DNA from: an uncultured Planctomycetota bacterium
GTDB lineage: Bacteria; Planctomycetota; Planctomycetia; Isosphaerales; Isosphaeraceae
Assembly (NCBI GenBank): GCA_963737655.1
Contig: CAVTTN010000002.1
Span: 5,440,001-5,504,000 of the forward strand
DNA: 64,000 nucleotides
Direction: 5' to 3'
How positions within the stretch are numbered: position 1 is the first letter of the stretch; each line of letters opens with the position of its first letter. The notes under the pieces were generated by a model. It did not search any database. It was not told the origin of the DNA and worked only from the letters and a program-made list of their open reading frames with translations. Position numbers and translations under genes: made by a program. Of this stretch, positions 1-64,000 are shown piece after piece.

Positions 1-691
1 CAAGGGTTTCAATGAAGAACATTTGTCCACTCGATCCGATGACCCGCGGCTCTCCGCGAGGATTCGCTCGTTCGAGACGGCGTTCGGGATGCAGATGGCG
101 ATGCCCGCGGCGTTCGACCTCTCGTCGGAGACCGACGCCACCCTCGGCCTCTACGGGCTGGCGCCAGGGGCGAGCACGGGGTTCGGCTGGCAGTGCCTGG
201 TGGCCCGGAGGCTGGTCGAGCGGGGCGTGAGGTTCGTCGAGCTGATCGACACCGGCTCCAGCGGCAACTGGGACTCCCACGGCGACATGGCCGACCACGG
301 CCGGCTGGCGAAGAACGTCGATCGCCCGGTGGCCGGGCTGCTCCGCGACCTGAAGGGCCGGGGGATGCTCGACGAGACGCTCGTGGTCTTCACCTCCGAG
401 TTCGGCCGGACCCCGTTCAACAACACGGCCGACAACAAGGGCCGGGAACATCACAACTGGGCGTTCAGCTCGTGGCTCGCCGGGGCCGGGGTCAAGCGAG
501 GCCACGTTCACGGGAGCACGGACGAGCACGGCATCCGCCCCGCCGAAGACCCGGTCCATGTCCACGACTTCCACGCCACCATCCTTCATCTGATGGGCCT
601 CGACCACACGAAGCTGACGTATCGCCACGCCGGACGGGACTATCGGCTCACCGACGTCCACGGGAACGTCGTGAAGGGCATCCTTTCGTGA
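1..691 (+). CDS. DUF1501 domain-containing protein (5'-truncated by window edge)
   Basis: Motifs CLVARRLVERGVRFV, WDSH, LLRDLKGRGMLDETLVVFTSEFGRTP, GREH and LTYRHAGRDYRLTDVHG are typical of the DUF1501 C-terminus. Confidence 0.9.
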   Translation, partial: KGFNEEHLSTRSDDPRLSARIRSFETAFGMQMAMPAAFDLSSETDATLGLYGLAPGASTGFGWQCLVARRLVERGVRFVELIDTGSSGNWDSHGDMADHGRLAKNVDRPVAGLLRDLKGRGMLDETLVVFTSEFGRTPFNNTADNKGREHHNWAFSSWLAGAGVKRGHVHGSTDEHGIRPAEDPVHVHDFHATILHLMGLDHTKLTYRHAGRDYRLTDVHGNVVKGILS

Positions 692-1524
692 CCGCCTCGC
701 CGGTCGTGGACGCGCACGTCCACTGCTTCGCCGGGATTTCGGACCCGAGGTTCCCCTACGCCCCGGACGCCCCGTATCGGCCGGGTCCGCCCGCGACTCC
801 CGAACATTTGCTCGCGTGCATGGACGAGGCGGGCGTCGATTTCGGGATCGTGGCGCACCCCGAGCCCTACGGCGAGGACCACCGCTACCTGGAGCACGTC
901 CTGGACGTCGGCGGGGGCCGATTGAAGGGCGTGGCGCTCGTCTTCGCCGACCGCCCCGGGGCGCCCGATCGGCTCTCGGCGATCGTGGCGAGTCGGCCGG
1001 ATCGGGTCGTGGCGCTGCGGGTCCACGCCTACGCCCCGGAGCGACTGCCGCCGTTCGGGTCGGCCGAGCTCCGGGATTTGTGGGCGAGGGCCGCCGACCT
1101 CGGGCTCGCCGTCCAGGTCCATTTCGAGCCGAGATACGCCCCGGGGTTCGTGCCGATGATCCGGGAATTCCCGGGGACGACCGTGATCGTCGATCACCTC
1201 GGGCGGCCGATGCAGGGCTCTCCCGAGGAATTCGCGGCCGTCCTCGGGCTGTCGCGATGGCCGAACGTCGTGGTGAAGCTCTCGCAGATCCCCGACCCCG
1301 GCCGCTATCCCCATCGCGACCCCGGGCCGATCGTCCGGGAGATCATCCGGCGGTTCGGCCCCGGTCGGCTGATCGCCGGAGGGGAATTCGTCGCGGGATC
1401 GTCGGGCGGATCGTATCGGCATTCGCTCGAAATCGTGTCCGAGCACCTGTCCGGGCTCCCGGACGCCGACCGCTCGCTGGTCCTCGGCGGGAACGCGGCG
1501 AGGCTGTTCAACCTTGAACCGTGA
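688..1524 (+). CDS. Amidohydrolase_2 family metal-dependent hydrolase
   Basis: GTG start overlaps the upstream TGA; VVDAHVH metal motif, VIVDHLG, VVVKLS and C-terminal GGNAARLF. Confidence 0.85.
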   Translation: MTASPVVDAHVHCFAGISDPRFPYAPDAPYRPGPPATPEHLLACMDEAGVDFGIVAHPEPYGEDHRYLEHVLDVGGGRLKGVALVFADRPGAPDRLSAIVASRPDRVVALRVHAYAPERLPPFGSAELRDLWARAADLGLAVQVHFEPRYAPGFVPMIREFPGTTVIVDHLGRPMQGSPEEFAAVLGLSRWPNVVVKLSQIPDPGRYPHRDPGPIVREIIRRFGPGRLIAGGEFVAGSSGGSYRHSLEIVSEHLSGLPDADRSLVLGGNAARLFNLEP

Positions 1525-1745
1525 ACGCCTGCAAGAATTTACATTGATTGGCGTATCGGGCCCGCTAACTTTGCCATCCAAAGCGATCCGCTTTGCGAGA
1601 CAAAGCGGATTCGATGCGAGGACGCGAAGGCGTCCGCCGAAACGATGGACGACCGGGCGGGGAGTGTGCCAAACTGAGGGGGGCGGGCCGAGGGCCCGTC
1701 GTCTCTTCGTCCGTGGGTCCGTCTCGTTTCGCCAGGAATTTGGCC

Positions 1746-2744
1746 ATGAATGCAACCGATCCGATCGCCGCCCTGGATGCCCTGGAAGCGGAGGGGCTGG
1801 CGGCGTTCGGGGCCGCGACGACGGCCGAGGCGGTCGAGGCGGCGCGGATCGAGTACCTCGGCCAGAAGCAGGGGAAGGCCCGGGCCGCCCAGGAGCGGCT
1901 CAAGACCCTGCCGAACGAGGCGAAGCGCGGCTATGGGCAGCGGTTCAACGCGCTGAAGGCCGCCCTGGAGGCCGCGTTCGAGGGGGCGAAGGCCCGGGCC
2001 TCGCGGCCCTCGGCGGGCGCCGGCGGGATCGACGTGACCCGCCCCGGTTCCCCCCGGCCGAGGCTCGGCCATCGCCACCCGCTCACGCAGACGGCCGACG
2101 AGCTGATCGACCTGTTCGGCCGGTTCGGGTTCTCGGTGGCGAGGGGGCCGGAGGTGGAGGACACGTTCCACAACTTCGAGGCCCTGAACATCCCGGCGGC
2201 CCACCCGGCCCGCGACCCGGCCGATAATTTCTACCTCTCCGAGGGCACCCTGCTCCGGTCGCAGACCAGCACGGTGCAGATCCGGGTGATGGAGACCCAG
2301 CCGCCGCCGGTCCGGGTGATCGCGATCGGGCGGGTCTACCGGCCGGACGAGGTGGATTCCACACATTCGTTCATGTTTCATCAGGTGGAAGGGTTGATGG
2401 TCGATCGCGGGGTCACGATGGCGGACCTCAAGACGGTGTTGCGGCTCTTCGCCCAGAGTTACCTCGGCGAGGACGTGAAGATCCGCTTCCGGCCCAGCTT
2501 CTTCCCGTTCACCGAGCCGAGCGTGGAGGTGGACATGCTCTGGCACGGGGGCGACCGCTGGGTCGAGATGGGCGGGGCCGGGATGGTCGATCCCAACGTG
2601 TTCCGGGCCGTGGGCTACGATCCCGAGGAGGTCACCGGCTTCGCCTTCGGCCTGGGGATCGAGCGGCTCTGCATGAGGAGGCACGGGATCGACGACATCC
2701 GACTTCTTTATCAGAACGATTCGCGGTTCCTGGCCCAGTTCTGA
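1746..2744 (+). CDS. pheS: Phenylalanine--tRNA ligase alpha subunit
   Basis: [50 protein letters not shown] and [11 protein letters not shown] motifs. Confidence 0.98.
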
Positions 2745-2809
2745 GCGACGGGTGTTCGGCGCCCCGGATCGAAAACCGGAGGTGGTCGGCCGACTGGCCG
2801 CCGCGTCAT

Positions 2810-2831
2810 TGGTGCATTTCATGCACCCTAC
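2810..2831 (-). repeat. REP family 1 (GTAGGGTGCATGAAATGCACCA), single arm
   Basis: tggtgcatttcatgcaccctac is identical to the arms of the full elements at 20151, 37513, 50729 and 63381. Confidence 0.85.
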
Positions 2832-2916
2832 GGGGTCGCCGCCTGGCTTCCGGTACGGTACGATTCTCTCGGCGCCGGGCACTCCTCGATTTTCCCCTCT
2901 CCACCGAGGCTCAGTC

Positions 2917-3162
2917 ATGGAAACGGACAAGGACCGGGTGATCGTCTCCGTGGGCGGCGCGGCGGGCGGCGGCACCCAGGTGCATCACCGCGATTTCCCC
3001 GAGATCCGGGCCGAGGGGGTCTCGCCGGCCGACGCGGCCGTCCAGCTGGTCAATCAGTTGACCCGGGCCCTGGACTCGGCCCTGACGAAGTGGCGGCGGG
3101 ACGCGGTCCAGCAGGCCATCGCCGACGTCCAGGCGTTCGCCTCCGACGGCGCGAAGCCTTGA
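2917..3162 (+). CDS. Small hypothetical protein
   Basis: ATG after gagg; 81 aa with coding-like composition (QVHHRDFPEIRAEG...WRRDAVQQAIADV). Confidence 0.65.
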   Translation: METDKDRVIVSVGGAAGGGTQVHHRDFPEIRAEGVSPADAAVQLVNQLTRALDSALTKWRRDAVQQAIADVQAFASDGAKP

Positions 3163-3199
3163 GCCTCCGTAACGTCCTGACCCCCGAGGACCTCCGCCC

Positions 3200-4549
3200 G
3201 TGCCGAACCGCCCCGCCCGGATCGTCGCCCTGGGGCTGCTCGCCGGCCTCGGCCCGATGATCGCCCGCGCCGACCTCGACGACTACGTGAAGGCCGCCGA
3301 CCCGTCGTTCTCCTGGAAGGTCGTGGACTCGAAACCCGGCCAGCACGGGATTCGCCGGCAGACGGCCCTCAAGCTGACCTCGCAGACGTGGCAGGGCCGG
3401 CCCTGGACCCACGACCTCCAGGTCTACGAGCCGGACGAGCTGCGTTGCCCGGACGTCTTCCTCCTGTTCATCACCGGGGGGAGCAACGCCAACCCTCGGG
3501 CGAGCTTTCAGGACGCGGCCTCGGGCGAGGCCCTGGCCCGCGCCTGCGGGGCCAGGGTGGCCATCTTGCCCCAGGTCCCCAATCAGCCGCTGATGGGCGG
3601 GCGGACCGAGGATGACCTGATCGCCGAGACGTTCGTCCTCTACCTGAAGACCCGGGACGAGACCTTGCCCCTGCTCTTCCCGATGGTCAAGAGCGCCGTG
3701 AGGGCGATGGACGCCCTCCAGGACTGGGCCGCGACGGAGAGCTTGCCCAGGCCCCGGTTCGTCGTCTCGGGCGCGAGCAAGAGGGGATGGACCACCTGGC
3801 TCTCGGCGGCCGTCGATCCCCGGATCATCGCCATCGCGCCGATGGTCATCCCCACCTTGAACATGAAAGAGCAGAACAAGCATCAGCTCGAGGTCTGGGG
3901 CAAGTACTCCGACCAGATCGCCGACTACACCCGCCGGGGACTCATGGAGAAGATCGAGACCCCCGAGGGCACCAAACTCTGGAAGATGATCGACCCGTAT
4001 TCGTATCTCGATCGGATCAAGATCCCGACGCTCCAGATCAACGGGACCAACGACCAGTACTGGACGCTCGACTCGATGAATCTGTTCTGGAACGACCTGA
4101 AAGGCCCGAAATCGGTCGTCTATCTGCCCAATGCGGGCCACGGGCTGGAGCCTCATCGCGATTATGCCGTGAACGGGGTCGGCGCCCTGTTTCGTCAGAC
4201 CGTCGCCGGCCGCGAATTGCCCCGGTTCGTCCTGTCCGTGATGGCGGTGGCCCCCGAAGCGGACCGCCCTGCCGGTTCCCGGTGGTCGCTGGACCTCCGG
4301 GCGACCGACCCGAAGCCCAGGAAGGTCGAGTGGTGGACCGCCGAGACGCCCTCCCAGGACTTCCGCCCCTCGGTCTGGACGGCCGAACTCGCCGGGCCGA
4401 TCGGCGACCCGCCCATCTTGAACAAATACCTGCCCACGCCGAAAACGGGTTCCCGGGCGATCTTCGCCGACCTCACGTTCACCGTCGAGGGGCTGGACTA
4501 TCACCTCTCGACCCCGATCTCGATCGACCACGCCCCGTCTTCCAAATGA
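3200..4549 (+). CDS. PhoPQ-activated pathogenicity-related protein (PqaA family, alpha/beta hydrolase fold), secreted
   Basis: Signal peptide; LTSQTW, QVPNQPL, EDDLIA, PMVKSAVRAMD, GASKRGWTTW, IDPYSY, GTNDQYW and PNAGH motifs. Confidence 0.88.
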   Translation: MPNRPARIVALGLLAGLGPMIARADLDDYVKAADPSFSWKVVDSKPGQHGIRRQTALKLTSQTWQGRPWTHDLQVYEPDELRCPDVFLLFITGGSNANPRASFQDAASGEALARACGARVAILPQVPNQPLMGGRTEDDLIAETFVLYLKTRDETLPLLFPMVKSAVRAMDALQDWAATESLPRPRFVVSGASKRGWTTWLSAAVDPRIIAIAPMVIPTLNMKEQNKHQLEVWGKYSDQIADYTRRGLMEKIETPEGTKLWKMIDPYSYLDRIKIPTLQINGTNDQYWTLDSMNLFWNDLKGPKSVVYLPNAGHGLEPHRDYAVNGVGALFRQTVAGRELPRFVLSVMAVAPEADRPAGSRWSLDLRATDPKPRKVEWWTAETPSQDFRPSVWTAELAGPIGDPPILNKYLPTPKTGSRAIFADLTFTVEGLDYHLSTPISIDHAPSSK

Positions 4550-4616
4550 AATGAATCGCACCGAAACGGGACCCCGACGATCGATTGCCGGCGCATCTTG
4601 GCGGGAGGAAGCGACG

Positions 4617-5273
4617 ATGAGCACCGCGAGCCAGGCCGAATTCGTCACTCCGCCGATCGTCGATCCGGTCCCCGCGACCTTGATTCCGGACGAGCCGGAG
4701 GTCACGACGGCCGATTTCCGCCATCGGTTCACGATGGCGGAGTTCGAGAAGCTCCACATCCTCGGCTTTATCGACGAGGACGAGCAGCGATTCGAGTTGC
4801 TGGACGGAGACTTGATCGCGATGTCCCGCATCTTGCCTCCGCATGCCTCGTGCATCAACCGGCTCCAGGACATGTTCGCGATGCGATTGGCCGGGCGTGT
4901 CTCGATCCTGATCCAGAATCCGATCGTCCTCGGGGAACGCACCCAGCCTCAGCCCGATGTCACCCTCGCCCGCTACCGCAAGGACGGCTATGCGATCGCT
5001 CATCCTCGCCCGGAGGATGTGTTCCTGGCGGTGGAAGTGATGGATTCCACCCATCGCAAGGATCGGGGCGTCAAACTGCCGCTTTATGCGAAAGCCGGAC
5101 TGCCCGAGACCTGGCTGGCGGACCTCCCCGGCTTGCAGCTGGAAGTGCATCGGAAGCCCGTCGAAGGCGTCTACTCCGAACGCCTGATCCTCCGCCCGGG
5201 TCAATCGGTGGCCCCCGAGGCGTTCCCCGAGCTTGTCCTCGCCGTCGATTCCGTCCTCAGCCGGCCCGAGTGA
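4617..5273 (+). CDS. Uma2 family (DUF820) endonuclease-like protein
   Basis: ELLDG, PPHA, PQPDV, HPRPEDVFLAVEV and DRGVKLPLYAKAGLPETW motifs. Confidence 0.9.
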   Translation: MSTASQAEFVTPPIVDPVPATLIPDEPEVTTADFRHRFTMAEFEKLHILGFIDEDEQRFELLDGDLIAMSRILPPHASCINRLQDMFAMRLAGRVSILIQNPIVLGERTQPQPDVTLARYRKDGYAIAHPRPEDVFLAVEVMDSTHRKDRGVKLPLYAKAGLPETWLADLPGLQLEVHRKPVEGVYSERLILRPGQSVAPEAFPELVLAVDSVLSRPE

Positions 5274-5276
5274 ACC

Positions 5277-7277
5277 ATGATCGTTAGCTGGAACTGGCTT
5301 GCGCAGTACGTCCGCCTCGACATGAGCGCCGAGGCCCTCGCCGATCGCCTGGCCCTGACCGGGCTGAACCATGAGTCCACCGAGGACGTCGGCGGCGACC
5401 TGGCCATCGACCTGGAAGTCACCTCGAACCGCCCGGATTGCCTCGGCCACCTGGGCGTGGCCCGGGAAATCGCGGTTTTGTTCGACAAAACGCTCAAAAT
5501 CCCCGATCCGAGGCCGCCGGCCTCGGGTGCTCCGGTCGAGGCGCTCACGGCGGTGGCGGTCGAGGCGGCCGACCTCTGCCCCCGGTTCACGGCCCGGGTG
5601 GTCTCGGGCGTGACGGTCCGCGAAAGCCCCTGGTGGATGCGAAAACGGCTCGAAACCCTCGGGGTCCGGCCGATTTCGAACGTCGTCGATGTCACCAATT
5701 ACGTGATGTTCGAGTGCGGCCAGCCGCTGCATGCCTATGACCTGGACACCCTCGCCGAAAAGCGGATCGTGGTCCGCCGGGCCCGCCCGGGAGAGAAGCT
5801 CGTCGCGATCAACGGCAAGACGTATGAGCTGACGGGCGAAATGCTTGCGATCGCCGACGCCCGGAAGCCGGTCGGCCTGGCCGGCGTCATGGGCGGGCTG
5901 GAGACGGAGATCGGACCGGGGTCGCGGAACGTCCTGATCGAGGCCGCCCGGTTCGACCCGATCTCGATCCGCAGGACCGGCCGAGGCCTCGGCCTGACCA
6001 GCCAGGCGAGCTATCGGTTCGAGAGGCCGATCGACCCCGAGATCACCGAGTGGGCGAGCCGCCGGTGCGCCGAGCTGATCCTCGAAACCGCCGGAGGGAC
6101 GCTCCATCCCGGGGTGATCGACACGGGCTTGCCCATCTCGCCCCGTCCGCCGGTCACGTTGCGCCTTGACCAGCTTCCCCGGGTCCTCGGGATCGCGATC
6201 GACCGGGAAACGGTCTCGCGAATCCTGATCGCCCTGGGGATGTCTCCCGAGGGGGAATCCCCCTCGTCGCTCACGTTCCGCCCGCCGAGCTGGCGGTCGG
6301 ACCTGGAGCGCGAGATCGATCTCGTCGAGGAAGTGGCCAGGATTCATGGTTACGAGCATATTCCCGAGGATCGGCCGGTCCCGTTGGCCCGGTCGTCGAA
6401 GGGGGCCCGCGAGCGGGTCGAATCCGAGGTACGTTCCGCGTTGACCGGCCTGGGACTCGACGAGGCGTACACGTTCAGCCTGGCGGCCTCGGCCGAGTGG
6501 GACCCGACGCCCGGGGCCTCGGCGGACCTGGCCCCCCTGAAGGTCGAGCATTCGACCCGGAAGCGTGAGGTCTTCCTGAGACGGAGCCTGGCCCCGAGCC
6601 TCTTGCTCGCCCGTGCGCACAATGAAGCGCATGGGATCGCCGATGCCTCCCTGTTCGAGATCGCCAACGTCTACCGGCCCCAGCAGGGCAAAGCCTTGCC
6701 CGACGAGCCGACCCGGCTGGCGATCGTCTCGGGGAGGGATTTCCTCGGCCTGAAGGGGATCATCGAGGCGCTCCTGGGGAGGCTCCACGTCGCCGATCCC
6801 CTGGAAGCGAAGCCGAGTGCCCATCCGCTCCTGGCCGAGGGCCGACAGGCAGACCTGTTCCTGGGCCCCCAGTGGCTCGGGACGCTCGGCGAGGTCGTCC
6901 CGGACGCGGCGGGGCTTCGCGGGGCGTGCTCGGCGGCCGAGCTGTCGTTCGACCTGATCCGGGATCGGGCGGTGCTGGTCCCCCAGAACCGCGAGCTCCC
7001 CGCCTTCCCGGCGACGGCGAGGGACCTCTCGCTCGTGGTCGATCGGGCGTTGCCGTGGTCGGAGGTCGAGGCGGCGGCGAGGGCGGCGGGCGGCCCGTCG
7101 CTGGAATCGGTCGAGTTCCTCGACACCTTCGACCTGCCCGACGGCAAGCACAGCCTCCACTTCGGCCTGACCTTCCGCCACCCGGGCCGCACCCTGACCG
7201 GCGAGGAAGCCGATCGCGCCGTCCAGGCGATCGTCGCCTCCTGCTCGGCCCGGTTCGGTGCGACCCTCCGGACGTGA
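5277..7277 (+). CDS. pheT: Phenylalanine--tRNA ligase beta subunit (short form without the B2 OB-fold)
   Basis: SNRPDCLGHLGVARE, NVVDVTNYVMFECGQPLHAYD, LAGVMGG, PSWRSDLEREIDLVEEVARIHGY; C-terminal FDX-ACB (RDLSLVV...RTLT). Confidence 0.96.
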   Translation: MIVSWNWLAQYVRLDMSAEALADRLALTGLNHESTEDVGGDLAIDLEVTSNRPDCLGHLGVAREIAVLFDKTLKIPDPRPPASGAPVEALTAVAVEAADLCPRFTARVVSGVTVRESPWWMRKRLETLGVRPISNVVDVTNYVMFECGQPLHAYDLDTLAEKRIVVRRARPGEKLVAINGKTYELTGEMLAIADARKPVGLAGVMGGLETEIGPGSRNVLIEAARFDPISIRRTGRGLGLTSQASYRFERPIDPEITEWASRRCAELILETAGGTLHPGVIDTGLPISPRPPVTLRLDQLPRVLGIAIDRETVSRILIALGMSPEGESPSSLTFRPPSWRSDLEREIDLVEEVARIHGYEHIPEDRPVPLARSSKGARERVESEVRSALTGLGLDEAYTFSLAASAEWDPTPGASADLAPLKVEHSTRKREVFLRRSLAPSLLLARAHNEAHGIADASLFEIANVYRPQQGKALPDEPTRLAIVSGRDFLGLKGIIEALLGRLHVADPLEAKPSAHPLLAEGRQADLFLGPQWLGTLGEVVPDAAGLRGACSAAELSFDLIRDRAVLVPQNRELPAFPATARDLSLVVDRALPWSEVEAAARAAGGPSLESVEFLDTFDLPDGKHSLHFGLTFRHPGRTLTGEEADRAVQAIVASCSARFGATLRT

Positions 7278-7550
7278 ACCTCGGGACCGACTGGAGCGGC
7301 GGGATTCTCCTTCGAGGGCTCCTTCTCCCGCGGGGCCCTGGCCGCCTGGATTGTCGCCAGTTCGTCCTGGCCTGGCTTCCTCCAGTCGTGGATTCGATGG
7401 TCGCCTTGATCTCGGCGTCCTCGGGCCCGCCTGGCCTGCCTCCGGAGGATCTCCAGGTCTGCATGAGCCCGTCGGGGCGATCGCTCGGTCGCCCGGAGCT
7501 ACGCGCCCCGGCACCGACCGCGTTTCGGCACTCCGGGCCGCACCGGGGCC

Positions 7551-8060
7551 TCAGGCCTTGGGGCCGCCGGCCTCTCGGGCGATGACCCGGTTGAGCGCCT
7601 CCTGCAAGGCGTCGCGATGGGATTTTTCCTCGGTGAGGATCGCGGCGAGCTCCCGGGCGCTCTCGGTGTCGCCGATCTCCTCGAACGCGGCGACCCAGGC
7701 CGTGTACCAGTGGACGGCGTTGGCCTTGACCGCCAGGTCGTGGGCGATCCGCTCGTGGGGGTGCGCGCCCATCTCGCCGACCTTGTCCTTGAGCCGGCCG
7801 AAGACCTCGCCGAGCCCGCCTCCCAGGCTCCGCGACGGGGTGAACCCGTAGCGGACGGCCACGGTCTCCACGGCCGAGCGGTGCCTCTCGTCGGCCTCGG
7901 CGATCTCGTGATACAGGACGCTCAGGCTCGGCTCGGGCGGGGTCTCGGCGCGGGATTTGGCCTCGGTGGCCATGTCACGCTCGGCGTCGATCCCCTTGGA
8001 GAATTCGGACGCGATCCATTCGCGGTGGATCGTCGGCGGGAGGGTCGGGGCGGTGGCCAT
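7551..8060 (-). CDS. Ferritin-like domain protein
   Basis: Helical protein with two ExxH motifs (DERH, EEKSH). Confidence 0.7.
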   Translation of the reverse strand: MATAPTLPPTIHREWIASEFSKGIDAERDMATEAKSRAETPPEPSLSVLYHEIAEADERHRSAVETVAVRYGFTPSRSLGGGLGEVFGRLKDKVGEMGAHPHERIAHDLAVKANAVHWYTAWVAAFEEIGDTESARELAAILTEEKSHRDALQEALNRVIAREAGGPKA

Positions 8061-8128
8061 CGCGGCAATCCTCGGTCAAGACAGGAAGGCAGGGAACCCA
8101 GGTGGAGGAGCCTTCCCTCCCACCAGAG

Positions 8129-8143
8129 GCAAGCCCAGTGCCG
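8129..8143 (-). promoter_or_regulatory. Sigma-54 (-24/-12) promoter for the ferritin-like gene
   Basis: Minus strand CGGCACTGGGCTTGC: GG-N10-GC with both GGCAC and TTGC, about 70 nt upstream of the ATG. Confidence 0.7.
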
Positions 8144-8174
8144 AGGCGCCCGAATGAACGCCGGAGGGTCCATT

Positions 8175-8875
8175 TCAGGTACCCGACGGATGGCCCGAGT
8201 CGGGGAGCCGCGCCGGCCAGTCCAGGACCACGGTCGTCCCCCGGCCGGGCTCGGCCACCAGGCGGGCGGTCCCTCCGAACAGGGCGGAGACCTTGGCGAC
8301 GATCGCCAGGTCCAGCCCCCGGCGTTCCGGGCGCAGCCCAGGACGCGCTCGAAGGCGTTCGGGTCGATCTCGTGGGTCTGGACCGACTCCTTCGGCGGGA
8401 CGTCCGCGTGGATCTCGATCACCAGGCGGTCCGGCCCTCCGCCGACGGTCAGGCGGACCGGCTTGCCCGACGAGGCGACCAGGGCGTTGCCGATCGCCTT
8501 CTGAAGGGCCAGGGACGCGCGGGACTCGTCCAGGAACGCCTCGGTCGGCGCCCCGGGCGAGACCACCAGCTCGACGGCGTCCCCCTTCTCCCGGCCATGC
8601 TCGACCAGGTCGCCGACCATCCTCCTGGGGTCGAACAGCGACGGGGCCAGGCCCGATCGCTCGGCCGGGAGCCGGGAGAAATCCACCAGGATCAGGAGCA
8701 TCCGCTCCAGCTCCAGGGAATTGGCCCGGATCAGCGCGAGATCCTCGGCGATCTCGCCCTGGGTGGGCCCGGCTACCTCATCAATCATCCTCAAGGCCAG
8801 GCTGATGACGTTCAGAGGGGTGCGCAAGTCGTGGACGACGACTTCCTGGGTCCTCGGGCTCGCGAAGATCGCCAT
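8175..8875 (-). CDS. Sensorless histidine kinase-like protein with degenerate HATPase domain (frameshift near 8330)
   Basis: H-box HDLRTPLNVI near the N-terminus; GNAL; continues in another frame as RRGLDLAIVAKVSALFGG...PGRGTTVVLDWP to TGA at 8175. Confidence 0.75.
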
Positions 8876-9102
8876 GGTCGGGGAGTCTCGGTCAGGATGA
8901 GGACGAAAGGGTTGGGGGGAACGTTACCGGGGCCGGCCCCGCCCCCGGGCTCACGGGTGGTCCAGACGAACCACGCGATCGAAAGGAAAGAGAGAACGAA
9001 CGAATGAGGGCAAGGGCAAGGCGTCGGGCCTGCCCGGATGACTACGGTTCGCATCCGTTGAGATCGAGGCGACTTCGGAGCGATCGAATTCGATCGGATC
9101 GC

Positions 9103-9294
9103 TTACCACGGCTTCAACTTCCAGCCCAGGACGAACCCGATCCCCAACGCGCCGAGGACCACGGGGATGGGATGGTCCCGGGTATACCTCGAGAACGCCT
9201 CCAGGACCTCCTCGGTCCGGGCGTCGAGTCCCGACGGGCGCGAACCGGCGCGCCCCATGTCCGCGGGAAATCCCCCCCTCGCCAGATCGACCAT
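9103..9294 (-). CDS. Small DUF883/ElaB-like tail-anchored membrane protein
   Basis: GGAGGAGG RBS; C-terminal YTRDHPIPVVLGALGIGFVLGWKLK. Confidence 0.7.
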   Translation of the reverse strand: MVDLARGGFPADMGRAGSRPSGLDARTEEVLEAFSRYTRDHPIPVVLGALGIGFVLGWKLKPW

Positions 9295-9347
9295 CGGACC
9301 GTCCTCCTCCCTCGGGATCGGATGCTGGGGAAACCGAGCAAATCGAA

Positions 9348-9362
9348 GCAATTATGATGCCA
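9348..9362 (-). promoter_or_regulatory. Sigma-54 (-24/-12) promoter for the small DUF883-like gene
   Basis: Minus strand TGGCATCATAATTGC: GG-N10-GC. Confidence 0.72.
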
Positions 9363-9600
9363 GTACGCATGGGTCCACGCGCCACTCGCCCCCTTTGCAA
9401 CATCATCGCGGCGAACCCGCCGATTGATCACCCGGCCCATCGACGCCGTCGAGCGTCCTGGGTTACGATGATGCGGGGCCGGCCTGAGAAGTTCGTTTCT
9501 TCGTGGTATTGAACTTGCTCAGAGACGGGCATCCCGACGCCCGCCCCCTCCGGGCCTGAGGATCTCCGCTTCCTGCCCTTTCCTGGCGAGAACCGGTCGC

Positions 9601-10993
<1,393 letters not shown>

Positions 10994-11162
10994 CGATCGC
11001 TCGAAATCCGGCCGACGGCCTCGGGTCGCCTCCTATCGGGCCTCCGCGGGCCGACGATCGGGGGCGGGAGGTTCTCGGCGTGTCGTTTGCTTTCCTCCTG
11101 GGCACGAGCGCTCGCGGATGTCCCGCGATCGCGCATTCCGCGACCCGCGCACTTCGTTTCTC

Positions 11163-11606
11163 ATGAGGTCTCCGATGCCCCCCGCCTCCTCGCGGACGGC
11201 CGCCGACGTGATGACCCCGGCCCCCCGGACCTGCTCGCCGTTCTCGACCGTCCTGGAAGCGGTCCTGATCTTCCGGGACGCCGATTGCGGGGCCGTCCCG
11301 ATCGTCGATCAGGGCAAGCCCCTCGGAATTCTCACCGATCGCGACGTGGCCCTGGCCCTCTCGGAGTACCCCGACCTCGCCGGCCGGGCCGTCGCGGACA
11401 TCATGACCAAAGGGGTGATCACCGTGACCCCCGAAACCCCCCTGAGCCACGTCGAGGCGACCATGACCGATAACGGCGTCCGCCGCGTCGTGGTCATCGA
11501 CAATGACGGCCGGATCGTCGGCATCCTCTCCTGGGCCGACCTCGTCCAAGAGGAGACCGACGCCAAGGTCGGCGAGGTCGTCAGCGACGTCCTGGAACAG
11601 GCGTGA
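11163..11606 (+). CDS. CBS domain pair protein
   Basis: [34 protein letters not shown] and GILSWADL motifs. Confidence 0.9.
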
Positions 11607-11635
11607 AGCGGAGGAACCGAGTCGTCGCGACGGGA

Positions 11636-11730
11636 TTCTCGGGTGGCATGCTTACGTCTTCGTAAGCATGTCTTCGAATGGAGCTTGACCGAAGACATGC
11701 TTACGAAGACGTAAGCATGCCGCCCGAGAA
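11636..11730. repeat. REP family 2 (GGGTGGCA...) inverted doublet
   Basis: ttctcgggtggcatgcttacgtcttcgtaagcatgtcttcg ... cgaagacatgcttacgaagacgtaagcatgccgcccgagaa, between convergent genes. Confidence 0.85.
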
Positions 11731-11773
11731 GGCCGGCCCTCCGCGGGTGCCATCCGATCGTGAACCACTCGTT

Positions 11774-12718
11774 CTAGTCGGCTCCGGGCCCGGGCACCAG
11801 GACGCGGAGGGCCCCGGCCTGGACGGAAAACTCCACGGGGGTCTGGGTTCGGATCTCGCCGTCGAGGTTCACGGGCAAGTCGGGGGCGGTTTCGAGCCGG
11901 AGGGTCGGGGTCCGAAGATAGGCATCCCCGGGGCGTTCGAGGCAGATGTTCATCCTCTGGAGGAAGACGGTCCGCAGCAGCTCCCAGCGGCCCCGGGCCC
12001 CCAGGGCGTAGGCCGTCAGGGCCCCGTCGTCCAGGGTGCTCGGGCCGTCGACCAGGACGCCCCCTCCATAAAACCGGCCGTTGGCCACGACGACCTGATG
12101 GGCCCGCCCTTCGCGATGCCCCTCGGGGCCTTTCAGGACGAATCGGAACGTGGTATGGCGAAAAAGGGCCCGCGCCCCGGCCACGGCGTAGGCGATCGGC
12201 CCGACCGTCCGTTTCAGGAGGGGCGAGAGGGCCTGGGTCGCCGCGACCGAGAGCCCGACGCTCGCCACGTTCAGGAAATAGGCGTCGTTGGCCCGGGCGA
12301 GATCGACGGCCGTGGTGACCGATCCGGCGGCGACCTCGGCGGCGCGGTCCAGGTCGGCGGGAATGCCCAGGGTCCGGGCGAAGTCGTTGGCCGTGCCCAG
12401 GGGGAGGACGCCGAGCGTCACGCCCGACCGGGCGGCCCTCGGGGCGACCGAGCCGATCGTGCCGTCCCCCCCGCCGACGATCAGCCGGTCAATCCCCTGG
12501 CGGAGGACGGCCTCCAGGGCCGGGCCCATCCGCCCGGGGCGGGAGACCCGGAGGACCCGGACCAGGTCCAGGCCGGACCGGGACAGGGCCGCGGAGGCCA
12601 CGTCCCGGGCGAGCCGGCCCCGGCGGCTCCGGGCGTTGATCAGGAGGGCCGCTCGGCCCGCCCCGACCGTGGGGGGCGGCGGGGCCTCGGCCTCGTTCGC
12701 GGTCACGGCGGGCCTCAT
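11774..12718 (-). CDS. YegS/Rv2252/BmrU family lipid kinase (DAGK-like)
   Basis: INARS, GGGDGT, LPLGTANDFARTL, FLNVASVG, ANGRFYGGG and NLDGE motifs. Confidence 0.92.
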   Translation of the reverse strand: MRPAVTANEAEAPPPPTVGAGRAALLINARSRRGRLARDVASAALSRSGLDLVRVLRVSRPGRMGPALEAVLRQGIDRLIVGGGDGTIGSVAPRAARSGVTLGVLPLGTANDFARTLGIPADLDRAAEVAAGSVTTAVDLARANDAYFLNVASVGLSVAATQALSPLLKRTVGPIAYAVAGARALFRHTTFRFVLKGPEGHREGRAHQVVVANGRFYGGGVLVDGPSTLDDGALTAYALGARGRWELLRTVFLQRMNICLERPGDAYLRTPTLRLETAPDLPVNLDGEIRTQTPVEFSVQAGALRVLVPGPGAD

Positions 12719-12723
12719 CGGGA

Positions 12724-13196
12724 TTATCGGCGGCGGTGGACCGGCGGTCGGCCGCTGTTGGCGATCACCGTCTTGACCCACGCCACGTTGCGGTCGAGCT
12801 CGTCGCGAGTCCTCTGGAAACTGTCGAAGCTCTTGAGGAGTCGGGGCAGGCCGAGGAGGACCAGGAGCCCGCCAGGACCGCGCCCCCGGCCGCGACGATC
12901 AGGTAGGCCCAGCCGCGATGGGCCAGGCCCAGGCCGTCGGCCAGGAGCTCGGCCAGGCCGATCATGAGGACCGGCAGGGCGGCCACGAGGACGGCGGCCC
13001 CCCCGGCGACCAGGCCCAGGGGGATGGTCGCCTTGACCACCGTGGCCTTCAGGTCCACCACGGCGAGCTTCGCCTGGAGCTCGACCAGGCTCGCCACGTC
13101 GTTGGCCAGGTCGGCGAGGTTGCCGAAGACCCCGGCCGTCAGCGGCGAGTTCACCGGCACCCGCTTCCCGCCGTTCACCGACGCTTGGTCAGCCAT
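12724..13196 (-). CDS. Phage_holin_3_6 / YqjE-like membrane protein (frameshift near 12875)
   Basis: LANDVASLVELQAKLAVVDLK followed by two TM helices; second frame FQRTRDELDRNVAWVK to TAA at 12724; the start may instead be GTG at 13178. Confidence 0.75.
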
Positions 13197-13387
13197 CCCA
13201 GGAGCACCCCCATGCCGAGCGCCAGGCCCAGGGCCTGCGCGGGCTTCTCGACCGTGAATTTCTTCACGAATTCGCCGCCCAGCACGGCCTTCTCCCGGGC
13301 CGAGGCGGCGAATTCCATCGCCCTTTCCTTCACCTGATCGGCGACCGTCTCGGCGCCGACCTCCACGTCTCGGATGCGATCAATCAT
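13175..13387 (-). CDS. DUF883/ElaB-like small membrane-anchored protein
   Basis: C-terminal EKPAQALGLALGMGVLLGWLTKRR. Confidence 0.75.
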   Translation of the reverse strand: MIDRIRDVEVGAETVADQVKERAMEFAASAREKAVLGGEFVKKFTVEKPAQALGLALGMGVLLGWLTKRR

Positions 13388-13426
13388 CGCCGTGCCCCGC
13401 TGGGAAATGGGATGTTCCGGCCCCGG

Positions 13427-13957
13427 TCACCTCGGCCGGGAGCCTCCGGGCCGAGGTCCACCCTGCTGGGGAGGCATCCCCGGCCCCGCGAACCCGCCCG
13501 GGACGCCGAACCCCGGCGGACCGGCCGATTGCTGGGCCTGCTGCTGCTGGGCGATCCAGCTCTCCACGTAGGCCATCGCGTAATTCTGGGCCGCCTTGAG
13601 CAGGAACGGACTCAGCAGGGCGAACGCGCCGCCGATCAGGCCCTTTTTCTTCGGCTCGGCGGCCTTCGGCTTGATCGATTCGGAGGCGGCTTCCGCCTTC
13701 TCCCCGACCTCGGCCAGGACGGCCTCCGCCGCCTTCCTCGCCGTCTTCGAGACCGACCTCCGCCGCCTCGGGACGATCAGGAACCCGCCCACGAAGGCCA
13801 GGCCGAGCGCGGCGAACGGATAGAGGCGGACGTAATGTTTCCAGTCCGAGGCCGCTTCCGCCCCCGCCACCACGCCCTGCATGTCCTGATGGAGCCGCTG
13901 GCGGATCTGGGCCATGTTGCGGCGGATCTCATCCACATCGTCGGTCACCGTGGCCAC
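13427..13957 (-). CDS. DUF3618-like / YqjK-like membrane protein
   Basis: DEIRRNMAQIRQRL...DWKHYVRLYPFAALGLAFVGGFLIVPRRR; GTG start after GAGG. Confidence 0.7.
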   Translation of the reverse strand: MATVTDDVDEIRRNMAQIRQRLHQDMQGVVAGAEAASDWKHYVRLYPFAALGLAFVGGFLIVPRRRRSVSKTARKAAEAVLAEVGEKAEAASESIKPKAAEPKKKGLIGGAFALLSPFLLKAAQNYAMAYVESWIAQQQQAQQSAGPPGFGVPGGFAGPGMPPQQGGPRPGGSRPR

Positions 13958-14016
13958 GGTCGCGTCCTCGTCGAGCCGGTTCGGGCCTCTAGGCCCTCTC
14001 TGGCGAGCCGTTCCAC

Positions 14017-14031
14017 GCAAGAGGCGTGCCG
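14017..14031 (-). promoter_or_regulatory. Sigma-54 (-24/-12) promoter for the 13957-11774 operon
   Basis: Minus strand CGGCACGCCTCTTGC: matches GGCACG-N4-TTGC. Confidence 0.75.
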
Positions 14032-14162
14032 ATCCGCCCCCATTCCCGGGCGGGAGGACCGGCCCGGACGCCCCCATTTCGCCTTGCTTCCGGCCAGTCG
14101 ATGGTTTAGCCTCTCTCCGACCGAGAGTTCGCATCCTATGGTCCGAGGGAAGGAGCCCTCCG

Positions 14163-15463
14163 ATGATCCTTTCATGGACTCGAACCGCCGAGCCCGCCCC
14201 CGACGGGGTGCCCGGGACCGAGGAGCCGTCGGCCGTCGAGGTCGTCCGGGCCGTCCTCCTGGCCCTGGCCTTCGTCGCCGCCACCCGCTTGCCCGTCGCC
14301 CGGCCCTCGGCCATGGAAATGGATGAGGTGGGCTACCTGGAGATGATCCGGGAAGCCGACTTCCCCAAGCATCACACCCTGTTCCTCGCCGGCGCCAAGA
14401 TGGTGGGGGAATGGGCCGGCGATCCCTACCGGGGGTTCGTCTTCCTGGACGTGGCCGTCAGCGGGCTGGCCCTGGCCGCCCTCTGGTGGTGGCTCCGCGC
14501 GATCGTCGCGCCCGGACGGCCCTGGGCGTGGCCCTGGTCGTCGGTTGCGGGCCGGTGTTCTGGGCCTATGGGGGGATGGCGGCGAATTATCCGGCCATCC
14601 CGCTCGTCGGCTCGGTCCTCCTGGGGATCGCCTGGAGAGGCCGGACCGACCCCCGCCCCTGGCATCCGTTCGTCGCGGCCGTCGTCCTGGCGATCGGGGC
14701 CGGCTATCGCCAGGACATCGGCACCTTCTGGCTCCCGGTCTTCCTCGTGATCCTCTGGCACCATCGATGGATGGAAGCCGCCCAGGCCCTCCTGTTGTTC
14801 GCCCTGATCAATTTCGCCTGGCTGATCCCGATGCTTCGCGATGCCGGGGGCTGGGCGCTCTATCGTCAAGAGACGTCGAAGTTTGCGTACAAATCGGGCT
14901 ACCTCAACTCGATCTGGCACCTCGGGCCGATCGACGCCACCCTCCGCTACGCGGTCAAGGCGGGGATGGCGCTGATCTGGACGCTCGGCCTCGGGCTCCT
15001 GTTCATCCCCCGGGGGCTGGCGAGGCTGAGGAACGTGGAGGGCGGCCGGACCCTGGGCGTCCTGATGCTCCTGGCCGTCATCCCGGCTCTGGGCATGCAT
15101 TTGCTCATTCACTTCGGAGTCGCCGGCTACGCCTTCCACTACGTCCCGGCCCTGGCCGCTCTGGTCGCGCTGGGGATCTGCGGGAAACGGGGGGATTGCG
15201 TCGGCCTTCGCCGCTCGATCGCCCTGGCCGTCTCGTCGGCGGCGTTGTTCCTGTTCTATCCGACCGACCTGAACCGAACCGACATGAGGGGGAATTTCGA
15301 CCTGGCGTTCGCGAGGCATACGCGGATCGGCCTGGCCACCCGGCCTCCGTTGCGCGACCCGGACGTCTGGAGAACCTACAACTCGCAACTCCTGCCCGGC
15401 AACGACCCTGCGAACCTGCCAACGGCCCCGAGGCGCTCGCTGGCCGAGCTTCTCCGGCGGTGA
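14163..15463 (+). CDS. Polytopic membrane protein, GT-C glycosyltransferase-like (frameshift near 14520; start uncertain)
   Basis: First TM followed by EMDEVGY and FPKHH; many TM helices; GAGYRQD motif. Confidence 0.65.
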
Positions 15464-15472
15464 GAGCCTGCC

Positions 15473-15557
15473 CGGGGTCGCATGCCCACGTCCTCGTGGG
15501 CATGTTTTTTCTCAACGGTTGTGTCCATGCCCACGAGGACGTGGGCATGCCACCCCG
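15473..15557. repeat. REP family 2 inverted doublet
   Basis: cggggtcgcatgcccacgtcctcgtgggcatg ... catgcccacgaggacgtgggcatgccaccccg, between convergent genes. Confidence 0.85.
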
Positions 15558-15565
15558 ACAGCCCG

Positions 15566-16837
15566 TTAGAACGGCGTGACGCTTCCGCCCGTGGCCGGCT
15601 TGGCCGGGGCCTTGGGGGCGGCGGCCTTCGTCGGGGCCGAGGCCCCGGCCTTGGTTCTCGCCCCAACTCCCTTGGTGGGCTGGTTATCGGGCGAGCCGAT
15701 CGGCGCGATCCGGCCGGTCGAGGGCCGGGCCGGGCCTCCGATCGGCGGGGAGACGTCCATCAAGGTCCCGGCGTTGCCGTTGACGGCCCCGGAGACCGCC
15801 GCCTCGCCGCTGAACCGGATCACCGTCCCGGCGATCAACGGCACGGACGACTCGACGATCACCGCGTCGCTGGGCAAGAACGCGCCCGAGACCTGGGTGC
15901 GCTCGAACCCGGCGTCTCCCAGGACCTTGACGGGCAGGTCCAGGATATTGCCATATCGGGCAATCTGGACCATGGCGCCGCCGCTCTCTGACTCCTTCAC
16001 GGCCCGGTTGGCCACGGCGGTGATCGGGGCCGTGGGGGTGAACGGTCCCCGGGCCCTCTGGCCCGGCTCCAGGGCCCCGTTGGGGTTGGGGATGATCGTC
16101 CAGGCCGCCGCCCAGGGCACCGCCAGCTCCCGGAGGGCCGCGTAGGTCTCCGGCAGGGGGACCAGCGACTGGACCTTCCCCGCCACCGGTTTGCCCTCGA
16201 CGATCAGCTCCAAGTCATTGCCGGGATTGACCGTCGTGCGATCGACCGGGACCAGAACCTTGAGGGTCGAGACGTCGGCGACCTCGGCGATGTTGATCCC
16301 CTTGGCCACGTACTGGCCGGGGGAGACCGGCGCGGCCATCAGCTTGCCGGCGAACGGGGCCCGGAGCGTGCAGCGCTCGAGCTCCAGCTTCGCCAGGTCG
16401 GCCCGGGCCCGGGCGGCCTCGACCCGGGCCAGGGCCACGGCCGATTTGGTCGGCGCGGCCTCGGCCTCCGCCTCCTTGACGTTCGCTTCGGCGATTCGGA
16501 GCTTGACCATCGCCTCGGATCGGTCCAGTTTGGCGATTTCGGCGCGGTCGCGGACGGCCGATCCGACCGGGATCGGCACGTCCTGGATGATCCCATCCAT
16601 CGGCGCCATCAGGATCACGCGCCGGCTCGGCTCCAGGACGACGGGGACGGCGTAGCGATCGGGGTAAATCAGGTCGATCTGGGCGGTTTCGACGGTGGCC
16701 TGGAGGGTCGGCGACGGCGAGCCGGCCGCCTTGCCGGCCGCTCCCGGGCCGGTCCCCGGCTGCGGGCCCTGGCCCCACGCCGCGACGCTCAACACGGCCG
16801 CCGCGGCCAGTCCCGACCCGATCGCTCGATAGCGCAT
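15566..16837 (-). CDS. HlyD/RND periplasmic adaptor-like (membrane fusion) protein
   Basis: Signal peptide; APMDGII lipoyl half-motif, helical hairpin, LRAPFAG and VSPGQYV; low-complexity tail. Confidence 0.82.
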   Translation of the reverse strand: MRYRAIGSGLAAAAVLSVAAWGQGPQPGTGPGAAGKAAGSPSPTLQATVETAQIDLIYPDRYAVPVVLEPSRRVILMAPMDGIIQDVPIPVGSAVRDRAEIAKLDRSEAMVKLRIAEANVKEAEAEAAPTKSAVALARVEAARARADLAKLELERCTLRAPFAGKLMAAPVSPGQYVAKGINIAEVADVSTLKVLVPVDRTTVNPGNDLELIVEGKPVAGKVQSLVPLPETYAALRELAVPWAAAWTIIPNPNGALEPGQRARGPFTPTAPITAVANRAVKESESGGAMVQIARYGNILDLPVKVLGDAGFERTQVSGAFLPSDAVIVESSVPLIAGTVIRFSGEAAVSGAVNGNAGTLMDVSPPIGGPARPSTGRIAPIGSPDNQPTKGVGARTKAGASAPTKAAAPKAPAKPATGGSVTPF

Positions 16838-17609
16838 GGCCCGCCTCCACCATCGGTCAAGAAGGAGAGGACAGCCGGCCCCGAACCGGTCGCCCGCTCG
16901 CCCCAACCTAATGCCGAGGGCCGCCCCGGTCAACCGTCGGGTCCGCCCCTCGCCCACGATCGGCCCCGGCGACGATCGGGGCCCGCCCGCTCGCCCATCC
17001 CTTCCCATACATCGCGACCGCCCCCGGCCCGTGATCGCCCGCCCCGACCGATTTTTCCCGGAGGCCCCCGCGTGAGTGACGCCGCGATGACACTCCGGGG
17101 CCTCGCGGAGGGTCGCGAAGTGTCCCGATTTCCGGACATTTTCGGGCCCGAGGCATGTAGGACTCCGACGAGGGAAGTCCCCGAAGGAAAACGCCTTGCG
17201 TCGCACCAATCGACGAATCATTGTATCGTCATGCGTACCATGGTACGAGCGAGTGGCACGCGGAAAACGCTTGTTTCTGGCTGTCCGGGCCACTTTTCGC
17301 GCGAAAAGTGTAGTGAACTTTCCTGGGATCGCCGGACTCGCATTTCTGGATCGAAAGTTGTTGAACGTGTGATCGATTTGGCGATTCTGGATCCCAATGG
17401 CGGGCCGGGCCGCGATCCGGCTTGCGTCGGGCCGTTGCTTTCTGTATACCCACGAACACCTGGGCGGGTTGCGGGAATCCCAATGCGCATTCCATATTCA
17501 TGGGCCATGATGCGTGTTCCCGGATTTCCCGCCGGCCGTCCGCCGCGATCGGTGCCGCCGCTCCTCGTGGCCTCGGGGACGGTGGGGACGAGGGTGATAC
17601 GGAGGGGAA

Positions 17610-18155
17610 ATGGCGCGATATGTTGCGTTCTTGAAGGGGATCAACGTCGGCGGCCGGCGGGTCAAGATGGAGAGGCTTCGGGGTCCGTTCGAGGAGCTGG
17701 GGTTCTCGTCGGTCTCGACGCTCCTGGCCAGCGGGAACGTGGTGTTCGAGGCCCCGGGAGACGATGCCCCGGCCCTGGAGGCGGCGATCGAGGGGCAGCT
17801 CAAGGCGTCCCTGGGGTTCGAGGTCGAGACGTTCGTGAGGACGGCCGAGGAGGTCGCGGCGGTGGCGGGTTCCCGGCCCTTCGGGGTCGAGGTCGTGGAG
17901 GGGCCGGGCGTGTCGGTCCAGGTGCTCTTCCTGCGGGTCGCCCCGGGCGAGGAGGCCGAGCGGGCCGTGATGGCGTGTCGGACCGATTGCGATGATTTCC
18001 GGGCGATCGGCCGCGAGCTGTTCTGGCTCCGCCGGGGTCGGGTGTCGGATTCCGAGGTCCCCTGGGCGATGCTGGGGCGCAAGGTCCTGGGTTCCGGGAC
18101 GATGAGGAACCTGGAGACGGTCCGCAAGCTCGCCAGGCCCGGGGCGTCCGCGTGA
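17610..18155 (+). CDS. DUF1697 domain protein
   Basis: YVAFLKGINVGG, VKMERL, TLLASGNVVF and GTMRNLETVRKL motifs. Confidence 0.92.
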   Translation: MARYVAFLKGINVGGRRVKMERLRGPFEELGFSSVSTLLASGNVVFEAPGDDAPALEAAIEGQLKASLGFEVETFVRTAEEVAAVAGSRPFGVEVVEGPGVSVQVLFLRVAPGEEAERAVMACRTDCDDFRAIGRELFWLRRGRVSDSEVPWAMLGRKVLGSGTMRNLETVRKLARPGASA

Positions 18156-18340
18156 GAGGAGCGGGCGGGGGCTCGGCCCGGCCCGGGATTCGGGTCCCGC
18201 CGGCGGGCGGAGATCGCGAGGGCGGGGGGGCGCCCTCCTTCTCTCCGAGGTTCCTCGGAGTTATCCTGATCGCCCGACCCTGGGCCCTCGGTTGTGTTGG
18301 GGCCGGGTCTCCCGTCCCTCTCTACGGATGAGGTGGTTTT

Positions 18341-19096
18341 GTGAAGAAGTTCCTCGGCGTGGCTCTGTTGATGGTCCCGGCGATGGCCCCGATCGGCGCC
18401 TCTCGGGCCGACGAGAAGGCGGCCATGGCCGTCCTGGACAAGGCGATCGCGGCGATGGGCGGCGAGGAGGCGCTGGCCAAGGCGAAGGTCCTCTCGTGGA
18501 AATCCAAGGGGACGATCACGATCATGGGGGACGAGAACCCGATCTCGACCACCGCGGTCGTCGAGGGCCTCACGCGTTACCGGGGCGAGTTCATGGGGGA
18601 ATTCAACGGCAACGAGATCAAGGGCGTGACCGTCCTGGACGGCGACAAGGCCTGGCGGAAGTTCGGCGACAACCTCATGGAGATCGAGGGAGACGGCCTG
18701 GAGCGCGAGAAGAGGACCGTCTACCTCCAGGTCGTCGCCGTCCTGCCCGGTGTCCTGAAGGAGAAGGGTTTCAAGGTCGACACGACCGACGACCAGAAGG
18801 TCGGCGACAAGCCGGCGGCGGCCCTGAAGGTGACCGGGCCCGAGGGCAAGACCTTCACGCTCGCCTTCGACAAGGAGACGGGCCTGCCGGTCAAGATGGT
18901 CGCCCAGGTCCCCGGCTTCGGCGGCGACGAGTATACCCAGGAGACGACCTTCTCCGACTACAAGGACTTCGGCGGGATCAAGAAGGCCACGAAGATCGAG
19001 AGCAAGCGCGACGGCGAGAAGTTCCTCGAAACGACGACGACCGACTTCAAGACGATGGACAAGGCGCCGGCCGACGCCTTCGCCAAGCCCGAGTGA
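18341..19096 (+). CDS. Secreted hypothetical protein (LolA-like / lipoprotein-sorting fold possible)
   Basis: Signal peptide; LDKAIAAMGGEEAL, FDKETGLPVK and FSDYKDFGGIK motifs. Confidence 0.75.
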   Translation: MKKFLGVALLMVPAMAPIGASRADEKAAMAVLDKAIAAMGGEEALAKAKVLSWKSKGTITIMGDENPISTTAVVEGLTRYRGEFMGEFNGNEIKGVTVLDGDKAWRKFGDNLMEIEGDGLEREKRTVYLQVVAVLPGVLKEKGFKVDTTDDQKVGDKPAAALKVTGPEGKTFTLAFDKETGLPVKMVAQVPGFGGDEYTQETTFSDYKDFGGIKKATKIESKRDGEKFLETTTTDFKTMDKAPADAFAKPE

Positions 19097-19217
19097 CGCC
19101 GACCGGGCGGGGCGTCGGCGCGAGAAATGCCCTCAGTCCCTGGCCGGTCGGGCGCGGTCCCCGAGGGCCGCGCCCCGCCCGGCCAGGCCCCTTCCCCGAG
19201 TTTCGGAGACATCCTCG

Positions 19218-20126
19218 ATGGGCATCCTCCGCGTCGTCGCGAGTCTGGCCGTGGTCGCGATCGTCGGGCCCGGGACGAGCCGGGCCCAGGTCGGCGGCAA
19301 CATCAACTTCGGCGGGGGCGGCGGCCGGGCCCGCGCCGAGGCCGCCGAGAAGGCCAAGCGCACCCTGGCCGAGACCGACCTCCCGCCGACGTCCACCAGC
19401 ATGTTCCTCGAGGCGAACGTGCTCATGAACGTGAAGGCCGACGAGTACGTGGTCGTCTTCGGGATCGCCCGGGACGGCGCGACGGCCGAGGAGTCCGCGA
19501 CGAAGATGGACGCGACGATCGCGGCGTTCTCCGAGGGGCTGCGGGCCCTGAAGGTCGCCGAGTCCGAGGTGTTCGTCGATTTCGTCGCCCAGGACAAGAT
19601 CTACGGGTTCGACATCGTGGGCGACGTGGCCACGGAGAAGTTCGTCGGCCTCGAATTGAAGAAGAACGTGTCGATCCGCTACAAGGAGCACGCCACGCTC
19701 GACCGGATCATCGCCGCGGCGAACAAGGCCGAGGTGTTCGACCTGGTCAAGGTCGATTACGTCGTCAAGGACGTGGAGGCGGTCCGCGACAAGCTCGCGG
19801 GGGAAGCCGCGAGGGTCCTCAAGAAGAAGGCCGAGAGGCACCAGAAGCTGCTCGGGATCACGCTCCGGCCGCCGGCCCAGGTGTTCGCCGAGCGGTCCTC
19901 GACCTATTTCCCCAGCCAGATGTATGATTCCTACGTCGCGCAGGAGGCCGAGCAGGTCATCGATCCCTCGTTCCGGCAGAGGCACACCGTCCACGGGCTC
20001 CGCAAGGGCCGGACGTTCTTCTTCAACGGCCTCGACGCCGGCGAATTCGACGCCGTGGTGAACCCCTCGCCCCTGGAACCGCCGGTCCAGTTCACGCTGT
20101 ACCTGAAGGTCAAATACGAACGGTGA
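19218..20126 (+). CDS. SIMPL (DUF541) domain protein, secreted
   Basis: Signal peptide; VKADE, conserved two-helix pattern, terminal VQFTLYLKVKY strand. Confidence 0.7.
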   Translation: MGILRVVASLAVVAIVGPGTSRAQVGGNINFGGGGGRARAEAAEKAKRTLAETDLPPTSTSMFLEANVLMNVKADEYVVVFGIARDGATAEESATKMDATIAAFSEGLRALKVAESEVFVDFVAQDKIYGFDIVGDVATEKFVGLELKKNVSIRYKEHATLDRIIAAANKAEVFDLVKVDYVVKDVEAVRDKLAGEAARVLKKKAERHQKLLGITLRPPAQVFAERSSTYFPSQMYDSYVAQEAEQVIDPSFRQRHTVHGLRKGRTFFFNGLDAGEFDAVVNPSPLEPPVQFTLYLKVKYER

Positions 20127-20150
20127 CCTCAAGGCTAGAAATGTGTTTCT

Positions 20151-20312
20151 GTAGGGTGCATGAAATGCACCAAGCCCGCGGCGGCCACCGGCCGCCCACC
20201 ACGCTCCTCATTCGGTTCGCCGGGACAACTTCGACGAGGGAAGCGAGACGAGGGAAGGAAAATGTGGGCGGCCGGTGGCCGCCTCGGGCTTGGTGCATTT
20301 CATGCACCCTAC
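20151..20312. repeat. REP family 1 REPIN-like inverted element
   Basis: About 50-bp inverted arms starting GTAGGGTGCATGAAATGCACCA. Confidence 0.92.
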
Positions 20313-21817
20313 GAGGGATTGATCCTCACGGTGACGAGTCCCGGCCTGGGGCTTCGGATCGCCAGGACGTGGCCGACCGGGTCCCATCGCGTGGTGGCGT
20401 CGATCGGGTCCGTCGCGATCGGCGTCCCGGGCGGGAAGGCGGACGGGGGCAGGAAGACCTCGGTCTCGCCGAGTTCGGGTCGGTGGAACCAGGACATCAA
20501 GAGGGCATTCCCCCTCGGCGCACGGCCCTCGACGAACCGGAACGACCGAGGCTCGCCGGCGATCGCCCGGGGGAACGGCCTGGGCCGGAAGTTCGGCCGG
20601 ATCGCCCCGGAGGGCAGCGAGATGCTGAAATCCTCGCCGTTCCAGCCGTCCTTGAGGACCGGGTCCCAGTGGGGGGTGAGGTTCCACTGGGCGCCCGAGG
20701 CGAAGGTGTCGTCGAGCCTGTCGTAGAGGTAGGCGATGTAGTCCCCGCCGGCCTCCCCGGCGCCCGCCGGCGCGCCGAACTCGCTGACGAATAGCGGGAC
20801 GCACCATTCGTTCGCCTGCGCCCTCATGTGAGCGAACGCCAGGTCGATCGCGGCGTGGCCCCCGTGCCAGCCCTTGGTCAAGACCACCGACGGCTTGTAA
20901 TAATGGGGCGAGTAGACCGCCCCGGCGGACCCGGGCCGGGGGAGTTTGGTCCTCAGGCCGCAGTTCGTGGTGACGTGCCCCTCGACGAAGATCATCGCCG
21001 AGGGGTCCTCGGCGCGGATCGCGGCGGAGGCGTCGCGATACAGCGGGGCGAGCTCGGTCCTCTCGTCGCCCCACGGCTCGTTCAGGAGGTCATAGCCGAT
21101 CACCGACGGCTCGGAGGCGAACGCCCGGGCGACCGTCCTCACCATGATCAGGTAGCGGGTCCTCACGCCGAACGCATCGGAGAAGAAATCGTTGAAGGAC
21201 TTGTGGACGGCCAGGTCCGAGGCCATCTTGAGGGGCCAGTCGGCGCATTTCGGGCCGTTGTCCGGGGCGCTGGGACGGGCCCGGGGGCTCACGGCCCATC
21301 TCGGGAAGCCGTCGCCGCTGCCCCGGGCGGTGAACCGCGAGAAGCCGTCCTGGTGGAAGTCCAGGATCACGTAAAGGCCGCGGCGGCCGGCTTCGCTCAC
21401 GATCGATTTCAGGCGATCCAAATACGACCAATCATAAGAACCCCGGCACGGCTCGAGGGCCTCCCAGACCACCAGCAATCGCAGGCAGTTGAAGCCCAGG
21501 GCGGCGATCCGGTCGAGGTCGGCGGGGTCGTCCGAAGGGACGAACGGCGGGACCTTGGAATCTCCGGCGAGATTGATCCCCCGGAGCACGACCACGCGGC
21601 CCGAGGGGTCGAGGAAGTGCCGCCCGGAGGCGCGCAGGGCCGGCTTCGCGGCGATCGCCCGGGGGGCGTCCGCGACGTCGCGCCCTCGGGCGATCCGGGG
21701 AATGAAGGCCGAGGCGACCATCGCGGCGAGGGCCCGGCGGCGGCCGATCGGCGGCGAGGGCGTCCGTGCCGTCGTCGTCATCGTGGGGGGGACCGTCGAA
21801 TCCTGGACGGATCTCAT
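20309..21817 (-). CDS. Glycoside hydrolase family 5, endoglycoceramidase-like
   Basis: LRGINL, WEALEP, ILDFHQD, GDGFPRW, YDLLNEP (acid/base), SPHYY, VSEFG (nucleophile), RPFPRAIAG; Tat-like RRR leader. Confidence 0.9.
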   Translation of the reverse strand: MRSVQDSTVPPTMTTTARTPSPPIGRRRALAAMVASAFIPRIARGRDVADAPRAIAAKPALRASGRHFLDPSGRVVVLRGINLAGDSKVPPFVPSDDPADLDRIAALGFNCLRLLVVWEALEPCRGSYDWSYLDRLKSIVSEAGRRGLYVILDFHQDGFSRFTARGSGDGFPRWAVSPRARPSAPDNGPKCADWPLKMASDLAVHKSFNDFFSDAFGVRTRYLIMVRTVARAFASEPSVIGYDLLNEPWGDERTELAPLYRDASAAIRAEDPSAMIFVEGHVTTNCGLRTKLPRPGSAGAVYSPHYYKPSVVLTKGWHGGHAAIDLAFAHMRAQANEWCVPLFVSEFGAPAGAGEAGGDYIAYLYDRLDDTFASGAQWNLTPHWDPVLKDGWNGEDFSISLPSGAIRPNFRPRPFPRAIAGEPRSFRFVEGRAPRGNALLMSWFHRPELGETEVFLPPSAFPPGTPIATDPIDATTRWDPVGHVLAIRSPRPGLVTVRINPS

Positions 21818-22074
21818 CGGCGCGAGATCCGCTCACGCCACGGCCCTGTCATCGACCCGACGACGCCCGATGGATCAGCCTCCGGGCGAGGGATTCGGCC
21901 CGGATCGACGGCGCAATCGCTACAGGCGGACCGGTCAAGGGCCCCGATCCCCGGGCGGATTCGGCGGGCCCGACGGCGCTTGCACACCCCCACGGGCGAG
22001 GTTACGATCGCCGAAGTCCGAGGCGACCGACCTCCCCATCTCTCCCGGCCGGGCAAGAAAGGCGAAACCTCCCC

Positions 22075-23432
22075 ATGAGCAGCAACGACCTCTCGCGCCG
22101 CGACTTCGTCGGCGCCGTGGGCGCGACGGCCTCCGCGTCGGCCTTCCTCGCCAGTCCGACCCGATCCTCGGCCTCGCCCGCCGCCGACAAGGTCCGGCTC
22201 GCCCTGATCGGCGCCGGCAGCCGGGGCAACCAGCTCCTCGACCACTTCCTCGCCCGCGACGAGAGCGATTTCCTCTACGTGATCGACGTGGACGACAAGC
22301 ACGCCAGCGAGACCGCCGAACGGATCGCCAAGGCCAAGGGGAACAAGCCGAAGACCGGCAAGGACTACCGCGCCGCCCTCGACGACAAGTCCATCGACGC
22401 CGTGGTGATCGCCACGCCCGACCACTGGCACGCCATCCCCACCATCGACGCCTGCAAGGCCGGCAAGGACGTGTACGTCGAGAAGCCCGTGGCCCACAAC
22501 GTCGCCGAAGGGCAGGCGATGCTCAAGGCGGCGAGGAAGTACGACCGCGTCGTGGCCGTGGGCACCCAGCAGCGCTCCAGCGAGAACTTCCAGAAGGCCG
22601 TCGAGGCGGTGAAGTCCGGCAAGCTCGGCAAGGTCTTCTGGGTCCAGACCTGGAACTTCGAGAACATCAGCCCGGTGGGCATGGGCCGCTACCCCGACAC
22701 CGCCGCTCCCGAAGGGCTCGACTACGACCGCTGGCTCGGCCCCGCGCCAAGAGGCCGTACAACCCCAACCGCTGCCACCTCCTCTTCCGCTGGTTCTTCG
22801 ACTACGCCGGCGGGATGATGAGCGATTGGGGCGTCCACCTCAACGACATCGTCCTCTGGGCGCTCGACCAGAAAGGCCCGCAGTCCGTGACCGCCTCGGG
22901 CGGGATCCTCACCACCGACGACGACCGCGACACGCCCGACACCCTGCAAGTCGTGTACGACTTCCCCGGGTGCGAGCTCACGTACTCGATGAGGAAGGGC
23001 AACGGCCTGCCGTACAACGGCAAGAAGTACGGAATCCTCTTCTGCGGCACGGACGGGGCCCTGATGCTCGACCGCTCGGGCCACGAGATCATCCCCGACA
23101 CGGTCGACCTGCCTTATGGGATCAAGCTCGTCCACGGAGACCGCTCGGTCAGGAAGATCACCCTGGAGAAGTCCGAATTCAAGGCCAAGGACGACGGAGC
23201 CCCGGCCCACGTCGCGAACTTCTTCGAATGCCTCAAGAGCCGAAAGCGCCCCACCACGGACATCGAGATCGGCCACCGCTCCACGATCACCACGCACCTC
23301 GGCAACATCGCCTACAAGCTCGGCCGAAAGCTCAAGTGGGACCCCGAAACCGAGACCTTCCCCAACGACCGAGAGGCCAACGCCCTGCTGTCCCGGGAAG
23401 CCCGCAAGGGGTATGAATTGCCGGAGGTTTGA
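22075..23432 (+). CDS. Gfo/Idh/MocA oxidoreductase with Tat signal (frameshift near 22750)
   Basis: SRRDF, IGAGSRG, ATPDHWH, DVYVEKP, GTQQRS, WLGPAP; second frame GMMSDWGVHLND. Confidence 0.92.
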
Positions 23433-23636
23433 TCGCGGGTTGGCGAGAGGAACCGATTTTCCCCAACGGTTCGCGATCGTTAGCAGTCAGGGATTCATAG
23501 ACCCATATAGCCGTCTGTGGAAGCCCGGGAGGGCAACCTTCCCGGGCGACCCTGCCCCTTCCATCTCTGGATTTCCGCTCGTAGGCAAATGGTAATATCA
23601 ATCTCGTTGCGGACACTGAAGAGGCAAGTGCTGACA

Positions 23637-26306
23637 ATGAAAGATTGGTGGGCCGCTGTGCGTGGGTCTGTCGGCCGGCGCTGGCTTTATTGGTTATTGA
23701 CTGCAATAGTCGTGACTGCGATCGGGTCGCTGCTTCTCCCGGTTTTTCGTTTGAATCCAGAGGCCGTCCACACGTATTTCCACTCTGCGCCGGCCTGGCA
23801 GAGGGTGCTCGTGCTTTTCGTCGCGAGCAGTTCGGCAACATGGGTTCTCGTGAATCTCCTTTCCCCACGGCTCTCGCATCTCCGGCCTGCCGTCTTCATT
23901 CGGCATCCTCCGATATGGACAGCCTGGGCGGCTGCGCTCATCGTCCTTTGTATCCTCGACCTGACCATTGGGCTTGGACCCAGAAGGTTTCAGCCGTCGA
24001 GGTGGGAATGGGCGCTCTACGGTGGCGGCTCGCTTCTGTTCGTCACACTCTACAGGCATCTGGCTCGTCCCCCGAAACCGGCGGCTGCACAGCCGCCGAA
24101 AGCGGCTGTGCAGCCATCAGAGGCCGACGATTTGCCGGAGAGCGAATGGATCCTCGACTGGCCGAGGCTCAAGCAGTGGCTCCTTAACGAGCGACCGTCG
24201 GAGGATGACCTCATCGGCAACCGCCGCGTCGCACGTCGGTTGGCCGAATACCTTAAAGTCCACGGCGGGACGGTGGGCCTCGTGGGGCCGTTCGGGAGCG
24301 GCAAGACGAGCGTGGTATCGTGGCTGAAGGAGGAAGTAAAGCGAGTCAGCACAGAGCCGAAAATCGAGGTCTGGTTCGCGGAGCAGAGTTGCTGGGGGTT
24401 CGAGGACTCCAGTTCGGCAATTCAGCAGATCTTGGCGAAAGCGATTTCGGAGGTCGGTCTCCATGCCGACTGCTTTTCCCTTCGCTCCCTCCCCGAGGCC
24501 TACCGGAAGACCTTTTCCGCAGGTGGCGACTGGCTCCGGACTCTCTCGGATCTGGTTTTCGGGTCGACGGATCCCCTCGAACAGTTTCAGCAGCTCTCCG
24601 ACGTGCTCGAAGCGGTGGATGCACGCCTCGTGCTTGTCATCGAGGATCTGGACCGAACCACGAGCAGCCGCTTCGACCGCCAAGAGATGCTTGCACTCCT
24701 CCAACGGCTACGGGCGACATCGCGGCTCTCCTTCGTTCTCGCCACCGGCCTGGCGTCGGCACGGGATATCGACTTCGCGAAGCTCTGCGATCACATCGAG
24801 ATCATGCCGGAGTTCGGCGCGGAGCCGATCTCTACGATGATCGAGGCCGTTCGCGGCCATTGCCTGGATCAATTCCCGCACATTAGAACGGCAGCAGACA
24901 AGACCCCGTGGCGTGCCACGACGCGCCTACTCCTGCGCAAGCATGATTACATTTTCCCTTCCGACGGTGCGATTTGCCTCCTTCGTACCCCCCGTGCGTT
25001 GAAGCACGCCCTCCGGCGGACATATCAAGCATGGGAAGTACTTCACGGCGAAGTGGATCTCGATCACCTTTTGGGGGTGAACATTCTCCGGAGCGGTGCC
25101 CCCGAGGCGTTCGACTTTCTCCTCCGGCATTGGGGCGACATTCAAGACGATCCAAGCACGTCGCAGTTCAACCGGGACGGAATCACCCAGTTCCGAGAGC
25201 GGATTATCGGGGAATGGCGACGGGTGACGGCGGACGTCGAGTGGGACGTTCGCGCCGCCTCGGCAATCATCCGATTCCTGATCCCGTCGGCCGGAGAGTA
25301 CCTAGGTGAACAAAGGGGATCAGGCGTCAAGCGACTTCAGGGTATCGGTCATGGCCGCTACTGGCGCCGAGTCGTCAACGAAGAGATCGGCCCGGGGGAG
25401 GTACGCGACCAGAAAGTCTTAAAGGACATCGCTGACTGGCAGACGTCGCCAACGGCGGAGGCGCCCCTGATCGCTGGCTTGCGCCAGGGTGGAGACTACG
25501 TGGAGATGTGGGAGCATTTCGCTCCAAGTTCGTTTTGTTATAAACAAAGATTGATCCTGCAACTTGCCGAGCAACTCCTAACCTACTTTAGGACACCGCG
25601 CGGAGTTCGAGTTCGTCTTGATAAGACAAACATCGATCCTGACTATCCCGAAGACTGGTTCGTTGCGGTTTGGAGGTGTGCAAACCGCAAGGTCCCGAAA
25701 GATATTTTTTCGCGAAACTGGCTCGAATCTCAGGTGCGGCTAGCGATGGGATCGAGCCTCTCGCTCGTGAACGATTTATACTCTTATTATGCATCGATTC
25801 AAAACGGAGTCCTCCTGAATGAAGAGACCCGCTCCTACATCCGCGGAGGCATCCACACTCTGGCCCAGGAGCAGCTACGGAGCGGCGAAGATCTCCTAAG
25901 GGTGATCCACCCGGATCTCGCCCACGACGTCTACGAGCTCGTCTTTCCATCGGACGTGGAGAGGCCACCATCCGCGTTCCGTGGCGTGGAGCACTGGGAC
26001 TGGCTAGGCCCCGTCCTCCTAAACACGCTCAAGACGAATCCGGCCAAGGTCGCCCTAAAAGTTGGGATTTTGATTTTGAGCGACCGGCGTGGTGAACAAC
26101 CTGGAATCGTGATCTACGAGATCGACCGTAGCCTGCTGACCCGGTTCTTCGGCGAGGACTCCGACGAGGTGATACGCCTACTGGCCTCGGCGAGCGAGAA
26201 CTTCAACGGTCGTGATCGCGAATTCCTAGAGGAACTCGTTCAGTCCGCGAACGTGCCGCCGGAGTCAAAGGAATCTCAATCCGAGGATGATGCAGTCAGC
26301 ATATAG
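23637..26306 (+). CDS. KAP family P-loop NTPase with N-terminal transmembrane helices
   Basis: About four N-terminal TM helices; Walker A GPFGSGKTS; Walker B LVLVIEDLDR; LRTPRALK; visibly lower GC than flanks. Confidence 0.82.
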   Translation: MKDWWAAVRGSVGRRWLYWLLTAIVVTAIGSLLLPVFRLNPEAVHTYFHSAPAWQRVLVLFVASSSATWVLVNLLSPRLSHLRPAVFIRHPPIWTAWAAALIVLCILDLTIGLGPRRFQPSRWEWALYGGGSLLFVTLYRHLARPPKPAAAQPPKAAVQPSEADDLPESEWILDWPRLKQWLLNERPSEDDLIGNRRVARRLAEYLKVHGGTVGLVGPFGSGKTSVVSWLKEEVKRVSTEPKIEVWFAEQSCWGFEDSSSAIQQILAKAISEVGLHADCFSLRSLPEAYRKTFSAGGDWLRTLSDLVFGSTDPLEQFQQLSDVLEAVDARLVLVIEDLDRTTSSRFDRQEMLALLQRLRATSRLSFVLATGLASARDIDFAKLCDHIEIMPEFGAEPISTMIEAVRGHCLDQFPHIRTAADKTPWRATTRLLLRKHDYIFPSDGAICLLRTPRALKHALRRTYQAWEVLHGEVDLDHLLGVNILRSGAPEAFDFLLRHWGDIQDDPSTSQFNRDGITQFRERIIGEWRRVTADVEWDVRAASAIIRFLIPSAGEYLGEQRGSGVKRLQGIGHGRYWRRVVNEEIGPGEVRDQKVLKDIADWQTSPTAEAPLIAGLRQGGDYVEMWEHFAPSSFCYKQRLILQLAEQLLTYFRTPRGVRVRLDKTNIDPDYPEDWFVAVWRCANRKVPKDIFSRNWLESQVRLAMGSSLSLVNDLYSYYASIQNGVLLNEETRSYIRGGIHTLAQEQLRSGEDLLRVIHPDLAHDVYELVFPSDVERPPSAFRGVEHWDWLGPVLLNTLKTNPAKVALKVGILILSDRRGEQPGIVIYEIDRSLLTRFFGEDSDEVIRLLASASENFNGRDREFLEELVQSANVPPESKESQSEDDAVSI

Positions 26307-26504
26307 GTGACAATGCAAGGCGGGAATTCTAGGTTCCCTTGGATGATAGGGCTGTCCAGGGAAAGCCAGGACGACCTGAGCCGCCCCTTCGCTCTTTGTT
26401 GCCCGGGACGATTCTTGCAAGGACCCGGCCGTGTGGCGAATCCGATTCGTCAAAGGCGGGGATGGCTCCGGGATTGGGAGGCGGCTTGGGACCATCGCTC
26501 GCCT

Positions 26505-26852
26505 TCATTCGAAGGTCGGTTTCAGGATCGCGCTGGTCCCTGGGACGTTGGCCAATCCCCATTCCGCGACCGCTTCCAGGACCGGACCTAGCGTCTTTCC
26601 CTTGGTCGTCAATCGGTAGCGGTCTCGGTGGGGCGGGTCTTCATCTGTGTACTTTTCGACGAGGTCGTTGGCGACCAATCGCTCGAGGCGGTCGGCCAGG
26701 ATGTTCGTGGCGATCTTCTCGGGCGATCGGCAGATCTCGTTGAAGTGACTCTTGCCGCAGGCGAGGTCGCGGACCACCAGCAGCGTCCACTTGTCGCCGA
26801 TCAGGTCCAGCGCACAGGCGACCGGACAGACCGAACGTCGCGCCCTCTTCAT
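26505..26852 (-). CDS. HxlR family winged-helix regulator
   Basis: RRSVCPVACALDLIGDKWTLLVVRDL, IATNILADRL and YRLTTKG motifs. Confidence 0.93.
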   Translation of the reverse strand: MKRARRSVCPVACALDLIGDKWTLLVVRDLACGKSHFNEICRSPEKIATNILADRLERLVANDLVEKYTDEDPPHRDRYRLTTKGKTLGPVLEAVAEWGLANVPGTSAILKPTFE

Positions 26853-26910
26853 GGCGTCCCCTCCGCCTTCGGGAATTCCACCGCACGCCCCCCTTGACTC
26901 TAGCCCGCGA

Positions 26911-26949
26911 ACTTGCAAAATGCAACCGTCATGCTTGCGATTTGCAAGT
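26911..26949. promoter_or_regulatory. Inverted-repeat operator between the divergent HxlR and Fe-S genes
   Basis: ACTTGCAAAATGCAA-N9-TTGCGATTTGCAAGT. Confidence 0.7.
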
Positions 26950-26980
26950 CATCGGTTCCCGTCGAGGGGAGGCGCGTGAG

Positions 26981-28315
26981 ATGGCCCGTCTGGACGACCA
27001 CCCGACCGTTCGTGCCCATCGCGAGAAGGCCCCGGCGCCGGGGCCCGAGGTGCCCCTGGACGCCGCCTGGCTCCGCCGGCTTTGCCTCGAAGCCGGCGCC
27101 GACGACGTGGGGTTCGTCGAGATCGATCGGCCGGAGATCGCGGAGGAACGTCCTTATATTTCGGCCCTGTTCCCCCGGACCCGGACTCTCCTGAGCTTCG
27201 TCTGCCAAATGAACCGCGAGCCGGTCCGGCGCGTCCAGCGATCGGTGGCGAACACCGAGTTCCACCTGGTCGGGCATGAGGTCAACGAGGTCGCCCACCG
27301 GATCGTGAAGGCCCTGGAACAGCACGGGGTGGGGGCCGTGAACCCGCCGATGGGCTTCCCGATGGAGGCCGACCGCTGGCCGGGTCGGATGTGGGTGGTG
27401 TCTCACAAGCCGGTGGCGGTGGCCGCCGGGCTGGGGAGGATGGGCATCCATCGCAATATTATCCACCCTCGATTCGGGAACTTCATCCTGCTGGGGACGA
27501 TCTTGCTGGATTCCCCGGTTTCGGAGTCGTCCAGGCCGACCTCGTACAACCCGTGCCTGGAGTGCAAGCTGTGCGTGGCGGCGTGCCCGGTCGGGGCCAT
27601 CAAGCCGGACGGCCAGTTCGACATGGCTTCGTGTTACAGTCATAATTATCACGAATTCATGGGTGGTTTCATCGAATGGACCGACCACGTGGCCGAGGCG
27701 AAGGACGGCCACGACCTTCGGAAGAGGGTCCCGCCTGCCGAGCAGGTGTCGATGTGGCAAAGCCTGGCGTTCGGGCCGAATTACAAGTCGGGCAATTGCA
27801 TCTCGGTCTGCCCGGCGGGCGAGGAGGTGATCGGGCCGTACCTGGCCGATCGCGGGGGCTTCCTGGACGAGAACGTCACGCCCCTCCAGCGGAACACGGA
27901 GCCGGTTTACGTCGTGCCGGGGTCGGACGCCGAGGGGCACGTGCGGAAGCGGTTCCCTCACAAGAGGGTTCGCCGGGTCCGCGGGACGTTGCTCCCCTCG
28001 ACCATCGAGGGGTTCCTCTCGGGCATCCGCTTCACGTTCCAGAGGGACCAATCGGCCGGGCTGGACGCGGTGTTTCACTTCACGTTCACCGGCTCGGACT
28101 CGTCCCGGGCGACGGTCACGATCCGCGACAAGGCCCTGGACGTCCAGCCCGGCCTGATCGGCTCGGCCGACTGCGCGGTGACCGCCGACGCCGACACCTG
28201 GCTCGGGTTCCTCCGCCGGGAGAAGAGCATCGTCTGGGCGATCGTCCGAAGGAAGGTGCGAGTGCGGGGGACTTTGAAACTCCTGACCGCGTTCGGCAAG
28301 TGCTTCCCGACGTGA
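26981..28315 (+). CDS. QueG/reductive-dehalogenase-like 2x[4Fe-4S] protein fused to a C-terminal SCP2 domain
   Basis: GADDVG, SHKPVAVAAGLGRMG, HPRFGNFILLG, CLECKLCVAACP, NCISVCP; SCP2-like FHFTFTG...ADCAVTADADTW...KVRVRG. Confidence 0.85.
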   Translation: MARLDDHPTVRAHREKAPAPGPEVPLDAAWLRRLCLEAGADDVGFVEIDRPEIAEERPYISALFPRTRTLLSFVCQMNREPVRRVQRSVANTEFHLVGHEVNEVAHRIVKALEQHGVGAVNPPMGFPMEADRWPGRMWVVSHKPVAVAAGLGRMGIHRNIIHPRFGNFILLGTILLDSPVSESSRPTSYNPCLECKLCVAACPVGAIKPDGQFDMASCYSHNYHEFMGGFIEWTDHVAEAKDGHDLRKRVPPAEQVSMWQSLAFGPNYKSGNCISVCPAGEEVIGPYLADRGGFLDENVTPLQRNTEPVYVVPGSDAEGHVRKRFPHKRVRRVRGTLLPSTIEGFLSGIRFTFQRDQSAGLDAVFHFTFTGSDSSRATVTIRDKALDVQPGLIGSADCAVTADADTWLGFLRREKSIVWAIVRRKVRVRGTLKLLTAFGKCFPT

Positions 28316-28375
28316 TCGGGTCTCCTCCTGATGCGGCCCAGTGGCTTGGAGCGGTTCTCGCCTGGATTGCGCACC

Positions 28376-28436
28376 CGTGGGGCGGGCCTCGGCCTGCCGT
28401 CTTCGCGGGCCTCGGCAGGCCGAGGCCTGCCCTACG
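28376..28436. repeat. REP family 3 inverted doublet (GTAGGGCAGGCCTCGGCCTGCC)
   Basis: cgtggggcgggcctcggcctgccg ... cggcaggccgaggcctgccctacg. Confidence 0.78.
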
Positions 28437-28568
28437 AAGACCGGCGTGCGCAACTCGGCCGTGAACTGCTCTCACGTCGAATGGGAACGGGCCGGGTCGC
28501 CCGGGGAGATGGCCCTCCCCGGGCTTCCGCGGAGTCGTCCGCGATTCGGGACCGTCCTGCCAACCGGG

Positions 28569-28702
28569 TCACTTCTCCTGGAACAGCTTGGGCGCGAATT
28601 CGCTGAGGTAGTCTCGCCAGTTCAGCCAGGTGTGGCCGCCGTCGGTGTCGTGGGAGACGACGTCGAACTTGTGCTTCTTGAGCATGTCGGCCGTCGCCTT
28701 GG
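28569..28702 (-). pseudogene. Orphan duplicate of the last ~40 codons of the esterase gene at 30742-31917
   Basis: 28571-28689 is identical by eye to 30744-30862 (DMLKKHKF...KLFQEK); stop is TGA instead of TAA. Confidence 0.85.
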
Positions 28703-28911
28703 GAGAAAGGCGAAGGGGACATTCTTCATTCGGGTGGAGGACCGGGCAATCCCGGTAGACCCAGGGCGGAGAATGCGAGCGAGGCAAGAACTCCGCTCTC
28801 GACCTGCCCTCATCGTCGCCGGCGGGTAGCCTGGATCGTCCGCGACCGGTGCTCCGAGGCCGTCGAGAGAGCATTGGTCGCGGACGACCCGGGTCACCCG
28901 CCGCGGCTCGG

Positions 28912-29532
28912 TCAGGCCTTGCGGCGACGCCGGGCGATCCTGGACAGGCCCGCGCCGCCGATCGCGACCAGCACCATCGACGACGGCTCGGGGACCGAGA
29001 GCGGGGTCGAGGTGAACCCGATCGTGTTGATACCGACGTCGTAGAGGTTGGTGATCGTGAGGGTCAGCGAGGTCCCGGTCTCGCCCGGTGAGTAGGTCGT
29101 GAACGTTGAGGGGCTGGGCATGGCACCGCTCAGGCTGTAGGGCGAGCCACCACCCGTGACCGAGATATCGACGGTCCCATTGGTTCCCGTGATCCCGTTG
29201 TAGGTGGCCAGGTTGAAGCTATCGAGCGTCACCGAGTAGCCCGGCGCGGCGTTGAAGGTCATGACGAACGTGCTGGTGTTGTTGTCGGAGTAGACCGCGT
29301 CGCCCGTCCCTCCGTCCAGCGTGCCGTAGCTGTGAGTGAAGTTGTAGCTGTACTCCGAGTAGCCGATCGAGACGGCCGCGGTGCTGCCGTAGGCGCCGGT
29401 GTTGGGCGTGGCTGTGTCGTTGGGGTCGGCACTTGAAGGCGTGAATTCGATGATGTCGGCGCGGGCGCCGCTGGCGAAGGCCAGCGCGCCGAAAATCAGC
29501 GCGAAACGTGCGACGGCGAATACCTTGGTCAA
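28912..29532 (-). CDS. PEP-CTERM sorting domain protein
   Basis: Signal peptide ending ARA; Ser/Thr/Gly-rich body; C-terminal VPEPSS-TM-RRRRK. Confidence 0.92.
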   Translation of the reverse strand: MTKVFAVARFALIFGALAFASGARADIIEFTPSSADPNDTATPNTGAYGSTAAVSIGYSEYSYNFTHSYGTLDGGTGDAVYSDNNTSTFVMTFNAAPGYSVTLDSFNLATYNGITGTNGTVDISVTGGGSPYSLSGAMPSPSTFTTYSPGETGTSLTLTITNLYDVGINTIGFTSTPLSVPEPSSMVLVAIGGAGLSRIARRRRKA

Positions 29533-29984
29533 GTTGAAGCTCCTGGATCGGGGGTCGGACTCTGATCCTCTGCGAGCGCCCCGCCCTCCCGGACCGCCGA
29601 CGACTTCGCGGTCCGAGAAGGTAGGCGGCCCGGTTTACAGTCCCCCGACGTCGAATCACGGTCATCGTCGCGATCGAATCGACCACGACGGTCGGCCGTC
29701 CACCCACGCGGTGGCATCGCGTCGCCGCGATACATTCATAGCAACTTCACATTTTCAGGGGACATATCGGACATTACATTCGAAGGATGATCGCCTGTCA
29801 AGGGAGGACCTCGAAAGAGGGGACATTACAGCGGTCCCCGGTCCGATGGCGCACGATGGTCTTCGCGGGGCAGGCCTTGGCCTGCCGGCTCCGCTGCTCT
29901 GGAGGAAACCACGGGTCGTGAAGGCGAAGGGGGCATAAGCCGAAGGGGAAATTAGGAACTCCCCTGGATCACTTGGCAATCCCG

Positions 29985-30064
29985 GGCGGGTGGCACTGCT
30001 CGTCCTCGACCAGTGTTCTTCCAATAGAATATACACTGGTCGAGGACGAGCAGTGCCACCCGCC
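29985..30064. repeat. REP family 2 variant inverted doublet
   Basis: ggcgggtggcactgctcgtcctcgaccagtg ... cactggtcgaggacgagcagtgccacccgcc. Confidence 0.82.
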
Positions 30065-30120
30065 GCGATTCGGATCGAGGCTTCAGTTCATGTCGGTCGG
30101 GTGAGGGCCGGGAGGGTCGC

Positions 30121-30526
30121 TCAGGCGTGCTCCCCGCCGCCCTTGCTGATCCTGAAGACGTGGCCGTCGGGGTGGCGGACGTGCATCTCGCGCACGCCCC
30201 ATTCCTCGTCCGTCGGCGGCATGGTGACCTCCAGCCCCCGCTCACGGCAGTGCCGGTGGACGGCGTCGACGTCGTCCACCCAGATCGACATCCAGACGCC
30301 CTTGTCTCCCTGCGGGCCGGAGCCGCTGGTCGTCGAGAGGCCGCTCTTGCCGCGCCCCCCCTGCGCCCTGGCAGAGGAAGATCTCGAAATCGCCGGAGCG
30401 GACCGCGCCGAAGGTCGGGGGCTCGCCCCACTGGAACCCCTTCGTCCAGCCGAGCCGCTCGAACCAGGCGACGCTCTCCGCGAGATTCGAGACGTTCAGG
30501 ATCGGCGTGATCGCCTCGACGATCAT
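30121..30526 (-). CDS. VOC/glyoxalase/bleomycin-resistance family protein (frameshift near 30360)
   Basis: ITPILNVSNLAESVAWFERLG, then WMSIWVDDVDAVH...WGVREMHVRHPDGHVFRIS in a second frame. Confidence 0.88.
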
Positions 30527-30741
30527 GGGCTTCTCCGGGCGTCGTGACCGATTCGGGGATCGTCACGGTTGGTGAGTTTTTCCGGCCCATGGACACGGAA
30601 TGTTGGTTTGGGCGGCGGCGGGCGCCGGGGATCGACGTCTCCGGGTTGCGCGGATCGTCTTCGACCCGGGCCCCGATGCGGCCTTCAAGGCCCGGGCGAG
30701 GGCGATCCGTGGCGATGGGCGCCGTCATTTTCCAAGTCGGT

Positions 30742-31917
30742 TTACTTCTCCTGGAACAGCTTGGGCGCGAATTCGCTGAGGTAGTCTCGCCAGTTCAGCC
30801 AGGTGTGGCCGCCGTCGGTGTCGTGGGAGACGACGTCGAACTTGTGCTTCTTGAGCATGTCGACCGTGGTCTTGGAGGTCTGGACGAGGAAATCGTCCTT
30901 CCCGCAGGCGAACCAGACGAGCTTGGTCCCGGACTTCAGGTCGGCGTTGTCGAGGGTCGATTTGTGGGCGTCTTCCCACTGGGTGTTGGGCTGGCCGTTC
31001 CCTCCGAAACCTCCGGCGATCCCGAGGACTCCCGAGCTGAACACGCCGATGTAGCCGTAATCTTCGAGCTTGTCGAAGGCGACGTTCAGCGTCTGGGCGC
31101 CCCCCATCGACAGCCCGGCGATCGCCCGGTCGGCTCGGCCCGTCTTGGCCCGGTAATTCTTCTCAATGTAGGGGCGGACGTCCCCGGCGAAGTCCTTCGA
31201 GAACTCCTCCATCTGGTTCTGGAAGGAGTTGCCCCCCGGGCCGGACATGAACCGCCCGGTGTGGCCGCCGGGCATCACGACGATCATCGGCTTCGCCTTG
31301 CCCGAGGCGATCAGGTTGTCGAGGATCACCCCGGCCCGGCCCACGGAGTTCCAGGAGTCGTCGGAGTCCATCGCGCCGTGGAGGAGGTAGAACACCGGGT
31401 ACTCGCCCTGGCCCTTGTCGTAGCCCGGGGGCGTGTAGACGTGCATCCGGCGGAACTTCTTCAGGCTCGAGGAGTAATAGGGGACCGACGCCACCGCTCC
31501 GTGAGGGACCTCCTTCAGGTCGAAGGCCTCCGAGCCGGGGACGATGGCAAGGCTCCAGGTATTGGCGTTCGACTCGCTGGTCGCGGGATTGCGAGGATCG
31601 ACCACGGAGACGCCGTCGACCTGGAAATGGTAGCGGTAGGCCCCGGCCGGGACCGGCCCGACGGTCGTTTCCCAGACGCCGTTGTCGGCCTTCTTCATCT
31701 CGGCCGCCGGCCCGAGGCCCGGGATGTCGCTGCTGCCGAGCCTGACCGCCTGCGACTTCGGGGCAAAAATTCGGAACGTGACCTTCCGCTCGGGAGAGAC
31801 CTCGAGCGACGAGAACTCCGGAGGCCGGTTCTGGCCCGGACCTTGCGCGAAGCCGGGCGTCGCCGCGCCCCAGCCGATCATCATCCAGAACGCGAGGAGC
31901 CCCTGGGAACGTCTCAT
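30742..31917 (-). CDS. Secreted esterase (enterochelin esterase-like alpha/beta hydrolase with N-terminal CBM48-like domain)
   Basis: VTFRIFAP, YRYHFQVDG, VYTPPGY, YLLHG, AGLSMGG nucleophile elbow and GGHTW motifs. Confidence 0.92.
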   Translation of the reverse strand: MRRSQGLLAFWMMIGWGAATPGFAQGPGQNRPPEFSSLEVSPERKVTFRIFAPKSQAVRLGSSDIPGLGPAAEMKKADNGVWETTVGPVPAGAYRYHFQVDGVSVVDPRNPATSESNANTWSLAIVPGSEAFDLKEVPHGAVASVPYYSSSLKKFRRMHVYTPPGYDKGQGEYPVFYLLHGAMDSDDSWNSVGRAGVILDNLIASGKAKPMIVVMPGGHTGRFMSGPGGNSFQNQMEEFSKDFAGDVRPYIEKNYRAKTGRADRAIAGLSMGGAQTLNVAFDKLEDYGYIGVFSSGVLGIAGGFGGNGQPNTQWEDAHKSTLDNADLKSGTKLVWFACGKDDFLVQTSKTTVDMLKKHKFDVVSHDTDGGHTWLNWRDYLSEFAPKLFQEK

Positions 31918-32230
31918 GGTTGGACCTCGTCGGGGAGAAGGAGAGGGAGAGGGAGAGCGATTTCCCCCTGAGTGAAGGCGTCATCCGGCCGCTCTCGGGC
32001 CGGTCGTTTCACGGCCGATCCCGGATGATTCCGCGCGATCTTACCAGCGCCCGAGGCGGCCCGATATCGAGTTCTCCGGCCGGGAACGGCGGCTCGATCC
32101 CGGCCACCCGGCGGCTCCGGGATCGAGGGCGATCCGCCCTCCCGGTGCGGTGGCCCCGATTCTCGGGACCTTTCTGGTATGCTCGTCCCCGGGCCCGAGT
32201 CCGTCGGGCGGGCGATGTGCGGAGGGGGCC

Positions 32231-33996
32231 ATGTCCGGTCGGGATGGGGGTTTGCGGTGTTGGCGGTCCCGTCGTCTGGTCGGGCTGGGGACCGGGTTCG
32301 CCTTGCTGGTGATCGCTGCGGCGGTGGTCCCTCCGTGGCTCTCGGCGGTCGTCCCGTGGGTGGCGGTCCGTCGGTGGATGACCTCCGCCCTGGAGGGATT
32401 GATCGACGTTTATCCGCTGATCGTGGCGGTTGGCGTCCTGGCCCTGGTCGGCACGGGCGCCGTCCTGATCCGGGGACGACGCTCGGGGCAGACTCGGCCG
32501 AGGCTGGCGAGGGTGTTCTCGCTGGGCCTGGCGACGCTCTTCGGCCTCGGGCTGGCCGAGGCGGGGGCGGGGGCCCGGCGGTCCTGGAAAAAGCCCGAGG
32601 TCCGGCCGTCCGGCGCCGATCGGCGGATGGAGGTGGTGGTCCCTCCGGTCCGGTTCGGGGAACGATCGGGCGATGGAGACCTCTGCGTGACGGTCCTGGG
32701 CGAGTCGAGCGCCGAGGGGCCCCTTATGAGATGCGGCTGTCGATGGGCAAGATCCTGGCGTGGAAGCTGGGCGAGGCGATCCCGGGCCGACGGTTCCACT
32801 GCGAGCCCCTGGCGTATCGCGGCGACACCCTGGAGCGTCAGCAGGGCCGATTGGACGGCCTGCCCCATCGCCCGGACTTGCTGGTGATTTATTGTGGACA
32901 TAATGAATTCGCCTCGCGCTACGCCTGGTCTCGCGAGGTGGAGTATTACCTCGACGAGAAACCCCCGACGAAGACGAGGGGCCTCGGCGGGGCGGCCCGG
33001 CGGTTCTCTCCCCTGTGCTCGTTGATGGACGAGGTGGCCGAGGCGCTGAGCGTGGCGACGCCCCCCCTGCCCCACGCTCGGCGTCCTCTGGTGGAGACGC
33101 CCAACTTCACGAAGGACGAGGCGGAGGCCCGCCGGATCGACTTCCGCCGGAGGCTCGACGCGATCCTCGACGGGTGCGAAACCTCGGGCATCCCGGCGGT
33201 CGTGGTGATCCCCCCGGCCAACGATGCCGACTTCGAGCCCAGCCGCTCCTTCCTGGCGCCGACGACCCCCCGGGCCGAGCGCGACGCCTTCTCGGCCGAG
33301 TTCCGGGCCCTCCGGGGCCGCGAGGATTCCGACCCGTCCGGGGCGGTCGCCGGCTATCGCGGGCTGATCGGCCGCCACCCCGAGTTCGCCGAGGCCCACT
33401 TCCGCCTCGCCCGGTTGCTGGACCGTCGCAAGCTGGGCTCGGGGGAGGAGGCGTACGAGCATTACGTCGCCGCCCGGGACCGCGACGGCATGCCCATGCG
33501 ATGCAGCCGCGAATTCCAGGAAGAATGCCGGAAGGCGGCCCAGACGCACCACGTCCCCGTCGTCGATGGCCAGGCCCTCTTCCATCAGATCGGGCCGAAT
33601 GGCCAGCTCGACGACCATCTGTTCCACGACGCGATGCATCCGACCCTGCTCGGGCACGTCGCGCTGTCGCGGGCCGTCCTGGAGGCGCTCCGAGGCCGAG
33701 GCGTGTTCGGCTGGCCGGCGACGACGCCCGTCCCGGCCTTCGATCCCGCCTCGTGCGCCGAGCATTTCGGCCTCGGGATGAGCGAATGGCGGATCATCGC
33801 CGAGAGGGCCCAGGTGTTCTACCACTCGACCGCCCCCCTGCGGTACGACCCGACCGAGCGCTGGGCCAAGAAGAACGCCTACCAGGAGGCCGCGAAACGG
33901 ATTGCCGCCGGAAAGCCGCCCGAAAAGCTCGGCCTGCCGAACCTCGGCCTGCCGTCTCCGGCGAAATCGGCCGGGGGAAGCCCTCCCGGGGGATGA
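32231..33996 (+). CDS. Membrane-anchored SGNH/GDSL-like protein with TPR insert (frameshift near 32720)
   Basis: N-terminal TM helices; LGESSAEG block I, YCGHNEF block III, AEAHFRLAR TPR, DAMHP block V. Confidence 0.78.
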
Positions 33997-34117
33997 CCGG
34001 CCGCCGCCCCGGGCGAAATCGGACAAATGTCAGAGACACCCCTGGACCGGGCCTCGGGACGGCGTATGATCCCCTCGTGGGACAATTGTCCGAGGCGGCG
34101 GGACGGGGGGTCGTGCG

Positions 34118-35017
34118 ATGAGCAGGACGCGACTGGCCTTCTATGGTGTGGGGGCGATGGCGGCGATCGTCGCCGGTCTCGGCGGGCGGGCGCTGGTCGG
34201 CCGGGCGGGGACTCCGGCGCCCCTGGCGACGGTGGGGATCGTGCCGAGGGGCGGGTCGCTGATGATCTGCGGAGGGGGACCGCTCCCCGAGTCGGTCCGC
34301 CGCCGGTTCCTGGAGCTGGCCGGAGGGGAGAAGGCCCGGATCGTGGTGATCCCCACGGCGCTCTCCTGGGCCGAGTCCCCCGAGAACGACGCGAACTTCC
34401 TCAAGCCCTGGCGAGACCTGGGCGCCGGGTCGGTCACGACGCTCCACACCCGGGACCGCAACCGGGCCAACGACCCGCGGTTCCTCGCCCCGTTGCGCGA
34501 GGCCACCGGCGTCTGGATCACCGGAGGCCACCAGTCCCGGCTGGCCGAAGCCTATGGAGGAACGGCCGTCGAGCGAGAGCTCAAGGCGGTGGTCGAGCGA
34601 GGGGGGATCGTCGGCGGGACCTCGGCCGGGGCGGCGATCATGACGAGGGTCATGCTGGTGGAGGAGACGCCCGGGGCGCCTCTCGGACGAGGTTTCGACC
34701 TCCTCGAAGGGGCGATCATCGACCAGCACTTCCTCAAGAGGCGGCACCTGAAGCGGCTGATCGAGGCCACCGAAGCGAACCCCGGCCTGATCGGCCTGGG
34801 GATCGACGAAGGGACGGCCTTGCTCGTCCGGGGCCGCCGCCTGGCCGTCCTGGGCGATTCCTACGTGGTCCTCTGCCTCCCCAAACCGACGGAAAGCGGC
34901 TCAATCCGGGTCGAAATCCTCCGAAGCGGAGACGAGGCGGACCTGAACTCGCTCCGAGGCCCGGCGCCGAGGATCGTTTCGGGGTTGAATATCGACCATA
35001 TTTCAGTCAATGAATAA
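34118..35017 (+). CDS. Cyanophycinase (peptidase S51 family), probably exported
   Basis: ICGGG, VIPTA, WITGGHQ, GGTSAGA, IDQHF and GIDEGTA motifs; hydrophobic N-terminus. Confidence 0.9.
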   Translation: MSRTRLAFYGVGAMAAIVAGLGGRALVGRAGTPAPLATVGIVPRGGSLMICGGGPLPESVRRRFLELAGGEKARIVVIPTALSWAESPENDANFLKPWRDLGAGSVTTLHTRDRNRANDPRFLAPLREATGVWITGGHQSRLAEAYGGTAVERELKAVVERGGIVGGTSAGAAIMTRVMLVEETPGAPLGRGFDLLEGAIIDQHFLKRRHLKRLIEATEANPGLIGLGIDEGTALLVRGRRLAVLGDSYVVLCLPKPTESGSIRVEILRSGDEADLNSLRGPAPRIVSGLNIDHISVNE

Positions 35018-35153
35018 TTAAATGATCGATGGATAGTTCACACCATCATGAATCGGCCAAGATCCGCCGAAATCGATCGGAGGGGCGCCGCCTCGAACTT
35101 TCTTCCCCGATCCTCCGCTTTCGTCGCCGGGTTCGTCGCGGTAGATTGGCCGT

Positions 35154-35651
35154 ATGGAGACGGTCTATCTCGAAACGTCGGTCGTCAGCCATGCGACGGC
35201 TCGGCCGAGCGGCGATCCGGCCGTATTCGTGTTGCAGAGGCAGGCCCGAGAGTGGTGGGCGAGGGTGAGGCCGAGGTACTTCGTCGTCACGTCCCAACTG
35301 GTCCTGGACGAGGCCGCCCTCGGAGACCCGTCCGCCGCGGCCGAACGGGGGAAGCTGCTGGCGGATCTGCCCCTGGTCCCGATCGATCGCAAGGTCGAGG
35401 CCGTGGCCGAGGCGTTGATCGCCCGCTCTTTGATCCCCGAAAAGGCTCGGCTTGATGCGCTGCACGTTGCCGCGGCCGCCGTGGGCTCCGTACAATTCCT
35501 GTTGACCCAGAATTGTCGGCATATCGCCAATGCTCATGTTCTACCCCGGGTCTATCGCGCCCTGGACGATCTGGGCTACCCGGGACTTCTGATTTATACG
35601 CCCGCGGAATTCCTGGGAGGTCTCGACGATGACTCGGAATCCGATCCTTGA
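35154..35651 (+). CDS. PIN domain (VapC-like) protein
   Basis: VYLETSVVS, SQLVLDE, DALHVA, LLTQNCRHIANA and TPAEF motifs. Confidence 0.9.
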   Translation: METVYLETSVVSHATARPSGDPAVFVLQRQAREWWARVRPRYFVVTSQLVLDEAALGDPSAAAERGKLLADLPLVPIDRKVEAVAEALIARSLIPEKARLDALHVAAAAVGSVQFLLTQNCRHIANAHVLPRVYRALDDLGYPGLLIYTPAEFLGGLDDDSESDP

Positions 35652-35862
35652 GGAACTCCACGAGATCCGCGAGACGCTTCTGGCCGACGCGGGTGGTGAC
35701 CTCCAGCGCTTCTTGGCCGGCGTCCGCGAGCGTGAGGCCGCTTCCGGACGTCTGCTCGGGCCGTCGGTGGGGGCGGATTCCTCGTTGGCCCCGAGCGTGG
35801 CTGGTCCTTGCGTGGAGCCCTCGGTACTCGCCGTTGAGCCTTCGCGATCGGCTCCGAAATGA
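35629..35862 (+). CDS. Small protein overlapping the PIN gene, putative antitoxin partner
   Basis: NPILEELHEIRE...GGDL pattern often seen downstream of this PIN subtype. Confidence 0.65.
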   Translation: MTRNPILEELHEIRETLLADAGGDLQRFLAGVREREAASGRLLGPSVGADSSLAPSVAGPCVEPSVLAVEPSRSAPK

Positions 35863-35972
35863 CGACGGTTTGCGCTTCGAGCTCGTTCCTCGCCGGGTCG
35901 GGTGGTGGTTTCTCGGGCCGGATTGGGTATGATCGGCGGCTCGTTGGATCGATCCTCTTGCCGTGAATCGCG

Positions 35973-36332
35973 ATGACCAAACTTTGCCCGTATTGCGCCG
36001 AGGAGATCAAGTCCGAGGCGGTCAAGTGCAAGCATTGCGGGTCGTGGGTCGATGGTCGGCCCGAGGGGCCGGTTCATGCGATCGACTCGGCCCCTCATGC
36101 CGATCCGTCGGCGATGCCGTTTGCCAAGAGGCGGCTGGTCCGGTCGTCCTCGGACTCGATGATCTCGGGGGTTTGCGGGGGGATCGGGCATTACCTGGGG
36201 ATCGACCCGACGTTGATCCGGGTGGCCTATGTCGTGGGGACGATCTTCACGGCCGTGATCCCGGGGGTCCTGGTGTATCTCGGGCTCTGGCTGGTGATCC
36301 CCAAGGACATTCATGCGGGCGGGATCTCTTGA
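35973..36332 (+). CDS. PspC domain protein with N-terminal zinc ribbon
   Basis: CPYCAEEI...KCKHCG; LVRSSSDSMISGVCGGIGHYLGIDPTLIR; YLGLWLVIP. Confidence 0.9.
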   Translation: MTKLCPYCAEEIKSEAVKCKHCGSWVDGRPEGPVHAIDSAPHADPSAMPFAKRRLVRSSSDSMISGVCGGIGHYLGIDPTLIRVAYVVGTIFTAVIPGVLVYLGLWLVIPKDIHAGGIS

Positions 36333-36366
36333 TCGCCGACCCCCCGGGATGGGAGAATCTCCGGCG

Positions 36367-36636
36367 ATGACGACCCGGACCGGCCTGATCTTGCGGACGG
36401 TCGGCCCCCTGATCGAGATCCTCTGCCTCTCGGCCCTGTTCCGGCTGGGGGGCGAGGATCGCCCGATCGGCGGGTTCTCGCTCCGCGGCCTCCTGCTGAT
36501 GGGGATGGCCGCCGGGCTCGCGATGGTCGTGGCCGGGCTCGCCTTGCCGAGGAAGACGTACCGGTCCCGCAAGCCCTCCGACGACGAGGAAAACGGCCGG
36601 GGGCCCAAGGATACGGACATTCGCCTTCGCCTTTGA
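36367..36636 (+). CDS. Small two-TM hypothetical protein
   Basis: GGAG RBS; two hydrophobic helices and a charged tail. Confidence 0.6.
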   Translation: MTTRTGLILRTVGPLIEILCLSALFRLGGEDRPIGGFSLRGLLLMGMAAGLAMVVAGLALPRKTYRSRKPSDDEENGRGPKDTDIRLRL

Positions 36637-36763
36637 TCGGATCGAAACAGCACGGATCAGAACGGAACGACCACCCTTCTCTCCCGCCCTCGCGGCCTGA
36701 TCGCCCCGACCTCTCCCCCGGGCCGGGCCGCGAATCGTCCCATCCCGCAATCGTCGAGGTCCC

Positions 36764-37516
36764 ATGACGCCAGTTCCCCAGCTCGAGCGGGTCGATGGCG
36801 AGGGCGCCCTGGACGTCGGCCCGCCGAAGACGGCGGCTCGCGTCTATCGGTATTATGACCTGATCATGGCCGCGTTCGTGACGGTCCTGCTCTGCACCAA
36901 CCTGATCTCGGCGCCGAAGCGGGTGAGCCTCGGCGGGTTCACGTTCGGCGCCGGCGTGTTGTTCTTCCCGATCAGCTACCTGTTCGGAGACATCCTCACC
37001 GAGGTCTACGGCTACGCGAGGTCTCGCAAGGTGGTCTGGGCGGGGTTCGGGGCCCTGGTGTTCGCCACGATCGTGACCCAGGTGGTGCTGAACATGCCGG
37101 CCGACCCGTCGTGGAAGAACCAGGAGGCGTTCAAGGCGGTGTTCGGCGGGACGTGGCGGATCGTCCTGGCGTCGATGATCGGCTATTTCGCCGGGGAGTT
37201 CGTCAACTCGTTCACCCTGGCCAAGATGAAGGTCGCCACGAAGGGCCGGTTCCTCTGGATGAGGACCATCGGCTCGACGATGACCGGCGAGGCGGCCGAT
37301 TCGCTCCTGTTCTACCCCGTGGCGTTCCTCGGGATGCCCAGTTGGCCGGTCGAAAAAGTGCTCACGGTGATGGTCACGAACTACTGTTTGAAGGTAGCTT
37401 GGGAAATCCTGGCCACGCCGATGACGTATGGGATCGTCGGGTTCCTCAAGAAGGCCGAGTCCGAGGATTATTACGATATCCACACCGATTTCACGCCGTT
37501 TTCCCTCAAGACGTAG
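36764..37516 (+). CDS. yhhQ: Queuosine precursor transporter (VUT/YhhQ family)
   Basis: FPISYLFGDILTEVYGY, RIVLAS, GEFVN, LWMRTIGST, DS and TPMTY motifs. Confidence 0.92.
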   Translation: MTPVPQLERVDGEGALDVGPPKTAARVYRYYDLIMAAFVTVLLCTNLISAPKRVSLGGFTFGAGVLFFPISYLFGDILTEVYGYARSRKVVWAGFGALVFATIVTQVVLNMPADPSWKNQEAFKAVFGGTWRIVLASMIGYFAGEFVNSFTLAKMKVATKGRFLWMRTIGSTMTGEAADSLLFYPVAFLGMPSWPVEKVLTVMVTNYCLKVAWEILATPMTYGIVGFLKKAESEDYYDIHTDFTPFSLKT

Positions 37517-37668
37517 GGTGCATGAAATGCACCAACCACGCGGCGGCCACCGGGCCGCCTTCCTTTGTTCGCGTCCCCTGGTTTGGGTGGGTTGGGCGAA
37601 TCGCCCAGGGATCGGTAGGCGGCCCGGTGGCCGCCTCGGGTGAGTTTGGTGCATTTCATGCACCCTAC
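37513..37668. repeat. REP family 1 REPIN-like inverted element
   Basis: GTAGGGTGCATGAAATGCACCA ... TGGTGCATTTCATGCACCCTAC. Confidence 0.92.
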
Positions 37669-37678
37669 GGGTGATCTC

Positions 37679-38247
37679 ATGCTCACACTGCTGATGATGG
37701 TCGTCCTGGAGGGCCCCGCGACGAGCCGTTGCGGGCCGAGCTCAAGGCGATGGTCTCGGCCGATCAGGACGCCCGGAAGGCCGCGATCGCGTCGAAATTC
37801 GAGGACAAGAAGGCCATTGAGGCGATGCAGGCGATCGACCGGAAGAACACGACGAGGCTCAAGGCGATCGTCGAGGAGAAGGGCTGGCCGGGGAAGTCTC
37901 TCGTGGGCGAAGATGGCGCCCACGAGGCCTGGCTCCTGGTCCAGCATGCGGACCTCGACCGCCCGTTCCAGAAGAAATGCCTCGACCTGCTGAAGGAGGC
38001 CGTCGCCAAGGAGGAGGCCAAGGGCTCGGACCTCGCGTACCTGACCGACCGCGTCCTCGTGGCCGAGGGGAAGAAGCAGAGGTACGGGACGCAGTTCGTC
38101 GGCCAGGGGGACGCGATGAAGCCCTCGCCGATCGAGGACGAGGCGAACGTGGACCAACGGCGGAAGGAGGTCGGCCTGGGGACGATGGCCGAATATCGCG
38201 AGCGGCTCCGCCAGGTGTATCGAGCCGACCCGGCCAAGAAACCTTGA
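37679..38247 (+). CDS. DUF6624-type protein (frameshift near 37720)
   Basis: LRAEL...DQDAR, GWPGKSLVG, AWLLVQHAD, AYLTDR, QRYGTQ and VDQRR..VGL motifs. Confidence 0.82.
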
Positions 38248-38277
38248 GAACCCTCGACTCGAACGGAGTCCCCTCCG

Positions 38278-40115
38278 ATGTGCGGAATCGTCGGCTACAC
38301 CGGCCCCCACGAGGCCACCCCGATCCTCCTGGCCGGCCTGCGGAGGCTCGAATATCGCGGATACGACAGCGCGGGCGTTGCGATCGTCGCCGACGGCCGG
38401 ATGGACGTCCGCAAGAAGGCCGGTCGCGTCCGGATGCTCGAAGAGGCGCTCGACCAGGAGCCGCCCGCGGTTCGTGCGGGATGGGCCACACCCGATGGGC
38501 CACCCACGGGCCTCCCAGCGACCGCAACGCCCACCCCCACGTCGGCGGGACCGGCGAGGTCGCCGTCGTCCACAACGGCGTGATCGAGAACCACTCGGCG
38601 CTCCGCAAGGAGCTGGAATCCGAAGGGTTCCGCTTCCACACCCAGACCGATACCGAGGTCGTCGCCCACCTGATCGCCCGCGAGCTCCGCGACGACCCCG
38701 CGAATGACCTGTTCGCGGCCGTCCAGCGCGCGTTGCCCCACCTCGAAGGGACGTATGGGCTGGCCGTCGTCAGCCCGAAATCGCCGGGCCTGATCGTGGG
38801 CGCAAGGCTGGGCAGCCCGCTGGTCGTCGGCGTGGGCGAGGGGGAGCATTTCCTCGCCAGCGACGCCTCGGCGATCGTCCACCACACGCCCGACGTGGCG
38901 TACTTGCAGGATGGCGAGGTCGTCCGCCTCACGCCCGATGACTTCGAGATCCGCCATCGCGAGCGGGGGCCGATCACGCCGAGGATCGACCGCCTCGACT
39001 GGAAGCCCGACGCCGTCGAGCTCGGCGGGTTCACGCACTACATGCAGAAGGAGATCCACGAGCAGCCGGACACCGTCCGCGACGCCTGCCGAGGCCGCCT
39101 CCGCCGGGCCGAGGCCACCGCCCTCTTCGGCGGCCTGAACATGACCGCCCGGCAACTGCGGAGGGTCCGCCGGGTGGTCTTCGCCGCGTGCGGGACGAGC
39201 TGGCACGCGGCCCTCGTGGGCGAATACCTGATCGAGAGGCTGGCGCATCTGCCCGTCGAGGTGGAATACGCGAGCGAATTCCGATATCGGAACGCCCCTC
39301 TGGATGACCGGACGCTCGTGTTCGTCCTCAGCCAGTCCGGCGAGACGGCCGACACCCTGGGCGCCCTCCGAGAGGCGAAGAGGCGAGGGCACCCGACGTT
39401 GGCGATCGTCAACACGGTCGGGAGCACGATCGCGAGGGAGGCCGACGGCGGGATCTATCTCCACGCCGGGCCCGAGGTCGGCGTGGCGAGCACCAAGGCG
39501 TTCTCGGCCCAGGTGATGGTGTTGACCCTGCTCGCCCTCCAGCTCGGCCGGTTGCGGCACCTGCCCTATACCGACGGCCTCGCGGTCCTCGACGCCATCG
39601 AGGCGGCGCCCGAGGCGATCGCCGCCGCCCTGGCCACCGAGCCCGCGGTGATCGAGGCGGCCGAGGCGATCGCCGGGGGGCGGAGCGTCCTCTACCTCGG
39701 CCGGGACCTGCATTACCCGGTCGCCCTGGAAGGGGCGCTGAAGCTCAAGGAGATCAGCTATCTCCACGCCGAGGGCTACCCCACGGCCGAGATGAAGCAC
39801 GGGCCGATCGCCCTGATCGACCCCTCCACGCCGAGCATCTTCATCGCCCCCAAAGGCCCCCTGCACGCCAAGACGCTCAGCAACATCGAGGAAGTCCGGG
39901 CGAGGAAGGGGCCGGTCCTGTCCGTGGGGACCGAGGGAGACGACGCGCTGAGGTCGATCTCCGACCGCTTCCTCTCCATCCCCGACGTCCCCGAGGTCGT
40001 CCAGCCGCTGGTGGCCGTCATCCCGTTGCAGCTTTTGGCGTATCATGTCGCCAGGTTGAGGGGCTGTGACATCGACAAGCCGCGTAATTTGGCCAAGAGC
40101 GTGACGGTGGAGTGA
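38278..40115 (+). CDS. glmS: Glutamine--fructose-6-phosphate transaminase (frameshift near 38475, probable sequencing error)
   Basis: MCGIVG, LEYRGYDSAG, GHTRWATHG, HNGVIEN, SQSGETADT, VASTKAF, EGALKLKE, KHGP and PRNLAKSVTVE motifs. Confidence 0.97.
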
Positions 40116-40260
40116 CGCGGAGCGACGAGGGGAATCGGGCGAGGGGCGAGCTTCGCGAAGTTTTTGCTTGATCCGGGGCCGTGGGCTCCGGGACATTGGT
40201 TCGTGTCACCGAGGCCGCCGTTCGTCGGCCTCTCGACCGACGGTCCCGGGAGGCCGCTTC

Positions 40261-40584
40261 ATGTCCGCCCCGATCGCGACACGCATCAGTAAGAAGACGT
40301 TCGTCGTCAATCGCCAGAATTGCTTCTACGTCCGAGGCAAGAATTTCCTCAAGGCCAGCCTCGTCTCGGTCAAGGCCGACCAGTTCTCCTGGGTCCGGGT
40401 GTGGATGGACCCCGTGATCGACGACGATTGCGTCCTGATCCGGGGGATGCCCCGGTTCAACAACCTCCCTCAGCCGAAGCCGACCTCGACGACCCTCTCC
40501 GACGACCGGATCGTCATCACTCTGGCCGTCGGCGACAACGTCGGCGTCTATGACGTGGATGTGAAGTACAAATTCATCCCCTGA
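40261..40584 (+). CDS. Small single-domain IPT/TIG (Ig-like)-type protein 1
   Basis: GGAGG RBS; APIATRIS...FYVRGKNF...W...LIRGMP...RIVITL...VKY beta-strand pattern; no signal peptide. Confidence 0.6.
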   Translation: MSAPIATRISKKTFVVNRQNCFYVRGKNFLKASLVSVKADQFSWVRVWMDPVIDDDCVLIRGMPRFNNLPQPKPTSTTLSDDRIVITLAVGDNVGVYDVDVKYKFIP

Positions 40585-40618
40585 TCGAATCGCGGCCCCA
40601 AGCCCCGGGAGACGATCC

Positions 40619-40972
40619 ATGAGCGTGCCGAACCCGACCACGTTGACGGCGAAGAATACGGACGCGAAGTACACCTCGGGCTCCGACGGGGTGTTCTGGG
40701 TCGATGGGGACACCTTATTGCCCTATACGTCGATCCAGATCAACGAGACGAAGGCGAGCGGGTGGACCTGGACCGATATCTACATCGATACGGCGGCCTC
40801 GTCCGCGGCCCACCTGGTCGTCCACGCCACGCCGTGGGAGACGATGGGCGGAGGGACCGACGGCGACGAGTCCAAGGACCACCCGTTCCTGCCGGGGGAC
40901 GTGCTGATCGTGGTCAGCAACGACGACGGCGCGAGCACGACCAACCCCCACACCCAGATCACCTATTACTGA
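40619..40972 (+). CDS. Small single-domain IPT/TIG-type protein 2
   Basis: GGAG RBS; VPNPTTL...FWVDGDTL...W...VVHATP...PGDVLIVVSNDDG...ITYY. Confidence 0.68.
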   Translation: MSVPNPTTLTAKNTDAKYTSGSDGVFWVDGDTLLPYTSIQINETKASGWTWTDIYIDTAASSAAHLVVHATPWETMGGGTDGDESKDHPFLPGDVLIVVSNDDGASTTNPHTQITYY

Positions 40973-41068
40973 GCACGAAGCGCCCGATGAGGGCCGATCG
41001 CAGGGCCTCCTCGACGTTCGAGGTGGGCCTCCGCGCGGCCCGTCTATTCCCGGTGAGGAGAACGACCG

Positions 41069-41386
41069 ATGGCCCGGCCCGTCCTCAGCAAGATCGACAG
41101 CAGCACGGACTTTACCTGCGACACGGATACAACAATCCTGATCTCGGGGACCGACCTCGATCACCTCACGGGGGTGGAGATTTCGGCGACCAGTCGGGTG
41201 CACTGGGTGAAGAGTTCGTGGAGCTATCTCCAGAAAAGCAATCAGTTATCCGTCACGGCGATCCCCTGCAAGAGGCACAAGGATGATCTCCTGAAGAAAG
41301 GAGGAGTCCCGGGCGACGTGATCATCGTGGCCAGCAACAACGACGGGTCGGGGACGCTCGGCACCAACGCCACCTACACCGCCTGA
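41069..41386 (+). CDS. Small single-domain IPT/TIG-type protein 3
   Basis: GAGGAG RBS; RPVLSKI...ILISGTDL...W...LSVTAIP...PGDVIIVASNNDG...LGTNATY. Confidence 0.72.
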   Translation: MARPVLSKIDSSTDFTCDTDTTILISGTDLDHLTGVEISATSRVHWVKSSWSYLQKSNQLSVTAIPCKRHKDDLLKKGGVPGDVIIVASNNDGSGTLGTNATYTA

Positions 41387-41488
41387 TCCCGATCCGGGGC
41401 GGAACGGGCCCGGGCGCCCGCCCGTTCGGTGGTTTCGCCCCCGCGTGTCCCCTCTCGCCGAACCCCCCTCCGAAACCGAGGCCCGTCG

Positions 41489-41839
41489 ATGGCTCGCCCG
41501 AAGCTCACCATGATCTCCCCTCTCGATTTTCAGATCGATCAGCCGATCACCTTCACGATCGAAGGGGAGAATCTTGACGCCGTGAATTCCATCCATGTCA
41601 GCTCGACCCTGCCGGTCGATTCGCGAGGCCGAAACGTCGTGCAATGGGCAAGCATTCATATTCAAAATAATATGGACGGGAAAATCCGATGCACGGCGAC
41701 CCCGCACCGGGTCCAGCAGGTGATGGCCGGGTGCGAGGGGGTGCCCGTGGTCGCCGCCTTACCGGGCGACGTGATCGTGGTGGCCGACGGCGGCGGCGGC
41801 TCGGCGACTCTGGGCACCAACGCAACGTATAACGGCTAA
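41489..41839 (+). CDS. Small single-domain IPT/TIG-type protein 4
   Basis: RPKLTMISP...FTIEGENL...W...IRCTATP...PGDVIVVADGGG...LGTNATY. Confidence 0.72.
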   Translation: MARPKLTMISPLDFQIDQPITFTIEGENLDAVNSIHVSSTLPVDSRGRNVVQWASIHIQNNMDGKIRCTATPHRVQQVMAGCEGVPVVAALPGDVIVVADGGGGSATLGTNATYNG

Positions 41840-41907
41840 AATTCCGAACACCCGAGGGGACGGACCCTTCGTCCAGGAAGGGCCCGTCCCATTTCTTGTT
41901 CGGAATT
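41840..41907. terminator. Long hairpin between the convergent IPT4 and kinase A genes (possible bidirectional terminator)
   Basis: aattccgaaca..gggacggacccttc / gaagggcccgtccc..tgttcggaatt. Confidence 0.65.
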
Positions 41908-41908
41908 G

Positions 41909-44572
41909 TCAACGGGCCGGGCCCTTGCCGGACTGGTGTTCTTGTAGGGCCTTGAGGTCGATCGGGCTCTTCGGGTTGGCCGCCAGGACGCGTTGCTGGT
42001 GGCCGATCGCCTCCGAGAGGAGGGCGGAGGCGCGGGCCGCGTCGGGCTCGTGGCCGGCGAGGCGGCCGAGGACCCGGCCCATCAGGCTGTGGTATTCGGT
42101 GTTCCGGTCGTTGTCCTTCAGGAGGGCGCCCAGGAGGCCGCGGGCTTCGTTCAGGTCGGCGAGGGCATCGGCCTTGCGGTCGAGGAGGTCGAGCGTCTCG
42201 GAGCGTCGGAGGAGGACCTCGGCGAGCTCCCGGCGGAAGAAGGTGATCGAGGGCACCTGCGTCTGAAGGTCGCGGAGCCGGGCGACCGCCTGGGTCTGGT
42301 CCTCCAGGGCGGAGGCGCGACGGGCCGGGTCGGCCGAGGCGAACCGGGCGGGCCAGGCCAGGGCCTGGGCCAGACGGTACTGGCGGGCGAGGTCTCGGGG
42401 TTGTTCCTTCGATCGTCGTTCGGCCAGGGCCCGGGTTTTCTGGAAGACGGGGAGGGCGTCGGCCTCTCGGCCGGCTTCGGCGTGGAGGGCCCCGAGGAAC
42501 AAGAGGGCCTCGACCCACTCGTCGCCGTCGGTCACCAGGGCGTCGCCCAGCCCCTCGAACAGACGGGCCCCGTCGGCGGCGGGGGTTTCGGCCTCGCCCG
42601 GCCGTCCGGTCCGGAAGAGGGTGAAGGCCAGGTGGAGCGAGGCCCGGGCCCGGAGCCGGCGGACGTCCGGCGAGTCGCGGACCTCGGGCCGGAGGCGGTC
42701 GGCCACGGCGAGGATCTCGCGATACCGGGGCTCGGCGTCCCCCAGCTTCCCTTCGAGGAAATCCAGGGTCGCGAACTCGCCGAGGACCTCCGCCCGGGCG
42801 ACCTCCAGAGGAGTGGTGTCCCCGGGGTGGTTCCGTCGCAAGAAATCCAGGGGCAGGAGCGCGTCATTGAGGAGCGAGCGGGCCACGCCGATCTGGTCGG
42901 TGATCCTCCGGAGGTTCGCCAGCCGGCGATAGGTCCGCGAGACCTCGACCTGCATCGGGATGCTGGTCCGGCCGAGCTTCTTGAGCTCGCGGACGTGATT
43001 CTGGGCTCGGTTCGCGAACTTTTCGCGGGTGTTCTGGCCCTGGGCGTCTCGCCCCAGGTCGATCTCGGCGATGCCGAAGATCTCGTCCAGCAGCTTCGCG
43101 TCCTCTCGGGCGAGCGTCTCGATCTCGTTCCGGGCGTTGACGGCCTCCTGCCTCTTCTCCTCGGTCCGGCCCTTCTCCCGGTAGATCAGGGCCGAGCCGA
43201 TCCCCAGGGCGAGGACCGAGGCGACCAGCAGGACGATCGTCCCGGCCACGGCCGGCTGATGGTGCCGGGCCCATCGGGCGGCCCGGGCGGGCCACGGCTC
43301 GCGGAGGGCGGACACCGGCTCGTCGGCCAGCCATCGTCGGACCTCCTCGCCCACCTCCTTCGCCGTCTCGTACCGCCTCTCGGGCTGCGGGTCCATCGCC
43401 TTCAGGCAGATCGCCTCCAGGGCCGGCGGGATCGAGCCGTCCAGCGACCGCGGCGACGGCGGCCTCGCCTCGATCGCCAGGCGGATCACCTCCGCCGAGC
43501 TCCCGCCGTCGTACGGCGGCCTGCCGGTGAGGACCAGGTACAGAAGGGCGCCGAGGCCGAAGACGTCGCTTCGCTGGTTGATGCGCGGGCGGTCTCCGGC
43601 GGCCTGCTCCGGCGGCATGTAGTTGGGCGTGCCGATCGCCTGGCCCGGCTCGGTCGCCCCTCGCGTGGAGTCCGGCCCGCGGTCCTCGCCCGGCGCCGCC
43701 TCGGCCAGAGGGTCGTCGGGCCGGTCGAGCCGCTTGGCCAGGCCCCAGTCGAGCACCACCACCTCGCCATACGGCCCCAGCGCCACGTTCTGGCCCTTGA
43801 TGTCCCGGTGGATCACCCCCCGCGAGTGCGCGAACGCCACCGCGTTGCTGACCGCGACGAACGACTCGAGAAGGACGCGCAAACCGGCCTTCGTGGCCCC
43901 GGGGTCGAGCTTCCCGGCGTGGTGGTCGCGGACGGCGTCCTTGAGCGTCTTTTTGCCCAGGAGCCTCATGCTGTAGAACGGCCGTTCGGTCCACTCGGAC
44001 AGGTCGTGGACCGGGACGATGTTGGGGTGCTCCAGCGAGGCGGCGACCCGGGCTTCCTCGAGGAATCGGGCCTCCAGGCCGGGCGAGAGGGCGCGGTCGG
44101 GCCTCAGGTCCTTGACGGCGACCTCCCGGCCGAGGACCGAGTCCCACGCCCGCCAGACCCGGCCCAGGCCGCCTCCGGCGTGGAACACCGGATCGCGATA
44201 CCTGGAGCCGAACTCCTGGTCGTTCCCCCCGAGATCGCCCGCCCCCTCGGCGGCGTGGCCGTCGATCGTGGGGAGCTGCGACAGGGCGATGTCGCCGGAG
44301 TCGGACGGGTCGGGACGATCCTCGACCAGGCCGAGGCGGCCGTCTCCCCCGGGGGCGACCGTGCTTCGAGCGGCCCCGTTGGTCTCCTGGAGGGCGTGCT
44401 CGACGGTCGAGACCTCCTCGTCGGACAGCCATCGGTGCTCGGCGAGGACCTCGGCCAGCGTGCTCGACGGCCGGGACAGCCATTGCTCGACGGCCTCGGC
44501 CAGTTGGCTCGGGTCGATCAGCCCCTTCTTCAGCGCGAGCAGGCCGAAACGGAGGTTGCGGTCGGCGTCCAT
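41909..44572 (-). CDS. Membrane Ser/Thr protein kinase with C-terminal TPR region (kinase A)
   Basis: GGGLGRV, VAVK, RFLEEA, LEHPNIV, HRDIKGQN, DWG, GTPNYMPPEQ, SDVFGLG; TM after WARHH; TPR-like helices. Confidence 0.93.
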   Translation of the reverse strand: MDADRNLRFGLLALKKGLIDPSQLAEAVEQWLSRPSSTLAEVLAEHRWLSDEEVSTVEHALQETNGAARSTVAPGGDGRLGLVEDRPDPSDSGDIALSQLPTIDGHAAEGAGDLGGNDQEFGSRYRDPVFHAGGGLGRVWRAWDSVLGREVAVKDLRPDRALSPGLEARFLEEARVAASLEHPNIVPVHDLSEWTERPFYSMRLLGKKTLKDAVRDHHAGKLDPGATKAGLRVLLESFVAVSNAVAFAHSRGVIHRDIKGQNVALGPYGEVVVLDWGLAKRLDRPDDPLAEAAPGEDRGPDSTRGATEPGQAIGTPNYMPPEQAAGDRPRINQRSDVFGLGALLYLVLTGRPPYDGGSSAEVIRLAIEARPPSPRSLDGSIPPALEAICLKAMDPQPERRYETAKEVGEEVRRWLADEPVSALREPWPARAARWARHHQPAVAGTIVLLVASVLALGIGSALIYREKGRTEEKRQEAVNARNEIETLAREDAKLLDEIFGIAEIDLGRDAQGQNTREKFANRAQNHVRELKKLGRTSIPMQVEVSRTYRRLANLRRITDQIGVARSLLNDALLPLDFLRRNHPGDTTPLEVARAEVLGEFATLDFLEGKLGDAEPRYREILAVADRLRPEVRDSPDVRRLRARASLHLAFTLFRTGRPGEAETPAADGARLFEGLGDALVTDGDEWVEALLFLGALHAEAGREADALPVFQKTRALAERRSKEQPRDLARQYRLAQALAWPARFASADPARRASALEDQTQAVARLRDLQTQVPSITFFRRELAEVLLRRSETLDLLDRKADALADLNEARGLLGALLKDNDRNTEYHSLMGRVLGRLAGHEPDAARASALLSEAIGHQQRVLAANPKSPIDLKALQEHQSGKGPAR

Positions 44573-44783
44573 CGTCGGCTCCCACCGGCCCCAAACGGGT
44601 CTCGATCCGATCGCGGAGGTTACGAGAGTAAACGAGCCGACGCTCCGCCGCAATCGGCAGAAAACGGCCGAATTTCCTTGATTCGGGCGAGGCGCAGCCC
44701 TTACGGTAGTTTCGGGCGGCGACGAGGCCGCCCGCGCTTCGAGTTCCAGTGAGATCGAGCAACCGATTGACCGGGAGGGTCCC

Positions 44784-45542
44784 ATGCCAGCGCCGGGTGT
44801 GTATTACTTCGTCGTGAGGAATGGGTGTCTGCTCGCCAGCGAGACGGGCCGCGAGAACCCGATCGTAATCTATGGACATGGGTTCGACCCGGTCTCCGCC
44901 CATTTCAAGGTCCACGGCGAAGGGATCGACTTCCACGACTTCAAGGCCCTCGTGGTCACCGACGCGGAGTTCCACGGGTCGTTCGTAGCCCAGATCTGCA
45001 AGGGCGAGAATCTCCCGGCCTCGGTGAGTCTGAAGGTGTGGGTCTCCAACGGCCACGGCCAACGGAGCCAGGATACCGACGTCGTCGCCCTGCACGACGC
45101 CGCCGCCTCTCCGTCGGACGGGGAGTTCGATGAGGACGGCCCCGAGTCCGTCGGGCGGAGGCCGCAGGACCGCCGGCGCGTCGTCACGAACCCCTGTACC
45201 GTCACGTTCTCCATGCCCCCCTCAGACCAGATCGTCTACGGGACCGACGCGACCCCGCAGGACAATAACATCCGCATCGAAGGCGAGAACTTCCAGTCCA
45301 CGGACACGTTCACCTGCTCTTCGTTGGTCGCCAACCTGAGTGCACCGAAGGTCACCTCGAACGACGGTTACACGATCATGGGTAAGTTCAAGGCGGGCTC
45401 GGGGTACGGCAGCGGCGACATGACGGTGACGGTCACCAACTGCAACACGGCGGTCCGCCACGGCGTTTCCACCAGGGCCGCACAAACCCAGCTTTCCTCC
45501 GAGGAGGAGATCCTCGTGGTCGAGGTTGAGGACGGCCGTTGA
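44784..45542 (+). CDS. Two-domain IPT/TIG-type protein 5
   Basis: GGAGG RBS; PAPGV...IVIYGHGF...LKVWVSNG, then IRIEGENF...GDMTVTVTN; no signal peptide. Confidence 0.68.
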   Translation: MPAPGVYYFVVRNGCLLASETGRENPIVIYGHGFDPVSAHFKVHGEGIDFHDFKALVVTDAEFHGSFVAQICKGENLPASVSLKVWVSNGHGQRSQDTDVVALHDAAASPSDGEFDEDGPESVGRRPQDRRRVVTNPCTVTFSMPPSDQIVYGTDATPQDNNIRIEGENFQSTDTFTCSSLVANLSAPKVTSNDGYTIMGKFKAGSGYGSGDMTVTVTNCNTAVRHGVSTRAAQTQLSSEEEILVVEVEDGR

Positions 45543-45581
45543 AGACGCTCCCCCGGACCCCTTCCCGCGAGGTTCCCACCC

Positions 45582-46316
45582 ATGCCCGCGCCTGTCGTTA
45601 GCGGTTTCACGGTCAACTCCGGGACGCTGGTCGCCTCGCCGACCGGATCGACCAACACGATCACGATCTTCGGGTCGAATTTCGACCTGGCGGACTCGAC
45701 GTTCAAGCTCACCGGAGGGGGCGTCGCGTTCTCGGGCTACGTCGTCACGTCCCGGACGGCGATGCAGATCAAGGGCACGTTCCTGGCCTCGGTGGCGTCG
45801 TCGCCGTCGCCGTCGCCGGGCTTCCTGATGGGGACGAGCTCGGATGCCGACCTGGTGGTGACCGTCACCAACGGGTCGAGCAGCCTGGACCAGCCCACCC
45901 CGGTGGCGGTGCCGACGGTCCACCCGGTCTTCCCGGAGGACGAAGTTTATCCCAGGGTGGCCGGGGGCAGTCCCGGCAACTCGTTCTCCCTGAACGGGGC
46001 CGTCCCCCCGGCCACGGGGACGCTCAATTATTCGACCATGGCCCCGGCGGCGAATAACTCGGTGACGATCACCGGCTCGGGCTTCGGCGCGTCGCCGGGC
46101 GGTTCGCTGTCGTGCTCGGCCGGCGGGTTCACGTTCTCGACGCCGGCGGTCGCATCGTGGTCCGATACCCAGATCCGCGCGAGCTTCACGGCGATGAAGG
46201 CCGGGCCGAACGAGTACAACGACTCCGACCTGACGATCACGGTCACCAACGGCGCGGGCATCCCGATCCTGGAGCAGGTCCCGACGAAGCTGGTCAACCC
46301 GCCGGGCAATGCCTGA
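45582..46316 (+). CDS. Two-domain IPT/TIG-type protein 6
   Basis: PAPVVSGF...TITIFGSNF...DLVVTVTNG, then SVTITGSGFG...SWSDTQI...DLTITVTNG (classic IPT signature). Confidence 0.8.
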   Translation: MPAPVVSGFTVNSGTLVASPTGSTNTITIFGSNFDLADSTFKLTGGGVAFSGYVVTSRTAMQIKGTFLASVASSPSPSPGFLMGTSSDADLVVTVTNGSSSLDQPTPVAVPTVHPVFPEDEVYPRVAGGSPGNSFSLNGAVPPATGTLNYSTMAPAANNSVTITGSGFGASPGGSLSCSAGGFTFSTPAVASWSDTQIRASFTAMKAGPNEYNDSDLTITVTNGAGIPILEQVPTKLVNPPGNA

Positions 46317-46331
46317 AGTCCGCCGCGGGGT

Positions 46332-48964
46332 TCATGGACCCGGCGGCGTCGGCCCGAGGCGGCGGAGGTCTTCCTCGATCCTCTGGGCGGTGGCGCGGTC
46401 CTCGGGGTCGGCCGGCTGGAGTTGGAGGGCCTTCGCCTCCTGGAGCCAGGCGGAGGCGCGATCGGTCCGGTGGAGGTCCAGGGCCAGGCGGGCCCGGGCC
46501 TCCAGGGCCCGGGCGAGCTCGCCGTCGAGGGTGCGGACCTTGGGGAAACGAACGCGGAGGTCCTTCAGCATCTCGGCCTCTCGGCGGAACTCGTCGTCGG
46601 CCGCCTCGGGCTGGCCCGAGTCGATCAAGAGCCGGCCCTTGTCGTCGTGGGCCTGGGCCAGGTTCAGGCGGAAGTGGATCACCTGCGGCCTGTCCTCGAC
46701 GATCGCGGCGATCTCCCCGATCGCCCGGTCGAACAGTCCGCTCGCCTCGGCCCGGGAGGCCGGCTGAAGGGCCAGGGCCCGGCCGAGCTCCACTCGGGAC
46801 ATGGCCAGGAGGAACCGGACGTCCACGCCCGGGGCGCCCCGGGCCGCCTCGGACTCCGCCCAGGCCAGGGCGCGGCGGAGCATCCTGGCCGAGTCGTCGA
46901 GCCGGCCCTCGGAACGGTAGATCGCGCCCCTCTCCTTCAGGCTCAGGGCGGCCACGAGCCGATAGGGCCTGTCCGGGGAGTCCAGGTCCGGCAGGAGCCG
47001 CTCCAGGGCCTGGTCCATCAGGGCACCGGCCTCGGCGGCGCGGCCCTGGCGAGTGAGCAGGCTGGCCCGGTGGGCCAGGATCCGCCCCTCGGTCCGGCGG
47101 TAGTTGGGTTCGTCGGGGATGAACCGCCGGAGCTCGCCGATGATCGCGCCGGCCTGGCGATACTCCTCGGCGGCGGCGGCGCGATCGCCTTTGCGGTCCC
47201 ACATCGTGCCGAACTCCAGGTGGAGCTCGGCCAGGCGGTCGCGGTCCCCGGGGGTCATCTGGTCCTCCGGGGCGATCTCCCTGGCCAGCCGGATGGCCTC
47301 GAAGTAGTCGATCCGGGCGAGGTCGAACTCGAAGGTCATCCGGTGGAGGTTCCCGGCTTCGAGGAAGAAGTTCAGGGCGACCTTCTTGACCCGGGCATCC
47401 TCGTCATTGAGCTGCGTCAGGGCCTTGCCGACCCGGGCGAGCCGGTTGGCGACCTGGGTGCGGACGCCCTCGGCGTCGGGCAGCAGAGGCAAGTTCTCGC
47501 GGAGCAGGCCGAGCGTCTCGGACAGGCCATCGAGCGAGGAGTGGAGGGTGCCCACGGCGGCCTTGCGGGACTCGTCCGCCCGGTAAGCCGCGTCGCTGGC
47601 CTTCTGCGTCTCCAGGCCGAGCCGCCAGGCCCCCAGGGCCAGGGCGACCGTCGCCGTGATCAGGATGGCCGTGCTCCCGGCCATCATCGACTGGTGATGC
47701 CTCGCCCACCGCGCCGCCCTGTCGATCATCCGGCCCGGGTACGCTTCGACCGGCTCGTCGGCCAGCCATCGTCGGACCTCCTCGCCCACCTCCTTCGCCG
47801 TCTCGTACCGCCTCTCGGGCTGCGGGTCCATCGCCTTCAGGCAGATCGCCTCCAGGGCCGGCGGGATCGAGCCGTCCAGCGACCGCGGCGACGGCGGCCT
47901 CGCCTCGATCGCCAGGCGGATCACCTCCGCCGAGCTCCCGCCGTCGTACGGCGGCCTGCCGGTGAGGACCAGGTACAGAAGGGCCCCCAGGCCGAAGACG
48001 TCGCTTCGCTCGCCGATCCGCGGGCGGTCTCCGGCGGCCTGCTCCGGCGGCATGTAGTTGGGCGTGCCGATCGCCTGGCCCGGCTCGGTCGCCCCTCGCG
48101 TGGAGTCCGGCCCGCGGTCCTCGCCCGGCGCCGCCTCGGCCAGAGGGTCGTCGGGCCGGTCGAGCCGCTTGGCCAGGCCCCAGTCGAGCACGACCACCTC
48201 GCCATACGGCCCCAACGCCACGTTCTGGCCCTTGATGTCCCGGTGGATCACCCCCCGCGAGTGCGCGAACGCCACCGCGTTGCTGACCGCGACGAACGAC
48301 TCGAGCAACGCCCGGAGCCCCTTCGCCGAGCGCCCCCGCCGTCCTTGCGGTGGTGGTCGCGGACGGCGTCCTTGAGCGTCCGGTCCCCCAGGAGCCTCAT
48401 GCTGTAGAACGGCCGTTCGGTCCACTCGGACAGGTCGTGGACCGGGACGATGTTGGGGTGCTCCAGTCCCGCCGTCACCCGGGCTTCCTCCAGGAATCGG
48501 GCCGCCAGGCCGGGGGTGAAGGCGCGTTCGGGCCGGAGGTCTTTCAGGGCGACCTCCCGGCCGAGGACCGAGTCCCACGCCCGCCAGACCCGGCCGAGCC
48601 CTCCGCAGGCGTGGAGCCTCAGGTCGCGATAGCGCGAGCCGAAGCCCCGGCCGTCGGCCTCGTCGTCCAGGCCGGCGGCGACCGCCGACCCGCCCGAGGG
48701 AGACCAGTCCTTCGTGGATAACTCCGAGGGGGAGTCGGCCCGGGACGAGTCGTCGGGATGGGTGGATCGGCCCTCGTCGTCGAGCTCATGCTCCACGGTC
48801 GAGACCTCCTCGTCGCTCAGCCAGCCGCGATCCCCAAGGACCTGGGCGAGCGGTCGCTCCGGGCAGGCCAGCCAGTCCTCTCCGGCCTCGACCAGTTGTC
48901 CCGGATCGATCAGGCCCCGGCGGACGGCCATCAGGCCGAATCGGAAGTTGCGGTCGGCGTCCAT
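46332..48964 (-). CDS. Membrane Ser/Thr protein kinase with C-terminal TPR region (kinase B; frameshift near 48335)
   Basis: Same MDADRN start and kinase motifs as kinase A; TM after WARHH; divergent TPR region. Confidence 0.9.
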
Positions 48965-49454
48965 CGTCGGCTCCCGGGGCGGTCTCGGGGGAAGGCCGGG
49001 CGGGATCGGCTTTCACCCCGTCGGCGACGTCCCCGCCAACCAGGATAACCGTCGCAGGCCGCCGGACGGAGGAGAAAGTCGGAACGGATTGGGGCCGATC
49101 GGGCACTGACCCTGGATTCCGGAGATCGGCGCGACGGGAAGCCGCATGGAGGATGCCGCCGTCCTCGAACCGGCGAGGCGAAGAGGCCCTCTCGATCGCC
49201 CCCCGGGCCTCTTGCGGCTCCGCCACCCCGGTCCTCGACCCGGGGGAGCCGAATCGAGGCGACCCCGGAACGAAATCGCCAGAATCCCGGGCCCGACCCG
49301 GGGCGATTCGACGATTCCCCGGAGAGACCGCCCGATTGACCGCGCGGAACGGGTGCCGTACATTCCAGTTCCTGCCTCGCGACGATGGATCTGATCCTCC
49401 GCCTCGCGTCGTTCCGCGTCCTGCCGCCTCGCTCCCCAGAGGAGTCTACCCCTC

Positions 49455-50732
49455 ATGACGGGTCCCAATCGTCGGACGTTCCTCGCCAGCGCCGGCTCGG
49501 GGGCCGCGGCCCTGGCGCTGCCCTCGCTGGCCCGAGCTTCCGTCGGGCCGAATGACCGGATTCACGTCGCCGTCCTGGGCATCCGCAGCCGGGGGCAGTC
49601 GCACATCGACGCCTTCACCAAGCACAAGGAGACCGCCGTCGTCGCCCTGGTCGACCCGGACAGCCGCCTCTTCGCCGGGTCGAGCAAGAAGGTCGAGGAC
49701 CGCTCGGGCAAGGCCCCTCAGCTCGTCTCGGACCTCCGGCGGATCATGGACGACAAGGCCATCGACGTCGTCTCGATCGCCACGCCCAACCACTGGCACG
49801 CGCTGGCCTCCGTCTGGGCGATCCAGGCCGGCAAGGATGTTTACGTGGAGAAGCCGGTCAGTCATAACGTCAGCGAGGGGCGGAAGATCGCCGACGCCGC
49901 GAAGACGCACAACCGGATCGTCCAGGCCGGGACGCAGAACCGCTCGTCCGAGGGCGTGAAGTCGGCGATGGAGTTCCTCCACTCGGGCAAGCTCGGCAAG
50001 GTCTACCTGGCCAAGGGCCTCTGCTACAAGAGGCGCGACTCGATCGGCCACAAGGCGGATGCGCCGGTGCCCGAGGGGGTCGATTACAACGTCTGGCTCG
50101 GCCCCGCGCCGGAGAAGCCGTTCAACCCGAACCGCTTCCACTACGAATGGCACTGGAACTGGGACTACGGCGGGGGGGACATCGCCAACCAGGGCATCCA
50201 CCAGATGGACCTCGCCCGCTGGGGCCTGAACAAGGGGCTGCCCGACCACATCGTCTCCTCGGGCGGCCGATACGGCTACCAGGACGACGGCGAGACGCCC
50301 AACACGCAGGTCGCCGCGTTCAAGTACGACGATTGCCTCCTGGAATTCGAGGTCCGCGGCCTGCCCACCAACGCCGAATCCGGCGTGAAGGTCGGCAACC
50401 TGTTCTACGGGACAGAAGGCGTGCTCGTCCTGAACGAAGGCAAGTGGGAGACATTCCTCGGCCACAAGAACGAGCCCGGACCCAAAGGCCAGGGCCACGG
50501 AGGCGGCGACCACTTCGCCAACTTCATCGAGGCCGTCAAGGCGCGAGACCCGAAAAAGCTAAACGCGGAGGTCGTCGAGGGGCACCTCTCCAGCGCCCTC
50601 TGCCACCTCGCGAACATCTCCTACCGCCTCGGCCGCGCCCTGAAGTTCGACCCCAAGGCCGAAAACTTCGGCGGAGACTCTGAGGCGAACGCCATGCTGA
50701 CCCGAGAATATCGGTCGCCGTTCGCGATGTAG
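49455..50732 (+). CDS. Gfo/Idh/MocA oxidoreductase with Tat signal
   Basis: NRRTFL, ATPNHWH, DVYVEKP, GTQNRS, WLGPAP and NQGIHQMD motifs. Confidence 0.94.
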   Translation: MTGPNRRTFLASAGSGAAALALPSLARASVGPNDRIHVAVLGIRSRGQSHIDAFTKHKETAVVALVDPDSRLFAGSSKKVEDRSGKAPQLVSDLRRIMDDKAIDVVSIATPNHWHALASVWAIQAGKDVYVEKPVSHNVSEGRKIADAAKTHNRIVQAGTQNRSSEGVKSAMEFLHSGKLGKVYLAKGLCYKRRDSIGHKADAPVPEGVDYNVWLGPAPEKPFNPNRFHYEWHWNWDYGGGDIANQGIHQMDLARWGLNKGLPDHIVSSGGRYGYQDDGETPNTQVAAFKYDDCLLEFEVRGLPTNAESGVKVGNLFYGTEGVLVLNEGKWETFLGHKNEPGPKGQGHGGGDHFANFIEAVKARDPKKLNAEVVEGHLSSALCHLANISYRLGRALKFDPKAENFGGDSEANAMLTREYRSPFAM

Positions 50733-50898
50733 GGTGCATGAAATGCACCACCCACAATGCGGCGGGCCTCGCCCGCCTCCCGCTCTCGACCACGCCTCAT
50801 AAGGGCCATTCTGGAGCAAGGTAGGCGGGCGAGGCCCGCCGCATTGTGGGTGGTGCATTTCATGCACCCTACACGACGGTGCATTTCATGCACCCTGC
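50729..50898. repeat. REP family 1 REPIN-like element with an extra tandem arm
   Basis: Inverted arms plus a third copy ggtgcatttcatgcaccctgc after a 5-nt spacer. Confidence 0.92.
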
Positions 50899-50899
50899 A

Positions 50900-51940
50900 T
50901 CACTTCTTCGCCCAGGGGCTTTGCGGATAGAGCTGCTTGAGCCGCTCGTGGACCTCGGCGGCCCGGCCGTCCTGCTTGATCTCGGTGAAGAGCTGCTCGA
51001 TCATGGCCAGGGCCCGGGGGTGCTGCTCCTTGTCCTTATCGAAGAGGACGTCGGTCTTCAGGTAGGCGAGGAGGGCGTCTTTCCTCCGGCCGGCGGCCCG
51101 GTAGCAATCGCCCAGGGTGTTGTGGGCGAGGGCCTGGACGTCGGCGGCCTCGGGCGGGGCCTCCTTGATGACCTCCTGGACGTTCGCCAGGGCGTCGTCG
51201 TACTTCTTCTGCATGACGAGCGCCTCGGCCTTGGCGAGCTTGGCCTCGCGGGCCTGGGCCGAGCCCTTGGGGGCGGTCAGCAAGATCTTGTCGAGCCCGG
51301 CGATGGCCAGGTCGGGCTTGCCCGACTTCGCCTGGACCCTCGCCTTCAGGACTCCGACCCGGCCCGAGGCGGTCGTGACCTTCTCCGAAAGCTGAGAGAG
51401 GGCGGCGTCGGCCTTCGCGGTCTCCCCTTTCTGGAGGCTCAGGCGGATGATGAGCTCCAGGGCCGGGCCGAGCTGGCGGGCGTTCGGGGCGGACTTGACG
51501 AAGGCGTCGAGCTCCTCCAGGGCCGAGGCCGCCTTGGTCGGGTCGGCCAGCGCCTCCTCGGCCAGGATGTTCGCCCTCTTGAACCGGGCGGACTGGGCGA
51601 TGTAGGGCTTGGTGGCGGCCTCGGTGGCGGCCTTCTTGTAGAGGTCGGCGGCGTCCTTGAGCTGGCCGTTGTTCTCGCGGGTCTCGGCCAGGGCGTAGCT
51701 CGGCGGGGCGCCGTCATAGGTCACGTCGGCGATCTGATCGACGGGGACGAGCTGATCGGCGCCGACGGCCGGCTTGATCTTCACCTCGGCGGGGGTCTCC
51801 GTGGAGATCTGCCCGCGGATTCGCCCGCCTGCGGCCTTGACGGTGGAATTGGGGATCAGCACGATTTCATCGGCCAGCGCGAGGGTCGAGAGGCCGACGG
51901 TCAGGCCGAGGGACAGGCACGCGGCGGTTCGCCGAGTCAT
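50900..51940 (-). CDS. Secreted TPR protein
   Basis: Signal peptide ending ALA-DE; TPR helices; AHNTLGDCY, ALLAYLKTDVLF and LKQLYPQSPW. Confidence 0.85.
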   Translation of the reverse strand: MTRRTAACLSLGLTVGLSTLALADEIVLIPNSTVKAAGGRIRGQISTETPAEVKIKPAVGADQLVPVDQIADVTYDGAPPSYALAETRENNGQLKDAADLYKKAATEAATKPYIAQSARFKRANILAEEALADPTKAASALEELDAFVKSAPNARQLGPALELIIRLSLQKGETAKADAALSQLSEKVTTASGRVGVLKARVQAKSGKPDLAIAGLDKILLTAPKGSAQAREAKLAKAEALVMQKKYDDALANVQEVIKEAPPEAADVQALAHNTLGDCYRAAGRRKDALLAYLKTDVLFDKDKEQHPRALAMIEQLFTEIKQDGRAAEVHERLKQLYPQSPWAKK

Positions 51941-51995
51941 GACGGGGGGTCCTTGGGTCGGTTTTTCGGGCGAGGCCGGTCCTCGCCGAGTTCCA

Positions 51996-52037
51996 CCCTC
52001 TCCCCCGAAGCAAGCGGGGGAGAGGGCGTCCAGAAGC
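51996..52037. repeat. REP family 4 hairpin (CCCTCTCCCCC..GGGGGAGAGGG)
   Basis: ccctctcccccgaagcaagcgggggagagggcgtccagaagc; similar to the copy at 60026. Confidence 0.7.
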
Positions 52038-52063
52038 CGATTCCGCGGCGGGTGAGGCCCGCG

Positions 52064-54869
52064 TTATTTGCCCAGCTCCTTCAGGAGGCCGACGTACTTG
52101 GCCTTCATCTCGGGCTTGCCGACCGACGGGCTGAGCTTCATCACGCGTTCGAGGCTGGTCACGGCCTCGGCCCGGCGTCCCTGGCCGGTCTGGGCGATGG
52201 CCATGTGGTACACGCTGTCGTAATACTCCAGGGGCTTGGTCCGGTAGCGGCTGAGGTCGGCGACCCGCTCCTTCCAGTAGGCGAAGGCGACGTTCCACCG
52301 CTCCAGGCTCCGTTCGGCGCGGGCCCAGTCCTCGTACAGGAAGCCCTTCTCCATCATCAGGGTGAGGTCGCGCGGGCTGGCGGTCAGGAGTTCCTTGTCG
52401 AGCGCCAGGGCGTCCTCGAACTTGTTGGCCTCGCGGAGGGCCACGGCCTTCTTGTACTTGAGATAGGCGAGGCTGGTGGCGGCCTTGGGGTCCTTGAGGA
52501 ACTCGGGGTCCTTGCCGAACCGGGTGAGCATGGAGTCGAACACGGGGACGGCCTCCGCCCCCATGCCCATCTCGATCATGGCGCTGCCGGCGAAGAGGAG
52601 GGACTGGTACGTCTGGCCCGACTGGCTGGTCGCCAGGGCCGTGAGGAACTTCTTGAACGACTCGCGGGTCTTCTTGTAGCCGACGGCGTCATTCCGGGCC
52701 TTCTGGGCCTCCATGTCCTCCTTCAAACGCATGGTCAGGTCGTAATACAGGCCGGTGAGCTTCTCCTTGGTGCTCCCGGCCTTTTCCAGAGTCTTGAGGT
52801 CGGCGATGGCCCGGTCGGTCTGGCCGTCGCCGAGGTGGGCCTTGAGCAGGATCGTCACGAGCGCCTCGTACAGCGGGGCGAGCTCGGCCGACTGCGACGC
52901 CCCGGCCAGGGTCTTCTCCAGGGGTTCGAGGAGGGCGAGCGCCTCCTTCGGCTTGCCCGTGGCGCGGAGGATCTCGGCCACGTCGGTCGAGTTGCGGACC
53001 AGGGCCGGGTCGGTGGCCGGGGCCCCGGCCTTCTTGCGGGCCTCCAGGGCCGAGGATTCGAGGTCCAGCGCCGCCTTGCCCTGGGCCTCGGCCTCGGACC
53101 CCTTGTCCTCCTCGCGGAGCTTCTGGGCGAGCCTCCAGAGCGCCTCCCCGGCCATCATCTGGGCGTCGAGCCGGCGGGGGGACTCGGCCCGGACTCCTTC
53201 ATACGACTTCGCCGCCCTCACGTACTCCTGGCGGCCGAAATAGATCTCCCCGAGGGTGACGCGGGCGGCGTCTCCCTGGTCCTTGTCGCTCCAGGTCTCG
53301 GCGGCGAAGGAGGCGAGGTCGATCAGGCGGTCGAGGTCGCTCGTCCGGTCGATCTCCACATACGTGTTGTACGCCATCGTCAGGGCCGCGATGCCGATAT
53401 CGACGGCCTTCAAGGACCATTCGTCCTGGGGATACCGCCGGACGAGGTGATCGCAGATCGCGGCGGCGGAATAGTACCTCTGGGCCGAGTATTCGCAGTA
53501 GGCGAGGAAGTAGCGGGCCTTGTTCGCCTTGGCGGGTTCCCGGGCGGGGTCGGCCCTCTTGATGGCCTGCTGGAACAGCTTGATGGCGCGGTCCCATTCG
53601 TGGGTGCTCATCGCCGAATCGGCCTGGGCCATCGCCTCGTCATACGTCATGGCGGCGATCTGGCGGTCGTCGACGTCGCCGCCGATCTTGAACTTGTCGC
53701 GGATCTCCTTGCGGAGGACCAGGGCCTCGGCCTTGTACGGCGAGAAGTAGCGGACGACCTCATCCAGCCGCGCCAGGGCCTTGCGGGCGGCCTCCTTCTG
53801 GTCCTTCTCGTTGAGCTCGTCGAGCTGGGCCTTCAGGGCCCGGGCCAATTCGAGCTGGACGCCCAGGCCGGACTCGCTGGAGAGATACCGAGGGTTGTCC
53901 TGGAGCCATCGGGCGGCCTCGTCCACCGCGAGGGCATACTCCTTCCTCTTGTTATCGACGATGATCCGGAAGAAGCCGATCCGCCGCCTCATCTCGTTGT
54001 AGATGGGGTCGTTCATCGGCTGGGCGAAGAGCTCGTTGTAGATGCCCATCGCCGGGCCGAGCTCCCCTTTTTCCTCGTAGCACTTGCCCTGGAGCATCCG
54101 GGCGGAGAGGCCGGCGAGCTGCGACCGGTAGTCCTTGTACACGATCTCGAACGCGGCGATGGCCTTGTCCAGGAGGTCGTTCCTCTCCTTCGAGCCGAGC
54201 GGCCAGGACTGCGCGTCCTCGTAATCGACCACCGTCCTCTGGAGGCGGGCGTCCATCAGGGCGGTGTGCGGCGCGCTCCTTCGAGTCCTTCGCCGGGTTC
54301 CCCTCGGGGATGAATTTTGGGAAGGACTCGAACGCCTTCTGCAAGAGGGGCAACGCGCGCTCGTAGGCGGCGCGGGCCTCGACGAACGAGGCGCGGGCGG
54401 AGGTCAGCTTGGCCTTCTCCTCGGCCCCCTTGAGATCGCGGGACTGGACGAGGTCGGTATGCCCCCGCTCGACGAACAAGCGGGCGAGCTGCGTGAGGGC
54501 CTCGGGCGTGAGCGGGTGATCGGGGTTCTTGCGGGCGAACTCGTCGAGCTTCGCGCGGGCCGAGTCCAGGAGGGCCGTCTTGGTCTCCAGGTTGTTGGAG
54601 ACGGTCGCCTCTTCCAGGAGCCCCCGGCCGACCTGGTAATCGAGCGTGACCTTCAAGTCGGCGGGCGCGGCGGGGTCTTTGCGGAGGCTTTCGAGGTACT
54701 CCAGGGCGAGGTCATGATAGCCCCGTTCGCGCAAGCCCTGGGCGAACTTCAGGGCCTGGCGGGCCTCGGGCGACATCTCGTCGGCGGCCCGGACGAGCGA
54801 AGGAGCCAGGAAACCGGCCGCCACGACGGCCCAAAGCCCGGCGAGCGAGGCGCGACGGGGCATCTTCAT
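52064..54869 (-). CDS. Large secreted TPR protein (frameshift near 54270)
   Basis: Signal peptide ending VRA-ADE; FAQGLRERGYHDLALEYL; continuous TPR-like helices across two frames. Confidence 0.82.
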
Positions 54870-54995
54870 GAGGAGGCTCCGGGGCGAGACGGGGCGTCCC
54901 CGGGGCCGGTCCGAACTCGTCCCGGCCCCCCGGGGCCGCGTGTGTCGAGAGCGTGGATGCGTTCGATCCAATCTACGGCGCCCGGAGGGGCCTCG

Positions 54996-56268
54996 TCAAT
55001 CGAGCGGAGGAACCCGGGGCTTCGGCGGGGCGACCGGCCCGTAGCCGAATCGGTCCTTCAAGCTCAGGATCGGCCTCTCGATCAGGAACCACGAGGCCGA
55101 GGCCGCCGCGATCGTGATCGCGACCTTCGCCGCCCGGGTCGTCCACGGCTGGTCGTACCGGAATTCCGAGGCCTTCGGGAACCCGTCGATCGCCCAGAAG
55201 ATCGGCACGTGATAGAGGTACACCCCGTAGCTGATCAGACCAAGATAGACCAGAGGAGGCATCCTCAAGGGGGCCAGCCACCGGCTCCCGGCGTTCGCGG
55301 CGACCGTGCCGACCAGGCCGAAATAGGTCACGCCGACGGCCAGGATCGTCGTCGAGGGCCTCCTCGGCGTGGGCAGGCCGAGGAAGCCCACCGGGTCCCC
55401 CTCGGCGATCATCCCCCAGGCGATGTAGAGCAATCCGCCGACGAGCGCGGCGGTGGTCGCCATGCGGATTCGCCGATCGACGACCATCCGAGGGCGAGGC
55501 CGCCCCATCATCGCCGCCAGCAGCCCGCCCAGGGCGAAGCCGTCGCATCGGCCGATCAGGGTCCGCTCGACGAACGGCTCCCAGGCGATCCACCCCCCTT
55601 CCCTCGCCGCCACCGACAGCGCGATGGCCCCCAGGGCGAGGAAGATCGTCCGTTTGCGGGCGGGGTCGATCGGGACGACCTGAACCCTCTCCCCCGCCCC
55701 GGGGGAGAGGACAGGGTGAGGGGGCAAGACGCCGCTCGACGAGGATTCTCCTCGGGCCCACAGGGAACGCCACCCCCTCACCCCCGGGGCGAAGGCGCGT
55801 CGGAGCCGGGAGAGATCCGGCAGCCTCGCCGCCAGGAGGATCAGCGCGGGCCAGATCAGGTAAAACTGCTCCTCCAGGGCGAGCGTCCAGGAATGGTCAA
55901 ACGCCACCATCTCCTTCGGGACATCGTAGCGCCACATCCGCGGCAGGTTCTGCGTGTACGTGAGGTAATACGGGACGCTCCCCAGGGGCTCGGGCCGGGG
56001 GATCCGGCCGTTGATCGCCACGAGGACGCCCAGGACGAGGTAATAGATCGGCCAGATCCGCAACCCCCGGCGGACGTAGAAAACCCCCAAAAATCGCGGC
56101 GAATCGCCGTGGTCGAGCACGATCGCCGTGATCAAATAGCCCGAGAGGACGAAGAACAGGTCCACGCCCGTCCATCCGGGGAAAAACCCCGGCGGATTCA
56201 GGTGGAACGCCAGGATCGCCAGGGCCGCGAGCCCCTCGGAGGCTGTCGAGCTCGGGGACTCGTCTCAT
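54996..56268 (-). CDS. Acyltransferase 3 (OafA-like) family protein (frameshift near 56235)
   Basis: ELDSLRG, GVDLFFVLSGYLIT, FYVRRGLRIWP, HSWTLALEEQFY, LGLISYGVYLYH and SWFLIERP motifs. Confidence 0.92.
55685..55815. repeat. REP family 4-derived palindromic insert inside the acyltransferase ORF
   Basis: ccctctcccccgccccgggggagaggacagggtgaggggg ... ccccctcaccc...gggagag. Confidence 0.68.
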
Positions 56269-56355
56269 GCGATGGGCCTTGACTCGGGCCGTCCGGTCGT
56301 GTCCCCTGAATCGGGCCGCCAATGGCCTTCATAACAGGCCCGAGCCCCGCCCGCC

Positions 56356-57365
56356 ATGCCCGCCCGACGCGCCGTCTCCGAGATCTCCCTGGTCAACGGC
56401 TCGGCCGGAGACCCCGTCCTGTTCGTCGATTATCCCGGCCGGGACGACGCGCTCCTGTTCGACGCCGGGGAGAACGGCTCGCTCGACCCGAAGCGGCTCG
56501 GCGACCTCCTCGCCGTGTTCATCTCGCATCATCACATCGACCATTTCATCGGCCTGGATCGGATCGTCCGGGCGAACCTCGATCGGGACAAGACCTTGCA
56601 CCTCTTCGGCCCCCCGGGGACGATCCGCAAGGTCTTCGACCGCGTGACCAGCTACGACCACCCGTTCTTCCCGTTCCAGAAGCTCATCCTGGCCGTCCAC
56701 GAGATCCAGCCGGGGCGGCAACGACGGGCCGAGTTGCGGTGCGAGGACAAGTTCGCGGAGCCCGAGATCGTGGAATCGGAGTGGTCGGGCCCGACGATCT
56801 TCGAGACGCCCGAGATCCGCGTCGAGGCCGCCCCCGCCGATCACACCGTCCCCTGCCTGGCCTATGCGATGGTCGAGGCGACCGGGTATCATCCCGACCC
56901 GAAGCGGAGGGACACCGGCCCGCTCCGGCCCGGCCCGTGGCTGTCGAAGGCCCTGGAGCTCCTCCGCCTGGCGCGGCCCCGGAGACGCCGGTGGACGTCG
57001 ATGGCGGGAGCTTCCCCCTGGGTAGGCTGGCCGAGGCGTATTTTGTGAAGACCGGAGGCTCGCGAGTCGCGTTCGTGACCGATACCGCGTGGTCCGAAGC
57101 GTCCGCGCCGGGCCTCCTCCGCCTGGCCCACCGGGCCGACCGGCTCTATTGCGACTCGTTTTACGCGAATGCCCAGAAAAAACAGGCCGAGAAGTACCAT
57201 CACATGACCGCGACCCAGGCCGCCTCGTTCGCGAAGGCGGCGAGGGCCTCCGAATTGATCCTGATCCACTTCGCCTCGCGCTATGCCGGCGCCTACGAAT
57301 CCTTGGTTCAAGAAGCCCGAGCGATCTTCCCGGCGACCTCGGCCGTCCTGCCTGAACCGCCATGA
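56356..57365 (+). CDS. Ribonuclease Z-like metallo-beta-lactamase fold protein (frameshift near 56970)
   Basis: LLFDAG, SHHHIDHFIG, ADH, PGPW; second frame FVTDT, HHMT and LIHFASRY. Confidence 0.85.
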
Positions 57366-57411
57366 GGATGGGGAGGCTCCGGAGAGAACCTCGGCGAGAG
57401 CCAGGAAGCCG

Positions 57412-57479
57412 GTAGGTCCGACTTCAGTCGTGCCTGCAAATCCCAATCTTTCCGCAGGCCCGACTGAAGTCGGACCTAC
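57412..57479. repeat. REP family 5 inverted doublet (GTAGGTCCGACTTCAGTCG)
   Basis: gtaggtccgacttcagtcg ... cgactgaagtcggacctac. Confidence 0.82.
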
Positions 57480-57563
57480 TCGCCTTGTCACTCCGAATCG
57501 GGTGGATTCGGAAAGGGACGGGCCGGTCAAGATCCCCGCCCGCCCGGCGAATACCCGGTCACC

Positions 57564-58907
57564 ATGAGACTGGAGGCCGATCCGATGGACCCGACCGCGA
57601 CGCCGATTGCCGATCCCGAACCGCTCGTCCCCGACCCGATCGAGGACTCCGCGCCCGGACCCGAGACGCCGGAAAAGGGCTCCACGATGAGGCCCGCCGA
57701 GGCGTGGGAGCGGATGGCCCGGGGCGAGACGATCCAGAACGTCCGGATCGAGCGGATGACCTTCCGGGGGACGATCGCGCACCCGGTCCGCATGATCGGC
57801 GTGAGGCTGGTCCAGCCCCGGTTCGAGAAGGTCGAATTCGCCGAGGAGGTCGTCCTGGCCAAGTCCACGATCGACCGGCCGAGCTTCAACCGCCGCGTGG
57901 TGATGGCCAAGGGCCTGGACCTTCGCGGATCGACGATCCTCCACATGAACGTGAGGTCGCTGGAAGTCCATGGCGCCTTCTCGGCCGACCGGACGAAGTG
58001 GCTCGGCAAGTTCGTCCTCACCAACGCGACGTTCCACGGGACCACGAGGTTCTGGGAGGCGAAGTTCGAGGGCTGGGTGGACATCAAGAATTGCACGTTC
58101 CACGATACCGCCGACTTCCGCAGCCTCCACGGCGACGAGGGGCTCTCGATCGAGGGGTGCCGGTTCGTCAAGGACTTCCTGTTCCGAGGGTCGACCGTCT
58201 GCAAGAAGCTGGACCTCGGCCGGTCGCGGTTCGAGGCGCTTTTGGACCTCTCCAAGGCCAAGCTGCACGACTTCGTCTACCTCGAAGGGATCGAGGCGGG
58301 CCCGGAGCAGAGGTTCGCCGTCAAGAACGCGCTGGCCGAGCGGTTGCTGGTCCGGCCCGAGCAGATCGAAGGGCGGCTCCAGAGCGAGGAGACCGGCGAC
58401 CACGCCTCGGCGATGGAGGAATACGGCCTGTTGAAGCGCGGGTTCGAGGGGCTCCACCGCTACGACCAGGAGGACTGGGCGTTCTATCGCTTCAAGGTCA
58501 ACGCCCGACGGTCGAGGAAGAGGTCGTGGAACCGTCCGTGGAGCAAGGTCGCCCAGTTCTTCGACTGGCTGTTGCTGGACCTGGGCTGCGGGTATGGGAC
58601 TCACCCGCTCCGGGCCGTCCGCGCCTCGTTGATCATCATCGCCGTGTTCGCCGTGATGTACATGCTCGGGGCCGAGGCGCTGAGGGTCGAACAGTTCCCG
58701 TTCCCGGACGCCCGAGGCGTCGGCTACCTGCCCAACCGCGTACTGGTGGGCCTGCTGACCAGCGTGACCGTGTTCACATCCGGGTTCGGGAACCTCCGGG
58801 ACATGGGCCAGGGCTGGATGCTCCTGCCCCTGATCGTGGAATCGCTCCTCGGGACGTTCCTCTGGGGCCTGTTCATCGTCGCGTTCAGCCGGAAGGTCAT
58901 CCGATAA
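57564..58907 (+). CDS. Pentapeptide-like repeat (beta-helix) protein with C-terminal ion-channel-like 2TM/pore domain
   Basis: Repeats such as ATFHGTTRF, AKFEGWVDI and CTFHDTADF; GYG..PLR, a TM, pore-like TVFTSGFGN and a final TM ending SRKVIR. Confidence 0.75.
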   Translation: MRLEADPMDPTATPIADPEPLVPDPIEDSAPGPETPEKGSTMRPAEAWERMARGETIQNVRIERMTFRGTIAHPVRMIGVRLVQPRFEKVEFAEEVVLAKSTIDRPSFNRRVVMAKGLDLRGSTILHMNVRSLEVHGAFSADRTKWLGKFVLTNATFHGTTRFWEAKFEGWVDIKNCTFHDTADFRSLHGDEGLSIEGCRFVKDFLFRGSTVCKKLDLGRSRFEALLDLSKAKLHDFVYLEGIEAGPEQRFAVKNALAERLLVRPEQIEGRLQSEETGDHASAMEEYGLLKRGFEGLHRYDQEDWAFYRFKVNARRSRKRSWNRPWSKVAQFFDWLLLDLGCGYGTHPLRAVRASLIIIAVFAVMYMLGAEALRVEQFPFPDARGVGYLPNRVLVGLLTSVTVFTSGFGNLRDMGQGWMLLPLIVESLLGTFLWGLFIVAFSRKVIR

Positions 58908-58929
58908 AGATCGACGGATAAAACCGCCT

Positions 58930-59096
58930 GTCGGGTGCATGAAATGCACCAACCTCGCGGCGGCCCCCGGGCCGCCCACCTTTTGCCCTCCTCGTTCGAT
59001 CGCCCAGGGAGGAGCAAGCGGGAGGCGGCCCGGGGGCCGCCGCGAGGTTGGTGCAGTTCATGCACCCGACATCACGGCGCATTTCATGCACCCTAC
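58930..59096. repeat. REP family 1 REPIN-like element (GTCG variant) with an extra tandem arm
   Basis: gtcgggtgcatgaaatgcacc ... ggtgcagttcatgcacccgac atcac ggcgcatttcatgcaccctac. Confidence 0.9.
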
Positions 59097-59401
59097 TTGG
59101 AGACGATCGAGTCGAACACGCGGACCTTGGCCCAGTTGTCTCGGCTCTCGGCGATGAACTGGTGGTGGAGCTCGGCGTCCTGGTAGAGGTCGTGGTTCTC
59201 TGCCGAGTCGAACACGACGTGGAGGGCGACGTCGAAATCGCGGTCGTTCACCGGGCGGTTGAGCTCCTGGGCGAGCCCGCCGACGGCGAAGAAAATCACT
59301 CCGGGATGGTCGGCCAGGTACTTCTTGCAGGCGGCGATCAGGGCGTCTCGCGACGAGTCGGATCGGTCCTTCAGCGCGAAATAGACGTTGTGGGCGAGCA
59401 T
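59093..59401 (-). CDS. Dabb family (stress-responsive A/B barrel) protein
   Basis: HNVYFALK, FDVALHVVF, YQ...HHQF and VRVFDS motifs. Confidence 0.9.
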   Translation of the reverse strand: MLAHNVYFALKDRSDSSRDALIAACKKYLADHPGVIFFAVGGLAQELNRPVNDRDFDVALHVVFDSAENHDLYQDAELHHQFIAESRDNWAKVRVFDSIVSK

Positions 59402-59439
59402 GGTTCGGGCGGTTCTCTCGGGGTGGGTGGCTGAGGGGT

Positions 59440-59892
59440 TCAGGCGGTGGGGTTCGCTTCGAGATACTGCTCGACGAGCATCTTGAGCCCTCCGGCGACG
59501 GCCAGGCCCATCGCCTGGCCGCGATCGATCACCTCGGAGGCGGGCCAGCCGTGGGCCCGGGCCTGCTGCAACAACACCATCGCCGCGGCCCGGCCCCCGG
59601 CCTTGCAGTGGACCAGGACCTTGCCGGCCTTCGCGTGCTGGTCGATGAAGTCGCTGATCGCCGAGACGGCCGTCGGCGAAAGCGGCGCGCCGCCCACGCC
59701 CGAGTGGATGTATTCCAGGCCGGAGGCGACGACCACGGCCCCTTCGGCCGCGGTGCCGAGGGGCTGTTCCGGCTCGCCGTCGTTGCGGAGGTTCACCACG
59801 CCGGTGTAACCGGCCGCCTTCAGGCCCGAGAGGTCGGCCTCCGTCGGCTGGCCGGCGATGGCGATCGTCGGCGTGATCGGGCGGACGTCCAT
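59440..59892 (-). CDS. DUF442/BLH-type phosphatase-like sulfur transferase domain protein
   Basis: IAGQP, VVNLRNDGE and VLVHCKAGGRA (CX5R) motifs. Confidence 0.85.
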   Translation of the reverse strand: MDVRPITPTIAIAGQPTEADLSGLKAAGYTGVVNLRNDGEPEQPLGTAAEGAVVVASGLEYIHSGVGGAPLSPTAVSAISDFIDQHAKAGKVLVHCKAGGRAAAMVLLQQARAHGWPASEVIDRGQAMGLAVAGGLKMLVEQYLEANPTA

Positions 59893-60025
59893 GTGATTCT
59901 CCTGCTCGCGGCGGCTCGGGATGCTCGTCGGTTCCAAGGCCCCTACCCTACCAGCGGACGGGCCGATCGTCCAACGGGCAGGGCCGGGCAGGGTCGATCG
60001 TTTCTTCATTCCGAGGCGGAGCTTA

Positions 60026-60062
60026 CCCTCTCCCCCGCCTCGGGGGAGAGGGCGTCAGAAGC
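60026..60062. repeat. REP family 4 hairpin
   Basis: ccctctcccccgcctcgggggagagggcgtcagaagc. Confidence 0.7.
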
Positions 60063-60134
60063 TCCGGCTTGAACAACCGATCGGCCCTGCCGGGTTGAGC
60101 CCGCCCGACAACCCCGAAAAGCCGCAAGCTCCTC

Positions 60135-60162
60135 TTGACGCCCCCCGCGTTCTTTCTAGAAT
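60135..60162 (+). promoter_or_regulatory. Sigma-70-type promoter of the MarR-MFS-RND operon
   Basis: TTGACG-N16-TAGAAT; the spacer contains a C6 run, so it may be 17 nt in reality. Confidence 0.6.
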
Positions 60163-60213
60163 CGAGTTGTTCGATTTCCGAATCTTTCGTCGGATGAAGT
60201 TCTTGCGAGGATC

Positions 60214-60723
60214 ATGAAGACCCACGCGGACGACGTGCTGGAGGCGAGGGCCGAGGACCTGCGCGAGCAGCTTTTCTCGGTCGTCCACCGGCTGAAGTCG
60301 GTCGATGCCCGGTGCGCGGGGTCGATGGACACGGACATCAGCCTGCCGGAGCTCCGGGTGATCGAGATCCTCGGGGACTGCCCGGGCCTGATGATGAAGG
60401 AGCTGGCCGACCGGATGCTCGCGGCGGTGAGCACGGCGACGGGCCTGGTGGATAAGCTGGTCCAGAAGGGCTACGTGAGGCGGGACCGGGGGGACGAGGA
60501 CCGCCGGATCGTCCGGGTGGACCTCTCGGACTCGGGCCGGGTCGTCTGCGAAGGCGTGAAGGCGATGCACCTGGACCTGTGCCGGGGGATGCTCGCCGCG
60601 CTGAACGAGGATGAGCGGGAGATCTTCCTCGTCCTCATGAGGAAGATCGCCCGGGGGCCGTCGCCGATCGGCCCCGGGGAGGAAAGGGAGGGTCATGGAA
60701 ACGATCGACGCGACCGAGCTTGA
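60214..60723 (+). CDS. MarR family transcriptional regulator
   Basis: MKELA, STATGLVDKLVQKGYV and EDRRIVRVDLSDSG motifs. Confidence 0.93.
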   Translation: MKTHADDVLEARAEDLREQLFSVVHRLKSVDARCAGSMDTDISLPELRVIEILGDCPGLMMKELADRMLAAVSTATGLVDKLVQKGYVRRDRGDEDRRIVRVDLSDSGRVVCEGVKAMHLDLCRGMLAALNEDEREIFLVLMRKIARGPSPIGPGEEREGHGNDRRDRA

Positions 60724-62002
60724 GCGCCCTTACGCCCCGCCCGAGGCCCGCGCCGAGCCGACGGCCTCCGAGAAGGCCCGGGCCGCCGAGAGGCTGCTCC
60801 TGTTCGTCCTGGCGGCCGTCCAGTTCGCCAACATCATGGACTTCATGATCGTGATGCCCCTGGGGCCTCGGTTGATGAGTAGCCTGGGGATCGCGGCGAA
60901 CCAGTTCGGCAACGTGGTGTCCTTCTATACCTACAGCGCCAGCATCGCCGGGCTGCTGGCGGCCCTGGTCATCGATCGGTTCGACCGGAGGACGGCCCTG
61001 CTGTTCCTGGTCACGGGGTTCACGATCGGGACGTTCTCCTGCGGCCTGGCCGGGACGTATCCGCTCCTCCTGGCCGCCCGGGTGGCGACCGGGGCGTTCG
61101 GCGGGGTGCTCGGGGCGTTGGTCTTCGCGATCATCGGCGACGCCTTCCCCGAGTCGAGGCGGGGGGCGGCCACCGGGATCATCACCTCGGCGTTCGCCGT
61201 GGCGTCCGTCTTCGGCGTCCCGTTCGGCCTGTACCTGGGGACCCGCTACGGATGGCCCGCGCCGTTCTTCCTGCTCGGGGGGATCGGCGTCGTGGTGGGC
61301 CTCGTGGCCTTCGTCTCGATGCCGAGCCTCAAGGGGCACCTGGAAAAGACCCGGGATCGCGACCCGCTCGGCGAGCTCCTGGGCCTGTTGACCCACCCGA
61401 ACCACCTCCGGGCGTTCGCCCTGATGGTGGCGATCATGTTCAGCAGCTTCGCCGTGGTGCCGTACATCGCCGCCTCGATGGAGGCGAACGTGGGGATCAC
61501 CAAGCATGACATGATGTGGTTGTACGTGATGGGCGGGGCCTGCGCCCTGGTCTCCTCGCCGATCATCGGCCGGCTGGCCGACCGGTTCGGCAAGCTCCGG
61601 GTGTACTGGATCATGGCGGTGCTGTCGATCGTGCCGATCGTGGCGATCACGAACCTGCCGAGGGTCCCCCTGATCGTGGCGATGACGGCGGTCTCCGGGC
61701 TGATGGTGTGCAATTCGGGCCGGATGGTGCCGGCGGTGGCGATGATCACCTCCAGCGTGGAGCCGTCGCGCCGGGGCCGGTTCATGAGCGTGAACGCGGC
61801 GATCCAGCACCTGTCGGCGGGCCTGGCGGCGCAGGTGGCGGCGACGATCCTCGGCAGCGAGGACCACGTGACGGCCTCCGGGTTCCGCACGGTCGGGTTC
61901 CTGGCCGTCGCGGCGACCCTGGCGAGCCTGCCGCTGGCCGCTCGGCTCCGTGCGGCGAAGCCTCCGGCCCTGGCCGAGGTCGCCGTCGATCCCCTGGTGT
62001 GA
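60695..62002 (+). CDS. MFS transporter (DHA1-like)
   Basis: About 12 TM helices; DRFDRR, LLAARVATGAFGG and GRLADRFGK motifs. Confidence 0.93.
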   Translation: METIDATELERPYAPPEARAEPTASEKARAAERLLLFVLAAVQFANIMDFMIVMPLGPRLMSSLGIAANQFGNVVSFYTYSASIAGLLAALVIDRFDRRTALLFLVTGFTIGTFSCGLAGTYPLLLAARVATGAFGGVLGALVFAIIGDAFPESRRGAATGIITSAFAVASVFGVPFGLYLGTRYGWPAPFFLLGGIGVVVGLVAFVSMPSLKGHLEKTRDRDPLGELLGLLTHPNHLRAFALMVAIMFSSFAVVPYIAASMEANVGITKHDMMWLYVMGGACALVSSPIIGRLADRFGKLRVYWIMAVLSIVPIVAITNLPRVPLIVAMTAVSGLMVCNSGRMVPAVAMITSSVEPSRRGRFMSVNAAIQHLSAGLAAQVAATILGSEDHVTASGFRTVGFLAVAATLASLPLAARLRAAKPPALAEVAVDPLV

Positions 62003-62040
62003 CGAATTCCCGGCCGGAAGGCCGCGAGGGAGGATAGGGC

Positions 62041-63384
62041 ATGAGCGTCGCGATTCGAAGAGGAGTCGGGGCCCCGATCGGGCTGGGGGCCGCCGTCCTG
62101 GCCCTCGTCCTGCCCGGCTGCGGCCACCACGCCGAGAAGAAGGCCACGGCCGAGACCGCCGTCCGACCCGTGTCGGTCACGGCCGCCGAGCTGGTCCGCA
62201 AGGACGTGGACCGCACCGTGGACGTCGTCGGCACGCTCAAGGGGATGGACGAGGTCACGGTCGGCTCGAAACGGGCCGGGCGCGTCCTCAAGGTCCTGCA
62301 CGACGTCGGCGACCGCGTCCCCCCGGGCGAGCCCCTGGTCGAGCTCGACCCGATCGACGCCGGGCTCGCCTATCAGCAGGCCGAGACCCGCTACCTGAGC
62401 GAGCTCGCCAAGCTCGGCGTGACCCGCAAGCAGGCCGAGGATTTCCTCGCCAAGTTCGGCATCGGCGAGAGCATCCTGATGGGCGAGGAAGTCGATCGCC
62501 GGATCCGCGAGGTCCCGGCCGTCCACCAGGCGAAGGTGGCCGTGGACCGCGCCGGCCAGAACCTCGGCCGCCAGAGGCTGCTCCGGGCCCGAGACGCCGG
62601 GACCGCCCAGGAGCTCCAGAACGCCGAGAACGACGCCGAGGCGGCGCAGGCCGCCTTCGACAATGCCATCATCACCGCCCGCTCCGTCCTGGCCGCCGCC
62701 CTGGCGAGCAAGGTCGCGCTGGACGTCGCCGACCAGGCCCGCAAGGACCTGATCATCCGCGCCCCGGTCCCCTCGTACCTGACCCCCGGCTCGACCGGCG
62801 GGATCGTCTTCGCCGTGACCAGGAAGTCCGTCTCCGAGGGGCAGATGCTCCGCGACGGCGACGCCGTGGCCGACCTCGTGATCGAGGACCCGCTGAGGCT
62901 CTGGGCCAACGTCCCGTCGCGGTACTCGGCCGACGTGAAGGTGGGCCAGCCGGTGCAGATCCTGGTGGACTCCCTGATGGACGAGCAGGGCCAGCCGATC
63001 CCGAAGGTCGGGCAGGTCAAGAGGATCAACCCCTCGGTCGATCCGGTCAGCCGGACGTTCCACGTCGAGATCGAGGTCCCGAATCCCGAGGGCAAGCTCC
63101 GCCCCGGGACGTTCGCCAAGGCGGCCATCCGCACCCGCCACGACGTCCAGGCCGTGGTCGTCCCGACCGAGGCGGTCGTCCGGTTCGCCGGGGTCACCAA
63201 GGTCTTCGTCGTCGACGGCAAGGCGGCCAAGGCCGTCCCCGTGACGACCGGCCTGGAAGGCAAGGACTGGGTCGAGGTCCTCGGCGACCTGCCCACCGAA
63301 GGCCGGGTCGTCACCAGCGGCCAGGCCATGCTCGCCGACGGCACGCCGATCGTCATCCGGGAGCAGGAGAGCAAGAAGGAGTAG
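62041..63384 (+). CDS. RND efflux periplasmic adaptor subunit (lipoprotein)
   Basis: Lipobox LPGC; DVGDRV, IRAP, RINPSVDPVSRT, LRPG and VPTEAV motifs. Confidence 0.92.
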   Translation: MSVAIRRGVGAPIGLGAAVLALVLPGCGHHAEKKATAETAVRPVSVTAAELVRKDVDRTVDVVGTLKGMDEVTVGSKRAGRVLKVLHDVGDRVPPGEPLVELDPIDAGLAYQQAETRYLSELAKLGVTRKQAEDFLAKFGIGESILMGEEVDRRIREVPAVHQAKVAVDRAGQNLGRQRLLRARDAGTAQELQNAENDAEAAQAAFDNAIITARSVLAAALASKVALDVADQARKDLIIRAPVPSYLTPGSTGGIVFAVTRKSVSEGQMLRDGDAVADLVIEDPLRLWANVPSRYSADVKVGQPVQILVDSLMDEQGQPIPKVGQVKRINPSVDPVSRTFHVEIEVPNPEGKLRPGTFAKAAIRTRHDVQAVVVPTEAVVRFAGVTKVFVVDGKAAKAVPVTTGLEGKDWVEVLGDLPTEGRVVTSGQAMLADGTPIVIREQESKKE

Positions 63385-63563
63385 GGTGCATGAAATGCAC
63401 CAACCACGCCGCGGCCGACGGGCCGCCCGCCGCCTCGAATTCGAAGGCCGATCGCAACACCTCAACAAGGCCGGGACCACGGGACACGGGAGGCGGGCTT
63501 CGCCCGCCGCCGGTTTGGTGCATTTCATGCACCCTCCATGACGGTGCATTTCATGCACCCTAC
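63381..63563. repeat. REP family 1 REPIN-like element with an extra tandem arm
   Basis: Inverted arms plus a third copy after atgac; lies between the adaptor and permease genes. Confidence 0.92.
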
Positions 63564-63572
63564 AGGTGATCC

Positions 63573-64000
63573 ATGACCATCTCCGAAGTCTGCATTCGTC
63601 GGCCGGTGTTCACCTGGGTCCTCGTGATGATCCCGGTGGTCCTCGGGATCGTGGCGTACAACTCCCTGGGCGTGGACCTGTTCCCGAACGTGGACTTCCC
63701 GGTCTGCACGGTCGTGACGGTCCTGCCCGGCGCGGGCGTGGAGGAGGTCGAGTCCTCCGTGACCAAGCCCCTGGAGGACATCATCAACACCGTCGGCGGG
63801 ATCGAGGAGCTCCGCTCGACCACCAGCGAGGGGATCTCGACGATCACCGTCCAGTTCCTGCTGTCGAAGAACGGCGACGTGGGGACCCAGGAGGTCCGCG
63901 ACAAGGTCACGTCCATCCTCTCGACCCTCCCCGAGGGGACCGAGACGCCGATCATCAACAAGTTCGACACCGACGCCATGCCCGTGGCCACGATCGCCGT
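63573..64000 (+). CDS. RND efflux permease (AcrB/AcrD/AcrF family), 3'-truncated by window edge
   Basis: MTISEVCIRRPVFT...LGVDLFPNVDFP...PGA..EEVE..VTKPLE. Confidence 0.92.
   Translation, partial: MTISEVCIRRPVFTWVLVMIPVVLGIVAYNSLGVDLFPNVDFPVCTVVTVLPGAGVEEVESSVTKPLEDIINTVGGIEELRSTTSEGISTITVQFLLSKNGDVGTQEVRDKVTSILSTLPEGTETPIINKFDTDAMPVATIA

Follow-up and report, generated by a model that had tools for sequence, protein, structure and literature searches.

Convergent IPT/TIG-like and kinase-TPR genes in a planctomycete point to a candidate receptor-ligand signalling system

The window analysed here, a stretch of 64,000 nucleotides from an uncultured planctomycete of the family Isosphaeraceae, contains six leaderless plus-strand genes that encode eight IPT/TIG-like units, and these genes face two genes for Hanks kinases with a transmembrane (TM) helix and a TPR tail. 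We propose that the locus consists of two tandem receptor-ligand gene pairs. In each pair a single-pass Hanks Ser/Thr kinase with a periplasm-facing TPR ectodomain would act as the receptor, and the convergent genes would encode its cognate ligands or ligand precursors. The full mechanism set out below, in which binding is deduced from sequence comparisons, seems to us moderately probable. The pairing points to what may be a previously undescribed peptide-signal system that would resemble, by analogy, the receptor-ligand pairs of plants and animals; a literature search, mainly of openly available main texts, found no description of this receptor-partner system.

The layout and the positions of all six plus-strand reading frames are as the first-pass annotation had given them. 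Four genes come first, g1 (40261..40584, 107 aa, the most divergent unit), g2 (40619..40972, 117 aa), g3 (41069..41386, 105 aa) and g4 (41489..41839, 116 aa), and the end of g4 is 70 bp from the stop codon of the convergent kinase A gene (41909..44572, minus strand, 887 aa). Across a gap of 211 bp, g5 (44784..45542, 252 aa) is divergent from the start of kinase A and is followed by g6 (45582..46316, 244 aa). Both are two-unit proteins, and g6 ends 16 bp from the stop codon of the convergent kinase B gene (46332..48964, minus strand). Each of the six genes has its own spacer and is preceded, at a distance of 5-11 nt, by a purine-rich stretch that resembles an RBS, and a promoter and terminator scan between the convergent genes gave nothing above chance. 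Kinase B had been taken for a single reading frame, but its frame shifts near 48340, at a run of five G. This is likely to be an assembly error, since glmS, which adjoins the module, and 7 of the 103 kinase domains of the assembly are split in the same way; a protein search for an independent full-length copy of kinase B found only the product of this assembly itself.

The two receptors have the same architecture, i.e. an N-terminus with weak similarity to MshEN, a Hanks kinase domain, a TM helix, a coiled segment and a TPR ectodomain. The Pkinase profile is above its cut-off in both, and hydropathy indicates one TM helix in each. The kinase domain of kinase A (Pkinase E 1.6e-26, plus TPR_12) lies at about 43298-44200 and has the catalytic motifs VAVK, HRDIK, DWG and PPE, the TM helix lies at about 43184-43240 (hydropathy 2.49), and the MshEN-like match of the N-terminus (NF053729, 15.8 bits) is under the cut-off of 38. 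A C-lobe tract of kinase A (43314..43868, minus strand), which ends just before the TM helix, is ~98-99% identical at the DNA level to positions 47749-48303 of kinase B (blastn). Despite this near-identical tract, the tails of the two kinases share only ~26% protein identity. Both proteins belong to the planctomycete membrane Ser/Thr kinases, in which a cytoplasmic kinase domain and one TM helix are combined with TPR arrays predicted to be periplasmic (PMC11032199). From this account and from the single TM helix we infer that the ~420-aa TPR ectodomain faces the periplasm. The available text of the same account describes the function of the TPRs as mostly unknown and names no ligand or linked gene, whereas here a candidate ligand family can be put forward for one subfamily.

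The assignment of the small proteins to the IPT/TIG Ig-like fold, which was originally made from a sequence pattern, is upheld by modelling and by profile homology. The AF2 model of g3 (46-row alignment) is an all-beta sandwich with a pLDDT of 92, and its structural matches (Z 7.0-8.2), interspersed or tied with other Ig-like folds, include the IPT domains of NF-kB and Sec5 and, among the top matches (Z 7.1-8.2), those of Met, EBF, plexin and SGBP-B. g3 is the sole unit modelled with confidence (the single-sequence model of g6 has a pLDDT of 33) and the other units are assigned by profile homology. A profile that contains no sequence of this genome recovers exactly g1-g6 among 32,807 ORFs (E 1e-21 to 7e-5; leave-own-out E 6.6e-5 for g1), the next-best match in the genome having an E of 0.049. 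g4 is 36% identical to g3, and g5 is 30% identical to g6 over 234 aa. The Pfam TIG profile (PF01833) scores 20.5 bits on g6 (E 4.8e-4) and 16.1 bits on g4 (E 0.011), both below the gathering cut-off of 20.9, and has no match in g1, g2, g3 and g5; the homologue P0047 is the one family member that exceeds the cut-off (35.3 bits). The nearest ESM Atlas clusters are TIG for g3 (0.93) and, as weak evidence, for g1 (0.89-0.90), and a PDB sequence search with the first alignment gave nothing significant. In metagenome contigs no relative of P0043 was found.

The family shares the fold and the N-terminal P...I-x-G-x-N-F pattern with the IPT/TIG domain, but its members are leaderless proteins that stand alone, in which the EF loop is long and variable and a Trp is conserved. 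Some 35 homologues that likewise stand alone, 98-131 aa in length, have a common start (M-x-x-P) and mostly a common end, with a Tyr near it. In 400 genomes of the phylum, mostly from other families, all 13 profile matches lie inside ORFs of 366-4,213 aa. The six proteins have no signal-peptide-like N-terminus (best 11-mer hydropathy 0.4-1.3 as compared to 2.4-2.9 in exported relatives), in agreement with the first reading, and PEP-CTERM features (N-terminal signal peptide, C-terminal PEP-TM-basic tail) are absent from them as well.

The neighbourhoods of the homologues confirm the suspected recurrent association with kinase-TPR genes. Both matches of a g6 search in 120 genomes of the family face a kinase-TM-TPR gene. 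The IPT profile detected 12 further stand-alone loci (long-repeat proteins at G026, G030 and G043 were left out of the count); downstream DNA is readable in 10 of them, and 6 of these 10 face a kinase-TM-TPR gene. The remaining 4 lack a kinase, and three of them are one orthologous locus in one genus. The pairing tracks the ~470-aa TM-TPR tail and not the kinase domain. We examined 66 of the tail matches and left out six with <600 bp downstream. The first convergent ORF has a motif score of at least 8 in 16/36 same-length tails as opposed to 0/24 longer tails, where the genomes are related and the split between short and long tails was drawn after the data had been seen. Judged by eye, a convergent motif partner is present in 28/36 same-length-tail receptors, 6/36 have no partner and 2/36 face PEP-CTERM proteins instead; L140 and its orthologue L142 show PEP-CTERM features on inspection by eye. 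The association of tail and partner is found in three families. Partnered kinases may be as little as 32% identical in the catalytic domain, and their tails measure 1,355-1,491 bp in 16/16 cases, excepting one contig-truncated gene. When loci are picked by kinase similarity, an IPT-type partner occurs in 3/19 (among the matches listed). In this genome the 101 further kinase loci yield no scoring motif partner, and the tail scores of kinases A and B (230 and 225 bits) are slightly higher than those of unpartnered tails of the same genome (213, 184 and 174). A quick tree of the tails groups the receptors that have peptide or signal-peptide partners into a single clade (SH-aLRT 95), within which the peptide ones are nested, and places the longer tails in a clade of their own (SH-aLRT 100). 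The idea that partner type, single- or double-IPT, predicts TPR tail pairing (modules of G000 and G082) was rejected; all tails are ~25-35% identical.

The partners occur in three forms, i.e. the leaderless IPT proteins seen in the window, beta-proteins with a signal peptide, and propeptides of ~65 aa that combine a planctomycete export motif with the conserved C-terminus GTGKGIVIITS. The sole element present in all forms is a strand of 11 residues, which corresponds to strand F of the IPT fold. The segment comprises the end of the EF loop and strand F, and reads G-[TS]-G-x-[G/hydrophobic]-x-hydrophobic-x-hydrophobic-T-[N/S]. It is found as LPGDVLIVVSN in g2 (40889-40921), VPGDVIIVASN in g3 (41306-41338, strand E80-90 of the model), LPGDVIVVADG in g4 (41759-41791), and SDADLVVTVTN and NDSDLTITVTN in g6; the motif of g1 is unlike those of g2-g4. 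Motif identity is 0.48 within modules versus 0.26 between them, and at matched background identity it is 0.49 (14 pairs) versus 0.25 (214 pairs), three wrongly picked ORFs as well as M12_a and S_G024 having been left out. These values bear out the earlier suggestion that the Ig-like sets have diverged in a module-specific manner.

The tiny partners are built like propeptides, with a conserved export-type N-terminus, a variable linker and a conserved C-terminus, and their genes have a conserved upstream element of ~130 nt in common. Pfam and NCBIfam gave no match for a tiny peptide or for the signal-peptide partners, therefore the export motif was scored with a profile made from 31 proteins of this genome: all intact tiny partners tested (7/7) score 7-16 bits, versus at most 6.7 in 900 shuffles. 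A DNA pattern for the peptide C-terminus, searched in all GTDB genomes, gave 8 matches, all in Planctomycetota and all facing a kinase plus tail; 4/8 are new loci, and the motif is at the very C-terminus in 7/8. At one locus a leaderless and a signal-peptide partner with the same motif are adjacent. When the tiny peptides are compared directly with the IPT family by hhalign, the match does not reach significance (E 0.29). The peptide form matches the signal-peptide form (E 1.5e-5 over 11 columns), and the latter matches the IPT family (E 0.0095 over 17 columns), so the link from IPT to peptide appears to run via the signal-peptide forms, on the basis of a short motif. A G-x-x-V-x-V-T-N strand is a generic structural feature of IPT domains, so that conservation of the motif within the IPT proteins may be structural.

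The existence of peptide and signal-peptide forms shifts our reading from free Ig domains to ligand precursors. The conserved 11-residue segment would be the element recognised by the receptor, and the TPR groove probably binds it as a peptide in extended form, because the ~65-aa exported propeptide of related loci carries it as a free C-terminus. In the IPT topology strand F is one of the inner strands of the sheet and is therefore not exposed in the folded protein; access to it in a leaderless IPT would probably involve unfolding or clipping. We suppose that leaderless IPTs reach the ectodomain only via unconventional export or leakage through a damaged inner membrane, which is the weakest step of the mechanism. 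Ligand binding would activate the kinase, the likely output being ECF sigma factor phosphorylation, as suggested by ECF-like neighbours at related loci, and the tail-to-tail arrangement would hold the variable TPR 3' end beside its ligand genes. A complex prediction for the receptor ectodomain of locus L193 with the C-terminal part of its own propeptide gave no verdict (score 0.02, without controls) and counts neither for nor against the proposal. The first-pass annotation had offered three roles for the Ig-like proteins, of which ligand of the TPR region is favoured, since the partner follows the tail and the exported and propeptide replacements keep the motif; a role as kinase substrate or adaptor is disfavoured, and a phage-conflict system has no specific support. 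More tentatively, we speculate that the system could be a damage alarm, which we regard as possible but doubtful. The signal would be hidden as a buried strand in a cytoplasmic Ig-like protein (the widespread form), in strain-specific versions, and would meet the periplasmic TPR receptor only on breach of the inner membrane or of a neighbouring cell; signal-peptide carriers and then minimal secreted peptide pheromones would have evolved from it within one receptor family, giving a eukaryote-style receptor-kinase/polypeptide-ligand system.

Among the alternatives, the partners might be regulated outputs of the kinase, which via an ECF sigma factor would induce neighbouring genes for small envelope or beta-sandwich proteins without any contact between partner and TPR. 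At several related loci there are ECF-like genes, either in divergent orientation to the partner or on the upstream side of the kinase (the ORFs at L111, L117, L196-L198, L200 and L202 were identified by eye), the accessible text of PMC7826278 treats kinase-associated ECF groups as established, the tiny-peptide genes share their upstream element, and other kinase-TPR genes face PEP-CTERM-like genes. However, this would leave unexplained why one 11-mer is kept in leaderless, signal-peptide and 65-aa forms, why the motif is module-specific and why the partner tracks the ectodomain type, and no ECF sigma gene is found among the ORFs flanking the module in the window. We consider this explanation improbable as a replacement for the ligand model, although the two are compatible and can be combined as positive feedback. 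It is rather unlikely, too, that the leaderless IPTs serve the kinase domain as substrates or adaptors in the cytoplasm. They do lack export signals, g2, g3 and g6 contain 24-25% Ser+Thr, and IPT domains are cytoplasmic interaction modules elsewhere (cf. Sec5 and NF-kB among the matches of g3), but kinases A and B combine near-identical C-lobes with different partner sets, the partners go with the tail and not with the kinase clade, and the exported and peptide forms at homologous loci would be unable to meet a cytoplasmic kinase. We give still less credence to a conflict pair, in which the partners would be antagonists, decoys or immunity proteins silencing a harmful kinase, or in which the module would sense phage Ig-like proteins. 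The locus is accessory and fast-changing (it follows glmS in 3 genomes and is missing from that place in 4 others that were checked), the 10 homologues that were looked up all fall into 90%-identity clusters of 1-2 members, and phages carry IPT/Ig proteins; yet no toxin, nuclease, TIR or STAND gene adjoins the module, the gene pair is convergent, unlike an effector-immunity operon, and exported propeptides suit signalling better than conflict. Finally, the view that the six ORFs are pieces of one surface-protein gene split by assembly errors can draw on the real indel errors noted above, but it is contradicted already, and has next to no probability, given the separate RBS-like sites and spacers, a g6 copy of identical length with one substitution on a separate 3.6-kb contig, the stand-alone homologues with their common start, and the recurrence of the layout in other genomes.

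It is instructive to compare the proposed receptor-ligand pairs with known systems. The RRNPP(A) systems (Rap-Phr, PlcR-PapR, Rgg-SHP, AimR-AimP) combine a TPR-type receptor with an adjacent gene for an exported propeptide of 50-120 aa, and, as far as the available text of PMC11343458 goes, they have a usually C-terminal mature signal, cognate specificity and duplicated signals. The tiny partners at related loci fit this plan in form, with a planctomycete export motif in place of the Sec signal, whereas the partners in the window carry the motif inside a leaderless IPT domain and no exported propeptide is found there. RRNPP receptors are cytoplasmic proteins of Bacillota with an N-terminal DNA- or protein-binding domain and require re-import of the peptide; here the receptor is a membrane Hanks kinase with a TM helix and with the TPR as its ectodomain, the bacterium has two membranes, and the genes are convergent. 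The kinase-activated ECF sigma factors (ECF43, ECF59-62, ECF217; EcfP-PknT, EcfK-PknS) are similar in that a Hanks kinase adjoins an ECF gene, as at several of our related loci, and direct phosphorylation is the proposed mode in the available texts (PMC7826278, PMC13147305). The window differs in having no adjacent ECF gene, and the known systems, as those texts present them, have no linked ligand gene. In polymorphic toxin-immunity pairs an exported toxin with a variable C-terminal toxic domain is followed by a co-directional immunity gene, while here the variable part is the TPR ectodomain and the partner genes are convergent. The plant pairs PROPEP-PEPR and, at the S-locus, SCR-SRK also consist of a receptor kinase and a polypeptide ligand. 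PROPEPs are not known to have a signal peptide, and at the S-locus a variable ligand is genetically linked to its receptor; in the accounts available to us PROPEPs are precursors of damage signals. This is an analogy and no homology is claimed; the ectodomains (LRR, S-domain) and ligands are unrelated.

In planctomycetes the membrane Ser/Thr kinases that have a TPR ectodomain and lack a known ligand can run into the hundreds. For one kinase subfamily this work names candidate ligands, including a peptide of 11 residues that can be synthesised, and the ligand question therefore becomes directly testable. If the proposal is true, it would describe a receptor-kinase/peptide-ligand system of a bacterium with two membranes, different both from RRNPP and from the histidine-kinase pheromone receptors, and the partner forms would represent an evolutionary series that begins with a folded Ig domain and ends with a minimal pheromone.

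The module, placed between glmS and an oxidoreductase gene in the window, consists of six small plus-strand genes (g1-g6) and two minus-strand kinase genes, just as the first-pass annotation described it. Hydropathy analysis found no hydrophobic N-terminus in g1-g6, in agreement with the earlier claim that the small proteins lack signal peptides. g3 and g4 are 36% identical, and g5 and g6 are two-unit proteins with 30% mutual identity. Kinase A (41909..44572, minus strand) runs uninterrupted through a kinase domain, one TM helix and TPRs. Kinase B (46332..48964, minus strand) had been taken for a single ORF, which it is not: its frame shifts near 48340. This is probably an assembly error, because breaks of the same type occur elsewhere in the assembly (glmS; 7 of 103 kinase domains); a protein search found no independent copy of kinase B. 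The break in glmS (37977-40115), near 38480-38580, is likewise a sign of assembly indel errors.

A leave-own-out profile, built on 38 homologues outside the genome, recovers exactly g1-g6 from the 32,807 ORFs searched. The AF2 model of g3, computed from a 46-row alignment, is a beta-sandwich (pLDDT 92), and its best structural matches include IPT domains (SGBP-B, Met, EBF, plexin and Sec5), with other Ig-like folds scoring equally well (Z 7-8); at the level of the model this establishes the fold of g3 and bears out the proposed IPT/Ig-like assignment. Searching 1.84 billion representatives with a profile yielded 115 matches, among them long multi-IPT proteins, about 35 single-unit (98-131 aa) and about 10 two-unit proteins. 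A signal-peptide-like start is lacking in all 41 single-unit proteins of the alignment, and the 10 homologues looked up, either unnamed or labelled 'hypothetical', belong to clusters of 1-2 members. The stand-alone matches come from the window's own family; in 400 genomes of the phylum, mostly of other families, all 13 matches lie within long ORFs. ESM Atlas matches of g3 form clusters of stand-alone 96-98-aa IPT/TIG proteins, with Acidobacteriota commonest where the phylum is known. Two loci encode IPT-like proteins that have a hydrophobic segment at the N-terminus: L056 (339-824), facing the end of a TPR-rich gene, and L120 (a 167-aa ORF cut by the contig end).

The g6 query found matches in 2 of 120 family genomes, both facing a kinase-TM-TPR gene. 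In G082, of the same genus, the locus also follows glmS with other cargo (a two-unit gene and a kinase, then three single-unit genes and another kinase), and it follows glmS likewise in G051, of another genus; it is absent within 1.5 kb after glmS in four other genomes. Among 12 further stand-alone IPT loci, 6 face a kinase-TM-TPR gene, 4 have none and 2 stop at the contig end, so that the predicted recurrence beside kinase-TPR genes holds for both g6 matches and these six but not for the four, three of which are one orthologous locus. The same-family IPT genes with no kinase downstream (L113-L116: that locus in three genomes and a pair in G084) may be orphan ligands or have another role.

In the opposite direction, the catalytic domains of partnered kinases are 32-96% identical, yet these kinases have a common TM-TPR tail of uniform length. 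From the more than 250 matches of a tail-profile search, 66 non-seed matches were examined (6 without downstream DNA), and the first convergent ORF was scored with a motif matrix from the IPT alignment. The threshold score of at least 8 was reached at 16 of the 36 receptors with a gene ending where the profile ends, versus 0 of 24 with longer tails, a post hoc split among non-independent relatives. By eye, 8 more of these 36 face a GTGxG version and another 4 a version that diverges further; PEP-CTERM genes stand opposite 2, and 6 are partnerless. Four partnered loci belong to two other families. In this genome kinases A and B alone score among 103 kinase loci, which is circular for A and B. 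Other kinase-TM-TPR genes (L037, L039, L040, L044, L140, L142) have signal-peptide beta-proteins opposite them, in some cases with PEP-CTERM-like ends, and may form a sister class of receptor-partner pairs.

The partners take three forms: (i) IPT proteins without a leader, (ii) beta-rich proteins, 160-240 aa long, whose start resembles a signal peptide (hydropathy 2.4-2.9), and (iii) tiny peptides, about 65 aa long. The latter begin with a match to RRLxxExLExRxLLA, which according to PMC8567305 is a presumed export signal of planctomycetes; all 7 intact peptides tested outscore all 900 shuffles for this start, and 0 of 46 IPT rows score. Their middle is variable and their end conserved, GTG(K)GIVIIT(S). 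A DNA pattern for this end had 8 matches in all GTDB genomes (the 4 loci that inspired it and 4 new), all in Planctomycetota and all facing a kinase with the tail; one is internal to a signal-peptide protein (DGTGKGIIIITK, L201, the L178 protein). At L152, HGTG(S/T)GT(I/V)VYTD is common to a leaderless and a signal-peptide partner. In the window the motif reads, in the same register, PGDV(L/I)(I/V)V(V/A) in g2-g4 and xD(L/M)xVTVTN-like in three of the four g5/g6 units, and corresponds to strand E80-90 of the g3 model. Within modules, motif identity is 0.48, against 0.26 between modules, a gap that holds at matched background identity and upholds the claimed module-specific divergence. In a quick tail tree, a single clade (SH-aLRT 95) unites the receptors of forms (ii) and (iii), with the peptide receptors nested inside; those of leaderless IPT proteins, A and B included, fall outside it, their placement poorly resolved. 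Form (ii) aligns to the IPT profile at the motif only (E 0.0095; 14 bits for the best single sequence), and direct comparison of the tiny peptides with the IPT family was not significant (E 0.29); the link from IPT to peptide is the weak joint of the case. A conserved element about 130 nt long, which may be an ECF promoter or a leader RNA, lies upstream of the tiny-peptide genes at L196, L197, L199, L202 and L203; at several of these loci, genes for an ECF-like protein and a second kinase are divergent from that of the peptide.

Taken together, the kinase-TM-TPR architecture, the linkage to one tail type, the interchangeable partner forms and the conserved, module-specific motif are established, and we consider it rather probable that the partners are ligands, or ligand precursors, of the receptor kinases. 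The leaderless proteins would then need to exit the cytoplasm, by unconventional export or by leakage after damage, in analogy to plant PROPEPs. The TPRs would be periplasmic, judging from PMC11032199, and the analogy with RRNPP receptors, which have adjacent propeptide genes (PMC11343458), suggests that the motif may be bound as an extended peptide. Output would probably pass through a phosphorylated ECF sigma factor, as suggested by ECF-like neighbours at related loci and by PMC7826278. That the partners are regulated outputs of the kinase is improbable; cytoplasmic substrates or adaptors are slightly less plausible still, and a conflict pair is the least favoured of these three. That the six ORFs, each preceded, as had been claimed, by an RBS-like site of its own, are an artefact is a negligible prospect.

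The C-lobe tracts of kinases A and B (43314-43868 and 47749-48303) are about 98-99% identical in DNA and end just before the TM helix, whereas the tails are only about 26% identical in protein. This fits recombination via the kinase domain, with the TPR end and partner genes moved as one cassette; gene conversion or a polishing artefact are alternatives, and the two kinases of G082 (61% identity) have no such tract. The N-terminus of kinase A (44378-44572, minus strand) carries a degenerate tandem MshEN-like motif, common to many of these kinases (NF053729, 15.8 bits, below the cut-off of 38), and c-di-GMP input is possible on this resemblance. The module is flanked by a cluster of exported TPR-like proteins (50900-54971, minus strand; longer gene split near 54256-53952), syntenic in G082 and G051. 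Elsewhere in the window, a possibly acquired low-GC stretch (23001-27000; 0.58-0.62 versus about 0.69) contains a 929-aa ORF (23517-26306), and an intergenic element repeated near 37500-37700, 50540-50900, 58900-59070 and elsewhere, translating to similar short strings (MKCT..., VHFMHP...), is probably a REP- or MITE-like repeat.

The kinase class is known from planctomycetes, and the fold of the small proteins is also known. The system would work like RRNPP signaling shifted onto a Hanks kinase of the membrane, yet it does not qualify as an RRNPP system. No description of it was found in the main-text literature searched, and passages of PMC8195603 contain nothing relevant to it. The feature is real and conserved, apparently undescribed, and the ligand hypothesis for its receptor-partner pairs is testable.
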